Part shown: positions 1 through 64,000 of the stretch, piece by piece | How the letters are laid out: the number at the start of each line of letters is the position of its first letter | Position numbering within the stretch: position 1 is the first letter of the stretch | Source of the DNA: a virus | Lineage: Duplodnaviria > Heunggongvirae > Uroviricota > Caudoviricetes | Virus record (IMG/VR): IMGVR_UViG_3300035210_000190 | Direction: 5' to 3' (one strand) | Length of the DNA stretch: 64,000 nucleotides | Translations under genes and position numbers: made by a program | The notes under the pieces: model-generated | Seen by the model: only the letters and a program-made list of their open reading frames with translations | The model's database searches: none | Told to the model about the DNA's origin: nothing

Positions 1-59
1 TGAAGGAAAAACGGTTCAGTGGACTGGCATTCAATAACAAGAATGTTCTCAAAATAAAG

Positions 60-83
60 AAAGGGCTTCGGCCCTTTTTTTTG
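60..83 (+). terminator. rho-independent terminator (GGGCttcgGCCC + T8); identical copy at 18958-18982
   Basis: GC hairpin with UUCG loop followed by T-run. Confidence 0.7.
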
Positions 84-163
84 CTGTCTTATTTTTAATG
101 ATATCTATCATTATTGAGCGATTTGTGATATTATAGTCCAAACATTTCGAGGATTCTTTTTTT

Positions 164-1405
164 ATGTCAAATTTTGTTAAGCAGGCTCTTACATTGGTTG
201 ATAAATCTATCAAGGATCTTGACCTTCCGGTTTTTGAAATTGGTTTAGGTGCCACAAAACCAAAAAATCCTGTGATTCTTCATGCCAATGATCAATGTAT
301 TAAGTCCAACATGAAAGATCAAACCATTTACATTTTGACGCATAATGATATTCATATCGTTGATGACCTTTTGAGTTTAACACCCTATTTGAAGAATAAA
401 ATTCAGCGAGTTGGTCAATTTACTTCTGGAATGTATGGCGAAAAATCTCTTTTTAATCAGCCATCACATAAAGTTGTCCTTTTTTCAAATAAAGACATGA
501 TTGAACTTACCATTATTGGCACAACACTTAAATTTTTATTGAGTGCAGACAATATTAATATAAAATCTAACTTAGTCTGTGAATTTGGAGATTTCCCCTT
601 TTCTGATGTGTCTAGTCTTCATCGCATTATTGATGAATGCCTTGATAAACTTGTTGCAGATGTCCTGACAATTACTGGCTTCCCTAACTCAACGGAAACC
701 TCACTAGAAGTTTTAGATTTTCTAAACAAATCAGCAGTTGAATTGCTGTTACCATCACTTGTTAACAGTCGTTGTTCTTTTGTTAAGCCTAGCGAATACC
801 TTGACGCCTTGAAAATTGACTGGCCTGATTTTGTAGATATCAGAATGAAAGACGGCAAAAATAAAAATATTGATGACAATTTTTTCCCATGTGTGTTCAA
901 GGATGACGAACAATTAATATTTATCAGCACATTTTCTCAATTAATTAAGGATAAAAAATCGCACCACAAGTTCGAACAGCTAGTTGGATTAATGTCTTTT
1001 TACAGTTCTTTACTGGACAGGCCACTTAGTTTCCAAACCAATTTTTTTGGTGTTCGGAAGCCTACGTTTTTTGCAAACAAATCATGTGAACATGCTTTTT
1101 ATTCGTTTACTCTTTCTGACCTAACGCTTTCGGTGGGTCATAATATTGTGAGTGGTGAATTTAATGATGGAATTGCTGTTTATGATGTTAAAGAAGACAA
1201 TGAAACTTACAACTATAGTTTCAACTTTACAGTAGGTAAAAAGAAAGATTATGGAACGACAGTTGAACATTTAACCAATGATCTTGATTATGTGTATAAC
1301 TTTGTATTAGAAGCTATAAAAAAACATATTAATCAGAGCATTAGTAATGTTGATGGAGTCATTAATAAAGAACACATTGAAGTCTTTAAAATGTTAACTT
1401 TTTAA
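164..1405 (+). CDS. hypothetical protein, member 1 of tandem 415-aa paralog triplet
   Basis: long ORF; shared N-term and C-term motifs (DLDYVYN...I..HL.VFKML) with next two ORFs. Confidence 0.7.
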   Translation: MSNFVKQALTLVDKSIKDLDLPVFEIGLGATKPKNPVILHANDQCIKSNMKDQTIYILTHNDIHIVDDLLSLTPYLKNKIQRVGQFTSGMYGEKSLFNQPSHKVVLFSNKDMIELTIIGTTLKFLLSADNINIKSNLVCEFGDFPFSDVSSLHRIIDECLDKLVADVLTITGFPNSTETSLEVLDFLNKSAVELLLPSLVNSRCSFVKPSEYLDALKIDWPDFVDIRMKDGKNKNIDDNFFPCVFKDDEQLIFISTFSQLIKDKKSHHKFEQLVGLMSFYSSLLDRPLSFQTNFFGVRKPTFFANKSCEHAFYSFTLSDLTLSVGHNIVSGEFNDGIAVYDVKEDNETYNYSFNFTVGKKKDYGTTVEHLTNDLDYVYNFVLEAIKKHINQSISNVDGVINKEHIEVFKMLTF

Positions 1406-1449
1406 TATTATTGATAACTAACAAAAAAATCTTGAAGGGTATTTTCAAT

Positions 1450-2667
1450 ATGAACGATAATTTAAAAAGATTAGAAGCACTTATTCAATCATTTACGGTT
1501 GATAAAAACATTCCCATGATTAATATTCGTGAAAAAAATTGTTCTATTAATGGTGAAAACCAATGTTCTTTTGCGACAATAAAAGATCAGGATATTTATT
1601 TTATTGCACATGATGATGTAGACATTTTAGAAAAATATTTAAATTTAAGTGTACAGACTATTCAAAAAATAGAACAACTTAGGCAGTTTGCATTTGATAT
1701 TTATGAAAAAACTAATGAATGTCTTTTTAAACGATCAAAGATTAGACTTTTTCATAATAACACAATAGAATTTGCTATACTTGGCTTAGGTCGTTCAGGA
1801 TTAGTTGTCAATCTAACTGATAATATATTGACTGTTTCTCTTGTGGATATTTACAAAGAAACATCAGTTGAATTCATGTCTTTTGATGACATTGACACTG
1901 TATTGTATACGGCAATGGATTCTTTAACTGCTATGCTTATCAATCAAATTGGATTTGAAGGGAATGACCCACTTTCAGAAGATATTCTTAAATTTATCAA
2001 TAAATCTAAAGAACAACTGTTAGCTGATTATTTTAGTGTATTGCCCTTTAATTATATCGATCCCTCTCAATTGATTAAAGGTAGTTGCAATGATTTAAAC
2101 TATGATATTGAATCCATTAAACTAACAAGTGATAATGCTAGAATTCCATATCATATGATAAATATATTATCAAATGCCATTAAAAAGATTATTCCACGAA
2201 AAGAAGACAGTTATAAAATGAGTCAGCTTATTAGTTTAATGAACTTTTATTATAATCTAATAAATATTAGTCCAGAAAATAATGCTTCTAATATTTCATT
2301 TAAATGTTCAGAAAAGGCTTATATTGGTAAAAATAGTGAACTTGATAATATTTATTATTCATTTCATATTGGTTCAAAACTATCTCTTTATGTTGGTTAT
2401 AATTTAAAACATCATAATGATTATTACGTACCTATTTTAGATGCTAATGCTCCTGAACATGGCACTTATTATAAATTTACAACATCTATCAATAATAAAA
2501 AATCTGTAGATTCATATAAAATTTATGAAACTTATACAGATGATCTTGACTATGTTTACACCACTGTTTTAAACGAAATTAAAAGTGAAATAAATGAAAA
2601 AATTAACAATATTGGCGACACCATTACATCTAGACACCTTGATGTTTACAGGATGCTTGTGGTATAA
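1450..2667 (+). CDS. hypothetical protein, member 2 of paralog triplet (alt start 1411)
   Basis: paralogous to 164-1405 and 2710-3957; start chosen by alignment to paralogs. Confidence 0.7.
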   Translation: MNDNLKRLEALIQSFTVDKNIPMINIREKNCSINGENQCSFATIKDQDIYFIAHDDVDILEKYLNLSVQTIQKIEQLRQFAFDIYEKTNECLFKRSKIRLFHNNTIEFAILGLGRSGLVVNLTDNILTVSLVDIYKETSVEFMSFDDIDTVLYTAMDSLTAMLINQIGFEGNDPLSEDILKFINKSKEQLLADYFSVLPFNYIDPSQLIKGSCNDLNYDIESIKLTSDNARIPYHMINILSNAIKKIIPRKEDSYKMSQLISLMNFYYNLINISPENNASNISFKCSEKAYIGKNSELDNIYYSFHIGSKLSLYVGYNLKHHNDYYVPILDANAPEHGTYYKFTTSINNKKSVDSYKIYETYTDDLDYVYTTVLNEIKSEINEKINNIGDTITSRHLDVYRMLVV

Positions 2668-2709
2668 TGCTCAATCTATTATTTATCCAAAATTTGAGTT
2701 GAGTTTATT

Positions 2710-3957
2710 ATGATTATAAGTGAACGTATCAATGAATTAAGAGCAAACATTACATCATTTGTTTTGGAAAAGAACATTCCAATATTTAACACAAAACAAG
2801 GTTCTGGTCAATCTCTTGATGGTCAAAATCAGTGCTTTTTGGCCGAAATGAATACGATGGATGTGTATTTAATTGCACATGAAGATTTAAATATTGTTGA
2901 AAGATTCTTAAATCTAAATGATGAAACCATGAATAAGATAAACAAAATCAGGACATTTTGCTTTGGTTTTTATGCTAGTAGTCATCATGTGGGCAGTCAT
3001 AAACGTTTAAAAGTTAAACTCATTAATGGCAAAGGGATTGAGTTTTCAATCATTGGTGCTGGATTACCACCTTTTATCATTGATTTAAAAGATTATGAAA
3101 TCGTTGTTTCAGTTATGACGCAAAAACATTCTTCAACTGTGGTTTATTCTGGTGCTGATAATCTTGAAGATAAATTAAATTCAGCACTCGATTTAATAAT
3201 CCCTAATATGTTGAATGAATTAGGATTTTTTGATTGCACAGAAAATTCAAAAGAAGTTATTGATTTTATGAACAAGTCAACTGATGACCTGTTAGTTGAA
3301 CATTTTTCTGGATCAACTTTTAACTATATTAATAAAAATGCCTTACTTTTGAGTGCCTGCTCTGATTTGAATTTAAACTTTGATGATTTGCTTAATTACA
3401 ATAAAGATAATAATAATATTGCTCAACATCTGAAAATACCTCCTAACATGATATCTGTTTTTTCCAAAGTAATTAATAAATTAACACAATCCCCCGGAAG
3501 TGATAAAAAAATTAATCAACTCATTAGTTTGGTTTCTTTTTATAATTATTTAACATCTACTAATAGTGAATGCTCTATTACATTTAAAGCATTTTCAAAA
3601 ATTAGTTTGGTGCCTTCTTCAACTCTTGAATTTGATTATTGCTATTTTAATTTTTCAGATATTCTAAATATTACTTTGGGTCATCAATTGAAGCCTAGTT
3701 ATGAATACAATGGTATTTATGAGCACATAATTGATCAAGAAAATGAAAATGGTTATCTTTATAATTTTTTAATTGATATCGAACATAAAGACCCTAAGCC
3801 GGGTGATAAATTTATTAAATATTTCACCAATGATATTGATTATATCTATAATGTTCTTTTGATGGAGATTAAAAAATTAATTAATAAAACGATCTCTAAC
3901 ACAGAAGATGTTATCACATCAAGACAGCTTGAAGTTTTTAAAATGGCGACTGTTTAA
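2710..3957 (+). CDS. hypothetical protein, member 3 of paralog triplet
   Basis: paralogy; RBS. Confidence 0.7.
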   Translation: MIISERINELRANITSFVLEKNIPIFNTKQGSGQSLDGQNQCFLAEMNTMDVYLIAHEDLNIVERFLNLNDETMNKINKIRTFCFGFYASSHHVGSHKRLKVKLINGKGIEFSIIGAGLPPFIIDLKDYEIVVSVMTQKHSSTVVYSGADNLEDKLNSALDLIIPNMLNELGFFDCTENSKEVIDFMNKSTDDLLVEHFSGSTFNYINKNALLLSACSDLNLNFDDLLNYNKDNNNIAQHLKIPPNMISVFSKVINKLTQSPGSDKKINQLISLVSFYNYLTSTNSECSITFKAFSKISLVPSSTLEFDYCYFNFSDILNITLGHQLKPSYEYNGIYEHIIDQENENGYLYNFLIDIEHKDPKPGDKFIKYFTNDIDYIYNVLLMEIKKLINKTISNTEDVITSRQLEVFKMATV

Positions 3958-3995
3958 ATGTTAACAAAATAACCAATCACAATTGTATTTTTTGA

Positions 3996-4361
3996 TTGTG
4001 GTTGGTTTTCATTGATGCTATAATTATGGCTCAATTCAAGAGGATTACAGAAATGGCTGCAATTATTCGTCACTTGTTTGCAAATGAAGAACTCACTCAG
4101 CGTGCGAAATCTGTTTTTGGTGACATCGTTGAAGAAGCCTACCTTTGTTTCAATAAAGAAGATGATGGTGAAAATGAGGCTTTCATCAAATACAGTGAAG
4201 GTATGACGGCTTTTTTGTCAACGCCACAATCACTTCAAGGTTGTCTTGATAGTGATCGACCTATTGCTATTAAATTTAAGAATGGACGCATTGTTGAAAT
4301 GTCGGCCCGTGATGAATTAATGATTGAACGTGTTGATCAGGAGCCATTGCTGGTCGTTTAA
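3996..4361 (+). CDS. hypothetical protein (start may be 4026)
   Basis: ORF followed by hairpin plus T9 terminator at 4383-4428. Confidence 0.55.
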   Translation: MWLVFIDAIIMAQFKRITEMAAIIRHLFANEELTQRAKSVFGDIVEEAYLCFNKEDDGENEAFIKYSEGMTAFLSTPQSLQGCLDSDRPIAIKFKNGRIVEMSARDELMIERVDQEPLLVV

Positions 4362-4429
4362 TCGTTCATACGTGACGTATGTAGGCATATTTTTGTTTAC
4401 ATACGTTTTTTTTTACGCTATACTAACCA

Positions 4430-4655
4430 TGAATTTTAGCACTTCTGCGAAAACTTATTGAGAAGTAATTTTTCGCAGTGGTGGCGGAATTCCACCTCGT
4501 TGGCCGAGGACTATTGTGAAGGGAGTTGGGGGCGGAACCCAATGAAATGTCACAAGGACAATACCCCTTGTGTAACTCTAATGAGACAAATGGCCTTGGC
4601 GACCCGCCAGTTAAACGCACCTGCGGAATCAGGTCGAGGGGTAAAAATTTTTAAC
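4430..4655 (+). ncRNA. candidate structured non-coding RNA (GC-rich, multiple hairpins, between promoter and next promoter)
   Basis: TTTACA-17-TATACT promoter at 4393-4426; GC-rich island in AT-rich genome; hairpins GGTGG-cggaatt-CCACC, CACAAGG-CCTTGTG, ACCTG-CAGGT, CTGCGAAAA-TTTTCGCAG; only overlapping spurious ORFs. Confidence 0.45.
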
Positions 4656-4720
4656 AATCGTTGTCATTGGATAATGATTGTGTCATACTAACTTACATTC
4701 AAAAAAGTGGAGTATTCAAC

Positions 4721-5035
4721 ATGACGCAGTTGACCGAAATTGTAAAATTAGAAGACAAGTCGGCATTGTCTTCATTGTTGTCGCAACCCGGTGTTGTCAT
4801 TGATATTGATCGGTCTGGTAGTATCACTTCCGATGAAATGGAATCGTTTCTCAATGAACTGTCCATGATTACTGCAGCTTCTGAAAAGAAAGATCGTTGG
4901 TTGAATTTTAGTCACAAACTCCGAAATAAAGGCAAAGAAATGACGCCTCGGGTTTGCAGTAAACGCAATGAAGCTCGTTTTAAATTGAGCAAAATTCACC
5001 CTAAATATGAATTTATGTTTACGGATGGTGAATGA
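4721..5035 (+). CDS. hypothetical protein (internal start of ORF 4661-5035)
   Basis: RBS GTGGAG before ATG 4721; promoter TTGTCA-17-CATACT at 4655-4688. Confidence 0.6.
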   Translation: MTQLTEIVKLEDKSALSSLLSQPGVVIDIDRSGSITSDEMESFLNELSMITAASEKKDRWLNFSHKLRNKGKEMTPRVCSKRNEARFKLSKIHPKYEFMFTDGE

Positions 5036-5048
5036 TAGAACAGTTGTA

Positions 5049-5075
5049 AAAAAACCAGCTTCGGCTGGTTTTTTG
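5049..5075. terminator. bidirectional rho-independent terminator (CCAGCttcgGCTGG)
   Basis: hairpin flanked by A-run and T-run. Confidence 0.7.
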
Positions 5076-5088
5076 TTGTTTTCATCTT

Positions 5089-6117
5089 TTAGTTTTTTGA
5101 CTTCACATAAATTTCTTTCAAGCTGCTCACATCGAAATGTGGAGCCGTTGCATAAGAGAAGCTTGGACAGATTCTGTTACCACCCGCTATACCCTGACCA
5201 CCACAAGGCCCACCAGCACCCGCGACAGGCCATAATCCAAAGGTGTCTGTCATATCAGTAGGTCTTAAACCTATCCAACCAGCAGCTTCTGGGTAAAGTG
5301 TTTTAGACCCAATAGGTGTGTTTACTGTGAATCCACCTCCAATGTTTTGACCTTTGTTGAAGGTGCTGAATGTTTGCCAAGCACCAAACATACTAGTCCA
5401 TGTTGCGTTAGCATTCTTTACCATCATAGCAGAACTTATATTTACCGAACCACTTGGTATTACTGGATACGCTGTTGTATTATCTGAATAACTAAGTATT
5501 TTACCCGTTTTCATTGCGATATCTTGGAAGTTACGTTTAGTAGAGCCAGCCGGTAATTGTGTCCAACGACCTACCAATATCCAATTACCTCCTGCAGTGT
5601 TCATATCAACATAAGCCTTAGCTTTATTACCTAAACCATCAGTAATGTCGTAGATACCACTTTGTCCTGCAATTGGATTCATGATCATTAGATAACTTGT
5701 AGCCGTTCCCACTGCCTCTTTGGTATTCGTCAAGTTGCTCATTTCCTTACCCGATGCTTCATCGTTATAAGCAACACCTTTATCACGAATTTCACCCGTT
5801 ACAGCATTTTTTTCTTGCTTGATATAACTTTCATATTTCATACCCTTACAGTTTGTTGCGGTCTGAGTGTAGGTTGTATTGATCAACTCATCTGCTGGTA
5901 ATGGTGCCCAATTTGTACAACCGTATCTATATAATGGATCGTCTTTTGGCAAATCAACTAAACCTAATGATTTAGGTGCAATTTCTAACCACTCAACTTG
6001 TTTGAATTTTATTTCGACAGTGCCCATTATTACTTCGTATTTTGCGTAAGATATTCCGCAAAAAAGAGCAAGTGAAGCCATTGATAATACTTTTACCTTC
6101 TTGTTTGTCATATTCAT
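5089..6117 (-). CDS. secreted protein with signal peptide, Cys-repeat (CTxWxP...TQTAxxC) family, Gly-rich C-terminus
   Basis: N-terminal signal peptide MNMTNKKVKVLSMASLALFCGISYA; shares repeat module with 14742-15686 and 56615-57481; extremely AT-rich upstream flank 6118-6250. Confidence 0.75.
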   Translation of the reverse strand: MNMTNKKVKVLSMASLALFCGISYAKYEVIMGTVEIKFKQVEWLEIAPKSLGLVDLPKDDPLYRYGCTNWAPLPADELINTTYTQTATNCKGMKYESYIKQEKNAVTGEIRDKGVAYNDEASGKEMSNLTNTKEAVGTATSYLMIMNPIAGQSGIYDITDGLGNKAKAYVDMNTAGGNWILVGRWTQLPAGSTKRNFQDIAMKTGKILSYSDNTTAYPVIPSGSVNISSAMMVKNANATWTSMFGAWQTFSTFNKGQNIGGGFTVNTPIGSKTLYPEAAGWIGLRPTDMTDTFGLWPVAGAGGPCGGQGIAGGNRICPSFSYATAPHFDVSSLKEIYVKSKN

Positions 6118-6298
6118 GTTAATCTTTTGTTTTTATTATTTATACATATCTTAATATTTTTAACAATATATTTCAAGTATTATAGTATATATATTTATTT
6201 ATTTTCTTTAATATAGAGGAAAAAAATAAAAAACACCTTTACATAAAATCTGTTTTTTGATATGATACACCTACTAAAAATACACAGGATATAACAAA

Positions 6299-6565
6299 AT
6301 GCCCCGCACATCAGAAGACGCTTTTCAAAACAGTCAGCACTACAGCATTTGTGACAATACTGGTTTTGTTGAGGCTAATGCTAGCTTCATTTACCGTGGG
6401 CACTTGATTTCGTTCTCGACTATCGGTTATAATAAGCCGATTCAGCAGAACCATGTTTTGGTTATCGGTAGCAATGGTAACAGCGACATTATCAAAGAGT
6501 TTGATAGCGTCGAATCCGCCATCGTCAACATCAATAGCTGGTTGAGCAATCATAATCCGAGCTAA
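6299..6565 (+). CDS. hypothetical protein
   Basis: ORF with upstream TGaTATGAT promoter. Confidence 0.55.
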   Translation: MPRTSEDAFQNSQHYSICDNTGFVEANASFIYRGHLISFSTIGYNKPIQQNHVLVIGSNGNSDIIKEFDSVESAIVNINSWLSNHNPS

Positions 6566-6594
6566 TCAGCAATCATTTTCTTAGGAGACTTATC

Positions 6595-7356
6595 ATGCTT
6601 CGTAACGTAACCATTCAGGGCCGATACATTGAAGGCACTTGGCTGCTTTTGGAAACATTCAATGAGTTGACTGAATACATGGAGTTCACTTCGGGCCGTG
6701 TTGTTCAGCAAATTACTCGCCTGTTGAGAAGCAAGGTTGGCCCTGAGCGGTGGGATCATATGATCACTCGCACACCAGAAGGCAGTATCTTGGCGGCTTC
6801 CATCATCTATTGCCAAGCCCACGGCAAAAGCCCATTGATTGAAATGGACGGAATCATTCAGCAAAAGTTTTTGAACATGGCTAATAATATTTCCCAAGGC
6901 AAAAAGCTTCTGGTTAACCCGTTGGGTGGCTATTGCTACATGACAGACGATATTTCCATTCTGTCGGAAGAAGCCTTTGAAACAGGCTTTCAGTTGACTT
7001 ACACCGTCAATGAAAACACTCAATATATCAATCTGGAAAATGATCCAGAACTGGAAGAACGCACACGCCAGTATTTGGGTGAACGAGATCCGAATTACTC
7101 TTATATCTTGAACCTTCACAAGTTCAGTAAAGACGATTTGATCAAGGTATTCACTGAATTCAAAGAAAATGGCGGTTCGATTGTTCATGTCTACACCACG
7201 GGCACCAACGTGCCACAAATGTATGAATACTTTGACGCGGCCAAAGAAGCTGGCTTGAATGACTTTGTGTTTGAATTCAATGCAGGCACTGAAAACGGTA
7301 TTGCAGAGTTCATCAATCATATCAAACCATTGTGCAACCTTAGTTTGGTAGAGTGA
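6595..7356 (+). CDS. hypothetical protein
   Basis: ORF, RBS GGAGAC. Confidence 0.65.
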   Translation: MLRNVTIQGRYIEGTWLLLETFNELTEYMEFTSGRVVQQITRLLRSKVGPERWDHMITRTPEGSILAASIIYCQAHGKSPLIEMDGIIQQKFLNMANNISQGKKLLVNPLGGYCYMTDDISILSEEAFETGFQLTYTVNENTQYINLENDPELEERTRQYLGERDPNYSYILNLHKFSKDDLIKVFTEFKENGGSIVHVYTTGTNVPQMYEYFDAAKEAGLNDFVFEFNAGTENGIAEFINHIKPLCNLSLVE

Positions 7357-7414
7357 TAACGGAAAAATAACCCCTTTATTGGGGTTTCTTAAATCAAATC
7401 AGGAGTGACAGGTA

Positions 7415-8002
7415 ATGACTATGACGGCTATTGAACTTCGCAAAGACCTACTTATTTGGGTGGATCTTGAAACGACTGGCTTAGATATTGCTGACAAGTT
7501 GTCGGGTGCTCAGTATCACAAAATCCTTGAAGTCGGTATTCATATTACCGATTCGAAATTCAATATCATTGATGAAGGCTTTGAAGTGGTTATTCATCAT
7601 GACGTTGAAGAAGCCAAAGCACTGGCTAATGATTACGTCCGTAACATGCACATCACCAGTGGGTTATGGGAGCGTGTGGATGCCTCTCCTGTTTCATTGG
7701 CCGAAGCCGAGAAAATGATCTTGGCGTATATCGATCAGTTCAATATTGCCCCCGGTTCTAGCCCTATTTGTGGTAACAGTGTTTCGCTGGATCGCAACTT
7801 TATCATGGCCCAAATGCCAACCTTTGCCAGCATCTTGCATTACCGCATCATTGATGTAAGCACTCTCAAAGAAATCGTTTGGCGTGTAAAACCAGAAGTA
7901 GGCATGATGGTTAAGAAGCAAGAGAAACACCGTGGACTTGAAGATATTAAAGAGTCTATTGCCGAATACAAAATCTATGAAGAGTTCTTTTTTGTTAAGT
8001 AA
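7415..8002 (+). CDS. orn: oligoribonuclease (Orn) homolog, DEDDh 3'-5' exonuclease
   Basis: motifs LIWVDLETTGLD, SPICGNSVSLDRNFI, HYRIIDVSTLKEI, HRGLEDIKESIAEYKIY closely match bacterial Orn. Confidence 0.85.
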   Translation: MTMTAIELRKDLLIWVDLETTGLDIADKLSGAQYHKILEVGIHITDSKFNIIDEGFEVVIHHDVEEAKALANDYVRNMHITSGLWERVDASPVSLAEAEKMILAYIDQFNIAPGSSPICGNSVSLDRNFIMAQMPTFASILHYRIIDVSTLKEIVWRVKPEVGMMVKKQEKHRGLEDIKESIAEYKIYEEFFFVK

Positions 8003-8127
8003 AACTACATTAAGACGCTATATTTATAAACCTCTTCGGAGGTTTTTTCTATTCAGATGAATTAAATCCTTTTTTTTTGAAACCACTTTGTGCTATACTC
8101 ATTTCATAATTTAAAGAGGCTTTACCC

Positions 8128-8580
8128 ATGAAAGAACATCAAAACCTTATTACTGCTACTAACATCTATGCTTGCATTGTAAACGTCAATAAACTGAAAC
8201 GGGCACTAGAAGAAAGCCCCGAAGGTTTTATTGAACGACTGACTTCATTGTTGCCAGATACTGGTGAAGACTTGATTAAAGCCGATCTGGAAGAAGTGGC
8301 GGAAGCTTATATCTCTGATCCTTGCAAAGAACATTTGCAAAACCTGATGGAATTCATCATGGAAATTGATCATGTAATCATTTTTGACAAAGTGGCTCTT
8401 GAAACCACTGAACTCAACAAGCTGGCTCAGTATGCCGCAGATACTTTTCTGGATGATGACTATCCCCGAGAAACTGAACTGAGCACTTCACGGGTTAACC
8501 AACAAATGAAGGGCAATGAAGCTGCAATTAAAGCCGCTACTGCTGCTTTTGAAAAGTCACTTCGTGAAAAGTTCATGTAA
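8128..8580 (+). CDS. hypothetical protein
   Basis: promoter TGTGCTATACT, RBS AAAGAGG. Confidence 0.65.
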   Translation: MKEHQNLITATNIYACIVNVNKLKRALEESPEGFIERLTSLLPDTGEDLIKADLEEVAEAYISDPCKEHLQNLMEFIMEIDHVIIFDKVALETTELNKLAQYAADTFLDDDYPRETELSTSRVNQQMKGNEAAIKAATAAFEKSLREKFM

Positions 8581-8690
8581 GTAAAACAGAACTCTAAAAA
8601 GGTCACTTCGGTGGCCTTTTTTATTTCTTAAAAATGTTGTTTTTAATGATGACTTTTGGTATAATAGTTTATCAATCCGATAGGTGACTT

Positions 8691-8981
8691 ATGACCCAAG
8701 TATACGAATTCCCACTGTTGACCGAAGCTGAATACAATGCAATGAGTCTATTGCGTACTCAACTGTCGATCTCTGTCGATAAGATCGAAGATAAATCGTA
8801 TGTTGATTGCATGAGAACTATCATTCCGGGTCGTAGTATTTTTAACAAGCTGATTAAGAAAGATCTGTGCTATGAAACCATCGAAGATCCGATGGAAGAT
8901 GGTACCGAGTTTACGCCGTCAATTGACTTGACTGATAAAGGTGTGGCAATGTGCCATGAGCTTGAAAAATACATGAAATAG
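8691..8981 (+). CDS. hypothetical protein
   Basis: ORF with promoter GGTATAAT. Confidence 0.6.
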   Translation: MTQVYEFPLLTEAEYNAMSLLRTQLSISVDKIEDKSYVDCMRTIIPGRSIFNKLIKKDLCYETIEDPMEDGTEFTPSIDLTDKGVAMCHELEKYMK

Positions 8982-9091
8982 TGGAATATTTTCGCACTAT
9001 TAAAAAGTTTTTAAAAAATATCATTTTTGCTATTTACTTGATGTGTTTTTTGTTGTATAATAAAAGTCTAATAAACAAAGGTATTTATATT

Positions 9092-9223
9092 ATGCAAGGT
9101 TCATTTGGTGACGCAACAGAACGTTTCCGTGGTGGCAAAAAACGTGACACAGAAAAAGCAAAAACTCATGAGCAAGACAAGAACTGGCGAAAGAAGCGTC
9201 GTGATCGTCACGTTAACGAATAA
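9092..9223 (+). CDS. 43-aa highly basic peptide (MQGSFGDA.ERFRGGKK...), copy 1 of 3; KGG-stress-protein-like motif
   Basis: three near-identical small ORFs (9092, 54776, 62268) each with own promoter and RBS. Confidence 0.6.
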   Translation: MQGSFGDATERFRGGKKRDTEKAKTHEQDKNWRKKRRDRHVNE

Positions 9224-9239
9224 CGAATTTTACAGTTTT

Positions 9240-9313
9240 GGCTGTTTGTAGTTCAGTCGGCAGAACTCCGTCGAAAAACGGTAGTCGTGGGTTCGAATCC
9301 CATCATACAGCCT
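9240..9313 (+). tRNA. tRNA-like gene with atypical anticodon arm (4-bp stem, 6-nt loop CGAAAA); identity undetermined
   Basis: acceptor stem, D-arm GTTC/GAAC, canonical T-arm GTGGGTTCGAATCCCAT; co-transcribed with basic peptide gene; terminator at 9320-9350. Confidence 0.5.
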
Positions 9314-9504
9314 TTATACACTAAGACCACTTTCGAGTGGTTTTTTTATTACTTTTTTACATTGTGTAATGATAATCATTTTCATTATTTATTGACTTTT
9401 TACATCACTGTGGTAAATTATTAATACTTTATATCATTATAATTAAAGCAACTAATGCAATCTAGATTGTGTTGTTAACAACTAAATATTAGGAGAATAC
9501 GATA

Positions 9505-9816
9505 ATGAAAAAGATCATGTTTGCATGTTTACTTGCAGTCCCATTAACAGCTATTGCTGTCATTGCTGACACCACTGATGTCATTAAATCTAGAAATGAT
9601 CAATTAGCCACATTGGTTAAAGAATCATTTTACTCTGATGTGTCTCGTTTGAACTTGACGCCTGAACAATACACCACCATTGTAAAAAAAATCAGAACAA
9701 CCGATGAAGGACTGACGACTGAAATTAAAGAAGTCTTAAATGATGACCAAAAAGATACATTTGAAATTATTATGGCTGAGAAAAAAGAAGCTATGGGTGA
9801 TAAAGTTGGCTTTTAA
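9505..9816 (+). CDS. small secreted protein (signal peptide)
   Basis: MKKIMFACLLAVPLTAIAVIA signal peptide; RBS AGGAG. Confidence 0.65.
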   Translation: MKKIMFACLLAVPLTAIAVIADTTDVIKSRNDQLATLVKESFYSDVSRLNLTPEQYTTIVKKIRTTDEGLTTEIKEVLNDDQKDTFEIIMAEKKEAMGDKVGF

Positions 9817-10001
9817 AATTTCAATGACAGACTAAACTTAAAAAAGAAACCTGTGATGGTTTCTTTTTATTTTACTTTTATATAATTACTTTTTATAAAA
9901 ATATCTTTTTTTAGATTAATTATATATTTAATAATTACGCTTGCCTTTTTACTTTAATACTATTTAATAAGAAATAAATAGTTCATTAATTTGAGGTAAA
10001 A

Positions 10002-10859
10002 ATGACAAAAAAATATATTTTAGCGTTAATTGCTCTATCCAGTTTAGGCACTTTATCGCAAGCTGATTATCAAATTCATATTCCAATTCAACATGCAATT
10101 TCTTTCAATGATAACACTTCCAGTGGTGGCTCAGGCGGTAGTGGTGGTGGTGGATTAGTTTTTACTGACCCTACTATATTGGCTGCATATGAAGCTAAAT
10201 GTGGTTCGTTTCCTAATAAAATAAACCCTTTGACTGATCCTATACGAGACTATGACATTAGTTGTGGTGATTATTCAAATAGAAATCTTTCTGGTTACAT
10301 GCTTGATAAAACCGGTATGCTTTTTACTAATTTTGCAAATTCAATATTAGATGGAGCTATATTAGGTAATTCTAACTTAACTAACAGTAATCTATCAGGA
10401 GCATCCCTAATAGGCACTCAGTTTACCGTAAATGGAGAAAGCACTGCATTAACGAATGCCGATGTTAGTAATGCTAACTTAACAAATGCTTATATGGATA
10501 AATCATATTTAGAAAAAACTAATTTTACTGACTCTAATTTAACAAGTGCTGTATTAACTAATGCTGCTTTTGTTGGTGCAAACTTGACCAATGCTAACTT
10601 AACGAATGCTAATTTTGATACTTCCTATGTCACTGACACGAACTTTACTAATGCAAATTTTACAGGAGCTATATTAACTAATACTGCATTTATTAATACG
10701 AACCTAACTAACGCAAATTTGATTGGAGCTGATCTCAGTACGAGTAGTTTTACCAATGTTGATTTCACTAATATCTTGTATGATTCGACTACAAAATGGC
10801 CTTCATGGTACACACCACCAAAATCAAGCAATGGATATCAGTTCACACCGCAGTGGTAA
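10002..10859 (+). CDS. secreted pentapeptide-repeat protein
   Basis: signal peptide plus long run of A(N/D)LTN pentapeptide repeats; Gly/Ser linker. Confidence 0.75.
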   Translation: MTKKYILALIALSSLGTLSQADYQIHIPIQHAISFNDNTSSGGSGGSGGGGLVFTDPTILAAYEAKCGSFPNKINPLTDPIRDYDISCGDYSNRNLSGYMLDKTGMLFTNFANSILDGAILGNSNLTNSNLSGASLIGTQFTVNGESTALTNADVSNANLTNAYMDKSYLEKTNFTDSNLTSAVLTNAAFVGANLTNANLTNANFDTSYVTDTNFTNANFTGAILTNTAFINTNLTNANLIGADLSTSSFTNVDFTNILYDSTTKWPSWYTPPKSSNGYQFTPQW

Positions 10860-11037
10860 GAAAAAGCTTGACAACTTTGAAAAAGTGTTGTCTAAAACAA
10901 CAACCAAAATGATTGAGATCTTCAATTATCAACCATTTTGAATAAGGCATTTTAACCAAATGTCTTATTTTTTGTCTGAAGTTGCGTTATTGAACCTTTT
11001 GGGCTAAAATATTTTTAAATTAACATGGGGCTGTCTA

Positions 11038-11493
11038 ATGATTTTAACTATCGAACTTGTACCTAAATCTTGCTGGTTTTCCAATTTGAGGGATCACCTC
11101 ACAGAAGCTCAATGGAAAGAAGTCAAACTCAGCACATTTAAGGCTGCAGATAATCGTTGTGAAATTTGTAATGGTGTTGGTGACAAGTGGCCGGTTGAAT
11201 GTCATGAGGTTTGGGAATATGACGATATCAATAAGGTACAACGTCTGGTGAGAACTGTTGCTCTTTGTCCTCCCTGCCATCAAGTGAAACATATCGGCAT
11301 GGCGATGGTGACAGGTCGTTACAATCATGCTAAATCTCATTTCTCGGCTATCAATAAAGTCCCCATGAGACAAACAGAACGCTATATTGAAAAAGCTTTC
11401 AATTTATTTAATGACCGATCAAAGTTTCAGTGGAAACTTGACGTTTCTTGGATTAATGAACACTTCGGATTTATAATAAAGGAAAAACGTTAA
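11038..11493 (+). CDS. HNH-family endonuclease (putative homing endonuclease)
   Basis: CEIC...ECHEVWEYDD...N...LCPPCHQVKH zinc-ribbon/HNH pattern. Confidence 0.5.
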   Translation: MILTIELVPKSCWFSNLRDHLTEAQWKEVKLSTFKAADNRCEICNGVGDKWPVECHEVWEYDDINKVQRLVRTVALCPPCHQVKHIGMAMVTGRYNHAKSHFSAINKVPMRQTERYIEKAFNLFNDRSKFQWKLDVSWINEHFGFIIKEKR

Positions 11494-11669
11494 TATATTT
11501 ACTTTTTCATAATTCAACTTAAACTATATTAATAACATTTTGGAGTATTATGTTTTTTTCTTTATTTTTAATATCATATTTGATATTAAGTTTAACATTG
11601 AGTATCGTTTATTATTACTATTATGCTTCATTTTATTTGGTTGCAGTTAATCTTATCATGATGATATTA

Positions 11670-13240
11670 ATTGTAAATAACCCCGACCTGAAGGACGGAG
11701 CTTTTGTTTTTCTAGAAGCCAAAATTAGTGTGTAAACACTCTAATCTTATTTTCTTGGGGCAGTTTACTATGCCTCTACTGGCTTCTTCGAAATATTGAT
11801 CTCTCCACATTTCAAAATCACCTTTACTTTTTAACCATTTTCTCAATATATTCCCTGCTCCATTCACATCTGCATTTAGCAACTTTCCTAATGAGGATTT
11901 GAACAATCCTCTTTTGGATCTTGTTCCTAAATAGCTCTTATGTTTTTTAACTTCTTCTAAATCTAAAAAGCTTGTTTTTGAAGTATATGATTCTTCATGT
12001 TTAGCAAAAAGCAAACCTTTACTTTTAGCTTTATATTCAAGCATGTTTTTAAATTTAAAAAATGGGACAGATACAAAACTTTGATTATTAACAGACCCAA
12101 TATTGATGGATTGTTTCTGTTCTTTATTTTCACCAACTAGTATGGTGTTGAGATTGTTTTTCAAACAATACTCCACAATATAATTAGTTGATCGATGATA
12201 ATAATCGTTGATTTTGTTGGTTCTATTACGAGATAGTTTGTTTTTCTTTTTAATCATAGCACTAACATCTTGGTTATTGTTTCGACCAAGATCTATTTTA
12301 CTTGATAATTTAGCGACTTTCTTATTATACCATTGGTTTAGGGATTTTAGATAACGCCCATCAAGGAGGATGGACGAACCATTGGTGGAATTAAGGCATG
12401 CACCTAAATTATTCAAGCCAAGGTCAATGGAAAGATAACGACCGTTATCTTCCATTGCCTTATCTTCTTCAACTTCATAGACTACTTCTACTTTAAATTC
12501 TTCTCCATTACTTTTAGGCAAGATACGCACTTCGTTTATCTTTTTTATATGTTTTGGAATTGAAATTTCAAGTTTAGTAAGTAAATGAGGATATTCTTTT
12601 TTAAAGTTCTTTGAACAATTAATAACAACTCTATTAACAGTATCTTTTTCTAGTTCTGTTTTATTTTTAACAAATCGAACACTACGCCCTTGAATAACGA
12701 TATTGGAATAGGTTGGTTTATCTTTTTTTCGATTCTTCTTGTATCGTGGTAAATTAATGGTGTTGGTTTTGTTTACTGACTTTTTAGCTTTCAAACTACC
12801 AAAGAAAGCCTTCATATCTGAGTAGGCCACTCTTCTTATTTGTTGAGAACAATCATTCAGTAACAATGAAAAGTTCTCATTAAGTTTAGTGGCATGATAG
12901 AGTTCAGTATCAGAAGGCATTTTTTCTTTGTTGAAGAAAGCTTGACGTAAAGGATATAAGCAAACATTATACATTTGAGAAGCATGGACAGAGAGCATTT
13001 GAACTAATTCTTTTTCTTCTGGGCTAAACGATTTACACCACATAGAAAGTGTGCGTAAATATTTAACTCTTTTTTTAGATTTATTAGCCATAACACTCCA
13101 AAAGCCAACTAATAAAATAGTTGACTAAAATATGGTTATTAGTATACAATATAAAACTTAAAAGTCAACTATAATGAGTTGGCAAAAAAACAACCCTATT
13201 CCTCCCCTGCCTGAAGGAAGAGGTATCCAAGGGTTTAACT
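11670..13240 (-). mobile_element. tnpB-only IS200/IS605-family element (IS1341-like) with similar imperfect hairpins at both ends in direct orientation; boundaries approximate
   Basis: TnpB ORF flanked by CCCCGACCTGAAGGACGGAGC (11681-11701) and CCTCCCCTGCCTGAAGGAAGAGG (13200-13222), plus 86-bp imperfect palindrome 13104-13190. Confidence 0.6.
11712..13091 (-). CDS. tnpB: TnpB (IS605 OrfB-family RuvC-like RNA-guided nuclease/transposase accessory protein)
   Basis: RuvC-I IDLGLNNLGA, RuvC-II ESYTSKTS, RuvC-III NADVNGAGNI motifs; 459 aa. Confidence 0.85.
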   Translation of the reverse strand: MANKSKKRVKYLRTLSMWCKSFSPEEKELVQMLSVHASQMYNVCLYPLRQAFFNKEKMPSDTELYHATKLNENFSLLLNDCSQQIRRVAYSDMKAFFGSLKAKKSVNKTNTINLPRYKKNRKKDKPTYSNIVIQGRSVRFVKNKTELEKDTVNRVVINCSKNFKKEYPHLLTKLEISIPKHIKKINEVRILPKSNGEEFKVEVVYEVEEDKAMEDNGRYLSIDLGLNNLGACLNSTNGSSILLDGRYLKSLNQWYNKKVAKLSSKIDLGRNNNQDVSAMIKKKNKLSRNRTNKINDYYHRSTNYIVEYCLKNNLNTILVGENKEQKQSINIGSVNNQSFVSVPFFKFKNMLEYKAKSKGLLFAKHEESYTSKTSFLDLEEVKKHKSYLGTRSKRGLFKSSLGKLLNADVNGAGNILRKWLKSKGDFEMWRDQYFEEASRGIVNCPKKIRLECLHTNFGF

Positions 13241-13487
13241 AGATGACAAAGGATGAAAGATAGAATCTTTGTTAATTTATACAAAAAATTAGAGAAAAAA
13301 GATCCTTCTATTTCAATAGATCTAGGCATTTTTCAGTGTGTCTACATGATTTTAATTTTGCCTATTCTTTTCTTTAAAATCATGACAAGCATTGTTTCAT
13401 ATTTTGTTTCTTAATTATAAAAAAAATACGATATTGCTTGCCCCAAAACCATATTCTTGCTAGAATAGCCTCATCAAAACCTAGAAG

Positions 13488-13730
13488 GTGATTATTATGA
13501 CTATTCGTTCTCGTAGTGAAAAAGCTAAAAAAATTCAGATTGATTTGGCCGGTGAGCAGGGTAATGCCCATTGCTTGCTGGGGATTGCTGCCAACATTGG
13601 TAAGCAACTGAAAAAGACACCAGAAGAAATTCAAGCTATCACTGCAGAAATGACTTCTAGCGACTATGAGCATCTTGTTGCTACGCTCGAAAAACATTAC
13701 GGTGATTATATCGACATTTACGAGGTGTAA
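13488..13730 (+). CDS. hypothetical protein
   Basis: promoter TTGCTAGAAT, ORF. Confidence 0.6.
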   Translation: MIIMTIRSRSEKAKKIQIDLAGEQGNAHCLLGIAANIGKQLKKTPEEIQAITAEMTSSDYEHLVATLEKHYGDYIDIYEV

Positions 13731-13829
13731 CCTGTTTTTTAGTGTGGTTTTCGCCTAAAAATGATAGCCACACTCATAAAACTCTGTTATAATACATCTA
13801 CACAATCAGCAAGAGCAAGGATATACATC

Positions 13830-14153
13830 ATGTTCCCTCAATCAATCGTCACTGCCGATGTCATCAATGTTGACTACGACTCAGCTAAGTTCGTGGTTGA
13901 TGGAAAAAATGGTGAGCAAGAAGTTGCTGTCCGCTTCTTTTGCACTATCCTTGTTCGGGGTGGTTTTATTTTCCGCCATACCAGTCAACTGCTGGATGAG
14001 GCAACAGCTTCTAACGTTACTGAAAAAGTTTACAATCATGTCTTTAAAGATAAAGGCACTGTGAACATGAAGTTTTGGCAAGAATATTACTCAACACCTA
14101 GCACACCACTGCTCGAAAAAATGCAGCTTGAAGCTCATCTCGAAACAGCGTAA
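13830..14153 (+). CDS. hypothetical protein (internal start of ORF 13761)
   Basis: promoter TGTTATAAT 13783; RBS AAGGA. Confidence 0.6.
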   Translation: MFPQSIVTADVINVDYDSAKFVVDGKNGEQEVAVRFFCTILVRGGFIFRHTSQLLDEATASNVTEKVYNHVFKDKGTVNMKFWQEYYSTPSTPLLEKMQLEAHLETA

Positions 14154-14205
14154 ACTACTACTTTTTTGGGAGTGTTTAACTCCCACATCTCTTTTAAGGA
14201 TCACA

Positions 14206-14604
14206 ATGACCCAAGTTACTCAGCTAGAACGCGAAGTTATCTCCAGTATTGCCAAACTGGGTTATCGTTCTGTTAAAACCTCGGAAATTCACACTATTTC
14301 TGACATCATCAAAAAAGCCCAAGTGAATGCCGTCCTGCTCAACTTGAAACGCAAAGGCATGGTGACTCTCATGGTCGATGGGATTGCTTCGCTGACCGTC
14401 CAAGGTTTGAACTCGTTCAATACCAACTATGGCGATAAAGCCACTTTTGATGCTCAAAGTGCTCACAACGCTAAGATGCTCTTTGGTCGCCCAATGAGCC
14501 GTGATGAATTGAGGTTTGTGAACAAGTGCATCGACATTCGCAATCAAGGTGTTAAAGTGGGTAAAACCATCAAAGGAATCAAGGAATGGCTCAACCGCCG
14601 TTAA
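14206..14604 (+). CDS. hypothetical protein, possible winged-helix DNA-binding
   Basis: RBS AAGGA; N-terminal helix-rich region. Confidence 0.5.
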   Translation: MTQVTQLEREVISSIAKLGYRSVKTSEIHTISDIIKKAQVNAVLLNLKRKGMVTLMVDGIASLTVQGLNSFNTNYGDKATFDAQSAHNAKMLFGRPMSRDELRFVNKCIDIRNQGVKVGKTIKGIKEWLNRR

Positions 14605-14741
14605 TTTGACATTTATTGTGAAAAAAGAGAAGCTTCGGCTTCTTTTTTTTGTATGGTAAAAAAAAAGTAATTTTATATAACAATAAATTGACACAATATA
14701 AAACTACTTGTATTATAGTATTAATAATAATAATAAAAATC

Positions 14742-15686
14742 ATGTCCATTAAAAAAATACTCTTAGTTCCTGTACTTTCATTGTTAGGAATGAATTCTTT
14801 CGCAGAATATCAAATACAATATCCAAATGTTCCTGTAATCTTTAAAGATCTTGGTCAATGGGTTCCAACGAATCCTGTCATCTCTATTTGGGTTAATGTG
14901 GGAACTCCACATGATTGTACAAGTGCTGCACCACTTGAGAACACACAACAACTTGGTGTGTCTTATGAAAAAACATTCTCGGGCTGTAAGCAGTCCCAAG
15001 AAAGAACTGTAACCACTTCTGAAAAACAAACTGTTACTGGGGCTATTCGTAATCAAGTCAGCACCAAAGAAACACAAGTGTTAACTGATGCTAGTTATAA
15101 AGTAAATGCTATTGGCACTACCGATTTTGGTCAATGGTTAGAAACTGCTCCAGTTTATACAGGTTGGAGAAATCTTGAATCTCCACATGATTGCACAAGT
15201 GCTGCACCACTTGAAAACACACAAACACTTGGTTCAACTTATGTAAAAACATTTTCTGGTTGTAAACAATCACAAGAGCGTGATGTTACGACATCTGAAA
15301 AGAATACTGTTACAGGCAATGTTCGTAACGTGAAAACAACGAAGGAAACTCAGCTTATTACTGATGCCACTTATACTACAAATGCCACAGGCACTAAAAT
15401 AGTTAAAGAATGTGGATATTCAGCAGCAAGTGGAGCTTTTGCTAGATGGTATGATATTGCAACTTATGATGGTTATACAACTACTTATGGTATGGGCTTA
15501 CAATGGGCTGGTGCCACACTTGTTAACACTGCAAACAGCAGCACAACTTATCCAAAATCTGCGAATTATGTCAAATCTGGCTATGTTTACACACGCGGTG
15601 CGTTTAAAGAGAAATCTGGTCATAATGATAATATACGCACTTTTTACTACTATTATGAAGTCTGTAGAGAACCTGTTGCACCATAA
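14742..15686 (+). CDS. secreted protein with two tandem ~90-aa Cys-containing repeats (HDCTSAAPLENTQ...FSGCKQSQER...TVTG.IRN)
   Basis: signal peptide MSIKKILLVPVLSLLGMNSFA; internal duplication; perfect TTGACA-17-TATTAT promoter 14689-14717. Confidence 0.75.
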   Translation: MSIKKILLVPVLSLLGMNSFAEYQIQYPNVPVIFKDLGQWVPTNPVISIWVNVGTPHDCTSAAPLENTQQLGVSYEKTFSGCKQSQERTVTTSEKQTVTGAIRNQVSTKETQVLTDASYKVNAIGTTDFGQWLETAPVYTGWRNLESPHDCTSAAPLENTQTLGSTYVKTFSGCKQSQERDVTTSEKNTVTGNVRNVKTTKETQLITDATYTTNATGTKIVKECGYSAASGAFARWYDIATYDGYTTTYGMGLQWAGATLVNTANSSTTYPKSANYVKSGYVYTRGAFKEKSGHNDNIRTFYYYYEVCREPVAP

Positions 15687-15824
15687 TTGAAAAACAATTG
15701 AAAAAATTAAAAGAGGCTTCGGCTTCTTTTTTCTTGCTTAAAATATGGTTTTTATGTATAATAATCTCATTGAAATCCACTATAAATATTGCCGAAAGGC
15801 ATACTTTTAAAACGGAATATTAAC

Positions 15825-16325
15825 ATGACAGAAACCACAGCAGAATATCAGAAAATCCGTAGCGATGTGCTCAGCCATCTTCGCCGGAAAGGTTATTATA
15901 CCCAACCCAGTGTCCGGGCGTATCCTGTTACCATTCAAGTCCTTAAAGATTTGATTGCAGAACGATTAGTTACCGAAAATGAGCAATATGGTGGTAGTCA
16001 ACGTTTGTTTAATTCGACCTCACTGATGCCATCTACCGTTGTTGTCCGCAACCAGTTCACTCAAAATCTGAAAGTTGGTAATCATTGTGGTCACTCTGGT
16101 GAATTCTTTTCTAAATTGAATGAACGCTTTGATGAAGTTAACAGCAAGAGTTTTGTTGACGTTGGTGTGGTTTCTGCTGTCGAAGTCAAAGACCTGCCTA
16201 AAAACTTATGGGAAAAATTGTTGGGTCGTAAAAGTGACCGGGCTGTTTTTATCACCCTGAACAATGGTAAGGTGGTGAAGACTGTCTATAACGCCATCTA
16301 CCAAGTCACTCGACCAGAATTTTAG
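15825..16325 (+). CDS. hypothetical protein
   Basis: ORF after promoter TGTATAAT and terminator 15705-15733. Confidence 0.6.
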   Translation: MTETTAEYQKIRSDVLSHLRRKGYYTQPSVRAYPVTIQVLKDLIAERLVTENEQYGGSQRLFNSTSLMPSTVVVRNQFTQNLKVGNHCGHSGEFFSKLNERFDEVNSKSFVDVGVVSAVEVKDLPKNLWEKLLGRKSDRAVFITLNNGKVVKTVYNAIYQVTRPEF

Positions 16326-16392
16326 TAAAAAAGCTTGTTTTAGAATGCTTTTTTTGCTAGAATAGCTTTATCAAAATCAAGGAGTTACAACA

Positions 16393-16797
16393 ATGCATCC
16401 AGTAGACGCCCAACTCATTCAAGACCACGGCAATGTTTCCGATGACTATGAGACTTGGGTTTCCAGTAACGGGGTTGATGACTTCGTTAAAACCGAATTT
16501 ACGTGCGGCAATTGCTTCATGCTTGCTTTGGCACTCCACTACAAAACCCAGTGGCCTATTAAGGCTAAAATGATTGATGGTGATGTTGTTCACTGCTATG
16601 TGGTCAACCCAGAAGGGAAAGCTGTTGATATTTACGGCGTTCGTCCTACAGAACAGGCTCCTACACGTTATGACGCCGATTTGACAGAAGGCTTCACAGT
16701 TATCGACGCTCGCCCAGAAACGCCTTGGCCTTCGAACAAAGATTATCAGTGGGCAGAAGAACTGGTTGACAAGTTTCCTGAACACTTCGGTCTGTAA
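16393..16797 (+). CDS. hypothetical protein
   Basis: promoter TTGCTAGAAT, RBS AAGGAG. Confidence 0.65.
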   Translation: MHPVDAQLIQDHGNVSDDYETWVSSNGVDDFVKTEFTCGNCFMLALALHYKTQWPIKAKMIDGDVVHCYVVNPEGKAVDIYGVRPTEQAPTRYDADLTEGFTVIDARPETPWPSNKDYQWAEELVDKFPEHFGL

Positions 16798-16925
16798 TTC
16801 AATCTGTCAAAAGACGCCTTTCGAGGCGTTTTTTCCTCTAAATCATAAAAATATTTAAAATAAGTGTTGTTCATCCGATTGTTTGTCGGTATAATTCACA
16901 CATTAACTAGAACGGAATAAAGACT

Positions 16926-17210
16926 ATGCAAACCACTATCAAGTTCAAAGAAAACGCTGACGAAACCAAACTGAAATCCATCAAGGTTTCCAGCGACCAA
17001 TTCCATGAAATGTCGGATACTCAGCAAATCATGGTAGATATTCGCCAGTTGGTATTGAAAACCGTTGACAAGACTGTCCCTGATTATGCTGATAAGCTGG
17101 TCATCGAAGACCTTGAAGCGGCGGCTAACAAAATTCGTCTGCACTTTGTTGATATGCGTCAATACATGCTTAAAGATGAAGATTTGGCTGACAATAGCGA
17201 TTACTGCTAA
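16926..17210 (+). CDS. hypothetical protein
   Basis: promoter GGTATAAT, ORF. Confidence 0.6.
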   Translation: MQTTIKFKENADETKLKSIKVSSDQFHEMSDTQQIMVDIRQLVLKTVDKTVPDYADKLVIEDLEAAANKIRLHFVDMRQYMLKDEDLADNSDYC

Positions 17211-17251
17211 GTTTTAAACAAGACTTACCAACCATTTAAATCTTGTTTTTC

Positions 17252-17285
17252 AAGTGAGCCAGTGTTATAATTGTCTCACTTGTTT
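17252..17285 (+). promoter_or_regulatory. promoter with palindromic operator-like arms flanking -10 (GTGAGcCAGTGTTATAATTGTCTCAC); second copy 17917-17950
   Basis: 22-nt identical core CAGTGTTATAATTGTCTCACTT repeated 664 bp apart before two different genes. Confidence 0.55.
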
Positions 17286-17319
17286 AGCTTCAGCCAATCA
17301 AATCCTTAGAGGTGTTCTC

Positions 17320-17835
17320 ATGATTAACAAAGAAACTCAACAGCATGTCGATCAAATTCTGACACTCATTAATGTTGTTGAACTCATTCAGGGCGTTAGT
17401 CTCAAAGGTTTCTTTCTGGAAACTTCTAAATGGCGTGCATTTATTGCCGAAGAAGAATTCAAAGCAGTTTATGATTACATTGTTGAATTGAAAGCGTCCC
17501 TTGAACGATTTGAAGCAAAACCAGACATTATGCAAATGTTTGATAAAATTGAACGAGATCTCTTGAAAGTGATGATCTGTGTCGAGCATGAGCAACAACA
17601 GGCTCTGGCTACCGTTGTTATTTCTGCTTTTACTCGTGCTGGCCGTTGGACGAGTTCTTTTGAGCGGGCTATTGAATCGTCTCACTATGCAAGTAAAAGT
17701 GATGATTTGAAATCAGTTATTAATAAAATTGAAGACTTTTCTTTTGTGGGAAGTGATATGGTTATTACATTGCTCAATATGATTATTGAATCCAATGAAC
17801 GTGTTATCAAACTTGACGATTTGATTGAAAAATAA
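17320..17835 (+). CDS. hypothetical protein
   Basis: RBS AGAGGTG; follows operator-promoter. Confidence 0.6.
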   Translation: MINKETQQHVDQILTLINVVELIQGVSLKGFFLETSKWRAFIAEEEFKAVYDYIVELKASLERFEAKPDIMQMFDKIERDLLKVMICVEHEQQQALATVVISAFTRAGRWTSSFERAIESSHYASKSDDLKSVINKIEDFSFVGSDMVITLLNMIIESNERVIKLDDLIEK

Positions 17836-17978
17836 ATAAAAACAAATCACCAGCTTGTTTGAATTTGTTGAAACTGTTTTGCGAAATGATTGATTTTTGT
17901 TTTTAAAAACCTTGTTTATGATGTGGGACAGTGTTATAATTGTCTCACTTAAACGAAATCTACCAAGGATACAAGACC

Positions 17979-18206
17979 ATGAAAGAATTGACTTCCTTCG
18001 AATTCTACAAAGCACGTAACGAACTGCCAGTCGGTACTTATCGTGTTATCGAAGAAGATGAAACTATCAGTATTGCAGTGGTTGAATCTCACGATATTAA
18101 ATGGTTCGATGAAGACGAATATCTTGAAATTGAACGCCGTGAGTGTGAAGATCGCATGTGGGCTAATGATGGCATGGACTTGATTTACGGCTGCGAAGAC
18201 GACTGA
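17979..18206 (+). CDS. hypothetical acidic protein
   Basis: RBS AAGGA; follows second operator-promoter copy. Confidence 0.6.
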   Translation: MKELTSFEFYKARNELPVGTYRVIEEDETISIAVVESHDIKWFDEDEYLEIERRECEDRMWANDGMDLIYGCEDD

Positions 18207-18302
18207 TTTATGAAATAAAATCAAAAAGCTCAGAAATGGGCTTTTTTTTCATCTCTAATACTGCTATACTTGCGTTATCAAAACTTATTAAGGAAATCAT
18301 TC

Positions 18303-18935
18303 ATGTCGCTTACTCAAATCATTGAAGCTGTCAAAAAGTCACAAGAAACTCAGCGAGAAATTCTTTCTCGTTTGTTACCAATATCCGAAGCTCAAACCAT
18401 CTATTTTGATGATTATGAGCAGACTATTCAATTGACGGAATTTGCAGAAGCATTGGAAAACACTGATGACGCTGGCCTTTCCGATAAAGCTGTGGATATG
18501 CGTGATGAACTTGTGGCATTGTTGAAAGCTTTCAATGATGAAGTAGCCGAATGTGTCAAAGAAAACCAAGAGTCTAACAGACCCATTTTTGCAGAAAAAG
18601 AAGTCGAAGTTAACAATATGGAAAATATTCTCGCCACCGCAGCAGAAAAAGTGTTGACTCAAAAAATTCTTATCAATAGCACCAAATTTACTGATGAACA
18701 GATGAAAGCATTCCGTGAGATTTATCTGGAACTTGGCGTTACTCACTTCTTGATTGAAGACCTTCGTGATGTTATTTACTACAACCCAGAAGCACAACCA
18801 TATCTTCGAGATCTCATTGCAGAACGTTTCATGGGGCGGTTCCCAACCTATGTAAATCCTAAAGGTTACATGAATATGACTTCGGTTGACTTCATGAACA
18901 ACCTTGATCGTATTCAGAAGGCCGCTGTTAAATAA
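18303..18935 (+). CDS. hypothetical protein, 4-member paralog family D (with 20809, 44392, 45160)
   Basis: shared C-terminal motif Y..LG.TH/NY...D..YYNP. Confidence 0.65.
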   Translation: MSLTQIIEAVKKSQETQREILSRLLPISEAQTIYFDDYEQTIQLTEFAEALENTDDAGLSDKAVDMRDELVALLKAFNDEVAECVKENQESNRPIFAEKEVEVNNMENILATAAEKVLTQKILINSTKFTDEQMKAFREIYLELGVTHFLIEDLRDVIYYNPEAQPYLRDLIAERFMGRFPTYVNPKGYMNMTSVDFMNNLDRIQKAAVK

Positions 18936-19021
18936 AAGAAGACACTTATCCATTAAAGGGCTTCGGCCCTTTTTTTTATTGTTTATTTATGTTATATTAC
19001 ACGTCTTAATGGGAGATATAT

Positions 19022-19267
19022 ATGTCAGATAACACAGATAATGGTTGGACAGAAGTTGTTCCACAAGAAGTCGGTTCATATTACTTCTATGGCGATATTT
19101 CGTTTAAAAAAGATGATCCAAACTTTAAAGCAGAACTTTCAATTTTACACATCCATAAAATTTCAAATGGAATCATGCATGTGATTGCAGGTCAGTTCTT
19201 TTTTCCTGATGACAACGGTGGTTATGGTTTGTTTAAAAAAGTTGATTTGGAACTTCCGACACTGTAA
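19022..19267 (+). CDS. hypothetical protein
   Basis: RBS GGGAGA. Confidence 0.55.
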   Translation: MSDNTDNGWTEVVPQEVGSYYFYGDISFKKDDPNFKAELSILHIHKISNGIMHVIAGQFFFPDDNGGYGLFKKVDLELPTL

Positions 19268-19294
19268 CGATACATTTAATTAGGAGTTTTTACG

Positions 19295-19783
19295 ATGTTA
19301 ACAGTTATTCAAAACCCTTTAAATGCCAGTTACGCGGGCATGTTGAAAAAGCCTGACATGTCTTTGGCGATTGGAGACTTGTCAGATAACGAATATGACA
19401 TTGAAACAGTTGAAGACCTTTCGATGCTGTTTGATGAAGATAATTCGCATGATTTGATGTTGGGACTCTTTGATCCGAAAATTGCAGTAGATGTGTTTAA
19501 GCTATTTACCACGAATACTTATTTGAACGCTTTAGAAGGTTCTCGGGATCTGATTTTTGTTGGGTTATATCAGTTAGGCGAGCAATCGCTTATTATTTGG
19601 GCTGAAACGGTTGCTGCTGGACAATCTACTCTCCGTTCTGCATATTCTATTCTTGATGAGCTAAGCTTTATCAATAGTTTTTGTGTTAATAAATCAATCT
19701 TGGATGATGAAAGGAATGAATTTCATGAGGCTATTCAAGACTCGCCAGAACTTAAAGCCGCTTTATATCAAGTCATCCTTTAA
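19295..19783 (+). CDS. hypothetical protein
   Basis: RBS AGGAG. Confidence 0.6.
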   Translation: MLTVIQNPLNASYAGMLKKPDMSLAIGDLSDNEYDIETVEDLSMLFDEDNSHDLMLGLFDPKIAVDVFKLFTTNTYLNALEGSRDLIFVGLYQLGEQSLIIWAETVAAGQSTLRSAYSILDELSFINSFCVNKSILDDERNEFHEAIQDSPELKAALYQVIL

Positions 19784-19808
19784 AACAACTAAGGAGCCGA
19801 CTGGCTCC

Positions 19809-20672
19809 TTATACTTTTACATCATATTTTTCTAAATTATCTTTGACAGCAGCAGTCATTTCATTCCAGAAACCATTAAATGTCCTGTTCGCAAGGTTAT
19901 AGGGTTCAACTAGCCTATTCCTTTCATTATTCATTATATTGTGTGCGACTTTCATGACGGCTAATGAAGTATTAATATCAGCCATGTTAGCTTTCAACTG
20001 TCTTCTGGAATTTCTTATTGTTATATATTGGCTTTTATCGTCTTTCAGGACATTTGAAGTATTTTCCCAAATAGATACATCTTCAAGAGAGTTCACACCT
20101 TTAACTTGAATTGCTCCATAAGTTACACTCTTTTTAAAAAACTCTATAAAACCAATAGTATTAACAATCTGTCTATTTATTTCTGGTATGAATATGTCAT
20201 CGTAACTCGTCGTTAATGCTTCACAGGCTAATATATTATTGATCTCACCAATGGTTGAATAGAGCGATTCTACTGCCTTTCTTCCATGTTTCTCAGCAGT
20301 GCTCATAATTTCAAATATTGATTTTTGAGTGTTAAAATTATTCTTTAACCGATGATATTCAGCAGATCTTTCTTCATCAGCATTAATATAATCATCAATA
20401 CAAGTTTTGATTAACATATCTTTATCATTTTCTAAAGACTTTTTTGTTTTTTGTATGAGATTAGTTGATATATTGATGTATTCATTTACAGTTTGAATAT
20501 CATTTTTTTTATTTTTATTCAATAAACGTTTAAGAAAAAACATTCTTTGATATTCTTGTTTTTTTTCTATTAATAATTCTTCATATTCAAAAAGTTTTAT
20601 TTTTTCTTCGTAGATTATAGCAGCATATGATTCTACCGCCTTTTTGTAATTTTCTATTCGTTTATTGTCCAT
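19809..20672 (-). CDS. hypothetical coiled-coil protein, very AT-rich, opposite strand (moron-like)
   Basis: own promoter TTGATT-17-TATTAT and RBS GAGAGG on minus strand; bidirectional terminator 19784-19808. Confidence 0.65.
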   Translation of the reverse strand: MDNKRIENYKKAVESYAAIIYEEKIKLFEYEELLIEKKQEYQRMFFLKRLLNKNKKNDIQTVNEYINISTNLIQKTKKSLENDKDMLIKTCIDDYINADEERSAEYHRLKNNFNTQKSIFEIMSTAEKHGRKAVESLYSTIGEINNILACEALTTSYDDIFIPEINRQIVNTIGFIEFFKKSVTYGAIQVKGVNSLEDVSIWENTSNVLKDDKSQYITIRNSRRQLKANMADINTSLAVMKVAHNIMNNERNRLVEPYNLANRTFNGFWNEMTAAVKDNLEKYDVKV

Positions 20673-20808
20673 ATACAACCTCTCAAATAGTTTCAATAAT
20701 ACTACAAAGTCAGTAAAAAATCAACATTTCATTAAATATTTTTTAAGATTACAAAACCATTTTTTTGTGGTATAATAGCTTCACTTAAATATAAACAGGA
20801 TTTTCCAA

Positions 20809-21441
20809 ATGAACGCCCAAAAAGCTCAACAACTTGCCAAAGATACAGCAGTAAAAATTGAGAACCTTCAAGAGAGTCGGCTCCCTGTTGTTGAAGTGTT
20901 GGATATTTACGCCGAAGATGGTTTTGTGATTGGGCCTGCAGAAATCCTGCGTGCATTTACCCAGTTCAATACTCAGAACCTTCCGAAACGGGTTGAAGAA
21001 CTGAAAAAGTCGATTATTGCCTCCATGAATGAGATGAATGCTCTTGTTGAGGAAGAACAGGCAAAAGTCGCGTTGCACAACCAAAAGATTGATCTGGAAG
21101 TTGGTAGCTTGACAGCCACTCTGTTGGACAACATCCGTGATGTGCCTGAAAGCCGATTGACTCGAAAACTTCGCATTGGTAAAAAAATCATTTCAGAAGC
21201 GGATCGGCCACTTTTGAAAGAAGCTTATCGAAACCTTGGCTTCAAACATATCTCCATTGAACCAATCAGTGACTATATCTACTTTGATCCAGAAGCTGAT
21301 GAAATCCGTCAACCGTTTCTGAGAGAATTTCATCGTTTGACTGATAACAAATATCCGTCCCTCAGTCAGTATGTGCAATATGACAATTCTCGTATTGAAA
21401 ACATGGATGTGTTGTTGCATGTTGTTGGTTTGAATAGTTAA
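20809..21441 (+). CDS. hypothetical protein, paralog family D
   Basis: promoter TGTGGTATAAT; paralogy. Confidence 0.65.
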   Translation: MNAQKAQQLAKDTAVKIENLQESRLPVVEVLDIYAEDGFVIGPAEILRAFTQFNTQNLPKRVEELKKSIIASMNEMNALVEEEQAKVALHNQKIDLEVGSLTATLLDNIRDVPESRLTRKLRIGKKIISEADRPLLKEAYRNLGFKHISIEPISDYIYFDPEADEIRQPFLREFHRLTDNKYPSLSQYVQYDNSRIENMDVLLHVVGLNS

Positions 21442-21471
21442 TACATTCATGGCAATTTTTGAGGATGAAAT

Positions 21472-21760
21472 TATGCAATTAGATCAAATTAAGTCATGTT
21501 TAAATACTGTTGACTTTAAAGAAAAAGTGGAATATTTGTTCCCTAAATCTTTGCGTAAAGACATTGATTTTGATTTTTCTATTTCTGTCAAAAAATTGAA
21601 TTCCGATAAAATTGAAGTCAAGGCATCTGACACTTCATACGATTGCGATGGAATGGGTATTCCTACTTTGGTCGCCAGTCTGAGTATTACTGATCTAGTT
21701 TTCATTGAACAAGAAGTCCTCAATCAATTTAAATTGGCAGTGGATTTATTAGAAGATTGA
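21472..21760 (+). CDS. hypothetical protein
   Basis: RBS GAGGATG. Confidence 0.55.
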
Positions 21761-21894
21761 GTGGATGTAAACCTAAAGGGGCTTAGGCTCCTTTTTTCAT
21801 TTTTCCGTAATATAAGACAGTTTTTGTTGATAGTTTTGTATGGTTGGTGTATAATCAGGTTTCTTTCTTATAAACACATTTTTTGGAGTTTTAC

Positions 21895-22416
21895 ATGGCT
21901 AATAAAACAATCAAGGCGACATTGCTCATTGAAGACAAGAACATCACTGTTGATGAACTCAATGACCTGTTTGCCGGTGCCACGAACAAAATCAAAGGCT
22001 TGAGCTTTTTGATTAACGAGCAAGCTTATAAGGCCAATAACCTCAGTAAATATCTGTTGACGGCGATTAAAGATGAAAAATCATCGGCTATTGAAATTGA
22101 TGAAATCGATCTGCCTAAATCGCTACCTAAATTGGTGAAGCTGGCGGCTAATGTTGGTAACAAGATTGACGCAGCCGTCTATGCAGAAGCCTACGATATT
22201 TTCTGTCGAGAACTGGCAACGGCTGATAGCGTCTATATCTGCACCCATTTCTTGGGTATGCGATTGGTTGTTACTCGCTTGGTTGATACTAATCAAGAAC
22301 AAAAATCTCGTTGCAACAAAGCATGGCTTGAAAATTTTGTTGACATTAACCTCAACAAAGAACGTAAAGGTTTGACCCTTGATGTTAGTGCTGTCTTCTT
22401 CGGCCAGCCAGATTAA
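21895..22416 (+). CDS. hypothetical protein
   Basis: promoter TGTATAAT, RBS GGAG. Confidence 0.6.
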   Translation: MANKTIKATLLIEDKNITVDELNDLFAGATNKIKGLSFLINEQAYKANNLSKYLLTAIKDEKSSAIEIDEIDLPKSLPKLVKLAANVGNKIDAAVYAEAYDIFCRELATADSVYICTHFLGMRLVVTRLVDTNQEQKSRCNKAWLENFVDINLNKERKGLTLDVSAVFFGQPD

Positions 22417-22489
22417 CAGTTGACGCTTTTGTAAAAAATCTATATAATAAGGGAGATCTTCGGATCTCCTTTTTTTTGAGATTGAAATT

Positions 22490-22954
22490 ATGAACTTACA
22501 ACTTAGACACCGTTGTCTTCAATTTAACACGGAAGGGACTATTGTTTACGACCCCGACCGTGGCACCATGAAGAAAAACATTGAACATTGGGCTGTTATC
22601 ACGATAGAACCGGATATCGCGGCTTACTATCGCCATCAGTTTTATCAACGGTATGGCATAGAGTTGGATAAGCCTAACTGGGATGTTCATTGCTCAGTGC
22701 TGAAAGGATATACCAATACCGACACGTCTAAGCCGTGGGGTTGGCTCGACCAACAACCTGTTGAACTGCATTACACCCATGAATTGTTCTGGAATGATTC
22801 TCATGTATGGATAAACTGTTATTCAGCCGAGTTTTTTAAAATTCGTGAATACTATAACGTGTTGGGGACAGACCAAGGACATATTACTATTGGGAAGTTT
22901 AAGCATTATCAAAAAGACAGGCTAAAACCCTTCAAAAACTACGTTCAAGATTGA
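22490..22954 (+). CDS. 2H phosphoesterase superfamily protein (LigT/cyclic phosphodiesterase-like; possible Acb1-like anti-CBASS nuclease)
   Basis: two H-x-S/T-x motifs (VHCSVL ~res 66, GHITIG ~res 133) with spacing typical of 2H fold; 154 aa. Confidence 0.5.
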   Translation: MNLQLRHRCLQFNTEGTIVYDPDRGTMKKNIEHWAVITIEPDIAAYYRHQFYQRYGIELDKPNWDVHCSVLKGYTNTDTSKPWGWLDQQPVELHYTHELFWNDSHVWINCYSAEFFKIREYYNVLGTDQGHITIGKFKHYQKDRLKPFKNYVQD

Positions 22955-23002
22955 TTTATTTCTAAGGTTTTGCTATACTCAAAGCCTACTTGGAGTGTTC
23001 CC

Positions 23003-23374
23003 ATGATTAAACAAATTAAAGACAGCGTTCCTAATGAACTCTCAGAAGAATACCTGTCTGCAAAATCTATTTTTCTGGCGGTCGCTTTGTGGCGAACATT
23101 TGGCGGTGAAATTCAAATTCTCACAGAAGATGATTTGTCGATAAAAAATATCGAACATGCATGGTTGTCTCTGGATGGTTGTCAAATCGACATTGATGGA
23201 GCCTATCCACCTATCGTAGCACTTGATGAAAGTGATGAAGACCTTGTGTTAGGTTTGGACGAAACAAAAGCTCTGGCCTTTGTCAGAACACTCGTTGAGG
23301 TCAGTGATAAAGAGTGGGAAAAAGAAGTTAAAAAAGCCCTTAAAATCGTTAAACGTTGCTACATTAAGGAATAA
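23003..23374 (+). CDS. hypothetical acidic protein
   Basis: RBS TGGAG. Confidence 0.55.
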   Translation: MIKQIKDSVPNELSEEYLSAKSIFLAVALWRTFGGEIQILTEDDLSIKNIEHAWLSLDGCQIDIDGAYPPIVALDESDEDLVLGLDETKALAFVRTLVEVSDKEWEKEVKKALKIVKRCYIKE

Positions 23375-23377
23375 AAT

Positions 23378-23752
23378 ATGATCATCTTTTTTCAAATTTT
23401 GTTGATGCGATTTCTGGTTGGCATGAATCTTGGTTATTCTTTGCCCGTTGAATATTTCAGCAAGGATAAATTTAACAGAGTTGGAGCCAGAATTAAGTTT
23501 AGCAAATCAACCAGTCAGCCCGTCATTCATCCGGTTTCTGGTAAAGTCACTTACTACAAGTATGATTATAACTCAGTCACTCTGATGATTTTTCGTGGTG
23601 GTATGGTGATTGACCATTGGAAAGGAAATACTTTGTATACCTATCACAGTTCTCAATTTTCTCCAAAAGGTTTTTGGAAAAAACTCAAATTTATGACCTT
23701 CTTTTTTTGCGAACTCATTGAAAGAAGTTCACCAAAAACCTTGATTATCTAG
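23378..23752 (+). CDS. hypothetical protein
   Basis: ORF coupled to upstream gene. Confidence 0.5.
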   Translation: MIIFFQILLMRFLVGMNLGYSLPVEYFSKDKFNRVGARIKFSKSTSQPVIHPVSGKVTYYKYDYNSVTLMIFRGGMVIDHWKGNTLYTYHSSQFSPKGFWKKLKFMTFFFCELIERSSPKTLII

Positions 23753-23774
23753 GTCGATATTGATATAATTACTC

Positions 23775-23826
23775 CATCGAAGCAGCAAGGGGCGAGCAAG
23801 CCAATAAGCCTTTCCCCTTGCAGTTG
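23775..23826 (+). promoter_or_regulatory. conserved GC-rich leader hairpin (CAAGGGGcgagcaagccaataagcctttCCCCTTG) downstream of promoter; second copy 54697-54748
   Basis: ~50-nt element about 85% identical at two loci, each between a TATAAT and an AAGGATAC RBS. Confidence 0.55.
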
Positions 23827-23863
23827 CTCATTCGACCTTAATTGATACGAGAAGGATACGACC

Positions 23864-24202
23864 ATGAAAGTAATGAAAATTGTTTTTGCTGCTCTTGCCC
23901 TTGTAATGATGACTGGCTGTGTGTCTTCGGGCCAGTATGGCTCCTATAAAGAACGTCAAATTGAACGCAAGTGCATCGTGAATGCGGACAAACAAGCTCA
24001 AAATGCCTATATTCGCCGTGCAACTGATGTTCGGTTTGCTGACTCTCAAAAAGAAGCCCAGCGAGCCAATCAAATGTTCCAAAAGCGTATTGCCAGCATC
24101 GAAACCAGCAAAGACCGTTGCTTGTCCAGTGGTCAACGTCGGGTGTTTGAAGAACAGCTTCGTCGCACGACTAACCGCCTGTATAACCGTAGCTACTATT
24201 AA
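23864..24202 (+). CDS. lipoprotein
   Basis: signal peptide with lipobox LVMMTGC. Confidence 0.7.
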   Translation: MKVMKIVFAALALVMMTGCVSSGQYGSYKERQIERKCIVNADKQAQNAYIRRATDVRFADSQKEAQRANQMFQKRIASIETSKDRCLSSGQRRVFEEQLRRTTNRLYNRSYY

Positions 24203-24297
24203 CAGTAGACAGCTTAAAAAAAGCCCGCTTCGTGCGGGTTTTTTGTTTATCTTTTTTAAATTTTATGGTATAATTTAACAAATTTTGGAGGTCAATC

Positions 24298-24597
24298 ATG
24301 CCTTATCATACTGCAGCACCCACCAAAGCCGTTATTCACGAATCCTATAAACTGGTTTTTGAAGCTAATGGTTATACCGCTTATGAGTGGAGTGGTCGCC
24401 TGTTCCTTTATCGCAAAGGTCTTTCGCTGGCTCAACTGGTGAATGGTTTTGAAAGCTTGAAGAAAAGTTATCGCAATAGCTTTGAAATCTGGATCGATAA
24501 AGTGAAAGAAAAGGATCTCGCCAAAATTGAAAGCATTAAGGCTGACATGGCGTTAATGGTTAAAGATTGCGAAACTATTTTGGATGTTCATTCGTAA
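24298..24597 (+). CDS. hypothetical protein
   Basis: RBS GGAGG. Confidence 0.6.
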   Translation: MPYHTAAPTKAVIHESYKLVFEANGYTAYEWSGRLFLYRKGLSLAQLVNGFESLKKSYRNSFEIWIDKVKEKDLAKIESIKADMALMVKDCETILDVHS

Positions 24598-24676
24598 TCA
24601 TTTTTAAGTTTTTTATTGTCTTTTAATGGGCTAACGTGTATAATTCAGTCATTAATTGATTTGAAGGCAGCTTAAA

Positions 24677-25087
24677 ATGCTCACAGTTAAAGACATTCGC
24701 AGTGTTTATCCAGCTAAAATAGCCTACACCGAACATAACATGATTCGTGCCAACATTGCATTGGATTTTATGTGGGAAGAACGCTGTGCTGAGCGTGGTA
24801 TTAATTATACGGGTGATCGCTCTGGTAGCTGTAAGTTTGCTGCTTTGCTCGCTCGTAGCCTGTTTGGTGGCCGTTTAGTGGGCAATCAAGAGCATGTTTT
24901 CACTGTCAGTGGTTGTGACATCATCGATCTCAATATTGTTCAAAAAGACGTGATTGACTTAAATCATTTGGCTCATGTCCGATTCGATCAGGAATTGACT
25001 CATAAAGATTATCGAGAAGCTTTGTTTTCATGCCTTCCCCGTGTCCATAAATGGGAACAATGGGTTTTGGATGGAATGAAGAAATGA
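24677..25087 (+). CDS. hypothetical protein
   Basis: ORF, promoter TGTATAAT. Confidence 0.6.
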   Translation: MLTVKDIRSVYPAKIAYTEHNMIRANIALDFMWEERCAERGINYTGDRSGSCKFAALLARSLFGGRLVGNQEHVFTVSGCDIIDLNIVQKDVIDLNHLAHVRFDQELTHKDYREALFSCLPRVHKWEQWVLDGMKK

Positions 25088-25151
25088 CTAGACTATAATC
25101 CAGTTTTTTGGTAAAATAACCCCATCATAACGACATAAAGGATACACCATC

Positions 25152-25706
25152 ATGACTCAAGTTAAAATCAATTTGAACAATGCAAAAGATGCTCAGTCTG
25201 CAGTCAATGCGGTATTGTCGGTTCAGTTGAAGCTGGAAAAGATCGTAGCTGCTTTGCAACACACTAATGCGGCACCTCACTATAAATACTTGATCAATTA
25301 CATGGTTGGTCCAGTTGGTATGGCTATCTCTGTTAGTTCAACCGAGTTGACAGAGGAAGGTTGTCATTTGGGAAATCGTTTGGCGGATGCTGGTGTTTTG
25401 GAACTCAAGCATGAGAAACCTTACGCTGAAATTTCTACGGCAACGCTTGATTACATGATTGATGAACACATGAAAAACAATACGCTGGTTATTAAAGGTT
25501 CTGATATTCGTTATTACCCAAAAGAACCTGTCAAAAACCAACGTTGGGCCACTTTGACTGATGATGTTAAAATCATTGTGACTAAGCTGGAATTGACTAA
25601 TGAAGATCATCAGGAATTTCGTCAACGTCAACTGAAAGAAGCTTTTGATGCCGTGGCAAAATTGGGTTACACAATTGACGAAGAAGGTGTTCTGACCGTA
25701 GTCTAA
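25152..25706 (+). CDS. hypothetical protein, paralog of 38617-39192
   Basis: shared IKGSD(I/V)R and W..LTD.V.I.VT.L motifs. Confidence 0.65.
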   Translation: MTQVKINLNNAKDAQSAVNAVLSVQLKLEKIVAALQHTNAAPHYKYLINYMVGPVGMAISVSSTELTEEGCHLGNRLADAGVLELKHEKPYAEISTATLDYMIDEHMKNNTLVIKGSDIRYYPKEPVKNQRWATLTDDVKIIVTKLELTNEDHQEFRQRQLKEAFDAVAKLGYTIDEEGVLTVV

Positions 25707-25865
25707 ACACTCTAAGATAAGAAAAAAGGCCGACTAGTTCGGTCTTTTTTTTGTCCATAAGAAACTATGATATTCCTGAAAAAACGGAATTATGCTAATT
25801 TTAAAAAATCTGTTGTTTATTTCATGTATTTGTTGTATAATTTGGAAAATTGGAGACTTTAAAAT

Positions 25866-26432
25866 ATGTGTATTATTATTCGAAAAATAGGTCTTGGCGA
25901 TGATGTTCAAGCCATCTATCGGGCAAAAACAGCTCAAAATTACACCTATGAGAAACTTCCACAAAATAGATTGTTTTATAATTTGTTTAGTCTAAAAAAA
26001 GATAATGAACGTATTCTGGTAGGGTCTAATAAACTTAATCAAACGGCTATGTTTGTTTATAGCGAATCCTTCGAAGCGGGAAAAATTAATGATATCTATG
26101 TTAAATACCTTGAATTCTTTTTCAAGCTAGGATTGAAGCCTATGCCAGAACACTTTAAATCTAAGTTTTCTGTTGATGATGATTTTCAGTTGCTTAATGG
26201 AGCAATGGATTCTGCTGGCGATATGGTAATTTTGGGTAAATCGAAAGATCCTAAACAAGAAGATAGAGAACTTTGGATGGCGATTGTTTTGTCTCCAAGC
26301 AAGTTAGGATACCGTGTGCCAGATAGAACACGATACAGCCCAACATCTGCTGGCGAAACTTCTCGTTCTCTTGATATTTGGGACATGATTGGAACTGCAG
26401 GGACGGTGGCAGGGCTTTTTAGCCTGTTTTAA
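25866..26432 (+). CDS. hypothetical protein (AT-rich)
   Basis: ORF with RBS GGAGA. Confidence 0.55.
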   Translation: MCIIIRKIGLGDDVQAIYRAKTAQNYTYEKLPQNRLFYNLFSLKKDNERILVGSNKLNQTAMFVYSESFEAGKINDIYVKYLEFFFKLGLKPMPEHFKSKFSVDDDFQLLNGAMDSAGDMVILGKSKDPKQEDRELWMAIVLSPSKLGYRVPDRTRYSPTSAGETSRSLDIWDMIGTAGTVAGLFSLF

Positions 26433-26498
26433 TGATTAAAATGCAAGCACAAAAAAAGGTGTCCTAAGACACCTTTTCTTTTTCAACTTACCGGAGAA

Positions 26499-26621
26499 TT
26501 ACATCTCCTTGAGGTAAGCACGCTTATCGCGTTTGTTTTTGTCTTTGCGTTTCTTGTCAACATGAGTAGCCGCTTTATTGACGGTGTTCATGTGTTTTGC
26601 TACGAAGTTTTGAACTTTCAT
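26499..26621 (-). CDS. 40-aa highly basic peptide on minus strand (not in ORF track)
   Basis: RBS GAGGTGA before ATG; bidirectional terminator 26440-26480 downstream. Confidence 0.45.
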   Translation of the reverse strand: MKVQNFVAKHMNTVNKAATHVDKKRKDKNKRDKRAYLKEM

Positions 26622-26788
26622 GGTGTCACCTCAATAATAAGTTTGGTTATCTTGTTTAAGTGAGGCTATTATACCAGTATTTTAATACTTTGAAAAGCGT
26701 TTTTTGATTTATTTTTGCAAAAAAACTCCTTTTTATATTGGCCTTTCTTTGCTATAATAGCTGAAATCATCAAGTGAAGGTCGTTATC

Positions 26789-26959
26789 ATGGCTAGTTGC
26801 AAATGTGTTAAATGTGGTGGCACTGACAAGAAGGCTGTGTGTGTGAACACCATGTCCGCACTGAAAGGTGCTGTGTACATTCAGGAAAAATTTGGGGTCT
26901 GGTTGTTTGTCATTGCTCTTTTGATTGCTTCTTGCGGCATGTTTGGTCTTTTTAATTAA
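26789..26959 (+). CDS. small membrane protein with CxxC zinc-ribbon N-terminus
   Basis: RBS GAAGG; CKCVKCGG then TM helix. Confidence 0.5.
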   Translation: MASCKCVKCGGTDKKAVCVNTMSALKGAVYIQEKFGVWLFVIALLIASCGMFGLFN

Positions 26960-27023
26960 CCATTTAGATTGACTTAAACCTTATTTTTAGTTAAAATATC
27001 CATTCAAATTTTGGAGTTCTACC

Positions 27024-27530
27024 ATGCTGACTACCATCAAAGAAAAAGTATTCCTGACCTTTCAAACCTTATTTCCGGCTGAGATGTATCAGATGTCACA
27101 AGCTGCAGTGAACGCGGCTGAGCAAGAACGGCGTGAACGTGAAAACGCTATTGACCATGTGGCTTATGAAGTCTTGGTAGGTAAACCTGTTATTGCAGTC
27201 GGCAATGACTGGTCTAATCCAGTTATTGGCATGGGTCTTTTTGTTCAAGGCATTTCTAAGGCTAACCGGCCCCATCTTGTCATCAAAGACTATGTGTCTG
27301 GCGAAGAAGTCATGCCGTTTGGTGCTGTGATGGAATATAACGACACTCGTTTTGAAGCCATCATGAAGCTGACACCGGCTGAAATCACCAGTCTGGTTTA
27401 TCGTCATTCTACCCCGCAAGCTGTGCGTGAGGATCAGAAAGAACAACGCGATTCGCGGGATGTCATTCTTCAAAAGCTGACTGCCAATGGTTTCTTTGAC
27501 GCTATTGCCGTTGTCAAGGCCAATGAATAA
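27024..27530 (+). CDS. hypothetical protein
   Basis: RBS TGGAG. Confidence 0.6.
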   Translation: MLTTIKEKVFLTFQTLFPAEMYQMSQAAVNAAEQERRERENAIDHVAYEVLVGKPVIAVGNDWSNPVIGMGLFVQGISKANRPHLVIKDYVSGEEVMPFGAVMEYNDTRFEAIMKLTPAEITSLVYRHSTPQAVREDQKEQRDSRDVILQKLTANGFFDAIAVVKANE

Positions 27531-27635
27531 GACCGCTTAGGCGGTTTTTTTCATTTTAATGAAAAATGTTGTTGTCAAAAATGATATTTTCCATTATAAT
27601 CTGTTCATCAAAACCCATCATCAAGGATTAAAAAA

Positions 27636-27953
27636 ATGCCATTCAACTTTGAAAAAAAGCCTTTGGTCTACGTCTCTGACACCCTGACCAGCACGAAACG
27701 TGTTTGGGTTAATTGCACGACTTCTATGCTTTTCAGACAGGGTGAAGCTTCGGCACTGCTGAAATCTCAGTTCTATGCACTGGACTGCATTTCTTGCTGG
27801 GGTGGTCGTGATAAAGTGGATGAGGAATGTTCTGATGGCTCGTTGACTTCTTCGTGGGAAGTTCCAGCCGAGTTTGTTCCTGCCATGCAACACATGATCA
27901 TGAAATTCAAGTGGGAAGAAGAAAATTTCTTCTTGAAAGCTGATAAAAGCTAA
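27636..27953 (+). CDS. hypothetical protein
   Basis: RBS AAGGA. Confidence 0.6.
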   Translation: MPFNFEKKPLVYVSDTLTSTKRVWVNCTTSMLFRQGEASALLKSQFYALDCISCWGGRDKVDEECSDGSLTSSWEVPAEFVPAMQHMIMKFKWEEENFFLKADKS

Positions 27954-28011
27954 AACAACAAAAAAAGCCCTCTTCGGAGGGTTTTTTGATTATCATACAG
28001 GAGAACTTGCT

Positions 28012-28203
28012 ATGAAAGTATGGAACGATGAACATCCAACAGAACCCGGTTATTACTGGATTAAACGTGCGGTGACTGGTAGTAAAGACATTGTTTACCT
28101 ATCCAAAGAAATGCTTGTTCTTGAAGTCGGTAGTCGCAAACCAATCTCATCTTATTACGATATTCAAGCATGGGGTTCAAAGGTTGATGAACCGGATGAC
28201 TAA
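28012..28203 (+). CDS. hypothetical protein
   Basis: RBS AGGAGA. Confidence 0.55.
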   Translation: MKVWNDEHPTEPGYYWIKRAVTGSKDIVYLSKEMLVLEVGSRKPISSYYDIQAWGSKVDEPDD

Positions 28204-28324
28204 CTGTAAAATTTTCAGAAGATGTGAGTGATTACGAAGCTTTTTTCATTCAAAATTAAGTTTTTTGTTGTAATTTGCCTCATTCTTTGTTAAAATAAAC
28301 AAACGAAATTAGGAATTACCGACA

Positions 28325-28723
28325 ATGTTTACTAACGAATTTGTAAATAGCCCAATGGGACAAGCTGCAATGGATTACGCCGAACAGGTGTATGCGTCCA
28401 GCTATAAGGCTGAAGAATTCACGCTTGACCAATACCCAGAAATGCTTGATGAACTGGTTTCTTACCACATGGAACCGATTTATAAGCATCAACCGGCTGA
28501 CCCGTTGTTTTTGGATGATGATGAGTTTTTTGACTCGCCTGACAGCCCGGACTTGGAAATCATCCATGAAGGGATGACCCGTGAACAAGCCGAAGCAATG
28601 GCAAAGGTTTCGACCTATGTTTGGCTCGTTAACTACAAGGGTGAAGGGGAAGGTTTCATTCTCAAAGATCTGGCCTCAAAACTGAGTCGTTATCATGGAA
28701 AGTGGAATTACTCAGAAGATTAA
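28325..28723 (+). CDS. hypothetical acidic protein
   Basis: RBS AGGAA. Confidence 0.6.
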   Translation: MFTNEFVNSPMGQAAMDYAEQVYASSYKAEEFTLDQYPEMLDELVSYHMEPIYKHQPADPLFLDDDEFFDSPDSPDLEIIHEGMTREQAEAMAKVSTYVWLVNYKGEGEGFILKDLASKLSRYHGKWNYSED

Positions 28724-28837
28724 TCAGAACGTTTTAAAGAAGGTAATCTAGCGATAGGTTGCTTTTTTTTTGTAAAAAATAGATTCCTAAAAAAGCTCTG
28801 TTATGTTATAATCGAGAAAATTTAAAGGATATCCATC

Positions 28838-29416
28838 ATGAATGAGCATTCAGTTTTTAATACGAAAGATGAACAATTGGCTCAAGAAGTCGGTATTGCG
28901 GTGGCTCGCAGTATGTTCAAAGACCACCAAAATACTAAATATCAGTCCTTTTTGTTCTCTTGGCAGACACATGGCACTGTCGTGGCCGAAATGGCGTCAG
29001 GTAAGCTATTTATCTACTTTCGTGCTAATCCAGTGAACTATGCCGCTTTGCAAGCCATCACAGCCACGGCAGCACTCACTGAATGGAACATTTTGGTCAG
29101 TAATTCACCGGAATCGTTGCCGGTTGCTGTTTTTACTGTTGACGATATCGTGGAGCAATCCAAACAGTATTTTCATCGTTTTTACGAAATCCTTGAAATT
29201 GAATTCGCACACAATTTCACAAAAGAACATCCAGACGCTGCAGAACTTGACTGGAAAGTCGCTTTCAATCATTTGCACACACCGCTTTATGTCTATAACA
29301 AGGGTATTGAAAAACTCGAAAGTATTGTTCGTGAAAAAGGCTTTTCAGTAGAAGAAGCTGACGTTATTTTCCAAAATGTTCGACCTTACTTAAAACGTCT
29401 TTACATTGAAGATTGA
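28838..29416 (+). CDS. hypothetical protein, tandem paralog pair F (1 of 2)
   Basis: shared N-term (DE.LAQ.VGI..AR..F.D) and C-term (LHTP.YVYNK) with next ORF. Confidence 0.65.
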   Translation: MNEHSVFNTKDEQLAQEVGIAVARSMFKDHQNTKYQSFLFSWQTHGTVVAEMASGKLFIYFRANPVNYAALQAITATAALTEWNILVSNSPESLPVAVFTVDDIVEQSKQYFHRFYEILEIEFAHNFTKEHPDAAELDWKVAFNHLHTPLYVYNKGIEKLESIVREKGFSVEEADVIFQNVRPYLKRLYIED

Positions 29417-29423
29417 GGTTATT

Positions 29424-30023
29424 ATGAAAAAACATCAATTATTCCAAACAGAAGATGAAATATTAGCTCAAAATGTTGGTATTTCTTATGCTCGTGAATT
29501 GTTTCAAGATTCGCTTGATGTTGGACAACAAGACGTTTCTTTTTCTTGGGGTACTTTTGGAGACTCGGCAGTTCGTATTGCTGTTGTAAGCTTGGCTCTC
29601 TATTTTCCAGAGACAAAAACAAATATTATCGAACTCAAAAAAATTACAGAGATTTCATTTATCACAGAATGCGAAATTCTTGTTGAAAATGCTGGTTCTA
29701 CACTGGTAATTGGTTGTCACTCTGTTGATGAAATTCGTAATTATTTAACTAAAAATTTTGATGGCTTTTATGATAAATTGAAGAGCCGTTTCAAGCGTGA
29801 TTTTCGCCGTTCTAATCCTGATGTAGTCGATTTGGATGTTCATTGGAAAATTGCTTTTACCACTTTACATACGCCGACATATGTTTATAACAAAGCATTT
29901 GATTATCTGGAACGATACTTAAATAATAAAGGTCTTGAAAGCACTGTAATTCAAGAACTGCATATTGAGTTTACTCAATACTTGAAAAATCTTTTTCTTG
30001 GTGCAGATTTAAAAATTATTTAA
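29424..30023 (+). CDS. hypothetical protein, tandem paralog pair F (2 of 2)
   Basis: paralogy; RBS GAGGT. Confidence 0.65.
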   Translation: MKKHQLFQTEDEILAQNVGISYARELFQDSLDVGQQDVSFSWGTFGDSAVRIAVVSLALYFPETKTNIIELKKITEISFITECEILVENAGSTLVIGCHSVDEIRNYLTKNFDGFYDKLKSRFKRDFRRSNPDVVDLDVHWKIAFTTLHTPTYVYNKAFDYLERYLNNKGLESTVIQELHIEFTQYLKNLFLGADLKII

Positions 30024-30030
30024 AGATTGC

Positions 30031-30060
30031 TTATTTTTCAGTTTTTTGATATCATTGCTC
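30031..30060 (+). promoter_or_regulatory. MotA-box-like middle promoter (TTGCTTA ... TGATATCAT); duplicated at 30579-30608
   Basis: TTGCTTATTTTTCAGTTTTTTGATA repeated verbatim ahead of both paralogs. Confidence 0.45.
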
Positions 30061-30084
30061 TCTACATTACAGAGGTTACACATC

Positions 30085-30522
30085 ATGGGTATTGGTAAAT
30101 ATTCTCCAACAGTCAGCACTTCATACCGTAAAGATCAAAATTGGTATGAAAAGAATGGCGGTGGTTTTGGCAATGGTAAAAACCCTGAATCTGATTACGA
30201 TGATGATGGCTTCGATGCATACGGCTATAACGCTGATGATCGTGATCGAGCTGGTCATCATGAGAATGACTATCCTGCTAGTTTTCATTGGGATGATGGG
30301 GTTGAATATTATCCACTGCATGAATCTGTTCAATCTGAATGGGGTGGTCGTTGTATTCTTGCTATGCGTAAAGCCCGTGAAGAAGCTGCTGCTAATCCAG
30401 AAATGCAAGAAGCCTTCCGTCAACTTGCAGAAGTTCAAGACATTCTCCGAAAAGCTGCTGAGATTGAGCGTGGCCTGAAAGCCGATATTACTAAGGCTTA
30501 TCCTGACTTGCTGCTCGATTAA
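30085..30522 (+). CDS. hypothetical Gly/Asp-rich protein, tandem paralog pair G (1 of 2)
   Basis: N-term MG(I/V)GKYSPTVS.SY..D..W(Y/F)EKNGGGFGNG shared with 30632. Confidence 0.65.
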   Translation: MGIGKYSPTVSTSYRKDQNWYEKNGGGFGNGKNPESDYDDDGFDAYGYNADDRDRAGHHENDYPASFHWDDGVEYYPLHESVQSEWGGRCILAMRKAREEAAANPEMQEAFRQLAEVQDILRKAAEIERGLKADITKAYPDLLLD

Positions 30523-30631
30523 TTTTGTCAATACGATTAAAGACCTAGCTTCGGCTAGGTTTTTTGTTTTAATGGTTGCTTATTTTTCAGTTTTTTGATA
30601 GTATAGTCTTCTAATTAAAGAGGATACACAC

Positions 30632-31204
30632 ATGGGCGTTGGAAAATATTCCCCAACTGTTAGCCGCTCTTACAGTCAAGATAAAGACTGGTTTGAGAAA
30701 AATGGTGGTGGTTTTGGCAATGGGTTTATGCCCGAATCTCAATTCGATAATCAGGGTTATGATTCGTATGGCTATTCAGGCTATACTGATCGTGACCGGG
30801 CGGGTTATACCGAAAGTGATTACCTGAATGACTCTCATGGTGATAACCAGCGTGGTATCTATGATCGTGTGCGTGATTTGTGGGATCATTACAATGTGCC
30901 CACCATTCTCGATATGGCGATGATTGTTGCTACAAAAGTTGAAAACGACAATCTTTTCGCCTTTAACCATGCGAAAATGGTAACTGTCATCAATATCTAC
31001 GAAGCCGCCAACACAGCCAAACACCAATTGGATCAAACTTTCAAAATGGGTACTGGTGCCGAAGGTAACGAAATCTATCAAAAAGAGTTCAACGAATTTT
31101 TCAAGGAAGTGGCTAAAAACATTGCTGAACACAGTGTTTTCTTGGAAGAGTTTTATGACAAATTCTTGACTGATTTTGTCCAGCTTCAAAAAGCTTTTAA
31201 ATAA
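30632..31204 (+). CDS. hypothetical Gly/Asp-rich protein, tandem paralog pair G (2 of 2)
   Basis: paralogy, duplicated promoter. Confidence 0.65.
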   Translation: MGVGKYSPTVSRSYSQDKDWFEKNGGGFGNGFMPESQFDNQGYDSYGYSGYTDRDRAGYTESDYLNDSHGDNQRGIYDRVRDLWDHYNVPTILDMAMIVATKVENDNLFAFNHAKMVTVINIYEAANTAKHQLDQTFKMGTGAEGNEIYQKEFNEFFKEVAKNIAEHSVFLEEFYDKFLTDFVQLQKAFK

Positions 31205-31268
31205 CAAAAATGTTTGTTATGTTTCGCAAACAATGCTATAATCAATTTTCAATTTAAGAGGTGTCACC

Positions 31269-31502
31269 ATGAAAAGCCAACTTCAAGAAGACCAAGCAGA
31301 ATCGCAATCGAACAACACTGTCGAAGCCAAGGCGGTTGCCATGCTGATGGCCCGTAATGAACGCCTGATTTCTCTGTTGGGTTGCCTTGTGGAAAGTGTC
31401 ACCGCTGATACCGCAGGTAAAGAAATCAGTGAACAACTGAAAGCTGATCTTGATCTGGCTAACCTGACGCTTGATGAGTATGAACAAACCCCGCTTTATT
31501 GA
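31269..31502 (+). CDS. hypothetical protein
   Basis: RBS AGAGGTG. Confidence 0.55.
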   Translation: MKSQLQEDQAESQSNNTVEAKAVAMLMARNERLISLLGCLVESVTADTAGKEISEQLKADLDLANLTLDEYEQTPLY

Positions 31503-31580
31503 TTAATAAAGCTTGTTTTAAAAGGTAATATTTGCTACACTCGTTTTTCACTAACCTAAACCACATAAGGATACACATCA

Positions 31581-32435
31581 ATGCTTAAAAAGATTTTTGC
31601 TTCTCTTGTTCTTCTGGCCTCAGTTGCCCTCAGTGGGTGTTCTGAAACCGTAGATGCGGGTTTTGTCGGTGTGGTTGAAAAACACCCCTACTTCGGCACT
31701 GGTGGTGTAGAGAAAGAAGTTTATAAAGGTGGTGATCGCTATTATATCTCGCCAACTTCCATCATGCACCGCTATGACATTAAACCTATTCAGAAAGAAG
31801 AGGCGTTTAATGACTTGGCAACCATTAACTCGACTCCGGTAGACTTTAAAGCGGTGGTTCGTTATGAAATCATTCCTGAAAAAGCTTACATCTACCATGA
31901 AAGCTTTGGTAATGCAATGTATGATAATAACTTGAAAAAAGACTTTCAAAACATGCTTCGTGACTTTGCTCGAAAACACACTGTGAAGCAACTCACTACA
32001 GAACAGACAGTGACTGACTCAGGTGAAGACGATGTTTACAAGAAAATGGTTGACATTGTTGTAGCAAAAGGCATTCCGGTTCGAATTTTGGCTGTAACTA
32101 TCGGTGCAATTATGCCGCCAGATGAAGTTCTTGCAGAAACTGCTCGGACAGAAGCTCAAATTCAACGTGCATTAACTGAAATTGAACGAGCGTCTGCTGA
32201 AACTCAGCGAAAAGAAGCTGAAACCAACAAAGCTGCTGCTGACAATGAATACATGAGCAAAATGAAAATGACACCTGAGCAATACTTGCGAGGTCGTGAA
32301 ATTGACAACCAGCGTGAGATTGTTGAAACGGTCAAAAAGAAAGATAACGTCAACATGTTGATTGTCTTGGGTGGTGGTGGCTCCCTTCCACAAGGGGTAA
32401 CAGTTCCACAGCCCATCGTTCAACCAAAGCAGTAA
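31581..32435 (+). CDS. SPFH/band-7 domain lipoprotein
   Basis: lipobox LSGC; SPFH-like core and C-terminal coiled coil AETARTEAQIQRAL. Confidence 0.6.
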   Translation: MLKKIFASLVLLASVALSGCSETVDAGFVGVVEKHPYFGTGGVEKEVYKGGDRYYISPTSIMHRYDIKPIQKEEAFNDLATINSTPVDFKAVVRYEIIPEKAYIYHESFGNAMYDNNLKKDFQNMLRDFARKHTVKQLTTEQTVTDSGEDDVYKKMVDIVVAKGIPVRILAVTIGAIMPPDEVLAETARTEAQIQRALTEIERASAETQRKEAETNKAAADNEYMSKMKMTPEQYLRGREIDNQREIVETVKKKDNVNMLIVLGGGGSLPQGVTVPQPIVQPKQ

Positions 32436-32486
32436 AGCAACACAAAGAAAAAGGCCACTAGTTGGCCTTTTTTGTTGTTTTAATTA

Positions 32487-32906
32487 TTATTTAATAGTTG
32501 GATACCTGCAGACTTGATAGTAATCATATGCACTATCAGTTCTAGCTAATTCACCAGTTATATAAACATATCCTTCGGCTGTAAGTGGGAATTTTAATTT
32601 TTTTGTATATCCTGAATCTACATAGATTCTGTTTTGCCATCTTAAATATCGAATTGAGTTTCCATAAGTTATATGATTTCTAAAGACTTTTGTCCATGTT
32701 TTTGACTCACTATATGTATCACATTCATAGCCATCTGGCTTGGTTGGTTCCGTTACAATTGGTGGAATTGGTGGAACTTGTGTATCATTAATAAAAACTA
32801 TATCTCCTTTATTAAGATGTGATTCTGGCTTTATTACCACTTCATAACTTGCAAGTGATATTGATGTAATCATTAAAATTGACAGACTTATGATTATTTT
32901 TTTCAT
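32487..32906 (-). CDS. secreted protein (signal peptide), C-terminus related to Cys-repeat secreted family
   Basis: MKKIIISLSILMITSISLASY signal peptide; C-term YYQVCRYP resembles GYQVCQVN of 56615; AT-rich flank. Confidence 0.65.
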   Translation of the reverse strand: MKKIIISLSILMITSISLASYEVVIKPESHLNKGDIVFINDTQVPPIPPIVTEPTKPDGYECDTYSESKTWTKVFRNHITYGNSIRYLRWQNRIYVDSGYTKKLKFPLTAEGYVYITGELARTDSAYDYYQVCRYPTIK

Positions 32907-33044
32907 TTTTAGTATTTTTTGTATTTATTCTCTTATATCATAATACTTTTATTTATTATAAAGTCAAAAAAATCATCCTAATTGTGTTTGCTATAAATCA
33001 CATTTTATTGTATAATCAGCCTACATTTACGAAGAGGATTCGCC

Positions 33045-33299
33045 ATGACTACCGTTCAAACTCCAAAAGAAAGCGTGATTGATGAAGCTACTGACATGAT
33101 CGACCGTGTTCTGGCCGACGCTCGGGCTAAACTGCTGAAAGCTGTTGAATGTGGTGCCCTGAACATCACCGAAGACACCTCGACACATATTGCCCTTGGT
33201 AAAGTTGTTGCCAAAGCTGTTTTGCTGGATGCTATCGACAATCAGTTGACTTTGGGTAGCCGTGACAAAGAAGTGAAGAACCTTCGCCGCCAGATTTAA
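33045..33299 (+). CDS. hypothetical protein
   Basis: promoter TGTATAAT; RBS GAGGA. Confidence 0.6.
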   Translation: MTTVQTPKESVIDEATDMIDRVLADARAKLLKAVECGALNITEDTSTHIALGKVVAKAVLLDAIDNQLTLGSRDKEVKNLRRQI

Positions 33300-33426
33300 G
33301 CAGTAGCGACGGTCAGAAAAGCAGGCTTTCGGGTCTGCTTTTTTTTGACTTAAACTAAGATAAATGTTGTTTTTGTTTTCACTCGTTGTTATAATGGCTC
33401 CATCAAAACCAAAGGGGTTTACCATC

Positions 33427-33705
33427 ATGTCCATCACTACCGTAACCATCACTTTCAAATTGGATACTGTTCTTCGTGACGACACCTACGACTTTTTTCA
33501 CTTGGATGCTGAAATCTATCATAAGAATGTTTATGAGTTTCAGGTGCTGAGCTTTGACAAAGAACGTAAAATTTGTGTGGCTGAACTCTATTTGCACAGT
33601 GCAGTAGACGAAAGCAAACTGCCAACCCTTTTCGATGGTTCCCGCCTGTCGGTCAGTGTTGATTGCCGCGAAGTTGAATACTCAGGTTTGACGATTACGG
33701 CATAA
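33427..33705 (+). CDS. hypothetical protein
   Basis: RBS AAGGGG. Confidence 0.55.
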   Translation: MSITTVTITFKLDTVLRDDTYDFFHLDAEIYHKNVYEFQVLSFDKERKICVAELYLHSAVDESKLPTLFDGSRLSVSVDCREVEYSGLTITA

Positions 33706-33832
33706 TCTCAACAAGGTTATTAATTAGCAGTCCTTCGGGGCTGCTTTTTATTTTAAAAATATCATTTTTGACTTGCCTTCACTGCTGTATTTCGATATAA
33801 TAGCTCAACTCAAACCAGTAGAGATTTGAATC

Positions 33833-34954
33833 ATGTCCAGCATCTTCCCCCGTATTGAAACCCTTGATGATATGATTCCTCATATCAAAGACCGTGCCTA
33901 TATTTCTCTTAACAAACAGGATAACGGTGCCGACATCGTTTGCTACAACATCAGCAACGGTGACTCTTTCAACACTCCGGTTGAAAAGGAAGCTCGCGGT
34001 ATTACCTTTGACGACAACGGTAAAATACTGTCGCGTCCATTGCACAAATTCTTCAACTTGGCAGAGCGTGCAGAAGTCCAGCCAGCCGTTTTGGATTGGA
34101 ACACTATGGTTGCCGGGTTTGATAAAATGGATGGCTCCATGATTACCACAGGGCTGTTCAAAGGCGAATTCTTTGCTAAGTCCAAGAAGTCTTTCAAATC
34201 GGATGTGGCTGTTTCGGCAGAAGGCTTTGTGTCTCGTAACCAGAAATACTACGAGTTCACCAAATATTGCTCTCAGGCCCAACTGACGCCAATTTTTGAA
34301 TTCACTTCGCCAAAGCATCGTATCGTTTTGCGTTATGACGAAGACAACATGACATTGCTTCATGTTCGTCACAACATCACAGGCGATTACTTAATGCCTG
34401 CTGAAAAAGACCAACTGGCGTTGTTGTTTGATATTCCTGTTAACAAGCCACTGTTTGGTGAAGAATTTGATTTGGCTTCCCTGTTGAAGTCGCTGAACAC
34501 GGTTGAAGGGATTGAAGGCTATGTTATTCAATTCGTTAACGGTAACATGATCAAAATCAAAACCAAATGGTATATGAATCTCCATCATGCGGTTAGCTTT
34601 GTTCGTGAACGTGATATTGCTCGTTTGGTGGTCGAAGAAAAACTTGATGATTACATTGCTTATTTGTCGCTAAACTCGCCAACGGCTGATTTGAGTGAAA
34701 TTTATCGTATCAATGACGCTATCAAAGCTTCGATTGAAGCGTTGTCGAAAGAGGTTGATGATATTGCTGCTGCATTCCAAGGTGTTGACGTGAAAACTGC
34801 AGCAATCCAACTCAAAGGCCACAAACACTTTGGTTTTGTTATGGGGGCAATTCGTGGTCACAAAAACGACTACCTGTATCACTACTCTAAAAACCATCTG
34901 GTGGATTGGTCGTTGGACCAAATTGAGCTTGGCGACTTGTCCGCTCCCGTTTAA
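33833..34954 (+). CDS. RNA ligase, Rnl1 family (divergent paralog A)
   Basis: KFFNL, nucleotidyl-lysine motif DKMDGSM, EGYVIQFVNGNMIKIKTKWYMNLH matching T4 Rnl1 motifs. Confidence 0.8.
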   Translation: MSSIFPRIETLDDMIPHIKDRAYISLNKQDNGADIVCYNISNGDSFNTPVEKEARGITFDDNGKILSRPLHKFFNLAERAEVQPAVLDWNTMVAGFDKMDGSMITTGLFKGEFFAKSKKSFKSDVAVSAEGFVSRNQKYYEFTKYCSQAQLTPIFEFTSPKHRIVLRYDEDNMTLLHVRHNITGDYLMPAEKDQLALLFDIPVNKPLFGEEFDLASLLKSLNTVEGIEGYVIQFVNGNMIKIKTKWYMNLHHAVSFVRERDIARLVVEEKLDDYIAYLSLNSPTADLSEIYRINDAIKASIEALSKEVDDIAAAFQGVDVKTAAIQLKGHKHFGFVMGAIRGHKNDYLYHYSKNHLVDWSLDQIELGDLSAPV

Positions 34955-35072
34955 CTCAGCATGAAGAAAGAAGCCCTGCATTTGCAGGGCTTTTTTATAA
35001 AAATCTATTTTTTGGTTGTTAATTTTTAGTTTTTGATGTATAATCAATTTATTCAAAACAGAGGTTTATTCG

Positions 35073-35456
35073 ATGAAAACTATTCGTGAAAAAGCAGCCG
35101 ATGTAGATATTACAAACACAGATTTTTTGAATTTCATAGCACGGTTCCGTAAAGGTGACACGTCTGTTGTTTGTTGGTCTTTGGTTGAAGATGGTTCTTC
35201 TGGTATCGAGGAAACTATTGCTTGCCCACCCAACTTTCAACTGGTTGCCATGATGTTTCCAGACGTTTCGGCGGTGGTTATGATGGAACTGGCTCAAAAA
35301 CTGCGTAGCTTTTTCAACTCTTGGTGGATAACCGAAGAACCCGAAGCGTATTCAGAGCCGCCACGGAACTATTCGCGTTTTTCAGCAACCATTGAATACA
35401 CTCGCCTTTATGTCTTCTATCTTGAACAGAAAAAAGCGATGGACGCAAAAGCGTAA
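35073..35456 (+). CDS. hypothetical protein
   Basis: promoter TGATGTATAAT; RBS AGAGG. Confidence 0.6.
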   Translation: MKTIREKAADVDITNTDFLNFIARFRKGDTSVVCWSLVEDGSSGIEETIACPPNFQLVAMMFPDVSAVVMMELAQKLRSFFNSWWITEEPEAYSEPPRNYSRFSATIEYTRLYVFYLEQKKAMDAKA

Positions 35457-35547
35457 AGATCACAATAAAAGGCAGTCTTTGACTGTCTTTTTCGTTGTTT
35501 GAAAACAATATTTCATGTATAATCCACTGATTACCACAGAGGTTTCT

Positions 35548-35868
35548 ATGACTAAATTTCGAATTACCTATGATCCAACAAATGGTGTTGCAACCCCAGA
35601 TGGATTGTGTGTCGGTCTGGTGGATGAACTGATTTCTTTGCGTCATCTTGGCGATGTAAGCTACACGACTTCGACGGCCAGTGTCATCACAGCATTCCGC
35701 TTAGCCGCTGCTGAAAAGAAAATCAGTGTTGACGATGTTGTCTTTGCCTTTGATGATGCCGATATCACAATGGATAGCAAATTTGAACTGTCTGCTTGGC
35801 CGAAAGGTTTTTGTGATGTTCAAGGCGACATGCTCAATAAAATTATGCAAGCACGAAGAAAAGTTTGA
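35548..35868 (+). CDS. hypothetical protein, paralog of 55253-55564
   Basis: ITYDPTNGVATPDGL / LVYDPIHGVPTSDGL and GFCD motifs shared. Confidence 0.6.
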   Translation: MTKFRITYDPTNGVATPDGLCVGLVDELISLRHLGDVSYTTSTASVITAFRLAAAEKKISVDDVVFAFDDADITMDSKFELSAWPKGFCDVQGDMLNKIMQARRKV

Positions 35869-35912
35869 ATTAAAAATCAGTTTTTGATATAATAGATTCA
35901 GACAATTTAATC

Positions 35913-37046
35913 ATGGAGATTCACATGACTTATCAACAAGAACTGTATGCCCAACTGATGAACCTGTTGGTTACTAATCCGGGGTCTTTTAAATACCGTG
36001 ATGAAATCTCGGCGGTAGACGGTGGGACTTACCGTGTCTTCAACTATGACATTCCAAAGCACTCCGAATTCAAACTTCCGGGTGCCAAGGATTGCCGTGG
36101 AGTCATGTTCTACATGGGCGGTTCTGAGCCAATGCTGGTGGCATTGCCAATGCAGAAATTCTTTTCCTTGGGCGAAACCCCTGAAACGCAAAAGGTGAAG
36201 CCAGAAGAAGCCGACCACGCTTATCTGAAACCCGATGGCTCGTTGCTCACCAGCTATATTTCTCCGATCAATAATACTCTTTACTACAAGAGTAAAAAGA
36301 AGCCTACGTTTGCTGATTACGGCCTTGTTGAACAGTCTATCAGTCCAGAATTGCACGCAGACGTTGAACGGCTGACCCGCACAGGTGTTTCGGTTGACTT
36401 GGAACTGACCACGCCGAAAAACCGTGTTTTCATCGAATACACTACCTACGAAGTTCATGTGTTGAAAGCCCGCGACATGAACACAGGGGCTTATGTGGAC
36501 ATTCGTTCGGCAGAATTTGCCGCAGAATATCCGGTTATTGCGGCCCATTTGGTGAAACGTATCCCTATCAATGAACTCAACGTTAATGACCCTGAAATTG
36601 AGGGTTATGTGGTTGAATTTGGCCCTGACATGTATAAGGTCAAGACCATTCCTTACCTGAAAATGTCGGCAGTGGTTAACATTCAGGATCGTTCGAAGGA
36701 ACGTCAGGTTATTTATGAAGCAACTCTTCATGAAATTCTGGATGAAATTCGTTCGCTGTATCATTACCGGACACACAGCGACAACTTCCCACTGGCTGAA
36801 ATTCTGGCTCGCTTGGATGAAGTCGAAGACTACGCCCGTAAAAGCTACCATTACCTTGTTCGCACGGTTGATAGCTTCCACGATGAGCATAAAGGTTTGG
36901 AACGTGGCGATTACGCTCGTAAAGCCAAAGAAGTGGCTCCATTGCTTCTGTCGGTGTTGATGAGCAAGTTTTCGGGTGACGAGATTGATTACAAACAAGC
37001 CGCTATCATGGTGTTTGCTCGTAAACAAGTGCCTATCCCCGAGTAA
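35913..37046 (+). CDS. rnlA: RNA ligase 1 (T4 Rnl1-like; likely start 35925)
   Basis: TYRVFNY, DCRGVMFYM, QKFFSL, LKPDGSLL (lysine motif I), EGYVVEF...YKVKT match T4 Rnl1. Confidence 0.85.
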   Translation: MEIHMTYQQELYAQLMNLLVTNPGSFKYRDEISAVDGGTYRVFNYDIPKHSEFKLPGAKDCRGVMFYMGGSEPMLVALPMQKFFSLGETPETQKVKPEEADHAYLKPDGSLLTSYISPINNTLYYKSKKKPTFADYGLVEQSISPELHADVERLTRTGVSVDLELTTPKNRVFIEYTTYEVHVLKARDMNTGAYVDIRSAEFAAEYPVIAAHLVKRIPINELNVNDPEIEGYVVEFGPDMYKVKTIPYLKMSAVVNIQDRSKERQVIYEATLHEILDEIRSLYHYRTHSDNFPLAEILARLDEVEDYARKSYHYLVRTVDSFHDEHKGLERGDYARKAKEVAPLLLSVLMSKFSGDEIDYKQAAIMVFARKQVPIPE

Positions 37047-37174
37047 GTGACGGTTTAATAAAACGGCCCTAGTCTTCTAGGGCTTTTTTGTTTCTTTTTA
37101 ATAATCATCTTTACTAATATTCCATTTTTTGATATACTTCTTCTGTTGAAACACACTATTTTCAGGAGACTTAC

Positions 37175-37462
37175 ATGCCCTTTACTGCAAGCATTGTTAA
37201 CCGTCATGGTTATGCCCATGCTTTCTGCAAATCAAGCCACGGTCATTACTACATGGGTGGCCCTAAAACTGCAGAAGTGGTTTTTCAAACGGTAAAAGAG
37301 TTCAATGATTTTGTTGAGCATCTGGAACATTTGACTGTTGAAGACCCTCGTGTTTCTCAGTATGACCTTGATGTATTTGGTTTTGTCAAAGGTCGTGTTC
37401 AATTTGATTTAATTACACCGAAAACCGCTAGACCACCAGCACCGGTTCATAAACTTAAATAA
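37175..37462 (+). CDS. hypothetical protein
   Basis: RBS AGGAGA. Confidence 0.6.
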   Translation: MPFTASIVNRHGYAHAFCKSSHGHYYMGGPKTAEVVFQTVKEFNDFVEHLEHLTVEDPRVSQYDLDVFGFVKGRVQFDLITPKTARPPAPVHKLK

Positions 37463-37475
37463 TATTGGAGTTGTC

Positions 37476-37790
37476 ATGAAAAAATTACTGTGTTTTTTGA
37501 TTATCCCCTTTTTGCTAACTGGTTGTTTGGATGAGTTGAAGCCATCAAAAGCTGAACAATCAAGCACTGCTAATATGATTAAATATCAAAAGGAAATTGA
37601 TATTTATCGAGATAACGGCCCGCAAGATATCATTTGCAGTTCGGGTGGTATTGTTACTTATAAGCATGAGAATATTATATTGTATCGTGGTATTGATTAT
37701 CAAACTCTGAGAATTGATGTTTACGAGCAGGATACGCAAGAAAAAATCATTGTTTCTGGTGACTGTAATATTCGCCCCCACAAATCTTAA
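37476..37790 (+). CDS. lipoprotein
   Basis: lipobox LLTGC; RBS TGGAG. Confidence 0.65.
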   Translation: MKKLLCFLIIPFLLTGCLDELKPSKAEQSSTANMIKYQKEIDIYRDNGPQDIICSSGGIVTYKHENIILYRGIDYQTLRIDVYEQDTQEKIIVSGDCNIRPHKS

Positions 37791-37883
37791 ATATTTATAA
37801 AGAGCCGCTTTCGAGCGGTTTTTTGTTGTCTTTTTTTAAAAAACCTATATAATAAGGCAATAATTCATTTGCGAGGCTATTTT

Positions 37884-38534
37884 ATGTCACTCGAACATGC
37901 CGATATTATTGTAAAAAATCATCTGTTGAATTATCCTACGATTTTCAAAAGTCGTTTGGATGTTCTTATTCAGGTTCTCTTTCGAGATCCAGAGGCTTGT
38001 TGGACGGCAGATGGTTTTGTTGTTGTTAGTGGAATTGATTCTGTTAATAATCCAGAAGTCAAAATGGCAAAAGTTCCGCAGCTCGAAGTACCTCTTCAGA
38101 TGAATGATGATTTGCTTAAATTGGCCCCTGATTTTTATGATGTTCCAAAAATTGAGCGAAAAATGGAATTGATGCAATTAGCATTCATTGAAGAAAATAT
38201 TGATGTCTTCGCAAAAAACAACTTCAAATTTCAGGATAAAATGAATCTTTTTCATCTTGATACACTATCGAGCAATGCACTGATTCTGAATATTCCAGAC
38301 AATATTGAAAGTAGCTGGAAAAAGGCTGTTCTGGAATTGGTTGAATCAACAATTATTGCATTAAGTATGAAGCATAAAATTGATCCTGAGAATGCTTTCA
38401 CAGTTGATGGTTGGAGTTCTCCACGTTGGTTTGATACCTTCATGCAATTTCAGGCTATTCGAAAAACTCTCGCACCTCAGCCAACGATTTCATTATATGA
38501 CTTGTATTCCAGTCTAGGTGAATCAGTAAAATAA
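37884..38534 (+). CDS. hypothetical protein
   Basis: ORF after promoter TATATAAT. Confidence 0.6.
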   Translation: MSLEHADIIVKNHLLNYPTIFKSRLDVLIQVLFRDPEACWTADGFVVVSGIDSVNNPEVKMAKVPQLEVPLQMNDDLLKLAPDFYDVPKIERKMELMQLAFIEENIDVFAKNNFKFQDKMNLFHLDTLSSNALILNIPDNIESSWKKAVLELVESTIIALSMKHKIDPENAFTVDGWSSPRWFDTFMQFQAIRKTLAPQPTISLYDLYSSLGESVK

Positions 38535-38616
38535 CCGCTTTCGAGCGGTTTTTGTTGCTAAAATATCTTTTTTGTTTTATAATAGTCTCATCTTAACTTG
38601 CACAGGTAAATGAAAA

Positions 38617-39192
38617 ATGTCTACTATCAATGTTGGTAAACTCTCTGAAATCAAATCCAGTGTTGTATTGAAACGCAAGCTTGAACAAATCAAGTCTGGT
38701 ATCAAAATGGCCGTGAGCCAGTTGGAAAAGACGGCAGTGGTTGTTCCACAAGAATACCTGTTCACTTTCCGCATGGGTCACAAGATTTTCACCGTTGTTC
38801 CTAACACGGAAGAACTTTCCAAAGGCACCTTCGACTTGGGACAACAGCTTAAAAAACTGGAACTGGCTGACTTTCAAAAGGTCAATCTGCTGGTTGAGAT
38901 TGAATCTGTTTCTTTGGCCGACCGGCTTAACAGCATGAAATCGGATGTGTTGACCATTAAAGGTAGTGATGTTCGTTTTCGTGCAAAACACATCATCAAG
39001 CCAGCACAACCCGGCCAAGAACACCTGAACGCATGGTCGAATTTGACCGATGTTGTCTCGATTGTCGTCACCCGCCTTCCAGAAAATCCAGAAGTGCGTG
39101 TTCAAGCCGAATTGGCACACTTGAAAGACGTTATTGAAAATTCGAGCATTTTCGCAGTAGATAAAGATGAAAATCTTTTGATTAATCTGTAA
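38617..39192 (+). CDS. hypothetical protein, paralog of 25152-25706
   Basis: shared motifs. Confidence 0.65.
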   Translation: MSTINVGKLSEIKSSVVLKRKLEQIKSGIKMAVSQLEKTAVVVPQEYLFTFRMGHKIFTVVPNTEELSKGTFDLGQQLKKLELADFQKVNLLVEIESVSLADRLNSMKSDVLTIKGSDVRFRAKHIIKPAQPGQEHLNAWSNLTDVVSIVVTRLPENPEVRVQAELAHLKDVIENSSIFAVDKDENLLINL

Positions 39193-39264
39193 AAAAAGCT
39201 TGTCCAAATAAGAGTTTTTCGGTATACTACACCCATCAAATCAACGAAGTGAAGGAAATCAAAA

Positions 39265-39885
39265 ATGACGAAGACTACTGTTCTCAACCACTCCGCAATG
39301 TCCGCTAAACTGCGTAGCATCTTCACCGCTAACAAAGACATGAAGGCTGTTTCGAAAATGCTGACCCAAGAATTCACCCTGTCGAAAACCGACGTTCCAA
39401 ACGTCATGACGCTCACCATGAAAAACGGTGAAGCTCAATCGGTTACCATTATCGACAACCGTTTTGCAGTCATCAGCTACGCCAAACCGAAGGGTGCCAA
39501 GGCCAGCACGATTTTCCTGAACAAATCGACCCCAATCACTTCGCTGAAAGCCAGCAAAGTTGTGGTGGTTGACCTCGAAGAACGCACTGTCGAAAACGGC
39601 GACTCGTTTGTAGGTTTCTCGCTGAGCAACGGCGGTAACGTTCCGGTTGACTTCTTGCTGGGTAGCTCGCTGGAACTGGTCGCTGTTCGTAACTACATCA
39701 ACCACACTCAGCTCTATGTTGCCACCCTTGACAATAAAGTGCTGGTAGCTGACAACATCAAAGCAGTTCGTGCCTTCATCAACGCCGAAGTGAAAGTGGT
39801 TGCTGACGCTTTTGCCCCACGCGAAATGGAAGCCTTCGAAGCCGACATGACCACCGCTCTGGAAGGTTCGGTAGCAGCGGTTTAA
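39265..39885 (+). CDS. hypothetical protein (higher GC, probably highly expressed)
   Basis: RBS GAAGG; strong terminator 39900-39935. Confidence 0.65.
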   Translation: MTKTTVLNHSAMSAKLRSIFTANKDMKAVSKMLTQEFTLSKTDVPNVMTLTMKNGEAQSVTIIDNRFAVISYAKPKGAKASTIFLNKSTPITSLKASKVVVVDLEERTVENGDSFVGFSLSNGGNVPVDFLLGSSLELVAVRNYINHTQLYVATLDNKVLVADNIKAVRAFINAEVKVVADAFAPREMEAFEADMTTALEGSVAAV

Positions 39886-40013
39886 CCTTTCGAAGTAACC
39901 CAAAGCCCTTGACCAGTTCAGGGGCTTTTTTCATTCAAAAACAAGTTTTTTGTTGCCTTCCAAGGCCATTTTTGATATAATTATCACATCTTAAAACGAA
40001 TGAGGATTTTACA

Positions 40014-40886
40014 ATGTTCCATACCAACGGAAACCGTCGCCCTAATGCTGTTGCTTCGATTGCGATCATTCATCATGGTAAGACCTTCAATGATGTGGTT
40101 TATTTCGTAAACACCTATTTCCGTGATATTAACAATAGTCGTGCTTCGATGTTGTTGGACAAAAAGGTTTTCGCACAGGCACTATCTAAATTGAACACTG
40201 TCAACCGTGTGGAATGGAAGTCGGTTGAAGACACCTACAAAAGTGAAGGTAACTACACGTTGTTCAACATCACCAAAACAGCTTCCAAAAATGAAGCTCT
40301 GTTGAATGTCTATATCATTCCGAAAGAGATGTTGTTGGAACCGCCAAAGCAAAAAAATACCAACTTTGAAGCAAGTATGAATCCTGATTTCATCGTTCCA
40401 GAAAAACGTATCAGCCAAGGCCCGGTATTCAGTGTTTTTACGACCGAAGACATTGACGGCGTTCATTACTTCCAAAGCCAGACAGAAGCCTTGTATTACG
40501 TCAAAGGCGACCAATCTGCACTGTCTACTGTGGATGTTGTTCGTATCGGTGACGAATACTTTGAAGTGAAAGCCAAGCTGCCAGCGTTCAAAGCTGTCAA
40601 TGTGAACGAACACAAGCTATTTGCTTTCCAGCCACACAAGGCACCCAAAGGACAAACCATGTTCTCGGCCAGTGTTGAGCGGGATGACCGTAATGTTTTC
40701 AGCCATGACGTGGATAGCTTTGAAGATGGTCTTTACAAAGTGCAAGGTAGCTTGACTGGTGCTGTTTTGGTCGAAACTGTGACTAGTAAAATCAAAGGTA
40801 GCACTCGTAAAGCTTACTTCTTGAAATATGGTTCGGATGAATACAAAAAGGTAGTGGCTGAAATGTCAATGGTTACGACTGTTTAA
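40014..40886 (+). CDS. hypothetical protein
   Basis: promoter TGATATAAT; RBS GAGGA. Confidence 0.65.
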   Translation: MFHTNGNRRPNAVASIAIIHHGKTFNDVVYFVNTYFRDINNSRASMLLDKKVFAQALSKLNTVNRVEWKSVEDTYKSEGNYTLFNITKTASKNEALLNVYIIPKEMLLEPPKQKNTNFEASMNPDFIVPEKRISQGPVFSVFTTEDIDGVHYFQSQTEALYYVKGDQSALSTVDVVRIGDEYFEVKAKLPAFKAVNVNEHKLFAFQPHKAPKGQTMFSASVERDDRNVFSHDVDSFEDGLYKVQGSLTGAVLVETVTSKIKGSTRKAYFLKYGSDEYKKVVAEMSMVTTV

Positions 40887-41066
40887 TCAGTTATCACATT
40901 AAAAAAGACCTAGCGATAGGTCTTTTTTTTATTTTAAAAATTAGCCATTTTGAGAAATTTATTATCATAGTTGCAGAGTGTAAAATGTTAATATTTTTTC
41001 TTTTATTCAATAGACAAAACCTATATTTTTTGCTAAAATTAAGACAAATCACTGTGAGTCCATTTA

Positions 41067-41528
41067 ATGAAAACCATACAGATTCCTTCTGTGCCAATGC
41101 CTGAAAGCGGTCAATTGTGGCTCTACGTCGATGAGCCAGAATGTTCAGATGAGGCGACTCCATTAACGATTCTTGACGTTACTGATAATGTTGTTTATTA
41201 CACACCTGACGAAATCACTTTTGAAGATGGACAGTTTTCAGATAGAATTAGTATTCGTTCTGAACAGGGTATGGGTTATTTATCAGATGAATCATTTACA
41301 TTCAGAAAAGGGATTCCGAGTAGAATTCTTTTAGAAAAAGTGACTATCTATAAACTTCGGCTTGATTTGTTTCAAAAAGAATATCATTGTATTTCTGTTA
41401 CTGCGACAGTGTATGAATACAGTCATTTTGAGAAATTGATGCAGTCATTTTTGAAAAAAATAAAATTACGTCTTCTTCCATTTAAGATTACTAAGACTAA
41501 AAATTTGAAATCTTTTATCGACATTTAG
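41067..41528 (+). CDS. hypothetical protein
   Basis: ORF after promoter TGCTAAAAT. Confidence 0.55.
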   Translation: MKTIQIPSVPMPESGQLWLYVDEPECSDEATPLTILDVTDNVVYYTPDEITFEDGQFSDRISIRSEQGMGYLSDESFTFRKGIPSRILLEKVTIYKLRLDLFQKEYHCISVTATVYEYSHFEKLMQSFLKKIKLRLLPFKITKTKNLKSFIDI

Positions 41529-41581
41529 TCATTTTTTTGGTATAATTCATTTTATACAATAACGTCTGAAGGTGCCATAAC

Positions 41582-42364
41582 ATGTCTGCTATCAACGCCA
41601 AAGCTGTGTATGATATTTATTACAAAGAATCTTACATTCCTTTGAGTGAAACCATTCTTAGACTGAATATGTTGGCTAACTTTATTGAACAAAATTTTGG
41701 TACTTTGGCTTTTAAAAAAGCACATAAGACAAGTGATGATACCAGTGATCGTAAAGAAAGTCTCGACACCTGCAGTATTGTTGAGTCGGCTGCACAAACC
41801 GCTGAATTTAATGCCATTGGCCTTTGGATGACCTCAAAAGAAAGCACTCATGACCGTGATTTTGTTCCTACACCTTATCCACACTTCAAAACTTTCTATA
41901 AGCTGACCTATGCACCAGAAGCCACAACACAAAAAGAAGCAGACACTTTTCATAATAAATTTTTCCCAATGTCTGTTTTCTTTGGCTTGCATCCAGCGGT
42001 TTACAAATACCTCTTGTTTTCTCTGAATTATGAGTATGATTTTGGTATTTTTAAATACACCATTATTCATTGGCTCAAATCTCTTGAAATTCCTGAATTT
42101 TATTGGTCTACTTTAAAGTTTGATGAAACACAGGATAAATATTTCGATTTTGGACCAATCGCTATGGTAAAACGTATTCGACACTTTGTTAGCATTCTGG
42201 AACAATCACCTTTGACCAGTAGCTACGAAGCTACCTATAATATGCTGGATATTTCCGAAGGACAACTTGAATCAGAAGCGAATCGACTTGCTCTGAAAGT
42301 CAAAGATTTTATGAAAAAAATGTCGATTTTAAATTTTTTTGCGAATCGGTCAAAGGCCGCTTGA
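41582..42364 (+). CDS. hypothetical protein
   Basis: promoter GGTATAAT; RBS GAAGGTG. Confidence 0.6.
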   Translation: MSAINAKAVYDIYYKESYIPLSETILRLNMLANFIEQNFGTLAFKKAHKTSDDTSDRKESLDTCSIVESAAQTAEFNAIGLWMTSKESTHDRDFVPTPYPHFKTFYKLTYAPEATTQKEADTFHNKFFPMSVFFGLHPAVYKYLLFSLNYEYDFGIFKYTIIHWLKSLEIPEFYWSTLKFDETQDKYFDFGPIAMVKRIRHFVSILEQSPLTSSYEATYNMLDISEGQLESEANRLALKVKDFMKKMSILNFFANRSKAA

Positions 42365-42428
42365 TTAAAATCTAGTTTTTGATGTATACTTCAGTATCTC
42401 ATTAATTCATTACAGTTGAGGAATCATC

Positions 42429-42902
42429 ATGTATCTTGAAGAATCGAATGCCGCACCAGCAAAACGACCAATGTCCGTAAAAAAGACAGTGCCAGTTGTT
42501 GTAAAAGAAGAACCAACACCAGATGAAATGGCGTGGGCTTTTTTGGAACACTTTGGTTCACTCAATCTGCAAGAGTTTTTTAGTCATAACGATTTGTTCA
42601 ATGTGCAAGAAGTCATTCGTGAAATCAGGAACATTGAAACCTTTCAAATCGACCCACAAGAAACAGGCTACAACAACCTTCCGAAAAAAGGCTATCGTTT
42701 CGCCTACTTCCCGAATTACCTGTATGACGAGAAAAATCCCCATAGCTTTGATCCAGCAACCACTGAACTGATTGAAACTTGGGCTAAACGACATGACTAC
42801 TTCTTTTATGTTGATGATGCTTATGCGTATATCGGCATTCCAGAAGATATGTTCCCTATGCCTTATTTCAGCAAGTTTAAGACGGCTTTTGAAGACGCCT
42901 AA
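42429..42902 (+). CDS. hypothetical protein
   Basis: RBS GAGGAA. Confidence 0.6.
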   Translation: MYLEESNAAPAKRPMSVKKTVPVVVKEEPTPDEMAWAFLEHFGSLNLQEFFSHNDLFNVQEVIREIRNIETFQIDPQETGYNNLPKKGYRFAYFPNYLYDEKNPHSFDPATTELIETWAKRHDYFFYVDDAYAYIGIPEDMFPMPYFSKFKTAFEDA

Positions 42903-42929
42903 AAGTCAGTTTTCTTTAAAAATGGTGTG

Positions 42930-42968
42930 ACAGGTATTTCAAAGGATGATATACTTGTCACCTAATCG
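42930..42968 (+). promoter_or_regulatory. promoter embedded in palindrome GGTGTGACA...TTGTCACC (operator-like)
   Basis: inverted repeat arms flank a GATATACT -10 element ahead of 42976 gene. Confidence 0.4.
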
Positions 42969-42975
42969 AAAATAG

Positions 42976-43251
42976 GTGAACGTCATGGTTGATCGACATA
43001 TTGTTAAAAAATCTGCATTGGAACTGATCACTGATCAGAAAACCATGCCCGCTGATGCGACGATTGTCATTCTCGCCAGTGACGTTTTGGCTCTGCGTGA
43101 AAAACTTGGTTTTTTTGAAATTATTGCCAAAGAACACCGCGATCTTTTGCAACGTCTTCGCTATTCTGATAACGATGAAGGTGATCGTGATGCAGATCGT
43201 GCCCGCGAAACAATTCGAGTCATTAATCAAAAATTGGCTCTTAAAGTTTAA
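42976..43251 (+). CDS. hypothetical protein
   Basis: RBS AGGTGA. Confidence 0.55.
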   Translation: MNVMVDRHIVKKSALELITDQKTMPADATIVILASDVLALREKLGFFEIIAKEHRDLLQRLRYSDNDEGDRDADRARETIRVINQKLALKV

Positions 43252-43323
43252 ATATTCCTTGTAAATGTGATTTTTGATTGATATAATCATCACACACAAA
43301 CAGATACCTAAGAGGTTATCAAC

Positions 43324-43683
43324 ATGGCTACCCTTCAACAGTTGAAGAACAAAGAAATGTCCTACAACGAAACCAACAAAGAGCAATTTCACCGTGCTGG
43401 TAAAAAAGCCTTGAAAGAACTGGCTGTGAAATTGAATCTGCCAGCCGGTGGTTTTGAAGTTCGCAGCAACAAGGGCGGTATTGCAGTTTCTGGCGAAGTT
43501 ACCCTGCACAGCGAAAGCCTGTATGTTCAAATCTCCGACTCTTCTTCGGGCCGTGGTCTGCAGGTTCTGTTCCGCACTTGCAAAGGCATGAAAGATTATT
43601 CTGGTGGTCAGAACAATTTCGCTGACATCGACCGCTTCGAATCGGAAGCCTTTGTTGAACAACTGAAAAAAATGGCCGCATAA
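43324..43683 (+). CDS. hypothetical protein
   Basis: RBS AAGAGG. Confidence 0.6.
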   Translation: MATLQQLKNKEMSYNETNKEQFHRAGKKALKELAVKLNLPAGGFEVRSNKGGIAVSGEVTLHSESLYVQISDSSSGRGLQVLFRTCKGMKDYSGGQNNFADIDRFESEAFVEQLKKMAA

Positions 43684-43859
43684 CCAAACGGCTCACGAAA
43701 GACCCGGACTTGGTTCCGGGTTTTTTATTACTTCAAATAAACCTTCTCTGTCAAGCATTAAAAAAGCAATAAATCTCAGTTTTATTCGAAAAAATGCTTG
43801 TTTCATAAGCTATTCGTTGTTATAATAATCCCACTTAACCCAATCAAGGAAACAAAAAC

Positions 43860-44264
43860 ATGAAAACTTCGACACTTACTCTGCTCATCGGTGCTGTTGT
43901 TGTAGCAGTGAATGCCCTCGAAAAAAATATGCATGTTCTGGACAGCGTGACTGATTTCACTTCGATGGATCAAGACGCCAACGACCGCCTTGTCAGCAAG
44001 CATAAAGAAGTGGTTAGCCGTTTGGATGGTCTGGTTTGCACCATGCGGGCTGCTCAACTGTCGGGCGAACGTTCGGTTCACCTTGACCCAATGCAACTGC
44101 ACAGCGTCAACCGTGCGGTTCTGGATCAGATTGCTGAACTCGACAAGTCGATGGCTTATTTCTGCCAGATGGGCGAATCCGAAATGGTTGTTCGTTCCTT
44201 CCAGAACAAAATCCAAGCACTTCACATGGCCGTGTTTGAAGCCAATAGCTGGGTTCGTCGCTAA
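43860..44264 (+). CDS. hypothetical protein
   Basis: RBS AAGGAA; promoter TGTTATAAT. Confidence 0.6.
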   Translation: MKTSTLTLLIGAVVVAVNALEKNMHVLDSVTDFTSMDQDANDRLVSKHKEVVSRLDGLVCTMRAAQLSGERSVHLDPMQLHSVNRAVLDQIAELDKSMAYFCQMGESEMVVRSFQNKIQALHMAVFEANSWVRR

Positions 44265-44391
44265 CACTCAGCGACAAGTAACATAAAAAAAGGCATTCCA
44301 GTGATGGCGTGCCTTTTTTGCTTTCAATAAATCTTGTTTTTAAATTCGATAAATGCTATAATGTTGGCACTATTTAAACAACTTTCAACTT

Positions 44392-45048
44392 ATGGTGACC
44401 TTGATGAATCTGACCTATGAAGAACTTCAAACTTTAACCGACACCTATAAAGCGGATAAAGCTAAGTTGGAAGAAAAGTTTGTTGTCATCCCATTACGAC
44501 CCGAATTTCATGACGCCATCACTAAAAAGAAGGTTACACTTGTTGAGTTTCTTCATGCAATGAATGACACTTATATGCCCGAAGATGTAAAGGAAGCTCA
44601 TCAAGAAGCTATCAAAGCTACGCTTAAATTTCAAAACCTTATGAATGAAAAAATTTATATCGCACAAGTTAACAACTTGAATGTTAATGCAGAAATTCGG
44701 CAATTGAATACTGCTTATCTTGCGGCTACGGATATTCCTGAGCGTAAACTTAAATCCGTGCTGTTGATTAATAAAAAGAATATTGCTGTCGAAGACCATC
44801 CCGTGCTTATAGAAATTTACAAAACCTTGGGATTAACTCATTACACTAACGGCACTCAGCGTGACATTGTGTATTTTAACCCAGACCAGCATGATTTAAA
44901 TGGCCTGAAAAATATGTTAATCCTGAATGCACCCTCACTGTTTCAACACAACTACCCTGATTTTTGGGATTGGATAAAAGAAGAACCCGTAGACGCCAAC
45001 CCATTGACAGGTTGCATGTCGATGGTAATTCATGCTCGAAAATCTTAA
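44392..45048 (+). CDS. hypothetical protein, paralog family D (tandem with 45160)
   Basis: ~40% identity to next ORF incl. LLINKK.I..ED...L...Y..LG.T.Y.....RD.VY(F/Y)NPD; duplicated terminator GGCATTCCAGTGATGG.GTGCC. Confidence 0.7.
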   Translation: MVTLMNLTYEELQTLTDTYKADKAKLEEKFVVIPLRPEFHDAITKKKVTLVEFLHAMNDTYMPEDVKEAHQEAIKATLKFQNLMNEKIYIAQVNNLNVNAEIRQLNTAYLAATDIPERKLKSVLLINKKNIAVEDHPVLIEIYKTLGLTHYTNGTQRDIVYFNPDQHDLNGLKNMLILNAPSLFQHNYPDFWDWIKEEPVDANPLTGCMSMVIHARKS

Positions 45049-45159
45049 TTTTACAAAATATGGGCATTCCATATGGAGTGCCTTTTTCTTTTTAAGAATG
45101 TTGATTTTGTAGATTTTCAATGCTATAATTTCTCATTATTTTAGTAATCCAACCTACCT

Positions 45160-45819
45160 ATGGTGATAACAATGACATTAACTGTTGAAGACATTAAAAA
45201 ACTGACGGCTACTTTTGAAGTAGACAAAGCTGCACTGCAAGCTAAAATCCAGCGTGCTCCTGATTCTCCAGAGATTTGGTATGAAGAGCATGAAGACAGT
45301 CGTTCACTTGCTGATATTGTTCGTGGGTTGAGCACTGACTCTATGCCACCAGAAGCGTTTGCTATGCATGAAAAACTCATTGCTGATCTTGAATGTTTTG
45401 GCAATATCATTAATAAAAAAATTTCCGAAGTGTCGGATCACAACGCTCGGATTTATAGCCAAATTGAAAAACTGAACAAAGATTTCTTGGCAGCTATCCG
45501 CGTCCCTGAGAGCGATTTGGGAGCCGCTTTGCTCATCAACAAGAAAATCATCGATCCAGAAGATTATGACAAACTGGTGGCTGTCTACCGTGAGCTTGGC
45601 TTCACGAATTACAGTATCAAGGCTCAGCGTGACACCGTTTATTACAACCCTGATAAATGGCACTTCAATACGCTGAAAGATGAGATCTTTAATACGCTTT
45701 CGAAAGACTTGCGTAAAAAATATCCGACATTCCTGAATTTTATTCAGAACAGTGTTGTCAACACTAACCCAACTTATGGTAGTGGTCTTATTCATGTGAT
45801 GGAAGCTCGCCAAGAGTAA
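45160..45819 (+). CDS. hypothetical protein, paralog family D
   Basis: paralogy. Confidence 0.7.
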   Translation: MVITMTLTVEDIKKLTATFEVDKAALQAKIQRAPDSPEIWYEEHEDSRSLADIVRGLSTDSMPPEAFAMHEKLIADLECFGNIINKKISEVSDHNARIYSQIEKLNKDFLAAIRVPESDLGAALLINKKIIDPEDYDKLVAVYRELGFTNYSIKAQRDTVYYNPDKWHFNTLKDEIFNTLSKDLRKKYPTFLNFIQNSVVNTNPTYGSGLIHVMEARQE

Positions 45820-45956
45820 TAAGTTACTTGGTTAATTAGAAGGCATTCCAGTGATGGAGTGCCTTTTTTATTCGTGTCTTAAAAAAGTCAGGTTGCAATC
45901 AACTATTTTCAGGCACAAAAAAACCGGAATTAACCGGCTTTTCATTTCTGATGTAT

Positions 45957-46214
45957 TTAGCTTTTAGCTTCAACAGACGTAACACGTTCAACCAAATCAG
46001 TCATTGGACGTTTCAGTGTCTTGCCACGGTGACACCATGCTTCAAGGCCGCGATTCACTACACGCCAAGCGTTATACGTGTTGACACAATACCACTCGCC
46101 GTTTTCAAAACGATACCAGCTTTCCGCATATTGAAAGTCTTCACTTTCAGGAGCGTAGTGTGTGGTGCCAGCAGGAGCTTCATGCCACGGAATTTCTTTT
46201 TCAAGTGTGCTCAT
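45957..46214 (-). CDS. hypothetical Trp-rich protein on minus strand
   Basis: minus-strand promoter TGTATTATAAT (rc of 46230-46262); minus terminator CCGGTTAATTCCGG+T7 (rc of 45918-45945). Confidence 0.55.
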   Translation of the reverse strand: MSTLEKEIPWHEAPAGTTHYAPESEDFQYAESWYRFENGEWYCVNTYNAWRVVNRGLEAWCHRGKTLKRPMTDLVERVTSVEAKS

Positions 46215-46355
46215 TGTTAAGGTTCCATTAAGTAGTTTTGGATACCTATTATAATACAATTGACCATAAAAAACAATCTTTAAAAAAACGAGTAAATCTT
46301 GAAAAAATACAGTTATTCTGTTATAATTAGGTCATTACTTACAGAGGTTAATCTC

Positions 46356-46799
46356 ATGTGCAAGCCGACCCTTTCCGCTTCCGAAGTTGAATGCAACATT
46401 AGCAAAATTGCCAAACTGGTGCGTGAACGTGTTTCGGCTGCAGATTACCCTCATCAGGCTATCACCAATAAATTGCTTCATAGTTCTAAGCGTGATTGTC
46501 TCGACAATGATTTAGTGTTCACCTCCGAAATCCTCAACAACCCCAACATGTATTTCGACCTTGATCCAGAATTGTTCTTTATGGTCACTCAACGTCCAAG
46601 TTGGGAATCGGCCCCGGAATGGGCTAATTTCTTGACAGGTAGCCTTGATGGTTTTTGGAGCTGGCATGAGAAACGTCCAACTTTCAACAACCGTGAAATG
46701 TATCGCCCTTGTGGCCGTATGAAATCAGTTGATACTGGCATGATGAACGCTCTTTGGTTGGGCAAAATCTTTGAACGGCCTGTTCTGGTGACTGAATGA
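46356..46799 (+). CDS. hypothetical protein
   Basis: promoter TGTTATAAT; RBS AGAGGT. Confidence 0.6.
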   Translation: MCKPTLSASEVECNISKIAKLVRERVSAADYPHQAITNKLLHSSKRDCLDNDLVFTSEILNNPNMYFDLDPELFFMVTQRPSWESAPEWANFLTGSLDGFWSWHEKRPTFNNREMYRPCGRMKSVDTGMMNALWLGKIFERPVLVTE

Positions 46800-47221
46800 C
46801 TGTTTTGCAGGTGGGTGATATTTTCGAGTATCACCAATTTAGTGATTCATACCTTGCTTTTGTCGCTAAAGATGAACGGATTGTTCTTTTTAAACCAGCA
46901 ACGGCATATAGTCAATATTACTTAAAATATTGTGCTCCATTATCTGAATCCATTCATGCCCAGCATGTTGACAAAATTCAATTTAAAAAACTCCAATTGG
47001 ATAATATGCCCGATGATTTTAAAGCCTGTTATGCACAAGAATTTTCAACGTTGAAAAAAGGTTCGAAAGTGGAATTCAATTATTGTGGAACCATTATTTC
47101 TGGTGTTGTTGTTCAGCGTCATACATTAGTGATGGCGAAATTTTCTCTTAATTCAACCATCATTCATATCACGGCAGAACCTTATCTTTTCGCTCATAAA
47201 ACTGATTTATGTGTAGCATGA
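46796..47221 (+). CDS. hypothetical protein (translationally coupled, ATGA overlap)
   Basis: start overlaps upstream stop. Confidence 0.55.
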   Translation: MTVLQVGDIFEYHQFSDSYLAFVAKDERIVLFKPATAYSQYYLKYCAPLSESIHAQHVDKIQFKKLQLDNMPDDFKACYAQEFSTLKKGSKVEFNYCGTIISGVVVQRHTLVMAKFSLNSTIIHITAEPYLFAHKTDLCVA

Positions 47222-47276
47222 GACTTAGGTTTCTGTTACAATAGATTTAACATCAATAGAACAAGGCAACGCCATC

Positions 47277-47771
47277 ATGAAATCATTCAAAAAAGACGAA
47301 AAAATTCCCGGCTGTGGTTATTTCTTTGTGCGTGAACGTGGTGTTGATGGTATTCATGCTTTCGAAAAGCACCGTCGCCTTCGTGTCTTTTTTCATAAAG
47401 GTTTATCTTGTGTAACGCCCAACTGCCAGAATATCGGAAATCGGTTGATTTTCTCCCGTGATAGCCAAGGTGGTGGACATTGGGACTTGTTTACTGACGA
47501 TATGGTTTTGATGACCATTGACCATATTACTGCCAAGAAAAATGGCGGTAGCAATGAACTTGAAAACCTTCAGCCTATGTGCTGCCACTGTAATACTACG
47601 AAAGGTCATCAGGTTATCACGCTGGATGAACTGGCCGTCCAAATGCTCGATTTTGAGGCAAGAATGGATGCTAAAAAGCAAAAAAAACGTGAACGTCGAG
47701 ATCCTGTTGTTATTGCAAGGAAAAGAGAAGAACGGAAGCAAAAACGCGAAATGGTTGCCACAGCAGCTTAA
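47277..47771 (+). CDS. HNH endonuclease (free-standing homing-type)
   Basis: DHITAKKNGGSNELENLQPMCCHCNTTKGH canonical HNH motif; basic C-terminal tail. Confidence 0.8.
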   Translation: MKSFKKDEKIPGCGYFFVRERGVDGIHAFEKHRRLRVFFHKGLSCVTPNCQNIGNRLIFSRDSQGGGHWDLFTDDMVLMTIDHITAKKNGGSNELENLQPMCCHCNTTKGHQVITLDELAVQMLDFEARMDAKKQKKRERRDPVVIARKREERKQKREMVATAA

Positions 47772-47858
47772 AAAAACTATCAAAAGCCGCCTTCTTGGCG
47801 GTTTTTTGTTTCATTAAACTTAATTTTGTGCTATAATTACGCCAAATTAGGAGGATTT

Positions 47859-48665
47859 ATGGCTATCAGCAATCCCATTACCGCAACGCGAAAATACTTT
47901 TCAGACAAGATTGATAGTTTCTATATCAATGCACTCTGTCCTGTCAATAATCGTTTGGCTTGGTGTATGCGGGATATGATGAAGGCCACGCCTAACCGTA
48001 AAACGTGGAATCGTTTTTTTGTTGATAGTGACTTTGACCTTCTTCGTCATGCGGGTGAGGACATTGGCATTTTGTCTGATCAGCGTGATGCTGTCATGCT
48101 ATTCAATAATAATTATGTTGCATCCCTTAACATTACCTATCCTGATAAGTTCTTGGATTTGAGCAATCAAGTGCTCCAAGTGGCTTATATGGCGGCTTAT
48201 TACTATCCAGCCAGTAAAAATGAATCAGTCATGATGGATAATTCAATCGGGCTTATTCAAAGTAAAAAAGGCACGTTGCATCATGTTTATGAATTTCAAC
48301 GTAGCACTTACTACAAAAATAGTGGTTTTGACCATTGCACACAAATTTTAAAACGAAAAGGCCACGATGATATTTTCATTTGCCGTTTTGAAGTTGGTTC
48401 GATTTACGAAAATGAAAAAGTTAGTGTTTTTGTAGGTTATGACAATGAAAATCTGTATTACAATTACCATCCCAGTGAATCTGGATCTGTTTTTACCGTC
48501 ACACCTATGAAAACTGATGACTTGATGACTAAATTTAAAATCGTCACTCGGGATGAACTTTTTAAAAATCTGACTGTCGATTTGATTGGTTTTATGACTG
48601 GCGTTAAACCCGCTACCATTCCAACTCAGCGTGATAAGCTTCTTTTAGACATGATTGAAATCTAA
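47859..48665 (+). CDS. hypothetical protein
   Basis: RBS AGGAGG. Confidence 0.65.
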   Translation: MAISNPITATRKYFSDKIDSFYINALCPVNNRLAWCMRDMMKATPNRKTWNRFFVDSDFDLLRHAGEDIGILSDQRDAVMLFNNNYVASLNITYPDKFLDLSNQVLQVAYMAAYYYPASKNESVMMDNSIGLIQSKKGTLHHVYEFQRSTYYKNSGFDHCTQILKRKGHDDIFICRFEVGSIYENEKVSVFVGYDNENLYYNYHPSESGSVFTVTPMKTDDLMTKFKIVTRDELFKNLTVDLIGFMTGVKPATIPTQRDKLLLDMIEI

Positions 48666-48735
48666 GTCATAGGAAGTTGTTGCCAAAACATGGTTTTTTG
48701 GTTATAATAGCTTATCAATCAGGAGTTACATCTAC

Positions 48736-48939
48736 ATGACCAATAAAACAGTTAAACGCGAAGGTGTTGTCCATCTTACACTAAATGGTAAAATTTCCAG
48801 TGTTAAGTTTGCTGTTTCTAGTGATCTTCATGTTGATTTTCCCCGTGGTGGTTTTGGTGGGCATGTTGATAACGAACCCATGCAATTACCTGTCATGCGA
48901 GAGTTAAAAGAAGAACGAAAAGGCTTTCTATATTGGTAA
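48736..48939 (+). CDS. hypothetical protein
   Basis: promoter GGTTATAAT; RBS AGGAG. Confidence 0.55.
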   Translation: MTNKTVKREGVVHLTLNGKISSVKFAVSSDLHVDFPRGGFGGHVDNEPMQLPVMRELKEERKGFLYW

Positions 48940-48997
48940 CAATTGTGTAGAATATAGCTATTAGCAAGATATTAAATTATTAAGGAGTTTCACCTTT

Positions 48998-49600
48998 ATG
49001 ACCATCCCAGTATTCAATATTAAAAAAATCATTTCTCATGTTCACCGTTCCTTTATGCAAGTGGAACAGGTACAAGGCTCCTATGAGAGTATTTTTGGTG
49101 GCACCAAAGAAATCGATCATTATGTGCTCACTAAACCCTCAGCTATCTGCCTGACCTTGTATGACAAAGCGACTGATGAATTCGTTTTCGTGAAGCAATT
49201 CCGCATGGGTGCCTTCAAACATCCTGACGAAACTGACGCTTGGGTTATTGAACCTGTTGCCGGTCATATCGACCCGAAAGAAGACCCACTGCTGGCCGCT
49301 CAGCGTGAAGGTGAAGAAGAAACCAATATGTTGATCAAGTTGGAAGATATTCGTTACCTGTGCAAAGGATACACCAGTGCTGGTATCTCGAACGAAATGC
49401 ACCACACCTACTTTGCCTACGTGAACTCTTCGAGCTTCGACATGAACCGTTCGCATGGTATTGATGATGAAGACATTCAAATCATCAAAATCAGTCGTGA
49501 AGACACCATGAAGATGATTGAAAGTGGCGAAATTCGCACTTGCAGTGCTATCATCGGGGTTTCACTGGCAATTGCAAAAGGTTTGGTGCCAGCACAATAA
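48998..49600 (+). CDS. Nudix hydrolase
   Basis: Nudix box GHIDPKEDPLLAAQREGEEETNM (Gx5Ex7REUxEE). Confidence 0.7.
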   Translation: MTIPVFNIKKIISHVHRSFMQVEQVQGSYESIFGGTKEIDHYVLTKPSAICLTLYDKATDEFVFVKQFRMGAFKHPDETDAWVIEPVAGHIDPKEDPLLAAQREGEEETNMLIKLEDIRYLCKGYTSAGISNEMHHTYFAYVNSSSFDMNRSHGIDDEDIQIIKISREDTMKMIESGEIRTCSAIIGVSLAIAKGLVPAQ

Positions 49601-49665
49601 ACGCTTTCAATATCAAGGTCTTTGTTGTATAATGAAGACCTTCCCACCTTGTAGGAGTTTACACC

Positions 49666-49890
49666 ATGAACCAGCCTATTCACACTAACATTCCTGACAA
49701 ACTGACCATTGCCAAAGTATTGCGTTTGCATGAAGCTGGTGGTTTGCTGCATATCGAGCCTGCTTTCCCAACCAAAGACCTGTTGGTTGACACACCAGAA
49801 GCTCAAAAGTTGGCAAGCTTGTGGGACGACTTCAATAAGGCCAAGAAAGCTCTTGATTTGCATATCGCTGAGCTTTACGCTTCGGTTTAA
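49666..49890 (+). CDS. hypothetical protein
   Basis: RBS AGGAG. Confidence 0.55.
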   Translation: MNQPIHTNIPDKLTIAKVLRLHEAGGLLHIEPAFPTKDLLVDTPEAQKLASLWDDFNKAKKALDLHIAELYASV

Positions 49891-49990
49891 AATGAACATT
49901 TTTTACAGCCTATCGCTTGATAGGCTTTTTTTTACCTTTCATTTATGTTATAATGATTACCTAATTTGATAAACCAATTTGGAGAAACAC

Positions 49991-50317
49991 ATGACTAAGA
50001 TTCTTGTTGTTGGTTCGGATCTTGATATTCTTGCCCTGTTGAGAAAAAGACTTCCAGATTATGAATTTTTGGCAGTTCATGGTAATGGCTTGGATGAAGT
50101 AACCATTAATAAAAAAGAAGTGCTTATGATTGATAATTTTCCTGAATCTTGGGCTAGACAATTGAGCCATGATGACATGGAGTCTATGATTCTTCATGAA
50201 ATGCTTCTGTTGGAAAATCATCGTCAATTTTACCCCATTAAAACAATCAACGCCTCTGAACGGTATTACCATGCTTACACCAAGCCTTATGGTAAAAAAC
50301 ATCGCCAACGGTTTTGA
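49991..50317 (+). CDS. hypothetical protein
   Basis: RBS TGGAGA. Confidence 0.55.
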   Translation: MTKILVVGSDLDILALLRKRLPDYEFLAVHGNGLDEVTINKKEVLMIDNFPESWARQLSHDDMESMILHEMLLLENHRQFYPIKTINASERYYHAYTKPYGKKHRQRF

Positions 50318-50381
50318 CTTCCCATAAGGTAGCTGTTATACTGCACACCACACAAATACAGGGGAATACAGGGGACATCCT

Positions 50382-50666
50382 ATGATTATCACAATGGCAG
50401 GCGATGTGAAACACGCAATAAAAGTCACTCGCTTGCATGATTGCTGGGGCGTTCGTTGCTTTACGAATGGCACATTGAATCAGGAAATTCGTGTCCACTG
50501 TAAAGAAGACATCGGTGTGGCTGCAGCAGAAATGCTTCGCTTTGAAGACAAGTGTGGTAATATTTCTGAGCATGCTGCTTGTGCTCGGGAACGCTTTTTC
50601 AAAGCCGATGGTGCCAACTATCGCACTTACAAGAAGCCGCACCGAGAAATCACGATTACAAAATAA
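50382..50666 (+). CDS. hypothetical protein
   Basis: ORF; preceded by tandem ATACAGGGGA repeat. Confidence 0.5.
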   Translation: MIITMAGDVKHAIKVTRLHDCWGVRCFTNGTLNQEIRVHCKEDIGVAAAEMLRFEDKCGNISEHAACARERFFKADGANYRTYKKPHREITITK

Positions 50667-50771
50667 TAAATTATCTATTAAAAGACCCGCTTCGGCGGGT
50701 TTTTTGTTGTCTATTATTTGACTTATTATCCTTTTATGCGAGGATATATGAAATTTATTTAGGAGTTTTAT

Positions 50772-51545
50772 ATGTCTGAGCTTAAGCCTAACCTTACGGG
50801 GCAAGAAAATGTTGAATTTACACTTGTTCAAAAATTAATTGCAGTGCTAGTATCCATTGTTTTAGTTCCATTGGCACTCTATTATATAACACTGACTGTA
50901 ATGAACATGATTAATCATAAAATAGCTATTAGTGATGGTTACACGTATGCTGATTTGTTTCAACCGGGGGATTATTCATTCAACATCATGGCATTAATGT
51001 TTTTCTTTACTTATTTTGCATTCACACTCGCAACTGTTTTATCTTGGATTAAACATGATAATTTAAAAAAATCACTATTCATGACTATACTTTCCTTGAT
51101 ACCAGCAGTTTTCTTTGTTTATAATTATCAGAATACAGATGAATACATGTATCAACCGATTAGTGAACTTTATGAAAAATTAGTGTTGGCTAATCCAACT
51201 TTTGCAAAATCAGATATTGGATTACAATTTTCAAAGGCTTTAACTACTCATGATTATGCTTCATTGAAAAAGATAACTAATGATATGGATAGTCTTAAAA
51301 AAATGGATTTTAAGTGGAATAGTAAGATAGGTGAAGTTATCAATCTATTACCATTACCTAAATCAGTGGAAGCTTTCAAGGCAATGACTAGTGATAATAC
51401 ACGTTTCATATCAGTTTCTGACTACAAACATTTTTATGACAATCTTCTGATTGAATTTAAAGCCAGTGATATTGCTAGTAAAAAAGAGTTTATTTACCTG
51501 ATTGATTCAATTAATCCTGATAGATATTATTCACAATTACCATAA
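50772..51545 (+). CDS. integral membrane protein (multiple TM helices)
   Basis: hydrophobic segments; RBS AGGAG. Confidence 0.65.
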   Translation: MSELKPNLTGQENVEFTLVQKLIAVLVSIVLVPLALYYITLTVMNMINHKIAISDGYTYADLFQPGDYSFNIMALMFFFTYFAFTLATVLSWIKHDNLKKSLFMTILSLIPAVFFVYNYQNTDEYMYQPISELYEKLVLANPTFAKSDIGLQFSKALTTHDYASLKKITNDMDSLKKMDFKWNSKIGEVINLLPLPKSVEAFKAMTSDNTRFISVSDYKHFYDNLLIEFKASDIASKKEFIYLIDSINPDRYYSQLP

Positions 51546-51862
51546 ACTAAAAGGCCACATATGTGGCTTTTTTATACTTATTAGTTTTTCATAGACGAAA
51601 AAAAAGAGGCATTTAGCCTCTCCCAAAAAGAAGATTGGACTCCTTTTATGCGGTGCGGTTTTCCATCATACATCACCAGCGTATGACGAGCTACCATGTC
51701 GGCAGAGCCTCTGAATGGTCATCGGATGCTAAACATCAACCCTGAAAGATGAGTTTTTTCTCATCCCGCATCTCCAAATTAATAGTATCAAAATGGTCAG
51801 TAAAATGCAACTCTTTTATCATCACAACAACTATTTTTTTTTGAAAACACTTGATGATTTTG

Positions 51863-51891
51863 TTGACAGTTATGCCTGTTTTCTATATAAT
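51863..51891 (+). promoter_or_regulatory. consensus sigma70 promoter TTGACA-17-TATAAT driving tRNA-like gene
   Basis: perfect -35 and -10 hexamers with 17-nt spacer. Confidence 0.7.
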
Positions 51892-51938
51892 AAGCACATC
51901 AAGACTAAACAACTAAATCTTGATACAATGTAATATAT

Positions 51939-52010
51939 GGGCCGGTGGTGTTTAACGGGAACAAGTGTCCTTAACCGGATGAGTTCTGGGTTCGAGTCCC
52001 AGTCGGTCCT
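51939..52010 (+). tRNA. tRNA-like gene, atypical anticodon arm (5-bp stem with two G-U pairs, 6-nt loop UUAACC); monocistronic with own promoter and terminator
   Basis: acceptor stem GGGCCGG/TCGGTCC, D-arm TGTT/AACA, canonical T-arm CTGGGTTCGAGTCCCAG; terminator 52029-52053. Confidence 0.5.
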
Positions 52011-52149
52011 CCTAATTTAAAATACAGATAAACCGCCTTCTTGGCGGTTTTTTGTTTTAACACTTTTGAATAATAATCATTTTTCACTACCAGTATTATA
52101 GACAACAAAAAGCCCGCTTCTGCGGGCCTTTTATATTACTGTTGGAAAA

Positions 52150-52359
52150 CTACTTAGCCACTCGGGCGTGCTTCAAAAAGAGCCATTTCGGATGTTTCTT
52201 GGTATCACCATTGCAGTCGGCAATGACGACATTACCATCTTCAACACCTTTAAATGTCAGGTTGACAAAAAAGCAATAGCGTGCAATCGGTTGGCCTACT
52301 TCAAAACCTGCCAACATCTGTTCTGTTACCGGATGTTCGTTCAGTTGATTCTTTGCCAT
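52150..52359 (-). CDS. hypothetical protein on minus strand
   Basis: minus-strand promoter GGTATAAT and RBS AAAGAGG (rc of 52360-52400). Confidence 0.6.
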   Translation of the reverse strand: MAKNQLNEHPVTEQMLAGFEVGQPIARYCFFVNLTFKGVEDGNVVIADCNGDTKKHPKWLFLKHARVAK

Positions 52360-52428
52360 GATATTAAAGCCTCTTTGGTTTGTGTGGCTATTATACCTAA
52401 TACTTAAAGCAAAAACAAGATTTTTCTA

Positions 52429-52590
52429 TTACTTTTGAAGCTTTTTAGAATCTATCTGGGTGGTCGCTTCGCTTTTTATATCGCTTGTTTTCGAGTTGTC
52501 TTCGGCCATAACGCCAGTTCCAAATAATCCCATAAACACGCTTAAAACCAATCCAGTCATTTCTTTTTTCACATTTTCTTTCTTCATCAT
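52429..52590 (-). CDS. 53-aa secreted peptide on minus strand (not in ORF track)
   Basis: RBS AAGGTGA; signal-peptide-like N-term; upstream of 52150-52359 in same orientation. Confidence 0.4.
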   Translation of the reverse strand: MMKKENVKKEMTGLVLSVFMGLFGTGVMAEDNSKTSDIKSEATTQIDSKKLQK

Positions 52591-52739
52591 ATCACCTTTT
52601 ATATTGTTAGCTTGCTATCTACTTTATAAGTATACTCCTGTTATTTTTGATTGCAAGTGGCTGATTTTTGAAAGTTTTCATTGTCTAACTTGGCCGAAAG
52701 TGCTATAATAGACACTTCAAACAACGGAGAATTATCATT

Positions 52740-52931
52740 ATGCCACTCGCCCCGAACCCTAATCCAGTTGAAGAAGTATTTGGTATCTGCCCCGGCTGTA
52801 ACACTCAAATCGAGGCTCATGAAGTGATTCATTGCATTTGCCGTTGTGGTGATCAAGATGCTGATGTCTATGATCGTATGGCTGAAGAAATGGATGCAAA
52901 AGAAGCTCTCGACAAACAAAAATCCGAATAA
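52740..52931 (+). CDS. small Cys-rich zinc-binding protein
   Basis: CPGC...HCICRC; RBS GGAGAA. Confidence 0.55.
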   Translation: MPLAPNPNPVEEVFGICPGCNTQIEAHEVIHCICRCGDQDADVYDRMAEEMDAKEALDKQKSE

Positions 52932-53062
52932 TAGGCAATTGTCATAGTAAGGAATCGAAAGAGCTTGACGTTCTTTCTTTTCTTTGCTAACATTCTCCCC
53001 GTTAACGTTCTGTAGTCGAATACCTCAAACTTTCGTTTAGATAGTCAACTGAGGATACTATT

Positions 53063-53329
53063 ATGACCAAAACAGAACTGATTCACTTGCTGCAAACTGA
53101 TGTTGATGTTCGTTCGGCTGTTACCGAACTGTTGAAAGATTCTATTGTTGGTATGATGGAAGCTGATGTTGAGTTGAGGGCTGCTGTTGTGTCCATTGTC
53201 AAAGAAGATGTGTCGTTTGAGCTTAGTTGCTCAGATTACTATGATTACGATTACTCTGGTTATCGAATTGCACTTTCTCTTGATGGTTCAGAAGTGACAT
53301 CGGACTCTTTTACTGTAAAAAGTTCGTAA
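53063..53329 (+). CDS. hypothetical protein
   Basis: RBS GAGGA. Confidence 0.55.
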   Translation: MTKTELIHLLQTDVDVRSAVTELLKDSIVGMMEADVELRAAVVSIVKEDVSFELSCSDYYDYDYSGYRIALSLDGSEVTSDSFTVKSS

Positions 53330-53394
53330 TATAAAGCCCCAGCGATGGGGCTTTTTTGTTTCTCAATTTTATTTTCTTATAGGAGTGTTTTTTT

Positions 53395-53961
53395 ATGATT
53401 AAACGTTTGTTGGCTTTCATTGGCATCTCAGTGGTACTTTGTTCGCAAGTGTATGCCGAAACCCCAGCGTCCGTTAACTACCCTGTCAGTGGCTCACAGA
53501 TGGCTTCACAGGTGGGTAAATATCCATCGTTCAAAGTCTACAGAGCATCAGAAGATGGAAAGCAAATTACCATTACCGATATCTCTACCGATACTGACAG
53601 TATTCTGTCTAAAACACTTGTCGTAGAAAAAGGTGAACGTATTAATCCATCAGTCGAATATGAGTATATTAATGGAATTGTAAGGAGTGATAAAATCACT
53701 TATACGTTTAGTGATGTATACCGTTCAGATGACTTGTATTTAGCTGACAAAGCGGAACTTTATAAAAATGCTCTTTCAGTCTACGATAAAGCGAAAAGTG
53801 AACTTCTTGCTGCAGGGTATGAAGACTTAACAAAACCATCAGGGGCAAAATACAAAAAAGGTGATGTGGTGGTCGAAGTTCAAGCCCTAATGAACAGCTA
53901 TAATTTATTTGTAGTCATTGAGGCAACTTACCAGCCACCAATAGATTTATATCGTAATTAA
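53395..53961 (+). CDS. secreted protein (signal peptide)
   Basis: MIKRLLAFIGISVVLCSQVYA; RBS AGGAG. Confidence 0.65.
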   Translation: MIKRLLAFIGISVVLCSQVYAETPASVNYPVSGSQMASQVGKYPSFKVYRASEDGKQITITDISTDTDSILSKTLVVEKGERINPSVEYEYINGIVRSDKITYTFSDVYRSDDLYLADKAELYKNALSVYDKAKSELLAAGYEDLTKPSGAKYKKGDVVVEVQALMNSYNLFVVIEATYQPPIDLYRN

Positions 53962-54041
53962 ATTAAGCCCATTCATGGGCTTTTCTTTTATCAAAAATAA
54001 TGTTATAATCAAGCATATTTTTAAATGAGAATTTTTTTATC

Positions 54042-54632
54042 ATGACTCAATACTCTTCTTACGGCATCAAACTTGGCATGGATATTGGTGAAGCACGGAA
54101 AATCCTTGAAAAAAATGGATTCTTTACTCGGCCACTCAAAAACAGTTTTTTCAGCAATTGTATTGAATCCATAAAAGGTGAACTTAGCATCCTTATTATG
54201 GGCGGAATGCTCAATAAAGTGGCTGCATTAACCACGATTATTTCACATCACACTGAATTTACGGATCATGACAAGACTTTTCTGGAAAATGCTTGTCATC
54301 TTGAAGAACTTCGCGGCATGATCGGTCTTGATGGTTTGTATGCGGCGGCTGAAAATTCGCTTGCGGATATCTCAAAGCTTTATAAATATGAAGTGAAAGA
54401 TGCGATTATTAACATAGACAATGAACTTATGTTGTTCCTTTCTGATCGAAAGGCTCCAAAGGCTTACCGCTGGATTAAAGTTATTATGTCCAAAGAACCT
54501 ATGGGATTTTATGAATTTGATTATTCACCAATCAAGGAAGAAATTCAAAAAGATCCTACTGGTAAAGTCCAAGACTTGTATCGCATTTTGCTTATTTCGA
54601 ATTACTTTAAAACTGGTTTGGCTGAAATCTAA
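54042..54632 (+). CDS. hypothetical protein
   Basis: promoter TGTTATAAT. Confidence 0.6.
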   Translation: MTQYSSYGIKLGMDIGEARKILEKNGFFTRPLKNSFFSNCIESIKGELSILIMGGMLNKVAALTTIISHHTEFTDHDKTFLENACHLEELRGMIGLDGLYAAAENSLADISKLYKYEVKDAIINIDNELMLFLSDRKAPKAYRWIKVIMSKEPMGFYEFDYSPIKEEIQKDPTGKVQDLYRILLISNYFKTGLAEI

Positions 54633-54775
54633 ATGGTCTTTTGCTATAAAAAGCTTGTTTTTAAAGATTTACCTTGATATACTAACCATGTTGAAGCGGC
54701 AAGGGGCGAGCAACCCATTAAGTCTTTCCCCTTGTTAATGCTTACTTATTATAACCATTTAAAAGGATACAAAAC

Positions 54776-54910
54776 ATGCAAGGTTCTTTCGGTGACGCAG
54801 TAGAACGTTTTCGTGGCGGCAAGAAAAAAGACAATGAAAAGGCAAAATTTCACAAAAAAGATAACGAATTTCGGAATCGCCGCCGCAATCGTCATCAAGA
54901 CGCAGAGTAA
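54776..54910 (+). CDS. 44-aa basic peptide, copy 2 of 3
   Basis: MQGSFGDAVERFRGGKKKDNEKAKFHKKDNEFRNRRRNRHQDAE; leader hairpin upstream. Confidence 0.6.
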   Translation: MQGSFGDAVERFRGGKKKDNEKAKFHKKDNEFRNRRRNRHQDAE

Positions 54911-54979
54911 TCAACCAGTTAAGCAGTAGCCAGTCTACTGCTTTCTTGCTTAAGTCTTTCTTTAATGAGGATTTTCATC

Positions 54980-55228
54980 ATGAAAAATCAATCGGAAAGC
55001 GTTATGGGTCATCAGAAATACCTTAAACTTGCCTTGACTGTTTTGGCAAGCATCTTGATTCTGTCTACTTCGGCTGGTGTTGTTTATCAAATTTGGTTGG
55101 GCACTCACCTTATGGCCGTTGCTTTGAGTGTTGTTGTGGTGGCTGAAGCTTTCGTCGTATGCTACTGTAATGCCATTGTTCAACTGTTTAAAACGCTGGA
55201 TAATGTTGACGACCTTATCAGCGATTAA
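54980..55228 (+). CDS. small membrane protein
   Basis: two hydrophobic helices. Confidence 0.5.
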   Translation: MKNQSESVMGHQKYLKLALTVLASILILSTSAGVVYQIWLGTHLMAVALSVVVVAEAFVVCYCNAIVQLFKTLDNVDDLISD

Positions 55229-55252
55229 GCCAATTATTTAAGGAAATTTACC

Positions 55253-55564
55253 TTGAACATTCCACCCGGAACACGCATTCTTCTGGTCTATGATCCTATT
55301 CATGGTGTTCCAACATCTGATGGCCTAGCATCTGAATTTGTGGCCGATATTGTTGAGAGTAACGATGAACACTTGATTTATACATCCAGTTCGCTGGTTA
55401 TTGATTATTTCCGATTGGCTGTCTTCAAGACAGAGTTGTCACCAAACGATATTATCATTCGTTTTAATGATAAGGAAATTCTTCTCACGAAGGAAGGAAG
55501 GTTTTCTGATTGTCCAGTTGGGTTTTGTGACTATATGGAAAACATTCTTATGCAGATTATTTGA
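55253..55564 (+). CDS. hypothetical protein, paralog of 35548-35868
   Basis: shared motifs. Confidence 0.6.
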   Translation: MNIPPGTRILLVYDPIHGVPTSDGLASEFVADIVESNDEHLIYTSSSLVIDYFRLAVFKTELSPNDIIIRFNDKEILLTKEGRFSDCPVGFCDYMENILMQII

Positions 55565-55647
55565 ATCATCAAAAATGAGTTTTTACTTTACTCAACAAGG
55601 CTATCTTGATATAATACACACAAATCAGTTAGCCTTGGTATCTCACC

Positions 55648-56037
55648 ATGAAGACCAATAATCAGAAAATCCTTAATGCCATTGTAGAGCGTTGCAAAGA
55701 GCGTAAGGCTTCTGCTTACACAGAACGCTTGACGGTGAATGGCGTCGAGTATGCCTACATGTCTGAGGTTGACCCTCATTGTGATGAACCTATGGGCGAT
55801 GAGCGGGTTTGGACGATCACCTTTGTGGCTGTTTTGCCCGGTTATTTCTTCATCTATCATTTGGATGGTGAACGGTTTTGTGTTGAACCCGAACTGGATA
55901 AGCCATACCAGTTCAATTTCACAGAACTCCATGCTTTGTTGAAAAAGAAAAACGTCAAACATTTTGACAATGAAAGCATTTGGGATAACGAAATCGAACC
56001 CGATAAAAAATTGGCTTGTATTTTCACCATTGGTTAA
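55648..56037 (+). CDS. hypothetical protein
   Basis: promoter TGATATAAT. Confidence 0.55.
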   Translation: MKTNNQKILNAIVERCKERKASAYTERLTVNGVEYAYMSEVDPHCDEPMGDERVWTITFVAVLPGYFFIYHLDGERFCVEPELDKPYQFNFTELHALLKKKNVKHFDNESIWDNEIEPDKKLACIFTIG

Positions 56038-56055
56038 CAATAGGAATTAAAATTT

Positions 56056-56337
56056 ATGAAAACGTATACCAGTAACGACAACATCACTTGCCAAGCCGCT
56101 CAATATGGCACTGACCCAGAAGCGGCTGAACACATTCGCCAATGCTATATGGATTATGAAAACAAAATTGCCAAAGTTCCCGGTGATATGATGGGCACTC
56201 CTAAAAATGCGTTTTTTGGCGTAAAAACCAATGCTGGCTGGCAACGTATTGAAGTTGGTGATTTTGTTGTCGTGAAAAACGGCGAAACACTGGTAGTGCC
56301 TTACTCAGTATTCAAACTGACTTTCTCGGAAGTTTAA
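56056..56337 (+). CDS. hypothetical protein
   Basis: RBS AGGAA. Confidence 0.55.
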   Translation: MKTYTSNDNITCQAAQYGTDPEAAEHIRQCYMDYENKIAKVPGDMMGTPKNAFFGVKTNAGWQRIEVGDFVVVKNGETLVVPYSVFKLTFSEV

Positions 56338-56368
56338 AATCGAAATCCCTTTCTTTGGAGATGTGATT

Positions 56369-56539
56369 ATGCAAGGTTATATGGTTTATGCTTGGGATCA
56401 GTATTATCCAAGAACCGCTGATAAACAGGTGAAGGGTGTTTTTCTTGACGAAGTAAAGGCAGAAGCCTTGAAAAAGGAACTTGAGTCATCAGGTCATTAC
56501 AACTACGTTGAATGCGAGCCTATTCCTATTATTGAATAA
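56369..56539 (+). CDS. 56-aa hypothetical protein (below ORF-track cutoff)
   Basis: RBS TGGAGATG 7 nt before ATG. Confidence 0.45.
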   Translation: MQGYMVYAWDQYYPRTADKQVKGVFLDEVKAEALKKELESSGHYNYVECEPIPIIE

Positions 56540-56614
56540 TATTTCAGCTAACTTTGATTATATTAGGAATAACAAAAAACCCCACCCTTGGGGTTTTTGT
56601 TTGTATATTATAGT

Positions 56615-57481
56615 TTAGTTAACTTGGCAAACTTGATATCCGCCTGACTGATACGGCCCACGTCTGTATAGTTTACCATCAGTTCCTCTTACATCTGGAT
56701 AGTTAGTTAAGTAGTCTGGATTGACATAATTTCTATATACAATATTACCTTGCCATAAAACAGTTAATTCTGTAATGTAACCTTCATCTTCTTGATAACC
56801 CCATTCATAAGAACCCCATGCGAAGTTACATACTGTAGCTGGTTTCGTTCCAACGCTTGTTCTCGTTGAAGTAGCAGCAATTGATTGGTTTTCGATAATA
56901 ACTGAACCCACGTTTCTGATTGCTTGTGTGGTTGTTTCTTGCTCACGATTTTGTTTATTGCGAGTTTGTGGTTGCTGACAATCTGTGGCAGTTTGTGTGA
57001 ATGATTGACCAGATGTGACCGTTGATGTGGCTGGACTCCAGTTCGTGCAGCTTGTTACACCCCCACTGTTAACCCATGTGGTGACATCAGCAGCAATCGC
57101 CACCCACGTTTCTAATGTGCCTACAGCACTTCGTGTTTGAGTTGTGTTTATACTTTGGGATTCATTGTAAGGATTTCCAGTGTTACGAATACTGCCTGAA
57201 ACATTATCAATTTCTCGATCTTGCACTGTTCTGGTTTGATCTTGCTTACAGTCGCTTGCGGTTTGTGTAAACGTATTTCCGATGGTTATTGCAGATACTG
57301 CAGGACTCCAATTTAGACATGAATGCACACTTCCTGTGTTTTCCCAATCTCCGTATAATGGTGAATTGGCAGCCCAACTGGCAAATCTTACTGGTTCATC
57401 TAAGTTAAATTTAACAACATATTCAGCGTGTATTATGCCGCCAGCTAATGCCAGCGTTAATGATAGTAATGTTTTTTTCAT
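56615..57481 (-). CDS. secreted protein with two Cys-containing repeats (C.NWSPA...TQTA.DC.Q.QTR), same family as 14742 and 5089
   Basis: signal peptide MKKTLLSLTLALAGGIIHA; internal duplication; AT-rich upstream flank. Confidence 0.75.
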   Translation of the reverse strand: MKKTLLSLTLALAGGIIHAEYVVKFNLDEPVRFASWAANSPLYGDWENTGSVHSCLNWSPAVSAITIGNTFTQTASDCKQDQTRTVQDREIDNVSGSIRNTGNPYNESQSINTTQTRSAVGTLETWVAIAADVTTWVNSGGVTSCTNWSPATSTVTSGQSFTQTATDCQQPQTRNKQNREQETTTQAIRNVGSVIIENQSIAATSTRTSVGTKPATVCNFAWGSYEWGYQEDEGYITELTVLWQGNIVYRNYVNPDYLTNYPDVRGTDGKLYRRGPYQSGGYQVCQVN

Positions 57482-57691
57482 AAATATTTTATTATTTTTT
57501 TACATTCTATCATAATATTATATAAATAGAAGATTTTACCATCAAAAAAAACTATTATAACTTGGAATATCAATAAAATTTCTTTAATTAATTGTCTATA
57601 TTTTCTCTCTAAATACTTTAAATAATGAAAAAATGTTGTTTTAAAAACTGTTGTTTGATATAATGGTTCATCAATCACTTGGAGACACATT

Positions 57692-58603
57692 ATGTCAGTA
57701 TTCAAAGAAGTCATGGAGTCTCTTTTTGGGAAAAAAAATAGCTTCAATAATGTGACCATCATTAATGGTTCCATTGTTGGTGGTAAAATCCCCAAAGAAG
57801 ACTACGGCCCTGTTGTCAACCATCCCGTTCAATTTAAAGATTTCTCTTCTGTCAGTATTGTTGGCCCTTTTGAAACTGTTATCCAACAAGGTGAAAATCT
57901 TACGATTCAACTTGAAATCAATGAAAAACTCATTCCATTTTTAAAAGTGGAAACTGTTAAGGGCTGTTTTAAAATCAAGGTTGAAAAGGATGTTCTTATT
58001 AACCCTGTTATGAAGCTTTTCATTACTGCACCTCTATTAGAGTCCATTACTCACAATGGCTCAGGAAAAGTTGATATCCAAGAATTTAAACAAGAAAAAA
58101 TAAACATCGAGAAATCTGGGACGGGTAAATGTGCTTTGACTGGTGACTTTGACACTATCTTGCTTGATATTCTTGGAACAGGCTCCTTTAACGCAAAATT
58201 CAATGCATATGAAGCAACTGTCAATAAAGAAAGCACAGGGGATTGTTTTATTTCTGGTCGTGTTTTGAACTCGGTCTTTACCATCAGTGGTACAGGATCT
58301 TTTGAGTACGATGGTGAATCTTCCCAATCTATCAAAATAAAACAAGATTCAGTGGGTTCATCGACTTTTTATGGTGATTGCGAAAACCTTGATTTGACTA
58401 CTTCTGGAACCGGTTCTGTTGACGCAAAAGGATTGAAAGCCTATAATGTCACACTTATTTCTTCGGGTATCGGCAAGGTTAATGTGACTGCGTTAAAGTC
58501 CATTGTCGGATCTGCGACAGGTATTGGTGGTATCCATATCTTTGGTAACCCTGCAAATGCCCGAGTGACCAAAAAATCCATTGGTGAATTGGTCTATCAC
58601 TAA
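57692..58603 (+). CDS. repeat protein resembling DUF2807/GIN-domain beta-helical proteins
   Basis: repeated (S/T)G(T/S)G(S/K)... beta-strand repeats every ~20 aa. Confidence 0.45.
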   Translation: MSVFKEVMESLFGKKNSFNNVTIINGSIVGGKIPKEDYGPVVNHPVQFKDFSSVSIVGPFETVIQQGENLTIQLEINEKLIPFLKVETVKGCFKIKVEKDVLINPVMKLFITAPLLESITHNGSGKVDIQEFKQEKINIEKSGTGKCALTGDFDTILLDILGTGSFNAKFNAYEATVNKESTGDCFISGRVLNSVFTISGTGSFEYDGESSQSIKIKQDSVGSSTFYGDCENLDLTTSGTGSVDAKGLKAYNVTLISSGIGKVNVTALKSIVGSATGIGGIHIFGNPANARVTKKSIGELVYH

Positions 58604-58711
58604 AACCTACTTTTATGTCATCAAGACCTACTTCAGTAGGTCTTTTTTGTTGGTTTGTCAATCTATTTTTGAACTAAGTATTTGAAAAATAAGCTAAAAA
58701 AATGCTTGACC

Positions 58712-58740
58712 TTCACAGCGACTTTCTCTATAATTACTCC
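58712..58740 (+). promoter_or_regulatory. sigma70 promoter TTGACC-17-TATAAT ahead of tRNA cluster
   Basis: consensus hexamers. Confidence 0.6.
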
Positions 58741-58897
58741 ATCAAGACGAAACGGAGAAACAAACATCTTGCCAGAATAAACCAGCACTTCTTACAAGTG
58801 GCTTGTTTTGGAATAATAACTTCGGTTACCAATATAGCTTGTAAGTATGGAACACTACTCGGTGCAGATATAAATAGAGTAGTCCATATCATATTAA

Positions 58898-58982
58898 GCC
58901 CGAGTGGTGGAATGGTAGACACGGGAGACTTAAAATCTCCTTTCCTTCGGAAGTGCCGGTTCGAGTCCGGCCTCGGGCACCA
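58898..58982 (+). tRNA. tRNA-Leu (anticodon UAA), type II with long variable arm, CCA encoded
   Basis: acceptor GCCCGAG/CTCGGGC, anticodon stem GGAGA/TCTCC loop CTTAAAA, T-arm CCGGTTCGAGTCCGG. Confidence 0.85.
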
Positions 58983-59247
58983 AATTAAACGTTGCACAAT
59001 GTTCTTGAATGGCTTAAAATAGCCTAACTTTAATCAGATGAGGATTAACAGAGATTTTCGTAGGTTGGCATCCTGCGGATTCAGGCAGAACCTAAGACCT
59101 TTGGTAAACCAATAAATCCAAAGTAGGGGCTTCGATAAAGAGATTAGAAGTCGCTTGAAATAGATTGCTAGGTATTTATATTTTAAAATAGAGAATATAT
59201 AATTGAGGATACTGGGTGGTTTAGACGGGTTCTAAGCCACCAACCAC

Positions 59248-59324
59248 GGGACTTTAGCTCAGTTGGTTAGAGCATCCGACTCATAATCGGCAGGTCACAG
59301 GTTCAAGTCCTGTAAGTCCCACCA
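59248..59324 (+). tRNA. tRNA with CAU anticodon (Met, or Ile2 if lysidinylated), CCA encoded
   Basis: GGGACTT acceptor, D-arm GCTCAGTTGGTTAGAGC, anticodon loop CTCATAA, T-arm CAGGTTCAAGTCCTG. Confidence 0.85.
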
Positions 59325-59436
59325 GATTGAAAATAACATTAACCACTAGATAATATAATCGAGTGCCCGAGGTGAACTACCGATGCAGCTATAACCTTAA
59401 ACTAAATCAGAGAATTTAATTAAGATGATATGAAAA

Positions 59437-59460
59437 CCCCGTTGATACGGGGTTTTTTGT
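59437..59460 (+). terminator. rho-independent terminator closing tRNA transcription unit
   Basis: CCCCGttgataCGGGG + T6. Confidence 0.7.
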
Positions 59461-59532
59461 TTATAAAATATACAGCTTTACATTAATTGCTTTTTTTGTT
59501 ATCATAATACCATTCAAAAAAGGAATCTTTCT

Positions 59533-59862
59533 ATGACTAATAATGTTGAATTGTCGTCTCGGTATCAAACATTTGTAGACCGTGCAGTAGGCAATTTTCC
59601 AGATTATGAGAAAAATCTGAAAGGTGATGGTTCTTTTCAATATTCTGACCAAGTAGTTGAACTTCTTCAACTGTCTAATAAAATGAATGGAAACTTGTTG
59701 GTTTATTTGTTTGGTAAACAACTTGGAGAGCATTTAGCTGAAAAATTTGTGATTGAGTGCCGTCGAAACTTGCTTGAATTCTTCAATTGTATTGACAGTC
59801 AGTATCGGTTTTTTATCTTGCACGAACTTAAAAACGACAAAAATTTGTTTGCTTATTGCTAA
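59533..59862 (+). CDS. hypothetical protein
   Basis: RBS AAGGAA. Confidence 0.6.
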   Translation: MTNNVELSSRYQTFVDRAVGNFPDYEKNLKGDGSFQYSDQVVELLQLSNKMNGNLLVYLFGKQLGEHLAEKFVIECRRNLLEFFNCIDSQYRFFILHELKNDKNLFAYC

Positions 59863-59894
59863 GTCTAGTCAACCATTTAAAGAGGCTATATTCC

Positions 59895-60071
59895 ATGCAT
59901 GAAGAAATCCGTAAGACTTATTACCGTAAGCGTGCTGATGGCAGTATGGGTTATGCTGAAATCAGTAGTTACAGCTATCCCGATCAGGATCGTTTCCTTC
60001 AAGCCTGTTATTTTTTTGAGGCTGATGGTTATTACGAATACTTTGAAGACGCTCAAGACGCCAATGATTAA
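59895..60071 (+). CDS. small acidic Tyr-rich protein
   Basis: RBS AAGAGG. Confidence 0.5.
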   Translation: MHEEIRKTYYRKRADGSMGYAEISSYSYPDQDRFLQACYFFEADGYYEYFEDAQDAND

Positions 60072-60172
60072 TCTGTTTTTTGTTGTTATTAAGCCGCCAT
60101 TTTGGCGGTTTTTTATTGCCCATCCTTTTGTTTTTTGATATAATAGGTCATCAATCAAATGACAGGTTTATC

Positions 60173-60643
60173 ATGATTTCTATCGAACTTTATCCTAATC
60201 CAGCCGAAAACCCAGAAATTGTAAAACTGGTGTTTCAATGCATGCGGAATAAATACACTGCAGATTCAGACCCTGCTGGATTGACCTTTAAAGAAGTTCG
60301 GTCGATTATCACCACTCACCCTGTTACTGTCATCAAAGACGGTGATAGAATTGTTGGGGTTGTTAATGTCAATGAAGTTCACTTTTCGCTTAGAAAAAGA
60401 TTGGGTTTAGAGCATGAATATTTCAATCTTGGCATGATTTATATTGCGAAAAAAGAACGTGGTAATGGCTATGCCAGTCAGGTGGTTGAACATTTCCTTA
60501 AAATTCACAAAAACCTTATTTACATTGTTCATGAAAGTAATAAGGCCAGCAATAAAATTGCCGTAAAATATTTCAAGTTCTTTAAACAGCAAGGCTCTTT
60601 CAGAGCGACTGAACCCTATAATGTTTACAAGATAGAACAATAA
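60173..60643 (+). CDS. GNAT-family N-acetyltransferase
   Basis: motif A RGNGYASQ in IYIAKKERGNGYASQVVEHF. Confidence 0.5.
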   Translation: MISIELYPNPAENPEIVKLVFQCMRNKYTADSDPAGLTFKEVRSIITTHPVTVIKDGDRIVGVVNVNEVHFSLRKRLGLEHEYFNLGMIYIAKKERGNGYASQVVEHFLKIHKNLIYIVHESNKASNKIAVKYFKFFKQQGSFRATEPYNVYKIEQ

Positions 60644-60745
60644 CCTGTAAAAAACAGCAAACAATAATCCGGCCTAGTTGTCGGATTTTTTGCTTTAGTT
60701 TGAGCACATATGCTATAATCTAAGAATAATTTTAGAGGTGTTATC

Positions 60746-61354
60746 ATGAGCGATCTCATTATTCCTGACCATGTATTGGCGTCAGCCGAATCTTTTTTAG
60801 AAAAAGAAGCCTTTTTCTTTCAGGATCGTGTGAGTGCTGTATTTAAGCCGATGAGAATGGCTTATGATGATGTTGGCTGTTATTGTGTCATTACTATGCA
60901 GAATGGTGATGAGCGATTTTTTGATAGTTATCCGGCACTTAATAAAGTTGTTCGAAATAGAGTGCCAATTTCTATAAAAGAAGGAAAAAAAAGAATTCCT
61001 TATGCTATTGATTTGAACACCATCAATAGTTCAATAAAACTGAATCATAGAAACCTTTACCGTAATAATTTGTGGTTTGAATTTACTGGCAATGATTTAA
61101 ATAAGGTAATACTCAATCAATCTATTACACCAGATGGTTCAGAGGATGTTATTTACTTGTTATATTCTGATGCATTGCATCGTCAATTTAATTTAAATGA
61201 TAGCAATAGTGCTGCTTTTTATGTTTTCAATCATTTAATGACGCACACTCATTTGAAAGAGATTTTGCCAGAAGAAGATTACTTTTCTCAGTTTAAACAT
61301 TTTTTAAAGAGTGACATTGCTCATGTTGAACTCTTGAAAATGTATTCAATATAA
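60746..61354 (+). CDS. hypothetical protein
   Basis: promoter TGCTATAAT; RBS AGAGGTG. Confidence 0.6.
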   Translation: MSDLIIPDHVLASAESFLEKEAFFFQDRVSAVFKPMRMAYDDVGCYCVITMQNGDERFFDSYPALNKVVRNRVPISIKEGKKRIPYAIDLNTINSSIKLNHRNLYRNNLWFEFTGNDLNKVILNQSITPDGSEDVIYLLYSDALHRQFNLNDSNSAAFYVFNHLMTHTHLKEILPEEDYFSQFKHFLKSDIAHVELLKMYSI

Positions 61355-61433
61355 TCTTATATTCGTTGAAAAAACAATAAAAAAGTGATAAAATACACCC
61401 TTAGAAAATCCATCTATTACATTTGAGGTTATC

Positions 61434-61778
61434 ATGGTCGAAATTACAGTATCTCCGTCTGACATGGTTTTTGTTAATGATGCAGCCAATGAGTTGGAAG
61501 CTACTTTTTCTGATCTGTCTGGTCGATTGGTCGAAGATAAGCCCGGTGATTTTAAAGTAGCTTGCTTTCAAGTTGCTTATGAAATCCATGTAAAACTGGG
61601 AACCAACCAGTTTGCTGTTTATAAACTCTTGCGTGATCGTATTTTGCATAGTTCTATGTCTGATGTTATTGAGGAATATAATATCTTGAACAGTGTTTAT
61701 ATTCTGGGTATTAAAGAAGCATCTGAGCGATTTAACAACATCTTGGCCGATTTCAAGAGTAAACGTGAGATAGCTTGA
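61434..61778 (+). CDS. hypothetical protein
   Basis: RBS GAGGT. Confidence 0.6.
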   Translation: MVEITVSPSDMVFVNDAANELEATFSDLSGRLVEDKPGDFKVACFQVAYEIHVKLGTNQFAVYKLLRDRILHSSMSDVIEEYNILNSVYILGIKEASERFNNILADFKSKREIA

Positions 61779-61829
61779 TTTAAAAATGTCTTTTATGGTA
61801 TAATTAAACTCTACTAATGGAGATCTATC

Positions 61830-62018
61830 ATGAAGTTCACACCAAATTCTCAAATTTATGTCAATGGTCTTGGTGCATGGTTTCGCATTATTGACCAAAC
61901 TGATGAAAAAGTTCGGCTGGTGGACTGTGAAGGTCATTCAAAGTGGGAATCCAAAGCAGAAATCGAATCGTGGATGAATAAAAATGAACCTTCTCTTTGC
62001 ACGGATGGTGACCTCTAA
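61830..62018 (+). CDS. hypothetical protein
   Basis: RBS GGAGA. Confidence 0.55.
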   Translation: MKFTPNSQIYVNGLGAWFRIIDQTDEKVRLVDCEGHSKWESKAEIESWMNKNEPSLCTDGDL

Positions 62019-62155
62019 TGTGCAAGCCTTTTGAGTGGTTCTCAGTTGAAGCTTTTCCATTATGGCTTGTTGGCTCTTTCGGCTTGTGTATGATTCTTTT
62101 CATGGTGGCTTCGATGATTGAATATCATGTTAAATATGAACGAGTGGCGGGTTAA
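62018..62155 (+). CDS. 45-aa membrane peptide, translationally coupled (TAATG)
   Basis: stop-start overlap; single TM helix. Confidence 0.4.
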   Translation: MCKPFEWFSVEAFPLWLVGSFGLCMILFMVASMIEYHVKYERVAG

Positions 62156-62267
62156 GTTGTTTTGAAGTTTTTTGAAAAAAAATGATTGACCGATAAACCG
62201 CTTCTTGATATACTTATCCCATCAAAACGAAACAACACAAACAAACTAATAGGTTAGGAGATACAAA

Positions 62268-62402
62268 ATGCAAGGCTCTTTCGGTGACGCACAAGAACGT
62301 TTTCGTGGTGGCAAGAAAAAAGACAACGAACAAGCGAAGTATCACAAAAAAGATAGCGAGTTTCGGAAGCGTCGCCGGAATCGCCATCAAGACGCAGAGT
62401 AA
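62268..62402 (+). CDS. 44-aa basic peptide, copy 3 of 3
   Basis: MQGSFGDAQERFRGGKKKDNEQAKYHKKDSEFRKRRRNRHQDAE; RBS AGGAGA. Confidence 0.6.
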   Translation: MQGSFGDAQERFRGGKKKDNEQAKYHKKDSEFRKRRRNRHQDAE

Positions 62403-62515
62403 AATCCTGTAAAAAAGGCATCCGAGAGGGTGCCTTTTTTGTTTCCATTATAAAAATAGATTGCTTTGAAATCTGTTTTTTGTTATACTGTCACATCAAT
62501 TAAAAAAGGTGACAT

Positions 62516-62899
62516 ATGAAAAATGTTATTGTCTTTAAAGAGAGTTTTGGAAACGACATCCATCGAGTTTATCAATTAGACAGTAAACAGTCGTTCTATG
62601 ATTCTCTTACCGAGGAAGGTAAGGGCTTTTCGGTAGCCACCACAAATCAATATCCTCACTTATTTACGTTCTTTGATACCGTTGCAGACGCAGAAATGTA
62701 CATCAAAGAAAAACATGCTGGTGTGGTTGTTGACAAGTCAGAAGCTGATGTGTTTTGCCCTAAATGCAATCGCGGGTATATGGCGTGTGACCATTCAGAT
62801 TTAGAAGTCTTTTGGTCGTATAAAAAAACGTGTGCCTGCGACCACACATTCAAAATTGAAGGTCGCCAAATCATCTTGTATAACGTAGTGTCAGATTAG
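62516..62899 (+). CDS. hypothetical Cys-containing protein
   Basis: MotA-box-like GATTGCTTTG 22 nt upstream of TATACT; CPKC...C.C.H. Confidence 0.6.
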   Translation: MKNVIVFKESFGNDIHRVYQLDSKQSFYDSLTEEGKGFSVATTNQYPHLFTFFDTVADAEMYIKEKHAGVVVDKSEADVFCPKCNRGYMACDHSDLEVFWSYKKTCACDHTFKIEGRQIILYNVVSD

Positions 62900-62924
62900 T
62901 TTCATTAAAACAGGAGGACTGAAT

Positions 62925-63278
62925 ATGACTAAGAAAAAAGTAAAAGAAATCGAAGTCGATGAAAAATCACCAGATTTTATTGCCTTTGTGAAGCAGTTTA
63001 ACTACCGAATGAGCAAGGATAAGAAATATTTCTACATGAAAGTTACCAGTTCTTCCATTGCTGATGAAGCTGTTGCGAAACCGCCACATTATGAAATCAC
63101 GCTGGTTTTGTTTCCTGATAGTTCGTTGGCGAAGTTTTTGGAAATTGCTGAAGAAATTTATAACAAAGGTCAGGCTTGTATAGATGAAGTTCAAGACTAC
63201 TATGATACTCACTATCCAGAGTACAACTTTACTATTAAGTTTGTTGACTTGTATCGAATTTATTTAAAGCACATTTAA
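62925..63278 (+). CDS. hypothetical protein
   Basis: RBS AGGAGG. Confidence 0.6.
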   Translation: MTKKKVKEIEVDEKSPDFIAFVKQFNYRMSKDKKYFYMKVTSSSIADEAVAKPPHYEITLVLFPDSSLAKFLEIAEEIYNKGQACIDEVQDYYDTHYPEYNFTIKFVDLYRIYLKHI

Positions 63279-63324
63279 AAAACTGTTTTTTGTTAAATCC
63301 ATTGTAAGTGGCTCAGTATTTTGC

Positions 63325-63625
63325 TATACTGCAGTCACTTAACTAAAACGAGTAAAAGCCTTCTGGGTGTATTCTTCTATTCATGTCCACATGACCAACG
63401 AAGATGGCTTGATTATTGGTTTTGTTGAGCGTAAGCCAGTTCCTCAAAACATCTAAAATTTGTTGACATTTCAAGCTTCTTGTTATATTATTAGCGTCCT
63501 CCTCGGGCTTTAGTAGGTGATGTTGACCTCGCAACAATTCCAGCGGGCATACAGTGGAATCGAAACGCTGTATACACCCAAAGGGAAGCAATAACAAAAA
63601 GAGATCTTCGGATCTCTTTTTTGTT
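63325..63625 (+). ncRNA. candidate non-coding RNA: promoter (TTGCTATACT) to terminator with no + strand ORF; 5'/3' long-range complementarity
   Basis: 63361-63373 CTTCTGGGTGTAT pairs with 63565-63581 ATACACCCAAAGGGAAG; terminator GAGATCttcgGATCTC+T6 at 63600-63625; only minus ORF starts with TTG inside terminator. Confidence 0.4.
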
Positions 63626-63685
63626 GTCTAAAATTCTTAATTTTGTTATACTGTGTATCTATCTTAATGACCTATTCGGTGATTT

Positions 63686-63892
63686 ATGAAAATTCTTCAG
63701 GCAATCAAAAGTTTCTTCATTGAACTTAATCGTGTTTCCACCTACAACATCGCTTACGAAGCTTTGGAGCGTATCAAGAATTACAAAGAAATCATGGCGA
63801 ATGGCACACCAGAAGAAAAGAAAGCCGCTCGCTTGAAAAAGCGGGTTGAAACCAAGGCACGACTCAAATGTTATCGTAATATGAGTGCTTAA
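63686..63892 (+). CDS. hypothetical basic protein
   Basis: promoter TGTTATACT; ORF. Confidence 0.55.
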   Translation: MKILQAIKSFFIELNRVSTYNIAYEALERIKNYKEIMANGTPEEKKAARLKKRVETKARLKCYRNMSA

Positions 63893-63967
63893 ATTTAAAA
63901 AACATTGATAATGTGTTCATTTTTTGATATAATGGACACCTTCCCGAACAGAATAAGGTAACATAAA

Positions 63968-64000
63968 ATGAAAGAAGTATGCAAAGAAGATGGCGTAATG
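63968..64000 (+). CDS. 5' end of a gene truncated by window edge
   Basis: promoter TGATATAAT at 63925; RBS AAGGTAA. Confidence 0.4.
   Translation, partial: MKEVCKEDGVM

Follow-up and report, generated by a model that had tools for sequence, protein, structure and literature searches.

Enzymes of the 2H phosphoesterase type use two histidines for metal-independent acid-base catalysis on a phosphodiester that neighbours a ribose hydroxyl, and typically open a 2',3'-cyclic phosphate (PMC4201822, PMC9117128). ThpR, a cyclic phosphodiesterase acting on RNA>p, carries the motif HxTxxR; the arginine at +5 from the catalytic histidine (Arg130) is essential and binds phosphate (PMC4201822). In Acb1 (T4 gp57B), a phage nuclease that counters CBASS by cutting cyclic oligonucleotides, the ligand is contacted by Y12, W74, F107, W147 and E141, and residues 145-152 form a C-terminal lid (PMC9117128). 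T4 Acb1 was long annotated as 'RNA ligase' and lies beside tRNA genes; records still bear that name.

Jumbo-phage 2H enzymes are present in the literature. The neighbourhoods of Sirtuin, 2H, Nudix and cREC genes described by Iyer et al. (2021, 2022) were predicted to serve NAD-dependent RNA-end repair in jumbo phages. For the Swiss Army Knife 2H phosphoesterase domain (2H-SAK, Pfam PF22547), meaning is taken here from the Pfam description and from citing papers; in the comparative genomics of the Aravind group, Swiss Army Knife proteins are components of RNA-end processing (PMC7824862, PMC9503650). PHROG already lists the family of the gene analysed here as phrog_12204, and Pfam 2H-SAK covers part of it. 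No biochemical tests of phrog_12204 or 2H-SAK members were found in the literature.

The window and the 2H gene

The window (the whole 64,000-nt stretch of DNA that was analysed) belongs to an uncultured jumbo phage and is an early-gene region rich in paralogs. Judged by Rnl1, the nearest cultured phage is the Ralstonia jumbo phage RsoM2USA (344 kb, 41% identity). Genes elsewhere in the window were assigned by a Pfam scan of concatenated ORFs (Table 1); three tRNAs lie above Rfam thresholds. Pnkp, Tpt1/KptA, SIR2, Macro and YqeY were not detected within the 64 kb.

Table 1. Positions of the 2H gene, its signals and motifs, and other features of the window
Feature	Position	Strand	Details
RNase_T/Orn-like exonuclease	7415-8002		Pfam scan
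Pentapeptide-repeat protein	10002-10859		Pfam scan
TnpB-like protein	11712-13091	-	Pfam scan
Promoter of the 2H gene	22420..22448	+	TTGACG-17 nt-TATAAT; sigma-70-like (early-type); 11/12 matches
Hairpin and T8	22449..22479	+	GC-rich; GGAGATC-TTCG-GATCTCC then T8; hairpin itself 22449-22472; 10-pair stem, TTCG loop
2H phosphoesterase gene	22490..22954	+	ORF of 154 aa; ATG start, TGA stop at 22952-22954; phrog_12204 family, related to Pfam 2H-SAK
Clade-specific basic N-terminal segment	22490..22516	+	residues 1-9, M-N-L-x-L-R-H-R-C
First catalytic motif	22688..22705	+	H67-C-S69-V-L-K72; family consensus H-I-S-x-x-R/K-G; HCSV = residues 67-70, nt 22688-22699
Second catalytic motif	22880..22897	+	H131-I-T133-I-G135-K136; family consensus H-x-T-x-G-R/K; HITI = residues 131-134, nt 22880-22891
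Clade-specific C-terminal tail	22901..22951	+	residues 138-154; conserved P147, F148, Y151
Next + strand terminator	24218-24244	+	
Band_7/SPFH gene	31581-32435	+	possible pathway partner
Rnl1-type RNA ligases	33833-34954 and 35913-37046	+	possible pathway partners
HNH	47277-47771		Pfam scan
NUDIX	48998-49600		Pfam scan
DUF2807			Pfam scan
GNAT			Pfam scan

A sequence-only reading of this DNA had described a 154-aa protein with its own promoter and terminator in an accessory region. The protein is confirmed as an intact ATG-to-TGA reading frame. Compared with the 77%-identical copy in locus L003, its gene has a dN/dS of about 0.11; the ORF is therefore a protein under purifying selection. The accessory setting is a fair description: the 6 kb around the gene consist of ORFans with no Pfam or PHROG match, and the same is true of four syntenic metagenomic contigs. 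Within the window the 2H gene is an ordinary accessory early gene.

The promoter is present as claimed, but it is common to most + strand genes of the window, which have a sigma-70-like promoter 25-35 nt before the ATG (54 candidates on the + strand and 11 on the - strand); possession of a promoter was therefore rejected as the mark of a special gene. The claimed terminator does not stand. The sole terminator-like hairpin lies upstream, after the -10 box and before the ATG, and was rejected as a terminator of the 2H gene because of this position; no terminator-like hairpin was found right behind the gene.

The hairpin has a folding energy of -12.3 kcal/mol and is the only strong one directly behind any promoter in the window. 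It probably stops read-through from the upstream gene (21883-22416) and would thus insulate the 2H gene. Transcripts from the promoter itself would begin about 7 nt past the -10 box, so that part of the 5' arm of the hairpin would be missing and the polymerase would pass. In relatives L003, L004 and L006, the -35 and -10 hexamers and the hairpin are invariant while the spacer varies; hexamers and hairpin are unchanged although the protein in the relatives is only 77% identical.

Catalytic motifs and predicted fold

Two H-x-S/T matches in a protein of 154 residues are no rarity by chance, and a third match (HYTH, residue 94) is unconserved among homologs. The motif pair alone is weak evidence; it becomes meaningful because it is conserved across homologs. 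This was assessed by aligning the query and 143 homologs (120-200 aa) with MAFFT. H67 occurs in 144/144 sequences and Ser or Thr at position 69 in 143/144, with Arg or Lys at position 72 in 121/144. In the second motif, H131 is present in 143/143 and T133 in 142/143, G135 in 133/144, and Arg or Lys at position 136 in 101/144. The 141-sequence alignment (A2) gives the same picture for the His and Ser/Thr positions. The family alignment also contains conserved aromatic residues at Y20, W34, Y46, Y47, W64, W83, Y95 and W107.

The clade to which the window protein belongs has additions at both ends. The N-terminal segment is invariant in the ten sequences of this clade and, depending on position, gapped in about 80-100 of the 144 family members; its residues 3-8 are modelled as a short helix. 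At the other end, most family members stop about six residues past HxTxG in the 144-sequence alignment. The tail of the window clade, with its PFxxY pattern, is possibly a substrate lid, a speculation by analogy with Acb1 (PMC9117128). With conserved additions of its own at both termini, the clade may have shifted to a different substrate.

From the 141-sequence alignment, AlphaFold2 predicts a structure with a pLDDT of 90.9 and a pTM of 0.85. The predicted elements follow the order beta12-20, beta34-38, alpha41-55, beta67-72 (HxS), beta90-95, beta105-111, alpha113-121 and beta131-137 (HxT), so the model is a duplicated beta-beta-alpha-beta(HxT) unit. The two beta-alpha-beta(HxT) units form a bilobed alpha+beta fold. 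Confidence in the C-terminal tail is below that of the core: block-mean pLDDT in the deep-alignment model is 90 for residues 141-150 and 63 for residues 151-154, and residues 149-154 were below 50 in the first model.

Searching BFVD with Foldseek retrieved one family member (E = 8e-8); the remaining matches are marginal (E >= 1e-2, TM about 0.4) and carry the labels Acb1, LigT and 2H-SAK alike, so that the fold search does not discriminate between them. Values listed alongside the fold, which carry no label, are 6.2 for Acb1 FBB1, 5.9 for CNPase, 5.9 for MHV ns2, 5.7 for P. horikoshii LigT, 5.4 for Acb1 BCSR5, 5.4 for D. radiodurans CPDase, 5.2 for penguinpox cGAMP PDE, 5.2 for YjcG, 5.1 for Usb1, 5.1 for AKAP18 and 5.0 for ThpR.

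The sequence-only reading had recognised both motifs and proposed a 2H phosphoesterase. Conservation of the motifs in 141-144 homologs and the confident bilobed model bear this out: on alignment and predicted structure, the 154-aa protein is a real 2H phosphoesterase and a divergent member of this known superfamily.

Family membership and distribution

The only PHROG matched by the query is phrog_12204 ('unknown function'; E = 4.8e-20). Residues 12-137 align with profile positions 2-135, so that 126 of the 138 profile positions are covered. All relatives tested fall in the same PHROG; for the homologs in Serratia phage BF and in metagenomic jumbo phages, E-values run from 1e-29 to 1e-70. The query has no match in Pfam at E <= 10, PF22547 included. 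Searches of NCBIfam and PDB sequences returned nothing usable for either the query or the 141-sequence alignment, and megablast of the region against phage genomes gave no match.

Kinship with 2H-SAK appears at the level of the family, while the query itself lies outside the PF22547 model. When each member was scanned against Pfam, 108/141 touched PF22547 at E <= 1 (best 1.1e-8). The 27-bit cut-off is passed by homologs P0161 (31.7 bits) and P0079 (27.3 bits); others score 15-27 bits. About 20 of 120 profile hits bear a precomputed PF22547 assignment. LigT_PEase was touched by 12/141 members and 2_5_RNA_ligase2 by 6/141. The query resembles 2H-SAK in its two HxS/T motifs and a core of about 130-140 aa; it differs in lacking a match at E <= 10, and most of its relatives remain under 27 bits. 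Relative to both phrog_12204 and 2H-SAK, the window clade adds the basic N-terminal LRHRC and a 17-aa aromatic C-terminal tail.

The family is large and mainly found on jumbo-phage contigs. An exhaustive profile search returned 687 cluster representatives at E <= 1e-3, of which 174 reached E <= 1e-10; the family thus comprises at least 687 clusters at 50% identity. Most of 69 IMG/VR loci lie on contigs of >100 kb. There are nine close homologs; the metagenomic contigs that carry them, up to 208 kb long, share the gene order of the window. Copies with 25-30% identity were found by tblastn in Rak2-like and other jumbo phages (CBB, GAP32, K64-1, Serratia phage BF, fHe-Yen9-03, fHe-Yen9-04, Atu_ph07 and Vibrio phage 2.275.O).

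Comparison with ThpR/LigT

The query does not match PF02834 or TIGR02258; within the family, weak matches are seen in 12/141 and 3/141 members respectively. The protein resembles ThpR/LigT in having a basic residue at +5 after the catalytic His, as in HxTxxR130, and in its predicted role in RNA>p end healing. In contrast to ThpR/LigT, it is shorter (154 aa versus 176 aa), it has no HxTxxF, and the basic residue occurs in both motifs (HxSxxK and HxTxGK).

Genomic neighbourhoods across the family

Several family members lie close to genes for tRNA or ADP-ribose metabolism. In the 335-aa homolog P0124, the 2H domain is fused to YqeY (Pfam 4e-17; phrog_1460 'tRNA amidotransferase'). YqeY lies directly upstream of the family gene in L013, where SIR2 follows three genes downstream; in L007 and L008 the distance is one gene, and in the 490,380-bp IMG/VR contig L039 (Macro 5 kb away) YqeY begins about 390 nt downstream. 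It lies within 8 kb in L035, L037, L058 and L070.

In Serratia phage BF and fHe-Yen9-04, the family gene lies 2.4 kb past an RNA ligase; within 6 kb downstream are genes for a CCA-adding tRNA nucleotidyltransferase, a Nudix hydrolase, a YqeY/GatB-like protein and a Macro protein ('Appr-1-p processing'). In L014 and L009, NUDIX follows the family gene at a distance of one or two genes. SIR2 is present in L013 and L044; Macro in BF, L039 and L043; Rnl1 in BF, L019 and L028; and the CCA-adding enzyme in BF, L028 and L055.

Counts over 69 IMG/VR loci were made with home-made HMMs, whose detection is insensitive. By this measure, partners within 8 kb are YqeY in 5 loci, NUDIX in 10, SIR2 in 1, Macro in 2, Rnl1 in 2 and the CCA-adding enzyme in 3. 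Any such partner is present in roughly 20/69 loci, a minority. Among 77 Acb1 loci, YqeY (0/77), SIR2, Macro, Rnl1 and the CCA-adding enzyme are absent and only NUDIX was found. The family neighbourhoods point to tRNA/RNA-end and ADP-ribose chemistry over CBASS evasion; the association is real but holds in a minority of loci.

These neighbourhoods resemble those of Iyer et al. (2021, 2022): Serratia phage BF and its relatives have a family member, and family members stand beside SIR2, NUDIX, Macro, RNA ligase and CCA-adding genes. The numbering suggests that the 2H gene reported by Iyer et al. near sirtuin AQW88637.1 lies about 70 genes from BF_0183, the family member of Serratia phage BF. The window differs in that none of these partners is adjacent to its 2H gene. 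The Rnl1 ligases are 11-13 kb and the NUDIX gene 26 kb away; Band_7 and both Rnl1 genes together occupy 31581..37046 on the + strand, 9-14 kb downstream.

Comparison with Acb1

The sequence-only reading had proposed an Acb1-like enzyme. Both proteins are of phage origin, have the 2H fold with an HxT/HxT-type tetrad and contain about 150 aa. As a statement of family membership, the proposal fails. T4 gp57B (NC_000866) matches PF23474 'Acb1' at 2.7e-60 and phrog_755 at 5e-68, and PF23474 is present in 66/66 full-length T4 Acb1 relatives; neither the query nor its relatives match PF23474 or phrog_755. Scanning the 64-kb window with the Acb1 HMM revealed no Acb1 homolog. Comparing the family profile (A2) by hhalign with one built from aligned Acb1 sequences (A3) likewise speaks against it, with a probability of 16% over 36 columns that cover the generic beta-alpha-beta(HxT) unit alone.

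The lobes are paired out of order in these comparisons. With A3, lobe 2 of the 2H family aligns with lobe 1 of Acb1; with T4 Acb1 alone, lobe 1 of the family aligns with lobe 2 of Acb1. When the profile is duplicated in tandem, the alignment extends to 127 columns (82 for the single profile) and takes in Acb1 residues 2-143, raising the score from 19 to 28; at 20%, this is the best probability of any permuted alignment. The alignments hint faintly at a half-repeat offset of the family from canonical 2H proteins, by circular permutation, and strand 12-20 at the N-terminus may take the place of the strand that canonically lies at the C-terminus. Lobe order thus appears swapped relative to Acb1.

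Active-site surroundings also differ. At +5 after each catalytic His, the family has Lys/Arg (K72 and K136 in the query) and Acb1 a nearly invariant Tyr (Y49 and Y118). For the conserved Acb1 residues Y12, Y49, Y118 and E141, no alignable counterparts were found in the family, and the same holds for the residues that contact the Acb1 ligand. Since most members stop shortly after HxTxG, they have nothing equivalent to the C-terminal strand and lid of Acb1 (PMC9117128); a lid is not general in the family, and the conserved PFxxY, which could act as one, is confined to the tail of the window clade. Median pI is 8.7 for the 2H family and 5.8 for Acb1; the query itself has a pI of 6.75.

The two families also occur together. 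In IMG/VR loci L041 and L042, an Acb1 homolog (4e-21 to the Acb1 profile, 2e-20 to phrog_755) lies 4.5 kb from a family member. Yersinia phage fHe-Yen9-04 has a 148-aa protein labelled Acb1 (a UniProt label only) besides the 140-aa family member g178. Presence of both families in the same genomes argues against simple redundancy. On these comparisons, the Acb1 label should not be transferred to the 2H gene.

An Acb1-like function is a separate matter from Acb1 ancestry. The protein could be an anti-defence nuclease that arose independently of Acb1 within the 2H superfamily and cuts host cyclic oligonucleotide signals early, whether CBASS cGAMP or cA3, type III CRISPR cOA or another nucleotide messenger. 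The chemistry would be the same, the minimal size is similar (154 versus 152 aa), the promoter is early, the surroundings are ORFan-rich and accessory, and the family has many conserved aromatic residues. The aromatic tail with P147, F148 and Y151 recalls the Acb1 lid with W147 (PMC9117128), and Iyer et al. count jumbo-phage 2H enzymes as possible counter-nucleotide defences (PMC7824862). Against this stand the separation from PF23474 and phrog_755, the poor profile alignment, the general lack of a tail, the Acb1 residues for which no counterpart could be aligned, with Lys/Arg after both motifs, and the genomes that hold both families; moreover, the recurrent partners are tRNA and ADP-ribose genes and not anti-defence genes. 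We regard such a function as unlikely, but keep it as a serious candidate because repair labels drawn from context were wrong for Acb1, because this is an early accessory gene, and because the tail and the N-terminal LRHRC of the clade could close over a small ligand.

Proposed function

The reading we favour, tentatively and somewhat short of calling it probable, is that the protein takes part in phage RNA/tRNA repair as a 2',3'-cyclic phosphodiesterase that heals ends and clears by-products, with RNA>p or possibly ADPr>p as substrate. It is favoured because of the YqeY fusion and adjacency, the company of ligase, CCA-adding, Macro, Nudix and SIR2 genes, the ThpR-like basic residue after each catalytic His, the kinship with 2H-SAK and the ligases of the window.

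A host-type early promoter would drive the gene. The enzyme would be metal-independent and catalytically competent, with both His as general acid and base and the Ser/Thr residues holding the phosphate; K72, K136 and R119 would contribute positive charge. It would open 2',3'-cyclic (or 1'',2''-cyclic) phosphates. These could be the RNA>p ends of tRNAs cut by host anticodon nucleases, which phage RNA ligases would then reseal, or ADP-ribose>p, a by-product of NAD-dependent 2'-phosphate removal. The substrate is our inference, as is a link to the Rnl1 ligases encoded in the window; a functional connection of the 2H gene with the Rnl1 and Band_7 genes is possible.

The content of the window speaks for the repair reading in that two Rnl1 ligases, Band_7, NUDIX and tRNAs are encoded there. 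It speaks against it in that the immediate neighbours are ORFans, here and in syntenic relatives, with the ligases and NUDIX distant, and in that Pnkp, Tpt1/KptA, SIR2, Macro and YqeY all went undetected. The associations with RNA repair were seen in homologs of no more than 25-30% identity and in a minority of loci. Context of this kind has misled before: T4 Acb1, with its 'RNA ligase' label and tRNA neighbours, is an anti-CBASS nuclease.

It is quite unlikely, on our assessment, that the family is a minimal 2H enzyme specific to jumbo phages and strand-shifted (circularly permuted), to which the window clade has added the basic LRHRC as an N-terminal clamp and the aromatic PFxxY as a lid, and that it acts on a substrate new to phage 2H enzymes. 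Such a substrate might be a tRNA-bound intermediate that the enzyme handles with YqeY, or else an immune nucleotide of the host other than the targets of Acb1.

A different RNA-directed role is quite unlikely as well. The protein would act on tRNA together with YqeY, either as a 2',5'-phosphodiesterase (ns2, VP3 or AKAP7-like) or as a Usb1-like 3' exoribonuclease whose trimming of RNA would leave cyclic phosphates at the ends. The YqeY fusion does imply a tRNA-sized substrate. However, we know of no 2',5'-oligoadenylate system in the likely hosts; Pfam, PDB-sequence and alignment searches gave no sequence-level link to those families, and the company of ligase, CCA-adding, Macro and Nudix genes fits end healing better than RNA degradation. 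RNase or 2-5A-type roles have been proposed by Iyer et al. for ligase-free phage 2H domains (PMC5512222). A non-enzymatic or unrelated protein with a coincidental or vestigial H-x-S/T pair, for which the chance frequency of the motif and the unconserved HYTH could be cited, is scarcely credible given that the His and Ser/Thr residues are (nearly) invariant in at least 141 homologs of 20-30% identity, that the predicted 2H fold is confident and that the gene is under purifying selection.

Implications

Phage 2H enzymes are easily mislabelled, and small ones now risk receiving the Acb1 name by default. The family described here is a second 2H family; it is much more diverse than Acb1, separate from it, and co-occurs with it. 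The recurrent pairing with YqeY, a tRNA-binding domain, and with ADP-ribose-processing genes leads to a testable prediction on how jumbo phages heal nuclease-damaged tRNA. If the family instead degrades immune signals, it would represent an independent origin of that counter-defence and a new family of anti-defence nucleases.

Promoter and hairpin preceding the 2H gene

The promoter of the 2H gene, which encodes a predicted 2H phosphoesterase, is unchanged, together with its UUCG hairpin and T8 tract, in the related loci L003, L004 and L006, despite 23% divergence of the protein. Among the promoters in the window, only this one has a strong hairpin immediately past the -10 box; this hairpin may act as an insulator, terminating transcripts that arrive from upstream while letting through those initiated at the promoter itself.

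RNA ligases and other enzymes in the window

A Band_7/SPFH gene lies upstream of two Rnl1-type RNA ligases; the ligases have diverged to 26% mutual identity, and small ORFans are interspersed in this stretch (31581-37046). In 2016 Burroughs and Aravind reportedly put forward SPFH/Band-7-linked RNA-repair systems, which the Band_7-Rnl1-Rnl1 arrangement resembles.

The exonuclease and the NUDIX hydrolase might each function downstream of a phosphodiesterase that works on nucleotides or RNA ends, but they are both distant from the 2H gene. The TnpB-like gene lies within the phage region, on the strand opposite to the majority of genes. Of two tRNA-like genes called by ARAGORN, the one at 9242-9312 has Rfam support and the one at 51939-52012 has none; two ordinary tRNA genes lie further on.

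Paralogous families

The window carries several sets of paralogs. The three tandem ORFs at its start gave no match in Pfam or PHROG. Three further paralogs, with signal-peptide-like N termini, contain internally repeated Cys-containing motifs and matched no family. In the four-member ORFan family, one member precedes the 2H gene by 1 kb.

Features of the window and of related loci (window coordinates unless a locus is named)
Feature	Coordinates	Strand	Details
Promoter and hairpin of 2H gene	22420-22479; L003, L004, L006 ~9931-9990		TTGACG-17-TATAAT, then UUCG-loop hairpin and T8
Band_7/SPFH gene	31581-32435
Rnl1-type RNA ligase 1	33833-34954
Rnl1-type RNA ligase 2	35913-37046
RNase_T/oligoribonuclease-like exonuclease	7415-8002		9e-18
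NUDIX hydrolase	48998-49600		4e-9
TnpB-like protein	11712-13091	-	OrfB_IS605 3e-18; Cas12f1-like TNB domain 3e-9; phrog_506 'transposase'
tRNA-like gene	9242-9312		ARAGORN, anticodon undetermined; Rfam (44 bits)
tRNA-like gene	51939-52012		ARAGORN, anticodon undetermined
tRNA-Leu(taa)	58898-58982		ordinary
tRNA-Met(cat)	59248-59324		ordinary
Three tandem paralogs	164-3957		413, 418, 415 aa; 27-33% mutual identity
Three paralogs, signal-peptide-like N termini	5089-6117; 14649-15686; 56615-57481	-; +; -
Four-member ORFan family	18270-18935; 20809-21441; 44392-45048; 45160-45819		~210-220 aa
Paralog pair	28838-29416; 29406-30023
Paralog pair	30046-30522; 30632-31204
Paralog pair	35515-35868; 55253-55564
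Paralog pair	35073-35456; 62925-63278
Paralog pair	25152-25706; 38617-39192
Acb1-family gene	L041 and L042 12868-13380	-	4.5 kb from 2H-family member
T4 Acb1 (gene 57B)	L002 3953-4411

Co-occurrence with Acb1 and annotation of 2H proteins

Members of the 2H family (phrog_12204) and of the Acb1 family are found close together in the IMG/VR loci L041 and L042. On each of two contigs (one comprising loci L051 and L081, the other L053 and L078) the 2H family is represented twice, the copies lying ~30 kb apart.

Many RefSeq/GenBank records, and PHROG 755 as well, still list T4 Acb1 and its orthologs as 'RNA ligase'. Automatic pipelines that annotate small 2H proteins of phages could be misled by this outdated name.

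Follow-up and report, generated by a model that had tools for sequence, protein, structure and literature searches.

A resident and an accessory Rnl1-family RNA ligase encoded 1 kb apart in a giant uncultured phage-like genome

Organization of the ligase locus

The stretch of viral DNA analysed here, hereafter the window, is 64 kb long and carries two genes for ATP-dependent RNA ligases of the Rnl1 family on its plus strand, rnl_a at 33833-34954 and rnl_b at 35925-37046, which lie 1 kb apart and each encode a protein of 373 residues. A preliminary description made from the DNA letters had recognized two Rnl1-type reading frames on this strand by their motifs, and both the motifs and the family assignment hold, as the two proteins exceed the gathering cut-off of 28.3 bits for the Pfam family PF09511 (RNA_lig_T4_1), rnl_a with 96.2 bits (E 3.5e-27) and rnl_b narrowly with 32.5 bits. 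The phrog_562 profile matches residues 4-356 of rnl_a with 243.7 bits and residues 5-356 of rnl_b with 152.4 bits, and the NCBIfam profile TIGR02308, the T4 RnlA equivalog, gives 153.2 and 142.5 bits, respectively, in alignments extending to profile positions 336 and 350. Neither TIGR02308 score reaches the 242.25 bits curated for the equivalog, which T4 itself passes with 634.5, and a T4-like tRNA specificity can therefore not be assumed for either ligase. With Pfam, PHROG and NCBIfam alike, rnl_a scores above rnl_b, and its earlier description as the divergent copy is only partly apt. The T4 Rnl1 structure 2c5u matches residues 35-276 of rnl_a (E 2.2e-27) and T4 Rnl1 matches residues 8-355 of rnl_b (E 5.5e-33), while the PF20819 family (T4_Rnl1_C) reaches 18.6 bits in rnl_b, against a cut-off of 27, and does not match rnl_a. 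The predicted structure of rnl_a is all-helical from residue 245 on; an all-helical C-terminal domain homologous to that of T4 is the feature that divides Rnl1 from Rnl4 and Rnl6. Judged by their sequences, rnl_a and rnl_b are both genuine Rnl1-family genes with intact catalytic residues.

Each ligase gene has its own promoter-like site about 20-30 nt before the start and a terminator-like hairpin after the end. Downstream of the terminator hairpin of the previous unit (33726-33745), a sigma-70-like promoter TTGCCT-17-TATAAT is found on the plus strand at 33773-33801, 32 nt upstream of rnl_a, and the gene is followed at 34967-34996 by a terminator-like G+C-rich hairpin with a T-run (inverted repeat I6), which the terminator scan assigned to the minus strand. 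A second site, TTGTTA-17-TATAAT at 35016-35044 (plus strand), lies 29 nt upstream of the next open reading frame, and a third one with an extended -10 element, TTGAAT-17-TG-n-TATAAT at 35865-35893 (plus strand), precedes rnl_b, which ends in a plus-strand hairpin and T-run at 37065-37084. All of these promoter and terminator assignments are consensus matches only. The motif upstream of rnl_b recurs upstream of rnl_a and of the reading frames starting at 35073 and 37175 (repeat families D2, D5 and D12), and throughout the window 29 of the 54 promoter-like sites of this quality end at most 80 nt upstream of a plus-strand start codon, compared with the 12% expected from the area covered. The start of rnl_b is likely the ATG at 35925, as judged from a GGAG situated 4 nt upstream of it and from gene callers choosing the later ATG on two other contigs; the ATG at 35913, 12 nt further upstream and initially given as the start, has no ribosome-binding site. 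The coordinates given for the first gene stand unchanged.

Two small plus-strand genes separate the ligases. The one at 35073-35456 encodes an ORFan protein of 127 residues that co-occurs with rnl_b in the tandem clade and whose family comprises only 10 representative clusters; it was considered as a healing enzyme or a cRec domain and rejected, having no profile matches, and its AF2 model (pLDDT 76) gave no credible fold match. The other, at 35548-35868, encodes a small conserved phage protein of 106 residues (phrog_12026, E 4.5e-14). It has a -10 element at 35518-35523 and an AGAGG ribosome-binding site before the ATG at 35548, and an earlier ATG at 35515 falls inside the -10 box; the gene caller on contig L002 also arrives at 106 residues.

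The ligases had been placed in a region with tRNAs, an oligoribonuclease (Orn), a Nudix protein and a 2H phosphoesterase. The first three are indeed in the window, as tRNAs at 9.2, 58.9 and 59.2 kb, an RNase_T-family exonuclease at 7415-8002 and a NUDIX gene at 48998-49600, but at a distance of 12-26 kb from the ligases. The 2H phosphoesterase found no support, as no Pfam 2H family was matched among the 103 open reading frames of the window, and the best candidate with HxS/HxT motifs (22490-22954) matched neither a Pfam family at E ≤ 1 nor any PDB sequence. That the window lacks a kinase/phosphatase partner, as reported, was borne out both by Pfam and by tblastn with T4 Pnkp, for which the best hit had an E-value of 0.69. 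Searches of the window by tblastn for Rnl2, Macro, metallophosphoesterase, AlkB and RlaP-like partners returned nothing better than E 0.6, and no 2H, HAD or metallophosphoesterase healing enzyme was found there, nor a Pnkp within 10 kb on either side of the ligases in close relatives. Pnkp adjoins or lies close to Rnl1 on the viral contigs L010 and L022, and relatives carry an a-type Rnl1 in RNA-repair islands beside an Rnl2-like ligase, Macro, metallophosphoesterase and AlkB.

Conservation and relationships of the two ligases

The catalytic apparatus of T4 Rnl1 is fully retained in both proteins. The motifs KFFNL and KFFSL, K98-MDGS and K102-PDGS (in rnl_a and rnl_b, respectively), EGYV and KxK are present, and the residues corresponding to R54, K75, F76, K99, D101, G102, K119, E159, E227, G228, K240, K242 and Y246 of T4 are found in both; all of these except K119 are at least 90% conserved within each family (59 a-type and 43 b-type sequences), and none of the 43 b-type members departs from the others at an essential residue. 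In a 10-sequence alignment including T4, motifs I (the KxDGS lysine), III (E159), IV (E227-G228) and V (K240, K242) are invariant, and the objection that one copy might be a pseudo-ligase lacking the catalytic lysine or motif IV/V residues thus fails. The T4 residues R54, K75 and F76, whose roles as Rnl1 residues have been described (PMC6379707), correspond to R55, K72 and F73 in rnl_a and to R58, K78 and F79 in rnl_b. The two families can be aligned over their full length by hhalign (probability 100, E 1.7e-44, 349 columns), and of the 26 positions conserved in both, 25 lie in the adenylyltransferase part and one, D272, in the C-terminal domain, where a further 11 positions are conserved in the b family alone. 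In T4 Rnl1, specificity for tRNA repair comes from the C-domain, and it is by such appended domains that ligase clades are defined (PMC6379707); that the C-domains of the two families share almost nothing therefore fits specialisation. The C-domains could also have diverged by drift, as modules under weak constraint, instead of acquiring a new specificity. In rnl_a, the rate of evolution of the C-domain is 2-3 times that of the catalytic part, and positive selection on the C-domains was dismissed, omega being at most 0.17 everywhere.

The tree separates the two ligases with 60/60 bootstraps, placing rnl_b with T4, Xoo-sp13 and P0046 and rnl_a with RsoM2USA, BcepSauron, Moby and Atu_ph07. The preliminary description had the second gene close to T4, and it does group there, but both proteins are only 26-30% identical to T4 Rnl1, and about 22-26% to each other. 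A recent tandem duplication, or the decay of one copy into a pseudo-enzyme, might be suspected from the shared strand and short spacing of the genes and from the tandem paralogue pairs that are common elsewhere in the window. Such an origin is nonetheless extremely improbable, being refuted by the well-supported split of the tree and by the selection analysis: the motifs are intact, neither gene has frameshifts or stops, and whole-gene dN/dS is 0.04-0.10 (0.04-0.06 for rnl_b alone) and 0.04-0.17 for both domains of each gene, with purifying selection kept throughout up to a dS of about 1.5, near saturation. The pair thus represents two anciently separated Rnl1 clades and not, as had been supposed, paralogues that arose in this lineage. 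Recent horizontal acquisition of rnl_b was likewise rejected, as its GC content, GC3 and codon usage are all inside the range of the window and its dS relative to contig L012 is the same as that of rnl_a.

The nearest cultured relative of rnl_a is in the Ralstonia phage RsoM2USA (41%). No match to 5 kb of the window was found by megablast among 50,697 phage records, and the 185,579 GTDB species genomes hold no close relatives of rnl_a, only sequences of 41% identity or less, mostly from Alphaproteobacteria.

Distribution of the two ligase types

Every relative found has rnl_a. The two genes occur together in L001/2, L012-14, L034, L040 and L041, rnl_a occurs alone in L003-L009, L035, L037 and L039, and the b type alone in L015, L017 and L020, although for many b-type relatives the view extended to 10 kb on either side of the gene. 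On the contig Ga0247725_1000001, the single one for which genome-wide co-occurrence was resolved, both types are present 194 kb apart, and rnl_b stands at another locus in L015/L044 and in L042. The close relative L035 is without rnl_b but retains a homologue of the phrog_12026 gene, and the indel between the two genomes, at approximately 35870-37120 of the window, comprises exactly the promoter, rnl_b and the terminator. As read from these comparisons, rnl_b is a single-gene accessory module that has been gained and lost, and rnl_a is the resident ligase of the lineage. Among 5.8 billion proteins, the rnl_b family accounts for 46 sequence clusters, found almost exclusively on giant phage-like contigs. 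In the deposited phage genomes with an Rnl1, tblastn found one place per record in all 1,684 and 1,567 records, and none of the 1,684 genomes has two, hence a double Rnl1 is neither ubiquitous nor already annotated among them.

Possible roles of the ligase pair

The conservation of the catalytic residues suggests that both ligases most likely use the classic three-step pathway, in which the lysine K98 of rnl_a or K102 of rnl_b would be adenylylated, the AMP would be transferred to a 5′-phosphate RNA end, and this end would then be attacked by a 3′-hydroxyl. The giant uncultured phage-like genome would accordingly encode two catalytically competent enzymes, and since their adenylyltransferase halves are alike and their C-domains share almost nothing, the broken RNAs that they seal are probably not the same, tRNAs cleaved by distinct host nucleases being one example. 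We regard this reading, in which the ligases of the two ancient clades are not redundant, as reasonably probable, and infer from the sequences that the pair may serve different substrates or counter two anticodon nucleases. The enzymes that turn 2′,3′-cyclic phosphate and 5′-hydroxyl breaks into ligatable ends would have to be encoded outside the 64 kb. The gene rnl_b adjoins rnl_a in one sub-clade and occupies other genomic positions in further ones, and at least one close relative lacks it. More tentatively, rnl_b might represent an uncharacterised Rnl1 sub-family and act as a self-contained mobile counter-defence cassette that reseals breaks rnl_a cannot, its strongly constrained C-domain giving access to a class of RNA break such as one in a different tRNA or a different loop, or to the ends produced by a nuclease that evades repair; the patchy gain and loss of the gene would then track the host nucleases that each phage meets.

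The identical catalytic residues would also suit a redundant back-up, in which the two enzymes act on one set of breaks, the second adding only dosage or insurance, for instance against a host inhibitor of one of them. L035 manages with rnl_a alone and many rnl_b-related phages show only that type within 10 kb on either side, yet the low identity between the two proteins, with no common C-domain signature, makes a mere back-up unlikely, as does the retention of both types on the contig where they lie 194 kb apart. Both genes have, moreover, been kept under purifying selection to a dS of about 1.5 (dN/dS 0.04-0.09), and pure redundancy is seldom stable over a divergence near synonymous saturation.

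A division of the activities of T4 gp63, with one copy ligating and the other acting mainly in non-catalytic tail-fibre attachment, is suggested by the annotation of T4 rnlA as 'RNA ligase and tail fiber protein attachment catalyst', by the filing of phrog_562 under 'tail' and by the grouping of rnl_b with T4 in the tree. The attachment function, in which long tail fibres would be helped to join the baseplate, comes from the T4 annotation only, and we know of no sequence determinant of it. The division is improbable given that all ligase active-site residues are under purifying selection in both proteins, which a role in attachment only would not need; furthermore, both genes have early-looking sigma-70-type promoter-like sites, as do their non-structural neighbours, there are no tail genes nearby, and in relatives the a-type ligase belongs to RNA-repair islands. 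Slightly less credible still is a function outside repair for one of the ligases, which might mature or circularise phage RNAs or process the odd tRNA-like genes of the window, with only the other countering host nucleases. Besides two normal tRNAs, the window does hold a pair of tRNA-like genes whose anticodon loops, at 6 nt, are aberrant, and no healing enzyme is linked to the ligases in it; the tRNA-like genes are, however, 24 and 15 kb away, and the anticodon arm of the first has no exact match in IMG/VR.

Among known enzymes, T4 RnlA/gp63 (PDB 2C5U, 5TT6, 9DO4) resembles the window ligases in length (373-374 residues), in the probable two-domain layout of an adenylyltransferase with an Rnl1-specific N-subdomain and an all-helical C-domain, and in all mutationally essential residues, whereas the C-domain residues of the window ligases are not conserved with those of T4 except for D272. 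T4 has a single Rnl1, with rnlA and pseT 1.4 kb apart, in contrast to two Rnl1 genes and no nearby Pnkp here. The LIG domain of fungal and plant Trl1 (Rnl6 clade; PDB 6N0T) differs in its C-domain and forms part of a fusion with kinase and cyclic-phosphodiesterase domains (PMC6379707); the window ligases are stand-alone proteins with C-domains that can be aligned to the T4-type family, which sets them outside the Trl1 group. Several RNA ligases are found in jumbo phages, BcepSauron among them, and XacN1 has three Rnl2 paralogues; such multiple ligases are thought to be non-redundant with specialised roles, and the idea of specialisation is thus already published (Iyer et al., PMC7824862). The pair is likewise a case of more than one ATP-dependent RNA ligase in a giant phage and extends this RNA-repair kit without being a new type of system; it differs in that both ligases are Rnl1, from two Rnl1 clades, and that rnl_b behaves as a single-gene presence/absence module. 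The finding adds one combination, Rnl1 with Rnl1, to the known repertoires. Should the specificities differ, the two enzymes would form a natural matched pair with the same catalytic core and different C-domains in one genome, from which substrate recognition by Rnl1 ligases could be mapped and the host RNA-cleaving defences faced by giant phages could be revealed. For ligation work, too, another divergent Rnl1 whose C-domain is well conserved could be of use as a reagent, its sequence bias being a different one.

Family membership and integrity of the two ligases

The two ligase genes, rnl_a (33833-34954, + strand, 373 aa) and rnl_b (35925-37046, + strand), exist where the preliminary description had placed them, and profile searches confirm their family. 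Pfam RNA_lig_T4_1, with a cut-off of 28.3 bits, matches rnl_a at 96.2 and rnl_b at 32.5 bits, and both cover nearly end to end phrog_562 (243.7 and 152.4 bits, respectively), which is labelled "RNA ligase and tail fiber protein attachment catalyst". The sole matches for both proteins among solved structures are the T4 Rnl1 entries 2c5u, 5tt6 and 9do4, aligned to residues 35-276 of rnl_a (E 2e-27) and 8-355 of rnl_b (E 5e-33). By the Pfam and motif definition both predicted proteins belong to the Rnl1 family; with 153 and 142.5 bits, respectively, they nevertheless fall well below the NCBI equivalog cut-off of 242.25 bits for T4 RnlA, and should thus be regarded as family members for which a T4-like tRNA specificity is not to be assumed. 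The start of rnl_b, previously set at 35913, is most likely the ATG at 35925, which has a GGAG 4 nt upstream, fits the T4 N-terminus and is also the start that gene calling gave on two other contigs; the ATG at 35913 has none of these properties.

In an alignment comprising T4 Rnl1 (from NC_000866) and eight relatives, R54, K75, F76/F77, K99, D101, G102, S103, K117, K119, E159, R166, E227, G228, K240, K242 and Y246 are invariant, and all but F77 and K119 are at least 90% conserved across 59 homologues of rnl_a (a-type) and 43 of rnl_b (b-type). In T4 Rnl1, R54 and K75 contact the ATP gamma-phosphate and are both essential, and F76 contacts the adenine (PMC6379707). Compared with L034, the closest relative with reliable synonymous divergence (dS 0.33-0.49), rnl_a has a dN/dS of 0.10 and rnl_b one of 0.06; over four or five relatives the ratio ranges from 0.04 to 0.10. 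The per-domain omega does not exceed 0.17 anywhere in either gene; the C-domain of rnl_a is the fastest-evolving part, and that of rnl_b is constrained as strongly as its catalytic half. The retained catalytic residues and the low dN/dS thus argue against a pseudo-ligase lacking the catalytic lysine or motif IV/V residues, and both predicted enzymes are intact.

Relationship and possible roles of the pair

While rnl_a and rnl_b share only 26% identity by BLASTP and 22% in the trimmed family alignment, the profiles of the two families align over their full length (hhalign probability 100, E 1.7e-44, 349 columns) and therefore have the same architecture. A neighbour-joining tree built from 90 sequences places the b family with T4 Rnl1, Xanthomonas phage Xoo-sp13 and P0046, and its rnl_a side contains Ralstonia phage RsoM2USA, Burkholderia phage BcepSauron, Stenotrophomonas phage Moby and Agrobacterium phage Atu_ph07, a split recovered in 60 of 60 bootstraps of a thinned sequence set. 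With the copies in separate clades, the pair did not arise by recent duplication. The same residue is at least 90% conserved in both families at 26 positions, 25 of which belong to the adenylyltransferase part. The remaining one, T4 D272, is in the C-domain, where 11 further positions are conserved in the b family only and three in the a family only. The T4 C-domain confers specificity for breaks in the tRNA anticodon loop, and appended domains define RNA-ligase clades (PMC6379707). The a family is large, with 786 clusters at E <= 1e-5 and distant members in many bacterial genomes; the b family has 46 clusters.

The best-supported reading of these comparisons is that two active Rnl1-type ligases would perform the same chemistry with different substrate-recognition modules and be used non-redundantly, with the accessory ligase rnl_b kept or lost by need; we infer the chemistry, the substrate difference and a link of the pair to host anticodon nucleases. 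Redundancy or back-up appears unlikely. That the ligase and tail-fibre roles of gp63 are split between the copies is distinctly improbable, and a non-repair RNA-processing role for one copy is marginally more so. A recent duplication or a pseudo-enzyme is effectively refuted by the phylogeny and the selection analysis. The specialisation for different broken RNAs or the defence against two anticodon-nuclease systems, as proposed initially, is plausible, although the idea is not original, as multi-ligase jumbo phages and their interpretation in terms of "specialised roles" have already been published (PMC7824862). The novelty is confined to the pairing of two Rnl1 proteins that belong to different clades and to rnl_b behaving like a module.

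The 103 ORFs of at least 60 aa in the window match only 18 Pfam families, and the gene content is virus-like. Of the suggested RNA-repair neighbourhood, an RNase_T-family exonuclease (7415-8002, formerly "Orn"), a Nudix protein (48998-49600) and genes for tRNA-Leu (58.9 kb) and tRNA-Met (59.2 kb) are present; the reported 2H phosphoesterase was not found in the window, and neither were Rnl2, Macro, metallophosphoesterase or AlkB. Pnkp is likewise absent there, in agreement with the initial view that the window holds no kinase/phosphatase partner, and no enzyme for the healing step was found within it. In the relatives L004-L009, L039 (1-5860) and L058 (3054-9932) the a-type gene is part of an RNA-repair island that also holds an Rnl2-like ligase (PF09414 and PF21189), Macro, GNAT, an AlkB-like 2OG-Fe(II) oxygenase, a calcineurin-like metallophosphoesterase and DUF1643, and two unrelated viral contigs carry a T4-like Pnkp immediately downstream (L010) or about 2.4 kb upstream (L022) of an Rnl1 gene. 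Located 3 kb downstream of rnl_b, the 290-aa product of 40014-40886 weakly matches the Cas_Csm6 HEPN profile (E 0.012, 15.9 bits against a cut-off of 23.4), probably by chance; a HEPN RNase near RNA ligases, if true, would be relevant.

Gain and loss of rnl_b

The sequence of the window itself was found again in one JGI and one Logan contig. The gene order rnl_a, ORF 35073 (35073-35456), ORF 35548 (35548-35868), rnl_b is common to L034, L040, L041 and L012-14, with identities to rnl_a and rnl_b of 94% and 95%, 85% and 92%, 80% and 89%, and 80% and 90%, respectively. In L035, rnl_a is 88% identical and rnl_b is absent; the homologue of ORF 37175 directly follows that of ORF 35548, and the missing stretch (window ~35870-37120) comprises promoter, rnl_b and terminator. 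More distant relatives (L003-L009, L037, L039; 61-74% identity, contigs up to 437 kb) have rnl_a and no b-type gene within 6-10 kb on either side, and a b-family scan of IMG/VR matched none of the seven IMG/VR contigs L003-L009. Contigs L015/L044 (498 kb), L017 (beside NUDIX and TyrRS) and L020 carry the b-type gene by itself, in different contexts, and Ga0247725_1000001 carries an a-type gene at about 632 kb and a b-type gene at about 826 kb. This pattern of presence and locus marks rnl_a as the resident ligase and rnl_b as an accessory gene, which changes position and comes and goes. Nothing in composition or codon usage points to a very recent arrival of rnl_b from a foreign source, and dS against L012 is equal for both genes. 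With either protein, tblastn found one place per record and no second in 1,684 and 1,567 deposited phage genomes, and the pair is thus neither ubiquitous nor already annotated.

ORF 35073 is an ORFan with no recognisable fold match that travels with rnl_b in the tandem clade, and its family has 10 clusters among 1.84 billion representatives; a second diverged copy (26% identity) lies at 62925-63278, and the copy at 35073-35456 is the one co-inherited with rnl_b. In a separate sub-lineage, represented by L017 (9553-13659) and L042 (9539-9925), a NUDIX hydrolase, 72% identical between the two, directly precedes the b-type ligase; a tyrosyl-tRNA synthetase follows it within 1.2 kb in L017 and L018, with a Gln/Glu-tRNA synthetase further downstream in L017.

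A -10 element lies 20-32 nt before each start of rnl_a, ORF 35073, ORF 35548 and rnl_b, three of the four matching the full TTGnnn-17-TATAAT consensus, and a G+C hairpin with a T-run follows rnl_a, ORF 35073 and rnl_b; the promoters and terminators are predicted from consensus matches only. Window-wide, 29 of 54 sites this strong have their end no more than 80 nt ahead of a start codon on the + strand (12% expected), and one promoter-like site per gene is thus general in this genome. Almost all genes are preceded, 26-42 nt before the start codon, by a TTGnnn-17-TATAAT site of their own (for example 21827-21855, 27572-27600, 46299-46327 and 48680-48708), often with a terminator hairpin behind the gene, which gives the genome the look of single-gene transcription units in a row.

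Giant relatives and other features of the window

Close syntenic relatives lie on contigs of 0.68-1.86 Mb, with window 25000-47000 syntenic with L040 (Ga0308158_10000001, 1,859,102 bp) and L041 (677,834 bp); L042 and L058 both belong to Ga0247725_1000001 (1,539,155 bp), and contigs measuring 1.85 and 1.92 Mb carry ORF 35073 homologues. A 2026 review puts the largest known phage genome at 735 kb (PMC13282480), and no close rnl_a relative was found in the GTDB species genomes. These contigs represent phage-like replicons larger than 1.5 Mb or, alternatively, chimeric or concatenated assemblies, and are perhaps of more interest than the ligase pair. L063 (JAKNSL020003210.1, 1,160,939 bp, 37% G+C), deposited with the genome assembly of the fern Adiantum nelumboides, carries a b-type Rnl1 that has 45% identity to rnl_b and appears in the annotation as two hypothetical plant proteins; contamination by a related giant phage-like replicon is the most likely source.

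In two tRNA-like genes (9242-9312 and 51939-52012) the anticodon loop has 6 nt and is thus one base short. The former resembles tRNA-Phe(GAA) without U33 (ARAGORN) and reaches 44 bits against the Rfam tRNA model, with its anticodon arm gapped in the alignment; this arm has no exact match in IMG/VR, and the latter scores 24.8 bits, under the Rfam threshold. They may be pseudogenes, decoys or tRNAs needing processing. The Pfam search of the 103 ORFs also revealed a TnpB-like protein (OrfB_IS605 and Cas12f1-like_TNB), pentapeptide-repeat proteins, a DUF2807 adhesin-head-like protein, an HNH endonuclease (47277-47771) and a GNAT protein (60173-60643). Tandem paralogy is common in this genome, with adjacent pairs, annotated without function, at 28838/29424 (28838-30023), 30085/30632 (30085-31204) and 44392/45160 (44392-45819), both members of which cross-match single genes in relatives, and a triplet, likewise without assigned function, at 164/1450/2710 (164-3957) with 23-27% identity within it.

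Follow-up and report, generated by a model that had tools for sequence, protein, structure and literature searches.

Two conserved, probably non-decoding phage RNAs of tRNA-Ala and tRNA-His type with six-nucleotide anticodon loops

Two genes in the window (the whole 64-kb stretch of phage DNA analysed here) encode short RNAs, T1 and T2, which are very probably real and conserved derivatives of tRNA-Ala and tRNA-His, respectively, that play no part in decoding. In each of them the anticodon arm is reduced to a short stem closing a loop of six nucleotides, and the two RNAs are almost certainly unable to read codons. We think it on balance probable that T1 and T2 are selected, stable and non-decoding mimics, descended from these two tRNAs, that act as competitors of their cellular counterparts.

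T1 is a monocistronic tRNA-like gene with its own promoter and terminator

T1 is predicted to be transcribed from the plus strand as a 72 nt monocistronic unit, with no neighbouring open reading frame in the transcript. Its promoter (51863..51891) has the hexamers TTGACA and TATAAT separated by 17 nt, matching the sigma-70 consensus at 12/12 positions, and is the sole perfect match in the 64-kb window, compared with 0.06 expected from shuffled sequences. A 5' leader of about 41 nt (51898..51938, plus strand) carries a 7 bp hairpin in which ATCAAGA (51898-51904) pairs with TCTTGAT (51918-51924), and is followed by T1 itself (51939..52012, plus strand), a 72 nt cloverleaf plus CC that is supported by ARAGORN, the Rfam tRNA model and RNAalifold. 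The unit ends with an intrinsic terminator (52030..52056, plus strand) of the form AAACCGCC-TTCTT-GGCGGTTT and then a T run, with its stem at 52030-52050. In two diverged relatives (L009 and L147) the promoter hexamers are unchanged, the terminator is kept, and the leader stem is intact, with substitutions confined to the loop of the leader hairpin. An earlier note on this DNA had described a perfect promoter and a terminator for T1, and both are confirmed at these positions.

ARAGORN reports T1 as tRNA-??? with a 2 nt anticodon 'aa', and therefore with a 6 nt loop. The Rfam tRNA model (RF00005) aligns to T1 from end to end with a score of 24.8 bits, which is under the gathering score of 29, and fits 4 residues into a loop that has 5 in the model. 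The anticodon-arm analogue (51966..51981, plus strand) consists of the stem UGUCC/GGAUG and the hexaloop UUAACC (51971-51976), and ARAGORN and folding agree with the earlier note on both. Within the thermodynamic ensemble the four inner pairs of this arm have probabilities of 0.91-0.95 and the outer U.G pair 0.66; for the T1 and T2 hexaloop hairpins together the range is 0.86-0.95, with the exception of that outer U.G pair. The minimum-free-energy fold of T1 is not a cloverleaf, but the cloverleaf is just 2.7 kcal/mol higher, the UGUCC/GGAUG hairpin with its UUAACC loop occurs in both folds, and RNAalifold applied to the T1 variants returns the cloverleaf. The thermodynamic folding that the earlier note had proposed as a check thus supports the hexaloop, with its inner pairs at 0.91-0.95.

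A standard 7 nt loop in an alternative register, which the earlier note had named as a refuting outcome, was found neither by ARAGORN nor by hairpin enumeration. For T1 the enumeration yields loops of 6 or 8 nt only, there is no 7 nt register with at least 4 bp in T1 or T2, and the canonical arrangement of a 5 bp stem and a 7 nt loop with U33 and a purine at position 37 is absent from both RNAs. Hairpin enumeration thereby rules out that T1 and T2 are canonical tRNAs read in another register. Wobble excision and religation by RloC was also considered as a source of the 6 nt loops and rejected, as there is no U33 or purine 37 in that register.

The remainder of T1 resembles a tRNA, with some departures. 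The acceptor stem GGGCCGG/UCGGUCC contains a G3:U70 pair and is followed by U73 and CC with no A76, such that the 3' end reads U73-CC-U and no CCA is encoded. The T arm is CUGGG-UUCGAGU-CCCAG, and the D arm is non-canonical, with 5 bp and a 5 nt loop in the form preferred by RNAalifold. The features that form the elbow, a T arm with GGUUCRA and GG in the D loop, are present in T1 and T2. To place the acceptor we searched metagenome DNA with a pattern made up of the T1 acceptor strands and T loop in which the anticodon arm was left free. Because 107 of the 120 matches listed are tRNA-Ala genes by ARAGORN, the T1 acceptor stem is of the tRNA-Ala type, but with U73, whereas A73 is found in 119 of the 120 matches listed. 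G3:U70 is present in 3/3 T1 variants, and the tRNA-Ala marks missing from T1 are the A73 discriminator and the NGC anticodon, in whose place is the loop UUAACC. The metagenome matches listed are mostly cellular tRNA-Ala genes, and no further phage relatives of T1 are among them. A search for distant phage relatives aligned 51 nt of the 3' half of T1 with a T5-like tRNA-Lys at 88% identity, which is similarity of a generic kind between tRNA arms.

T2 is a tRNA-His-like RNA encoded behind a small-protein gene

T2 (9240..9313, plus strand) is recognised by ARAGORN, by the Rfam tRNA model and by alignment to E. coli tRNA-His, and is the second element of a predicted transcript that begins with a small open reading frame. 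The promoter of this transcript (9033..9061, plus strand), TTTACT-17-TATAAT, matches the consensus at 10/12 positions and is kept in relatives, as is the terminator (9323..9344, plus strand) downstream of T2. Between them lies a gene for a basic protein of 43 aa (MQGSFGDATERFRGGKK...RKKRRDRH; 9092..9223, plus strand), which is upstream of T2 and co-transcribed with it, and T2 starts 16-18 nt past its stop codon. The small protein is conserved in length and motifs despite many nucleotide changes, and its family comprises 32 clusters. A second paralog in the window (54777-54910) is not followed by a tRNA-like gene, and the protein is also found in IMG/VR relatives without T2; as far as can be told, the link between T2 and the small protein is transcriptional only. 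As the promoters of T1 and T2 are of the consensus sigma-70 type, the sequence suggests early transcription of both RNAs by the RNA polymerase of the host.

As with T1, ARAGORN reports T2 as tRNA-??? with a 2 nt anticodon 'aa' and hence a 6 nt loop. The Rfam tRNA score of 44.2 bits is above the gathering score of 29, with 3 residues deleted in the anticodon arm. The anticodon-arm analogue (9268..9281, plus strand) has the stem CCGU/ACGG and the hexaloop CGAAAA (9272-9277), its stem comprising 4 bp plus a U.U or G.U. The oddity that the earlier note had seen in T2, a 4 bp stem with a 6 nt CGAAAA loop, is therefore also recovered with ARAGORN and Rfam. The acceptor stem is CUGUUUG/CAUACAG, and both the D arm and the T arm are canonical.

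A G-1:C73 pair is unique to tRNA-His, and in T2 the residues G-2 and G-1 (G9241) pair with C74 and C73; the GG at positions -2 and -1 is kept in all lineages despite divergence of the sequence just upstream. The sole E. coli match of T2 is tRNA-His, with 22/23 identical positions in the variable loop and T arm, a match whose E-value of 7 in a 28-Gb database is not significant alone. In a full alignment of T2 with tRNA-His the D arm and variable loop are equal in length, the T arm is identical and C73 is common to both. The T2 anticodon arm is 3 nt shorter than that of tRNA-His, the loop is entirely different, and with CGAAAA as the loop the GUG anticodon of tRNA-His is missing. The 3' end, C73-C-UU, encodes no CCA. 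T2 is thus tRNA-His-like. The search for distant phage relatives of T2 gave only weak matches to assorted phage tRNAs, reflecting generic similarity of the arms.

T2 is a core gene and T1 an accessory cassette in related phages

We located syntenic contigs through homologues of the flanking 257 aa protein, which have 96, 86, 73 and 45% protein identity, with one further contig (L147) coming from a different project and found via another protein. Exact matches to window proteins are found in one SRA assembly and in contigs of JGI metagenomes (Ga0370509 and related samples). Three independent assemblies, two from JGI samples and one from an SRA run, carry the 191 nt T1 cassette without a single base difference. 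Ten related loci, drawn from the JGI and Logan data, contain T2, and T2 is present in every lineage for which the region was recovered, including a contig that has no T1 (L139 and L007, which are one contig). T1 is part of an accessory cassette of about 270 bp that is present in three lineages and absent from four: it is found in the window lineage, in the 73% lineage (L009) and in L147, is cleanly absent from the 96% lineage (L007) and the 45% lineage (L010 and L012), and has gone from L008 as part of a larger deletion. T2 is thus core and T1 accessory, and gain or loss of the T1 cassette as one unit is as expected for an accessory add-on gene.

The T1 variants (n=3) differ at 10/74 positions. 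G7:U66 is replaced by A-U, two changes in the D arm retain pairing in the form with 5 bp and a 5 nt loop, and the outermost pair of the anticodon stem (27:43) is U.G, C-G or C.A in the three lineages, in all of which the 14 nt GUCC-UUAACC-GGAU is invariant. The L009 variant, which ARAGORN does not call, has lost one base pair in the T stem and one in the anticodon stem. Overall, 97% of the cells in the cloverleaf pair across the three variants, compared with 35-55% for controls in which the partners were slid. Across lineages T2 retains 94-100% identity, about as much as the canonical tRNA-Met of the phage (96-99%), whereas in the diverged lineages identity falls to 75-89% in the 220 nt before and the 200 nt after T2. 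Substitutions in T2 affect three loops (D, variable and T) and position 27, where U27 is changed to G in one lineage (L135) such that U.U becomes G.U, a fifth stem pair; the anticodon arm itself is invariant in all lineages.

With three distinct variants each of T1 and T2, there are too few sequences for covariation statistics, and there is no compensatory double change at any pair among them. Comparison with orthologous loci, which the earlier note had advised, bears out the T1 and T2 hexaloops and stems, which are largely kept, without contributing compensatory changes, and the predicted structures rest on conservation and on homology to tRNAs, not on covariation. The window and L009 are 92% identical in the T1 promoter and leader, 86% in the T1 body and 91% in the trailer, compared with 78-79% in the immediate flanks of the cassette and 77% in the neighbouring gene. 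Because its distribution is patchy, the higher identity of the T1 cassette could reflect recent transfer instead of selection. We also note that conservation within the cassette is no higher in the T1 body than outside it.

Wider searches gave little. Megablast found no nucleotide match to the window among 50,697 phage records, and scans of IMG/VR with the T1 and T2 patterns returned nothing beyond one unrelated GC-rich match to the T1 pattern; a scan of IMG/VR with the neighbouring 257 aa protein returned nothing. The genome collection yielded neither a match to T2 nor a relative of the 43 aa small protein. Covariance models R1 and R2 detected no extra copies of T1 or T2 in 20 related loci, nor did R2 in three IMG/VR loci, and a search of the window with Rfam at a permissive threshold gave no further tRNA-like matches.

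The surrounding genes are those of a large phage with two RNA ligases

The genes of the window are typical of a large T4-like or jumbo phage, and the relatives in IMG/VR are 64-193 kb. When about 50 window proteins were compared with Pfam and PHROGs, the only matches were to two Rnl1-type RNA ligases (33833-34954 and 35913-37046), a DEDD exonuclease and NUDIX, HNH, GNAT, SPFH and TnpB proteins, with TnpB representing an insertion in the window; the remaining genes are for the most part ORFans with individual promoters and terminators. Ralstonia phage RsoM2USA (344 kb) provides the best ligase match, at 41% identity. As there are two Rnl1-type RNA ligases, tRNA damage is therefore presumably part of the biology of this phage. 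The GNAT gene (60080-60643) adjoins the tRNA cluster, and no CCA-adding enzyme, synthetase or aminoacyl-tRNA transferase is among the roughly 50 window proteins scanned. The tRNA-Leu and tRNA-Met of the phage encode CCA, unlike T1 and T2.

T1 and T2 differ from known tRNAs and tRNA mimics

Canonical tRNA-Ala and tRNA-His (RF00005) are closest by ancestry. T1 and T2 share with them the outline of a cloverleaf, a T arm with GGUUCGA and a 7 bp acceptor stem, but their loop has 6 nt instead of 7, an Ala or His anticodon is missing and CCA is not encoded. T1 departs further in its U73, its odd D arm and its sub-threshold Rfam score, and T2 in an arm that is 3 nt short. As a non-decoder charged with Ala, the closest kind is the tRNA-like domain of tmRNA, which combines an Ala-type acceptor with G3:U70 and a T arm, lacks a decoding anticodon and is a substrate of AlaRS. 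T1 differs from tmRNA in being only 72 nt, in lacking an mRNA-like tag region and in retaining a short anticodon-arm hairpin, and ARAGORN finds no tmRNA in the window.

Several other RNAs imitate tRNAs without decoding, including B. cereus tRNA-Other, the staphylococcal non-proteinogenic tRNA-Gly, mascRNA, the stable RNAs C and D of T4, and the 3' tRNA-like structures of plant viruses, of which that of TMV accepts His. Viral 3' structures end a coding RNA and stay attached to it; T2 is placed 16-18 nt after the stop codon of the small open reading frame, with a terminator next, and may be released by RNase P. The bacterial RNA YrlA has likewise been described as a tRNA mimic (PMC4201824). T1 and T2 resemble such pseudo-tRNAs and mimics in keeping the acceptor and elbow that tRNA enzymes require and in their apparent suitability for non-decoding roles, but have no sequence homology to any of those named; mascRNA gives a weak Rfam match. 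To our knowledge, none of these mimics has been reported with a complete cloverleaf, a hexaloop, acceptor identity and its own phage promoter. The pseudo-ToxI of phage PhiTE provides an example of a small phage RNA that imitates a host RNA and neutralises a protein, although T1 and T2 are of another RNA class and the target differs.

Phages also carry tRNAs that counter host defences, such as the T5 tRNA-Lys against PARIS, tRNA-Tyr against Retron-Eco7 and tRNA-Thr against P2-OLD (PMC11464382, PMC11555353, PMC12445682, PMC10264068). T1 and T2 are similarly phage-borne and tRNA-shaped, located in accessory regions, and altered in the anticodon arm. The known counter-defence tRNAs are functional, cleavage-resistant replacements, and the study of P2-OLD states explicitly that competitive inhibition was not observed; rescue needs a functional anticodon that matches the depleted host tRNA (PMC12445682). 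T1 and T2 have no 3 nt anticodon in a 7 nt loop and cannot be expected to decode, and as rescue tRNAs must do so, we exclude this role for them. In our literature search we found no paper on phage tRNA decoys or on tRNA mimics with 6 nt anticodon loops, and no precedent for a tRNA decoy in phage defence. Because T1 and T2 lack the defining properties of each known system and because the literature search found no paper on such forms in phages, we classify them with the tRNA-like non-decoding RNAs, as a form that is new in its 6 nt loop.

A competitor role and its alternatives

The proposed path by which T1 and T2 could act as competitors begins with transcription by host RNA polymerase, probably early in infection, T1 from its own promoter and T2 behind the gene for the small basic protein. 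Both would fold to an L-shape with the T arm and acceptor helix intact, and would be trimmed at the 5' end by RNase P, presumably as tRNAs are, with the 3' end formed presumably by exonucleases and the CCA-adding enzyme; as CCA is not encoded, any charging would depend on host repair enzymes. Charging of microhelices relies on G3:U70 and G-1:C73, with little need of the anticodon. AlaRS and HisRS reportedly charge acceptor microhelices, according to the work of Hou and Schimmel in 1988 and of Francklyn and Schimmel in 1989 and 1990. Because these anticodon-independent acceptor marks are kept in T1 (G3:U70, for AlaRS) and T2 (G-1:C73, for HisRS), binding by the synthetases is plausible, and perhaps charging; a counterpoint is that the marks could be mere inheritance from the ancestral tRNAs. 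Cutting the anticodon arm to a stem of 4-5 bp and a 6 nt loop would abolish decoding and also take away the sites for anticodon nucleases and loop-modification enzymes. The look-alikes, if abundant, might then compete with genuine tRNAs for a host protein that binds them by their body or acceptor end, while themselves staying out of translation, with a tRNA-directed immune nuclease or toxin, a synthetase or a processing enzyme as candidate targets. We infer expression, processing, charging and competitor function from the DNA sequence, and the competitor or sponge role, taken alone, is a tentative proposal with somewhat less than an even chance of being correct, although among the roles considered it is the one that we rank first.

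Among the other explanations that we considered, an error of sequencing or assembly, for instance a miscalled homopolymer, has a negligible probability. There is a run of A in the T2 loop that might raise this suspicion, but there is no homopolymer in the T1 loop, and error is in effect excluded because independent assemblies of different samples are identical (with T2 in both JGI and Logan data) and diverged relatives keep hexaloops of the same length, as the earlier note had argued from the occurrence of two such loops. It is very improbable that T1 and T2 are working decoders with an unusual loop, whether by reading doublets or quadruplets, by frameshifting, or after repair or editing to 7 nt. 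Alternatives with 8 nt can be drawn on paper (CUUAACCG for T1 and UCGAAAAA for T2) and yeast mitochondria decode with 8 nt loops, but the closing pairs that would need to open have probabilities of 0.86-0.95, the layout of U33 and a purine at 37 is absent from both loops in any register, decoding with a 6 nt loop was not found in the literature, and CCA is unencoded, unlike in the real tRNAs of the phage. Pseudo-tRNAs are common in phage genome papers, and T1 and T2 might be decaying and functionless pseudogenes of tRNA-Ala and tRNA-His that have lost at least one anticodon-arm nucleotide, consistent with the T1 score under the Rfam threshold, the stem mismatches in L009 and the several lineages without T1. 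We regard this as unlikely, as T2 is present in every lineage and is conserved like a real tRNA amid flanks that have diverged by 11-25%, as its arm is 3 nt short with a wholly different loop and not the product of a single slip, and as the perfect promoter, the terminator and the unchanged hexaloop of T1 persist in three lineages, each from a different project.

Two further explanations grant function to T1 and T2 but not as competitors. They could be cis-acting elements for processing or stability, in which the tRNA shape recruits RNase P or 3' exonucleases so as to define or protect the adjacent RNA ends, namely those of the mRNA for the 43 aa protein (T2) and of the leader hairpin or trailer (T1), much as in tRNA-linked operons, mascRNA/MALAT1 and viral 3' tRNA-like structures. 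This would explain the reduction of the arm, since RNase P is indifferent to it, and is consistent both with the constant co-transcription of T2 directly behind the small open reading frame and with conservation of the T1 leader and trailer at least as well as the T1 body. It does not account for the small-protein paralog at 54777-54910 and the IMG/VR relatives without a tRNA-like element, for the absence of an open reading frame beside T1 in its transcript, or for the retained synthetase identity marks, and a pure processing signal would leave the arms free, whereas the hexaloop arms are invariant; we consider it improbable, if somewhat less so than a pseudogene origin. About as unlikely as pseudogenes are aminoacyl carriers, with T1 donating Ala and T2 His off the ribosome to a transferase such as a Fem/MurM-type enzyme, an aminoacyl-phosphatidylglycerol synthase, a cyclodipeptide synthase or a GNAT-fold enzyme. 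The G3:U70 and G-1:C73 marks are acceptor-based, the encoded 3' CC could be completed by a CCA-adding enzyme, the GNAT gene (60080-60643) is beside the tRNA cluster, and the staphylococcal non-proteinogenic tRNA-Gly is a precedent. However, no aminoacyl-tRNA-dependent transferase was recognised among the roughly 50 window proteins, the GNAT match is generic, CCA is unencoded and T1 has U73, and close relatives dispense with T1.

The proposal that T1 and T2 are tRNA mimics, which the earlier note had put forward, is borne out by the hexaloops, the conserved cloverleaves and the intact promoter and terminator signals. The same note had suggested a bait for host nucleases, and in the form of a bait for anticodon nucleases this is disfavoured. 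The anticodon loop is what nucleases such as PrrC, RloC and the colicins E5 and D recognise; in T1 and T2 this loop has been replaced while the acceptor and elbow are kept, and such a bait is unlikely because the loop no longer resembles that of any tRNA. The mimics may instead serve as a decoy or sponge for a protein that binds the body or the acceptor end of tRNAs, or may have a regulatory role. A bolder proposal, which we consider possible but rather unlikely, is that T1 and T2 represent an undescribed class of phage RNA, in which tRNA look-alikes shortened to a hexaloop and bearing AlaRS and HisRS marks are charged or bound and never decode, serving as sponges or antidotes against tRNA-directed immunity or as aminoacyl donors. 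If so, they would be the first answer to tRNA-targeting immunity that uses an RNA mimic and not a replacement. Current explanations of phage tRNA genes are codon supply, or the replacement of tRNAs destroyed by immune nucleases, and neither would apply to T1 and T2 because they cannot decode; a conserved and strongly promoted look-alike that offers the acceptor and elbow only would point to a third use of the tRNA shape by phages. If T1 or T2 is charged or binds a defence protein, it would be useful as a simple, portable reagent and would represent a new kind of anti-defence element, and phage annotations such as 'pseudo-tRNA' or 'tRNA-???' could then denote functional genes.

As a minor observation, the hexaloop shows complementarity to the T-arm motif GGUUCGA; this was noticed post hoc and is probably due to chance.

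Resemblance of T1 to a phage tRNA-Lys

From the loop onwards (51971–52021), the 3' half of the tRNA-like gene T1 shows 88% identity, across 51 nt, with the tRNA-Lys(UUU) of T5-like phages, represented by Salmonella phage BD13 (L136). The two share TTAACCGG, which in tRNA-Lys constitutes U35–A38 together with the 3' strand of the stem, and which in T1 lies 2 nt further into the loop than it does in tRNA-Lys. This likeness could reflect either a chimeric origin or a chance resemblance of tRNA arms. The hexaloops of T1 and of the tRNA-His-like gene T2 are also complementary to neighbouring stretches of the universal T-arm motif GGUUCGA, with AACC in the T1 loop (51973–51976) matching GGUU, and UCGAA in T2 (9271–9275) matching UUCGA. 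This complementarity was seen post hoc and is probably due to chance.

Candidate structured RNAs

Directly adjoining the T1 cassette, on the minus strand (51600–51775), is a candidate for a structured small RNA, roughly 175 nt long, with a promoter at about 51810–51782 and a terminator at 51624–51602, both also on the minus strand. Using RNAalifold, 52 pairs are predicted, three of them with compensatory changes, and there is no match to the candidate among Rfam families. Towards its 5' end, a portion of about 85 nt does not vary, even in the lineage with a neighbouring protein of only 45% identity.

Within the tRNA cluster, a 265-nt spacer (58983–59247, plus strand) is positioned between tRNA-Leu(UAA) and tRNA-Met(CAU). 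Approximately 200 nt of it are very highly conserved in three related metagenomic loci (L007, L008 and L147); the spacer is absent from a fourth, L010, where tRNA-Arg, tRNA-Leu and tRNA-Met directly adjoin. It has no match in Rfam, and no compensatory changes are present among four sequences. The spacer may correspond to a stable structured RNA that shares a transcript with the tRNAs.

Other features of the window and its relatives

Two paralogous genes (9092–9223 and 54777–54910, both on the plus strand) code for strongly basic proteins of 43–44 aa with the sequence pattern MQGSFGDAxERFRGGKK...RKKRRNRH. The family has neither a Pfam nor a PHROG match, and comprises 32 clusters in a set of 5.8 billion proteins. 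Two paralogous T4 Rnl1-type RNA ligases are encoded 1 kb apart (33833–34954 and 35913–37046, plus strand); none of the window proteins that were scanned was recognisable as a polynucleotide kinase/phosphatase. A TnpB gene (IS605 OrfB / Cas12f-like; 11712–13091, minus strand) is present as an insertion, and two further related loci (L133 and L134) are without it at the same position.

Syntenic relatives of the window's phage region are carried by contigs with reported lengths of 1.84–1.92 Mb, in three clusters (P0130, P0132 and P0136) from JGI and ENA data; L147, on contig Ga0308423_1259934, is one of these relatives. Contigs of this length would be either chimeric assemblies, phage DNA integrated into the genome of a cell, or a phage genome of exceptional size. 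For other relatives of the phage region, the contigs measure 254 kb and 498 kb.

What the first reader, a model, noticed from the sequence alone, without database searches (positions are those of the whole stretch)
63325..63625. Promoter-to-terminator unit with no ORF and 5'/3' end pairing
An extended -10 promoter (TTGCTATACT) and a strong terminator (63600-63625) bracket ~280 nt lacking any plus-strand ORF. The ends can pair (CTTCTGGGTGTAT with ATACACCCAAAGGGAAG) and internal hairpins are present (GGCTT...AAGCC). The only ORF (minus strand) begins with TTG inside the terminator and lacks promoter and RBS.
Basis: seen in the sequence. Interest (0 to 1): 0.55.

Follow-up and report, generated by a model that had tools for sequence, protein, structure and literature searches.

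The report
Truncated gene plus conserved small RNA
The "ORF-less unit" is two things joined together: the leftover 3' end of a small gene that lost its start in a recent 162-bp deletion, followed by a separate, conserved ~128-nt small-RNA gene of unknown function that has its own strong promoter and matches no described RNA family.

Summary
The promoter, the terminator and the lack of a plus-strand ORF are all real, but this is not one RNA gene.

**First half (63349-63456).** This is the last 35 codons of a conserved 85-aa gene. Five sister contigs carry the gene intact behind the same promoter. The window and one other contig lost the ribosome-binding site, the start codon and 50 codons in a 162-bp deletion between 9-bp direct repeats (CGAGTAAAA).

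**Second half (63463-63622).** This is an independent cassette. The best sigma-70 match in the area (TTGACA-17-TATTAT) is followed by about 100 nt with no conserved reading frame and then a UUCG-loop terminator. Relatives keep this cassette with or without the 85-aa gene, in a long form (~130 nt) or a short form (~60-70 nt).
- The RNA body is better conserved than the neighbouring coding sequence.
- A central hairpin keeps its loop AAUCGAA while 7 of its 11 base pairs change on both sides.
- Every form keeps an accessible CCUC motif near the 5' end.

It is at chance level and is not conserved.

**Best reading.** A new small non-coding RNA family in an uncultivated phage-like element, possibly pairing with ribosome-binding sites. 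The function is inferred, not shown. Interest is modest.

The parts
63302..63330 (+). Promoter P1 of the 85-aa gene, which is now truncated: -35-like TTGTAA and extended -10 TGCTATACT. Start of transcription is inferred at about 63337.
   Evidence: 9 of 12 positions plus TG. In L001, L002, L003, L005 and L006 the same promoter lies directly upstream of an intact 85-aa gene.
63349..63357 (+). Deletion junction: the single remaining copy of the 9-bp direct repeat CGAGTAAAA.
   Evidence: L001 has two copies (6425-6433 and 6587-6595). Window positions 63279-63357 align to L001 6355-6433 and 63349-63690 align to 6587-6928, a 9-nt overlap and a 162-bp gap.
63349..63456 (+). 3' remnant of the 85-aa gene (codons 51-85, RVKAFWVYSSIHVHMTNEDGLIIGFVERKPVPQNI, plus stop). 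It has no ribosome-binding site and no start codon.
   Evidence: It is 100% identical to the intact allele in L002, L003, L005 and L006, so the deletion is recent.
63463..63491 (+). Promoter P2 of the small RNA: TTGACA, 17 nt, TATTAT. It can also be read as the extended -10 TGTTATATT (63481-63489). It begins 7 nt after the remnant's stop codon.
   Evidence: 11 of 12 positions, joint best match in 61000-64000. The -35 and -10 are kept while the spacer diverges in all relatives that carry the cassette.
63494..63595 (+). Body of the candidate small RNA (long form). The 5' end is inferred to lie at 63494-63498.
   Evidence: No Rfam match. Body identity to diverged relatives is 75-81%, against 49-57% at third codon positions of the adjacent gene. 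No frame is conserved.
63497..63504 (+). 5' CU-rich motif UCCUCCUC, which resembles the anti-Shine-Dalgarno sequence. CCUC is the only body motif shared by the long and short forms.
   Evidence: Invariant TCCTCCT in 9 long-form variants. In the short forms CCUC is the loop of the 5' hairpin. Predicted probability of being unpaired is 0.38-0.88 (long) and 0.75-1.0 (short).
63516..63522 (+). Invariant GGUGAU(G): a Shine-Dalgarno-like sequence that abuts GTG, ATG and TTG codons. A 24-25 codon open frame runs from here to TAA 63592-63594.
   Evidence: The predicted peptides differ between clades because of 1-nt indels. In clade B the frame runs through the terminator.
63538..63586 (+). Central hairpin. 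Outer helix: UUCC with GGGA. Middle helix: GG with CC. Inner stem: 63547-63557 with 63565-63575. Conserved loop: AAUCGAA (63558-63564).
   Evidence: In the inner stem 7 of 11 pairs change on both sides (0 of 500 shuffles reach this). G-U pairs mark the plus strand as the folded one.
63596..63622 (+). Intrinsic terminator shared by P1 and P2 transcripts: AAAAAGAGAUC-UUCG-GAUCUCUUUUUU. It is symmetric and so potentially works in both directions.
   Evidence: It is 91-100% identical in all relatives. Similar copies occur elsewhere in the genome (22453-22478; L001 8591-8667).
63624..63652 (+). Promoter of the next gene (68 aa, 63686-63892). It shows that the downstream gene does not depend on P2.

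Best explanation
The interval is a composite of two unrelated parts.

1. Gene remnant (shown). P1 used to drive an 85-aa gene. A slippage-type deletion of 162 bp between two copies of CGAGTAAAA removed 12 nt of the 5' leader, including the weak ribosome-binding site, together with the start codon and codons 1-50. That leaves an untranslatable 3' remnant at 63349-63456.

2. Small-RNA cassette. Seven nucleotides after that gene's stop codon begins a self-contained cassette. It has a strong promoter P2 (63463-63491), a ~100-nt body without a conserved reading frame, and a UUCG-loop terminator. Together they would give a ~128-nt RNA, and P1 transcripts would also carry it as their 3' end. I read this as a functional small non-coding RNA of a new family in an uncultivated phage-like element.
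- Shown: conservation, no conserved frame, and covariation in the central hairpin.
- Inferred: that it is transcribed, where its ends lie, and what it does.

The mechanism I think most likely is a trans-acting base-pairing RNA. Its accessible CCUC/UCCUCC motif would pair with GAGG/GGAGG ribosome-binding sites of host or phage mRNAs and block translation initiation. The AAUCGAA hairpin of the long form would be a second recognition or protein-binding module. This step carries roughly 0.3 confidence on its own.
For: Deletion:
- Five contigs with an identical neighbouring gene carry an intact 85-aa ORF behind the same promoter. The window and L004 lack exactly 162 bp, flanked by the 9-bp repeat, and the rest is 100% identical.
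- The protein is conserved at 58-100% identity in 8 clusters.

The cassette is independent of the 85-aa gene:
- L173 and L188 have the cassette right after the upstream 119/115-aa gene, with no 85-aa gene.
- L145 has the 85-aa gene without the cassette.

Promoter: the -35 and -10 are kept across diverged spacers.

Selection on the RNA body: identity is 81%, 75% and 73% (A-B, A-D, B-D). The adjacent gene shows 76%, 67% and 66% overall, and 57%, 49% and 50% at third codon positions.

Not coding:
- 1-nt indels shift the frame between clades.
- A versus D differences fall 7:4:9 over the three codon positions, counted by hand from the sequences.
- Clade B reads through the terminator.

Structure:
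- In the inner stem 7 of 11 pairs change on both sides. The covariation score is 0.527 against 0.214 in shuffles (0 of 500 reach it), and slid controls give at most 0.21.
- The model-fitted alignment also exceeds all shuffles on score.
- 1-3 G-U pairs per sequence in clades A, B, C and D would be mismatches on the other strand.

The CCUC motif is invariant and predicted to be accessible in all 13 variants.
Against: - There are no expression data. The start of transcription and the ends of the RNA are inferred from consensus matches only.
- There are only four diverged long-form clades, and most compensatory changes sit in one lineage (G).
- With five sequences the covariation was not significant, and RNAalifold's covariation term was +1.2.
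- The body folds no better than shuffled sequence.
- A CCUC seed is short and would match very many ribosome-binding sites. No specific target was found and there was no seed-target covariation.
- An invariant Shine-Dalgarno-like GGUGAUG, with an open frame that ends 1-8 nt before the annotated terminator (63596) in three of four clades, leaves room for a translation-dependent role.
- The short forms lack the central hairpin, so that hairpin is not essential to the cassette.
Confidence: 0.6

Rival explanations
1. Non-functional relic. The P2-to-terminator cassette is what is left of another small gene cassette (promoter, leader, ribosome-binding site, start codon, a few codons, terminator) after an internal deletion, just as happened to the 85-aa gene next door. 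It persists only because it is harmless.
For: The same locus shows that such deletions occur. The long form has a Shine-Dalgarno-like GGUGA followed by AUG, and an open frame ending just before the terminator. The short forms look like still shorter remnants. The body is not unusually stable.
Against: The body is more conserved than the neighbouring coding sequence and much more than its third codon positions. The hairpin stem covaries around a fixed loop. The short-form hairpin keeps its CCUC loop through a compensated base-pair insertion and G-U/A-U exchanges (read by eye). The promoter is maintained in every lineage.
Confidence: 0.12
2. Cis-acting leader. The RNA modifies RNA polymerase or the terminator so that transcription from P1 and P2 reads through into the downstream genes. 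This would work like lambda nut/boxB or HK022 put sites, or through ribosome occlusion of the terminator by the mini-ORF, whose stop codon lies 2 nt before the terminator stem.
For: The element is promoter-proximal, has a conserved hairpin with a fixed loop and variable stem, and lies upstream of a terminator and same-strand genes. The mini-ORF stop is at 63592-63594 and the stem starts at 63596. In clade B the frame runs through the terminator.
Against: The next gene always has its own strong promoter about 25 nt after the terminator. That gene differs between relatives (a 68-aa or a 55/57/59-aa gene) while the cassette stays the same. I saw no sequence in the body complementary to the terminator's 5' arm, so no alternative anti-terminator helix (by eye). 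The spacing between GGUGA and the start codon is poor and the start codons vary.
Confidence: 0.13
3. Translated micro-ORF or translation-dependent RNA. This would be either a 23-25 aa peptide or a CreT-like RNA that acts by engaging ribosomes or tRNAs.
For: Invariant GGUGAU, with ATG in 8 of 9 variants. The frame is open to a stop just before the terminator in clades A, D and G. RNA toxins built from a minimal ORF are known (abstract of bioRxiv 10.64898/2026.06.02.729485).
Against: The peptides are unrelated between clades: A/D have FQ[RK]AY[SG]GIETLY and G/B have TFVTIP. There is no excess of third-position change. Clade B has no stop before the terminator. The short forms have no plausible ORF. 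The Shine-Dalgarno-like sequence abuts the ATG.
Confidence: 0.08
4. One reading: a single ~290-nt structured non-coding RNA running from P1 to the terminator and closed by 5'/3' end pairing. A variant of it is a type I antitoxin-like RNA controlling the 85-aa gene through that pairing.
For: P1 transcripts must run through to the same terminator, so a ~290-nt species probably exists. The 13-bp interaction is -18.9 kcal/mol in this lineage.
Against: The 5' half is coding-derived and 100% identical to the intact gene. The pairing is at chance level and is lost in clades B, C and D. Gene and cassette occur independently of each other. The pairing would compete with the covarying central hairpin.
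Confidence: 0.03

Closest known systems
Small RNAs made from the 3' end of an mRNA with their own internal promoter (DapZ/MicL-type architecture; recalled from general knowledge, not tested by homology)
   Same: In the intact allele the RNA's promoter starts 7 nt after the stop codon of the upstream ORF. There is no terminator in between, and mRNA and small RNA share one terminator.
   Different: The cassette also occurs without that upstream gene (L173, L188). So it is a free-standing module rather than a derivative of one mRNA. There is no sequence relationship, and the setting is a phage-like element.
Firmicute base-pairing small RNAs with C/U-rich motifs in loops that pair with ribosome-binding sites (RsaE/RoxS, RNAIII hairpins, SprX, LhrC; from general knowledge)
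   Same: Own promoter and intrinsic terminator, no conserved ORF, and a short conserved pyrimidine motif (CCUC/UCCUCC) predicted in a loop or single-stranded 5' end.
   Different: No Rfam family matches. The motif is CCUC rather than UCCC/CCCC. There is a single copy of the motif. No target has been identified. The host is unknown.
Phage- and prophage-encoded small RNAs (the lambda sRNAs OOP and PreS, DicF, AsxR, VpdS and others; review PMC12197685)
   Same: A short non-coding transcript encoded among phage-type genes and plausibly acting after transcription.
   Different: The described examples are mostly antisense RNAs or Hfq-dependent RNAs of temperate phages of Gram-negative bacteria. This one has no antisense partner in the 64-kb window and belongs to an uncultivated lineage with no match in the INPHARED GenBank phage records, IMG/VR or the PLSDB plasmid collection.
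Lambda nut boxB and HK022 put antitermination RNAs (from general knowledge)
   Same: A promoter-proximal hairpin with a conserved loop and variable stem, upstream of a terminator.
   Different: The terminator is followed at once by another promoter. No boxA-like element was identified. The short forms lack the hairpin.

Membership tests
Any Rfam 15 family | Covariance-model score at or above the family's gathering threshold | tested here: not met
   only three tRNAs in the whole window; at E up to 10, the best hits in 63200-63750 are partial matches to the terminator (E = 0.17-7, 13-19 bits against thresholds of 40-98).
Truncated gene / pseudogene (first half, 63349-63456) | Collinear, in-frame homology to an intact conserved ORF, with loss of start codon and ribosome-binding site | tested here: met
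   a 162-bp deletion between CGAGTAAAA repeats. The remnant corresponds to codons 51-85 of an 85-aa protein conserved in 8 clusters.
Independent small-RNA gene | Own promoter and own intrinsic terminator, both conserved | tested here: met
   (11 of 12 promoter positions; terminator). (kept in all relatives that carry the cassette). This is sequence-level evidence only; transcription was not tested.
Independent small-RNA gene | No conserved reading frame on either strand | tested here: met
   1-nt indels between clades, unrelated predicted peptides, and read-through of the terminator in clade B.
Independent small-RNA gene | Conserved secondary structure supported by compensatory changes | tested here: met
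   This is met for the central hairpin. In one search, 7 of 11 pairs change on both sides and 0 of 500 shuffles reach that. One search also exceeds all shuffles on score. The 5' helices are inconclusive because all their pairs are invariant.
Base-pairing small RNA with an anti-Shine-Dalgarno seed | Conserved, accessible pyrimidine-rich seed | tested here: met
   CCUC is present in all 13 variants. Probability of being unpaired is 0.38-0.88 (long form) and 0.75-1.0 (short form).
Base-pairing small RNA with an anti-Shine-Dalgarno seed | An identified target whose pairing is conserved or covaries, and regulation of that target | tested here: inconclusive
   the neighbouring gene's ribosome-binding site is AGGAGGAC, an 8-nt match in this lineage, but it does not covary with the seed in relatives; 46 of 110 crude ORFs have GGAG/GAGG-type sites, so the match is not specific. 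Regulation cannot be tested here.
Type I toxin-antitoxin pair (85-aa gene plus RNA) | Obligate co-occurrence and conserved RNA-mRNA complementarity | tested here: not met
   L145 has the gene only. L173 and L188 have the RNA only. Complementarity is lost in clades B, C and D.
Protein-coding micro-ORF | Conserved frame and peptide, with excess of synonymous change | tested here: not met
   A versus D differences by codon position are 7:4:9, counted by hand from the sequences.
nut/put-type antitermination element | Makes RNA polymerase resistant to downstream terminators | not testable with these tools
   Only the architecture could be compared. The own promoter of the downstream gene argues against it.

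The most novel reading that the evidence does not exclude
The long and short cassettes are alleles of one phage 'module' whose only shared content is a strong promoter, an exposed CCUC(C) that copies the 3' end of 16S rRNA, and a terminator. On this reading it is an abundant decoy that competes with ribosomes for Shine-Dalgarno sequences and reshapes translation globally. The long form adds a second module: its invariant loop GGAAUCGAAAC is complementary to a common tRNA T-arm sequence (GUUCGAUUCC, recalled from memory), in an element that also carries two T4-type RNA ligases and its own tRNAs.
Probability: 0.07. Interest if true: 0.7.

Novelty: new member of a known kind. Interest (0 to 1): 0.35.

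Why it matters
If the cassette is expressed, it adds a new structured small-RNA family to a completely uncharacterised group of large phage-like elements. Almost nothing in the window has a database match. The family comes in long and short alleles, which gives a natural experiment on which parts matter.

The finding also carries a practical lesson. 'Promoter to terminator without an ORF' can arise overnight from a microhomology deletion, so comparison with sister genomes is needed before calling an RNA gene.

The biological payoff is limited until a target or phenotype is known. Phage-encoded regulatory RNAs are an established category.

Tried and rejected
- **Rfam:** gathering and permissive searches found nothing.
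- **Public collections:** the INPHARED GenBank phage records searched with DNA at near and distant settings and with proteins, IMG/VR searched with the two flanking proteins, and the PLSDB plasmid collection all gave no relatives.
- **Genome-contig scan:** I used a 15-mer, which was too short. All 120 listed hits look like chance, and the single scan was wasted.
- **IMG/VR 17-mer scan:** two hits, both unrelated coding sequence.
- **Metagenome pattern scan:** 29 hits, of which only L173 is real.
- **Covariance model R1** searched over the window and 18 loci: no extra copies. The three hits at E = 0.33 are noise.
- **Long-range duplex between the 85-aa gene and the RNA:** no better than shuffles.
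- **Target by seed/ribosome-binding-site covariation with neighbouring genes:** none.
- **P2 leader as a duplicate of another promoter-leader in the window:** no similarity above background.
- **AAUCGAA loop pairing with the element's own tRNAs:** their T-loops are TTCGAAT, TTCGAGT and TTCAAGT, not TTCGATT. The six TTCGATT sites in the window show no pattern.
- **CRISPR-repeat mimic (anti-CRISPR RNA):** GTGGAATCGAAAC recalls the 3' end of type I-C repeats from memory. There is no repeat-like hairpin upstream and the host's arrays are unknown, so I dropped the idea as unsupported.
- **Function of the 85-aa protein and its neighbours:** no Pfam hit and no credible PHROG hit. The best is a holin family at E = 0.02.
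- **MAFFT and model-fitted alignments** placed clade G's hairpin one column out of register. I re-did the count on an ungapped alignment anchored on the loop.

Full report
**1. The observation**

- There is an extended -10 promoter, TGCTATACT, ending at 63330, with a -35-like TTGTAA 17 nt upstream.
- There is a terminator at 63596-63621 (11-pair stem, UUCG loop, six T). It is symmetric, so it is called on both strands.
- Between the two, no plus-strand ORF exceeds 35 aa. The longest ORF is the minus-strand TTG ORF 63343-63597.
- The whole unit folds with z = -4.05. That score comes from the terminator. The 102-nt body without it gives z = -0.84, and two relatives give -1.23 and -0.80.
It matches 11 of 12 consensus positions, tying for the best match in the 3-kb region scanned.

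**2. The first half is a freshly truncated gene**

The element has no match in the INPHARED GenBank phage records or IMG/VR. An exact-protein look-up of the upstream 117-aa gene found six metagenome contigs.
- In five of them (L001, L002, L003, L005, L006) the same promoter drives an 85-aa ORF. The window and L004 lack that ORF.
- BLAST shows window 63279-63357 aligning to L001 6355-6433, and 63349-63690 aligning to L001 6587-6928. This is a 162-bp deletion whose ends are two copies of CGAGTAAAA, one of which remains at 63349-63357.
- The deletion removed 12 nt of the leader, the start codon and codons 1-50.
- What remains (63349-63456) is codons 51-85 plus the stop. It is 100% identical to the intact allele, so the event is recent.
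- The protein is real. Eight sequence clusters share 58-100% identity, with an invariant core VKAFWV...DGLIIGFV. No Pfam or credible PHROG match exists.

**3. The second half is a separate, conserved cassette**

Seven nucleotides after the stop codon lies promoter P2, then about 100 nt, then the terminator. I collected relatives through homologues of the 85-aa and 117-aa proteins and one metagenome pattern scan.
- All relatives but one carry a cassette at this position with the same -35 (TTGAC[AT]), the same -10 region and a nearly identical terminator.
- The long form (~130 nt) occurs in four diverged clades: A (window, L001-6), B/C (L007, L173, L143), D (L140, L187) and G (L175, L177, L179).
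- Short forms (~60-70 nt) occur in L009-L017, L141, L142, L181-186 and L188.
- The cassette is independent of the 85-aa gene. L173 and L188 have it directly after the upstream gene with no 85-aa gene, and L145 has the 85-aa gene without it.
- A covariance model of the long form finds no further copy in the window or in 18 loci.
- No Rfam family matches.

**4. Is it functional, and at the RNA level?**

*Conservation.* Body identity is 81% (A-B), 75% (A-D) and 73% (B-D). The adjacent 85-aa gene shows 76%, 67% and 66% overall, and 57%, 49% and 50% at third codon positions. That is not what a decaying relic should show.

*Coding.* A 24-25 codon frame runs from GTG/ATG at 63517/63520 to TAA at 63592.
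- Clades B and G have 1-nt insertions relative to A and D.
- The predicted peptides are unrelated: A/D have ...FQ[RK]AY[SG]GIETLY..., and G/B have ...TFVTIP...
- In clade B the frame runs through the terminator and the next promoter.
- By my count from those sequences, A versus D differences fall 7:4:9 over the three codon positions. That shows no coding signature.
- The same indels break any minus-strand frame.

*Structure.* All single-sequence folds and RNAalifold predict the same central hairpin.
- With five sequences the covariation support was weak.
- Clade G then showed a stem of almost entirely different sequence around the same loop. It has AAUAACCUGUG-AAUCGAA-CACAAGUUAUC, against GCAUACAGUGG-AAUCGAA-ACGCUGUAUAC in clade A.
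- On an ungapped, loop-anchored alignment, 7 of 11 pairs change on both sides. The covariation score is 0.527 against 0.214 ± 0.063 in shuffles, and 0 of 500 shuffles reach the observed value on four of five measures. Slid controls give at most 0.21.
- The model-fitted 9-sequence alignment also beats all shuffles on score, even though clade G is misregistered there.
- The 1-3 G-U pairs per sequence in clades A, B, C and D would be A-C mismatches on the other strand. The plus strand is therefore the folded one, and a DNA palindrome is unlikely.
- Caveat: there are effectively four lineages, and most double changes are in one of them.

*Shared core of long and short forms.* Apart from promoter and terminator, the two forms share only CCUC near the 5' end.
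- In long forms it is part of an invariant UCCUCCU, 3-10 nt from the inferred start.
- In short forms it is the 4-nt loop of a 5' hairpin. The stem of that hairpin varies (CUGUU/GACAG, CUGUU/GACGG, CUGUU/AACGG, CUGUUU/AGACAG) while the loop stays fixed (read by eye).
- Its predicted probability of being unpaired is 0.38-0.88 in long forms and 0.75-1.0 in short forms.

**5. The end pairing**

The 13-bp interaction exists in this lineage (-18.9 kcal/mol). Its gene-side arm is coding sequence for KAFWVY and is constrained for that reason. Its RNA-side arm is the 3' strand of the covarying hairpin.
- In clades B, C and D the best local duplex is only -8.3 to -12.3 kcal/mol, with different partners.
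- A perfect inverted repeat of at least 9 bp appears in 14.5% of shuffles.
- Whole-length duplex energies are no better than shuffles.

I treat it as fortuitous.

**6. How it most likely works**

*Shown:* the composite anatomy, the deletion, the independence and conservation of the cassette, the lack of a conserved frame, and the covarying hairpin.

*Inferred:* P2 fires and the terminator stops, giving a ~128-nt RNA. P1 transcripts (the 85-aa mRNA in intact genomes, a ~290-nt non-coding RNA here) carry the same sequence as their 3' end. That is the layout known for small RNAs derived from 3' UTRs with their own promoter.

The most economical mechanism is base pairing of the exposed CCUC/UCCUCC with GAGG/GGAGG ribosome-binding sites, as in Gram-positive small RNAs with C-rich loops.
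- This element's own genes use such sites heavily: 46 of 110 crude ORFs. The neighbouring 117-aa gene has AGGAGGAC, an 8-nt match.
- There is no covariation with any candidate target.
- The motif is too short to be specific on its own.
- I put about 0.3 on this mechanism and about 0.7 on 'some RNA-level function'.

Rivals are a relic of a deleted gene, a cis-acting read-through element, and a translation-dependent micro-ORF. Each is set out with its evidence in the rival-explanations section.

**7. Comparison with known systems, and novelty**

By architecture it resembles free-standing or 3'-UTR-type base-pairing small RNAs and the growing list of phage-encoded small RNAs (review PMC12197685). 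It is not a member of any curated family, so it would be a new family of a known kind.

The carrier is itself obscure.
- It has two T4 Rnl1-like RNA ligases. The first is 41% identical to a Ralstonia jumbo-phage protein.
- It has tRNAs and a TnpB.
- It has dozens of one-gene cassettes, each with an extended -10 promoter.
- Yet relatives lie on contigs of 0.77-1.9 Mb. 'Phage' should therefore be read as 'phage-like'.

**8. Verdict**

This is an ordinary truncated gene joined to a credible but uncharacterised small-RNA cassette. Interest is 0.35.

Noticed in passing
window 23761-23860 and 54675-54775: Two paralogous promoter-proximal leaders share GAAGCrGCAAGGGGCGAGCAAsCCAwTAAGyCTTTCCCCTTG, a hairpin CAAGGGG...CCCCTTG. 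Each lies between an extended -10 promoter and a ribosome-binding site plus ATG. This may be a second conserved RNA element (cis leader) of this genome. It was not reported in the gathering-threshold Rfam scan.
   Followed up: partly
window 11712-13091 (-); L177 1938-3317: A 459-aa TnpB (OrfB_IS605 plus Cas12f1-like TNB domains) sits in the window. In relative L177 a 459-aa protein with the same two domains is inserted right after the 55-aa gene, about 400 nt downstream of the small-RNA cassette. IS605-type elements are therefore mobile within this lineage.
   Followed up: no
window 9242-9312 and 51939-52012: ARAGORN calls two tRNA-like genes with an undetermined anticodon ('???'). The first also scores 44 bits with the Rfam tRNA model and has an odd anticodon loop (CGAAAAA). 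Normal tRNA-Leu(UAA) and tRNA-Met(CAU) lie at 58898 and 59248.
   Followed up: no
window 33833-34954 and 35913-37046: Two tandem T4 Rnl1-type RNA ligase genes. The first is 41% identical to a protein of Ralstonia jumbo phage RsoM2USA. Together with the tRNAs they suggest an RNA-repair or anti-anticodon-nuclease capacity.
   Followed up: partly
relatives L010, L007, L173; clusters P0009, P0016: Close relatives of this region lie on contigs of 773 kb, 835 kb, 1.84 Mb, 1.86 Mb and 1.92 Mb from independent assemblies. The element may therefore be an integrated or cellular region (or a chimeric assembly) rather than a free phage. L188 has a PAS/MCP chemoreceptor gene next to the cassette region.
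   Followed up: no
window 63596-63621, 22453-22478; L001 8591-8667: Nearly the same terminator-plus-promoter junction (AAAAAGAGATCTTCGGATCTCTTTTTTGTTG...TGnTATAaT) is reused at several gene boundaries. Repeated junctions and short repeats such as CGAGTAAAA probably drive the cassette gain and loss seen between relatives.
   Followed up: partly
window 62268-62402 and about 54780: A very basic 44-aa ORF (MQGSFGDAQERFRGGKKK...) has a paralogous start (ATGCAAGGTTCTTTCGGTGACGCA) downstream of the second leader hairpin copy. This points to a small duplicated gene family.
   Followed up: no
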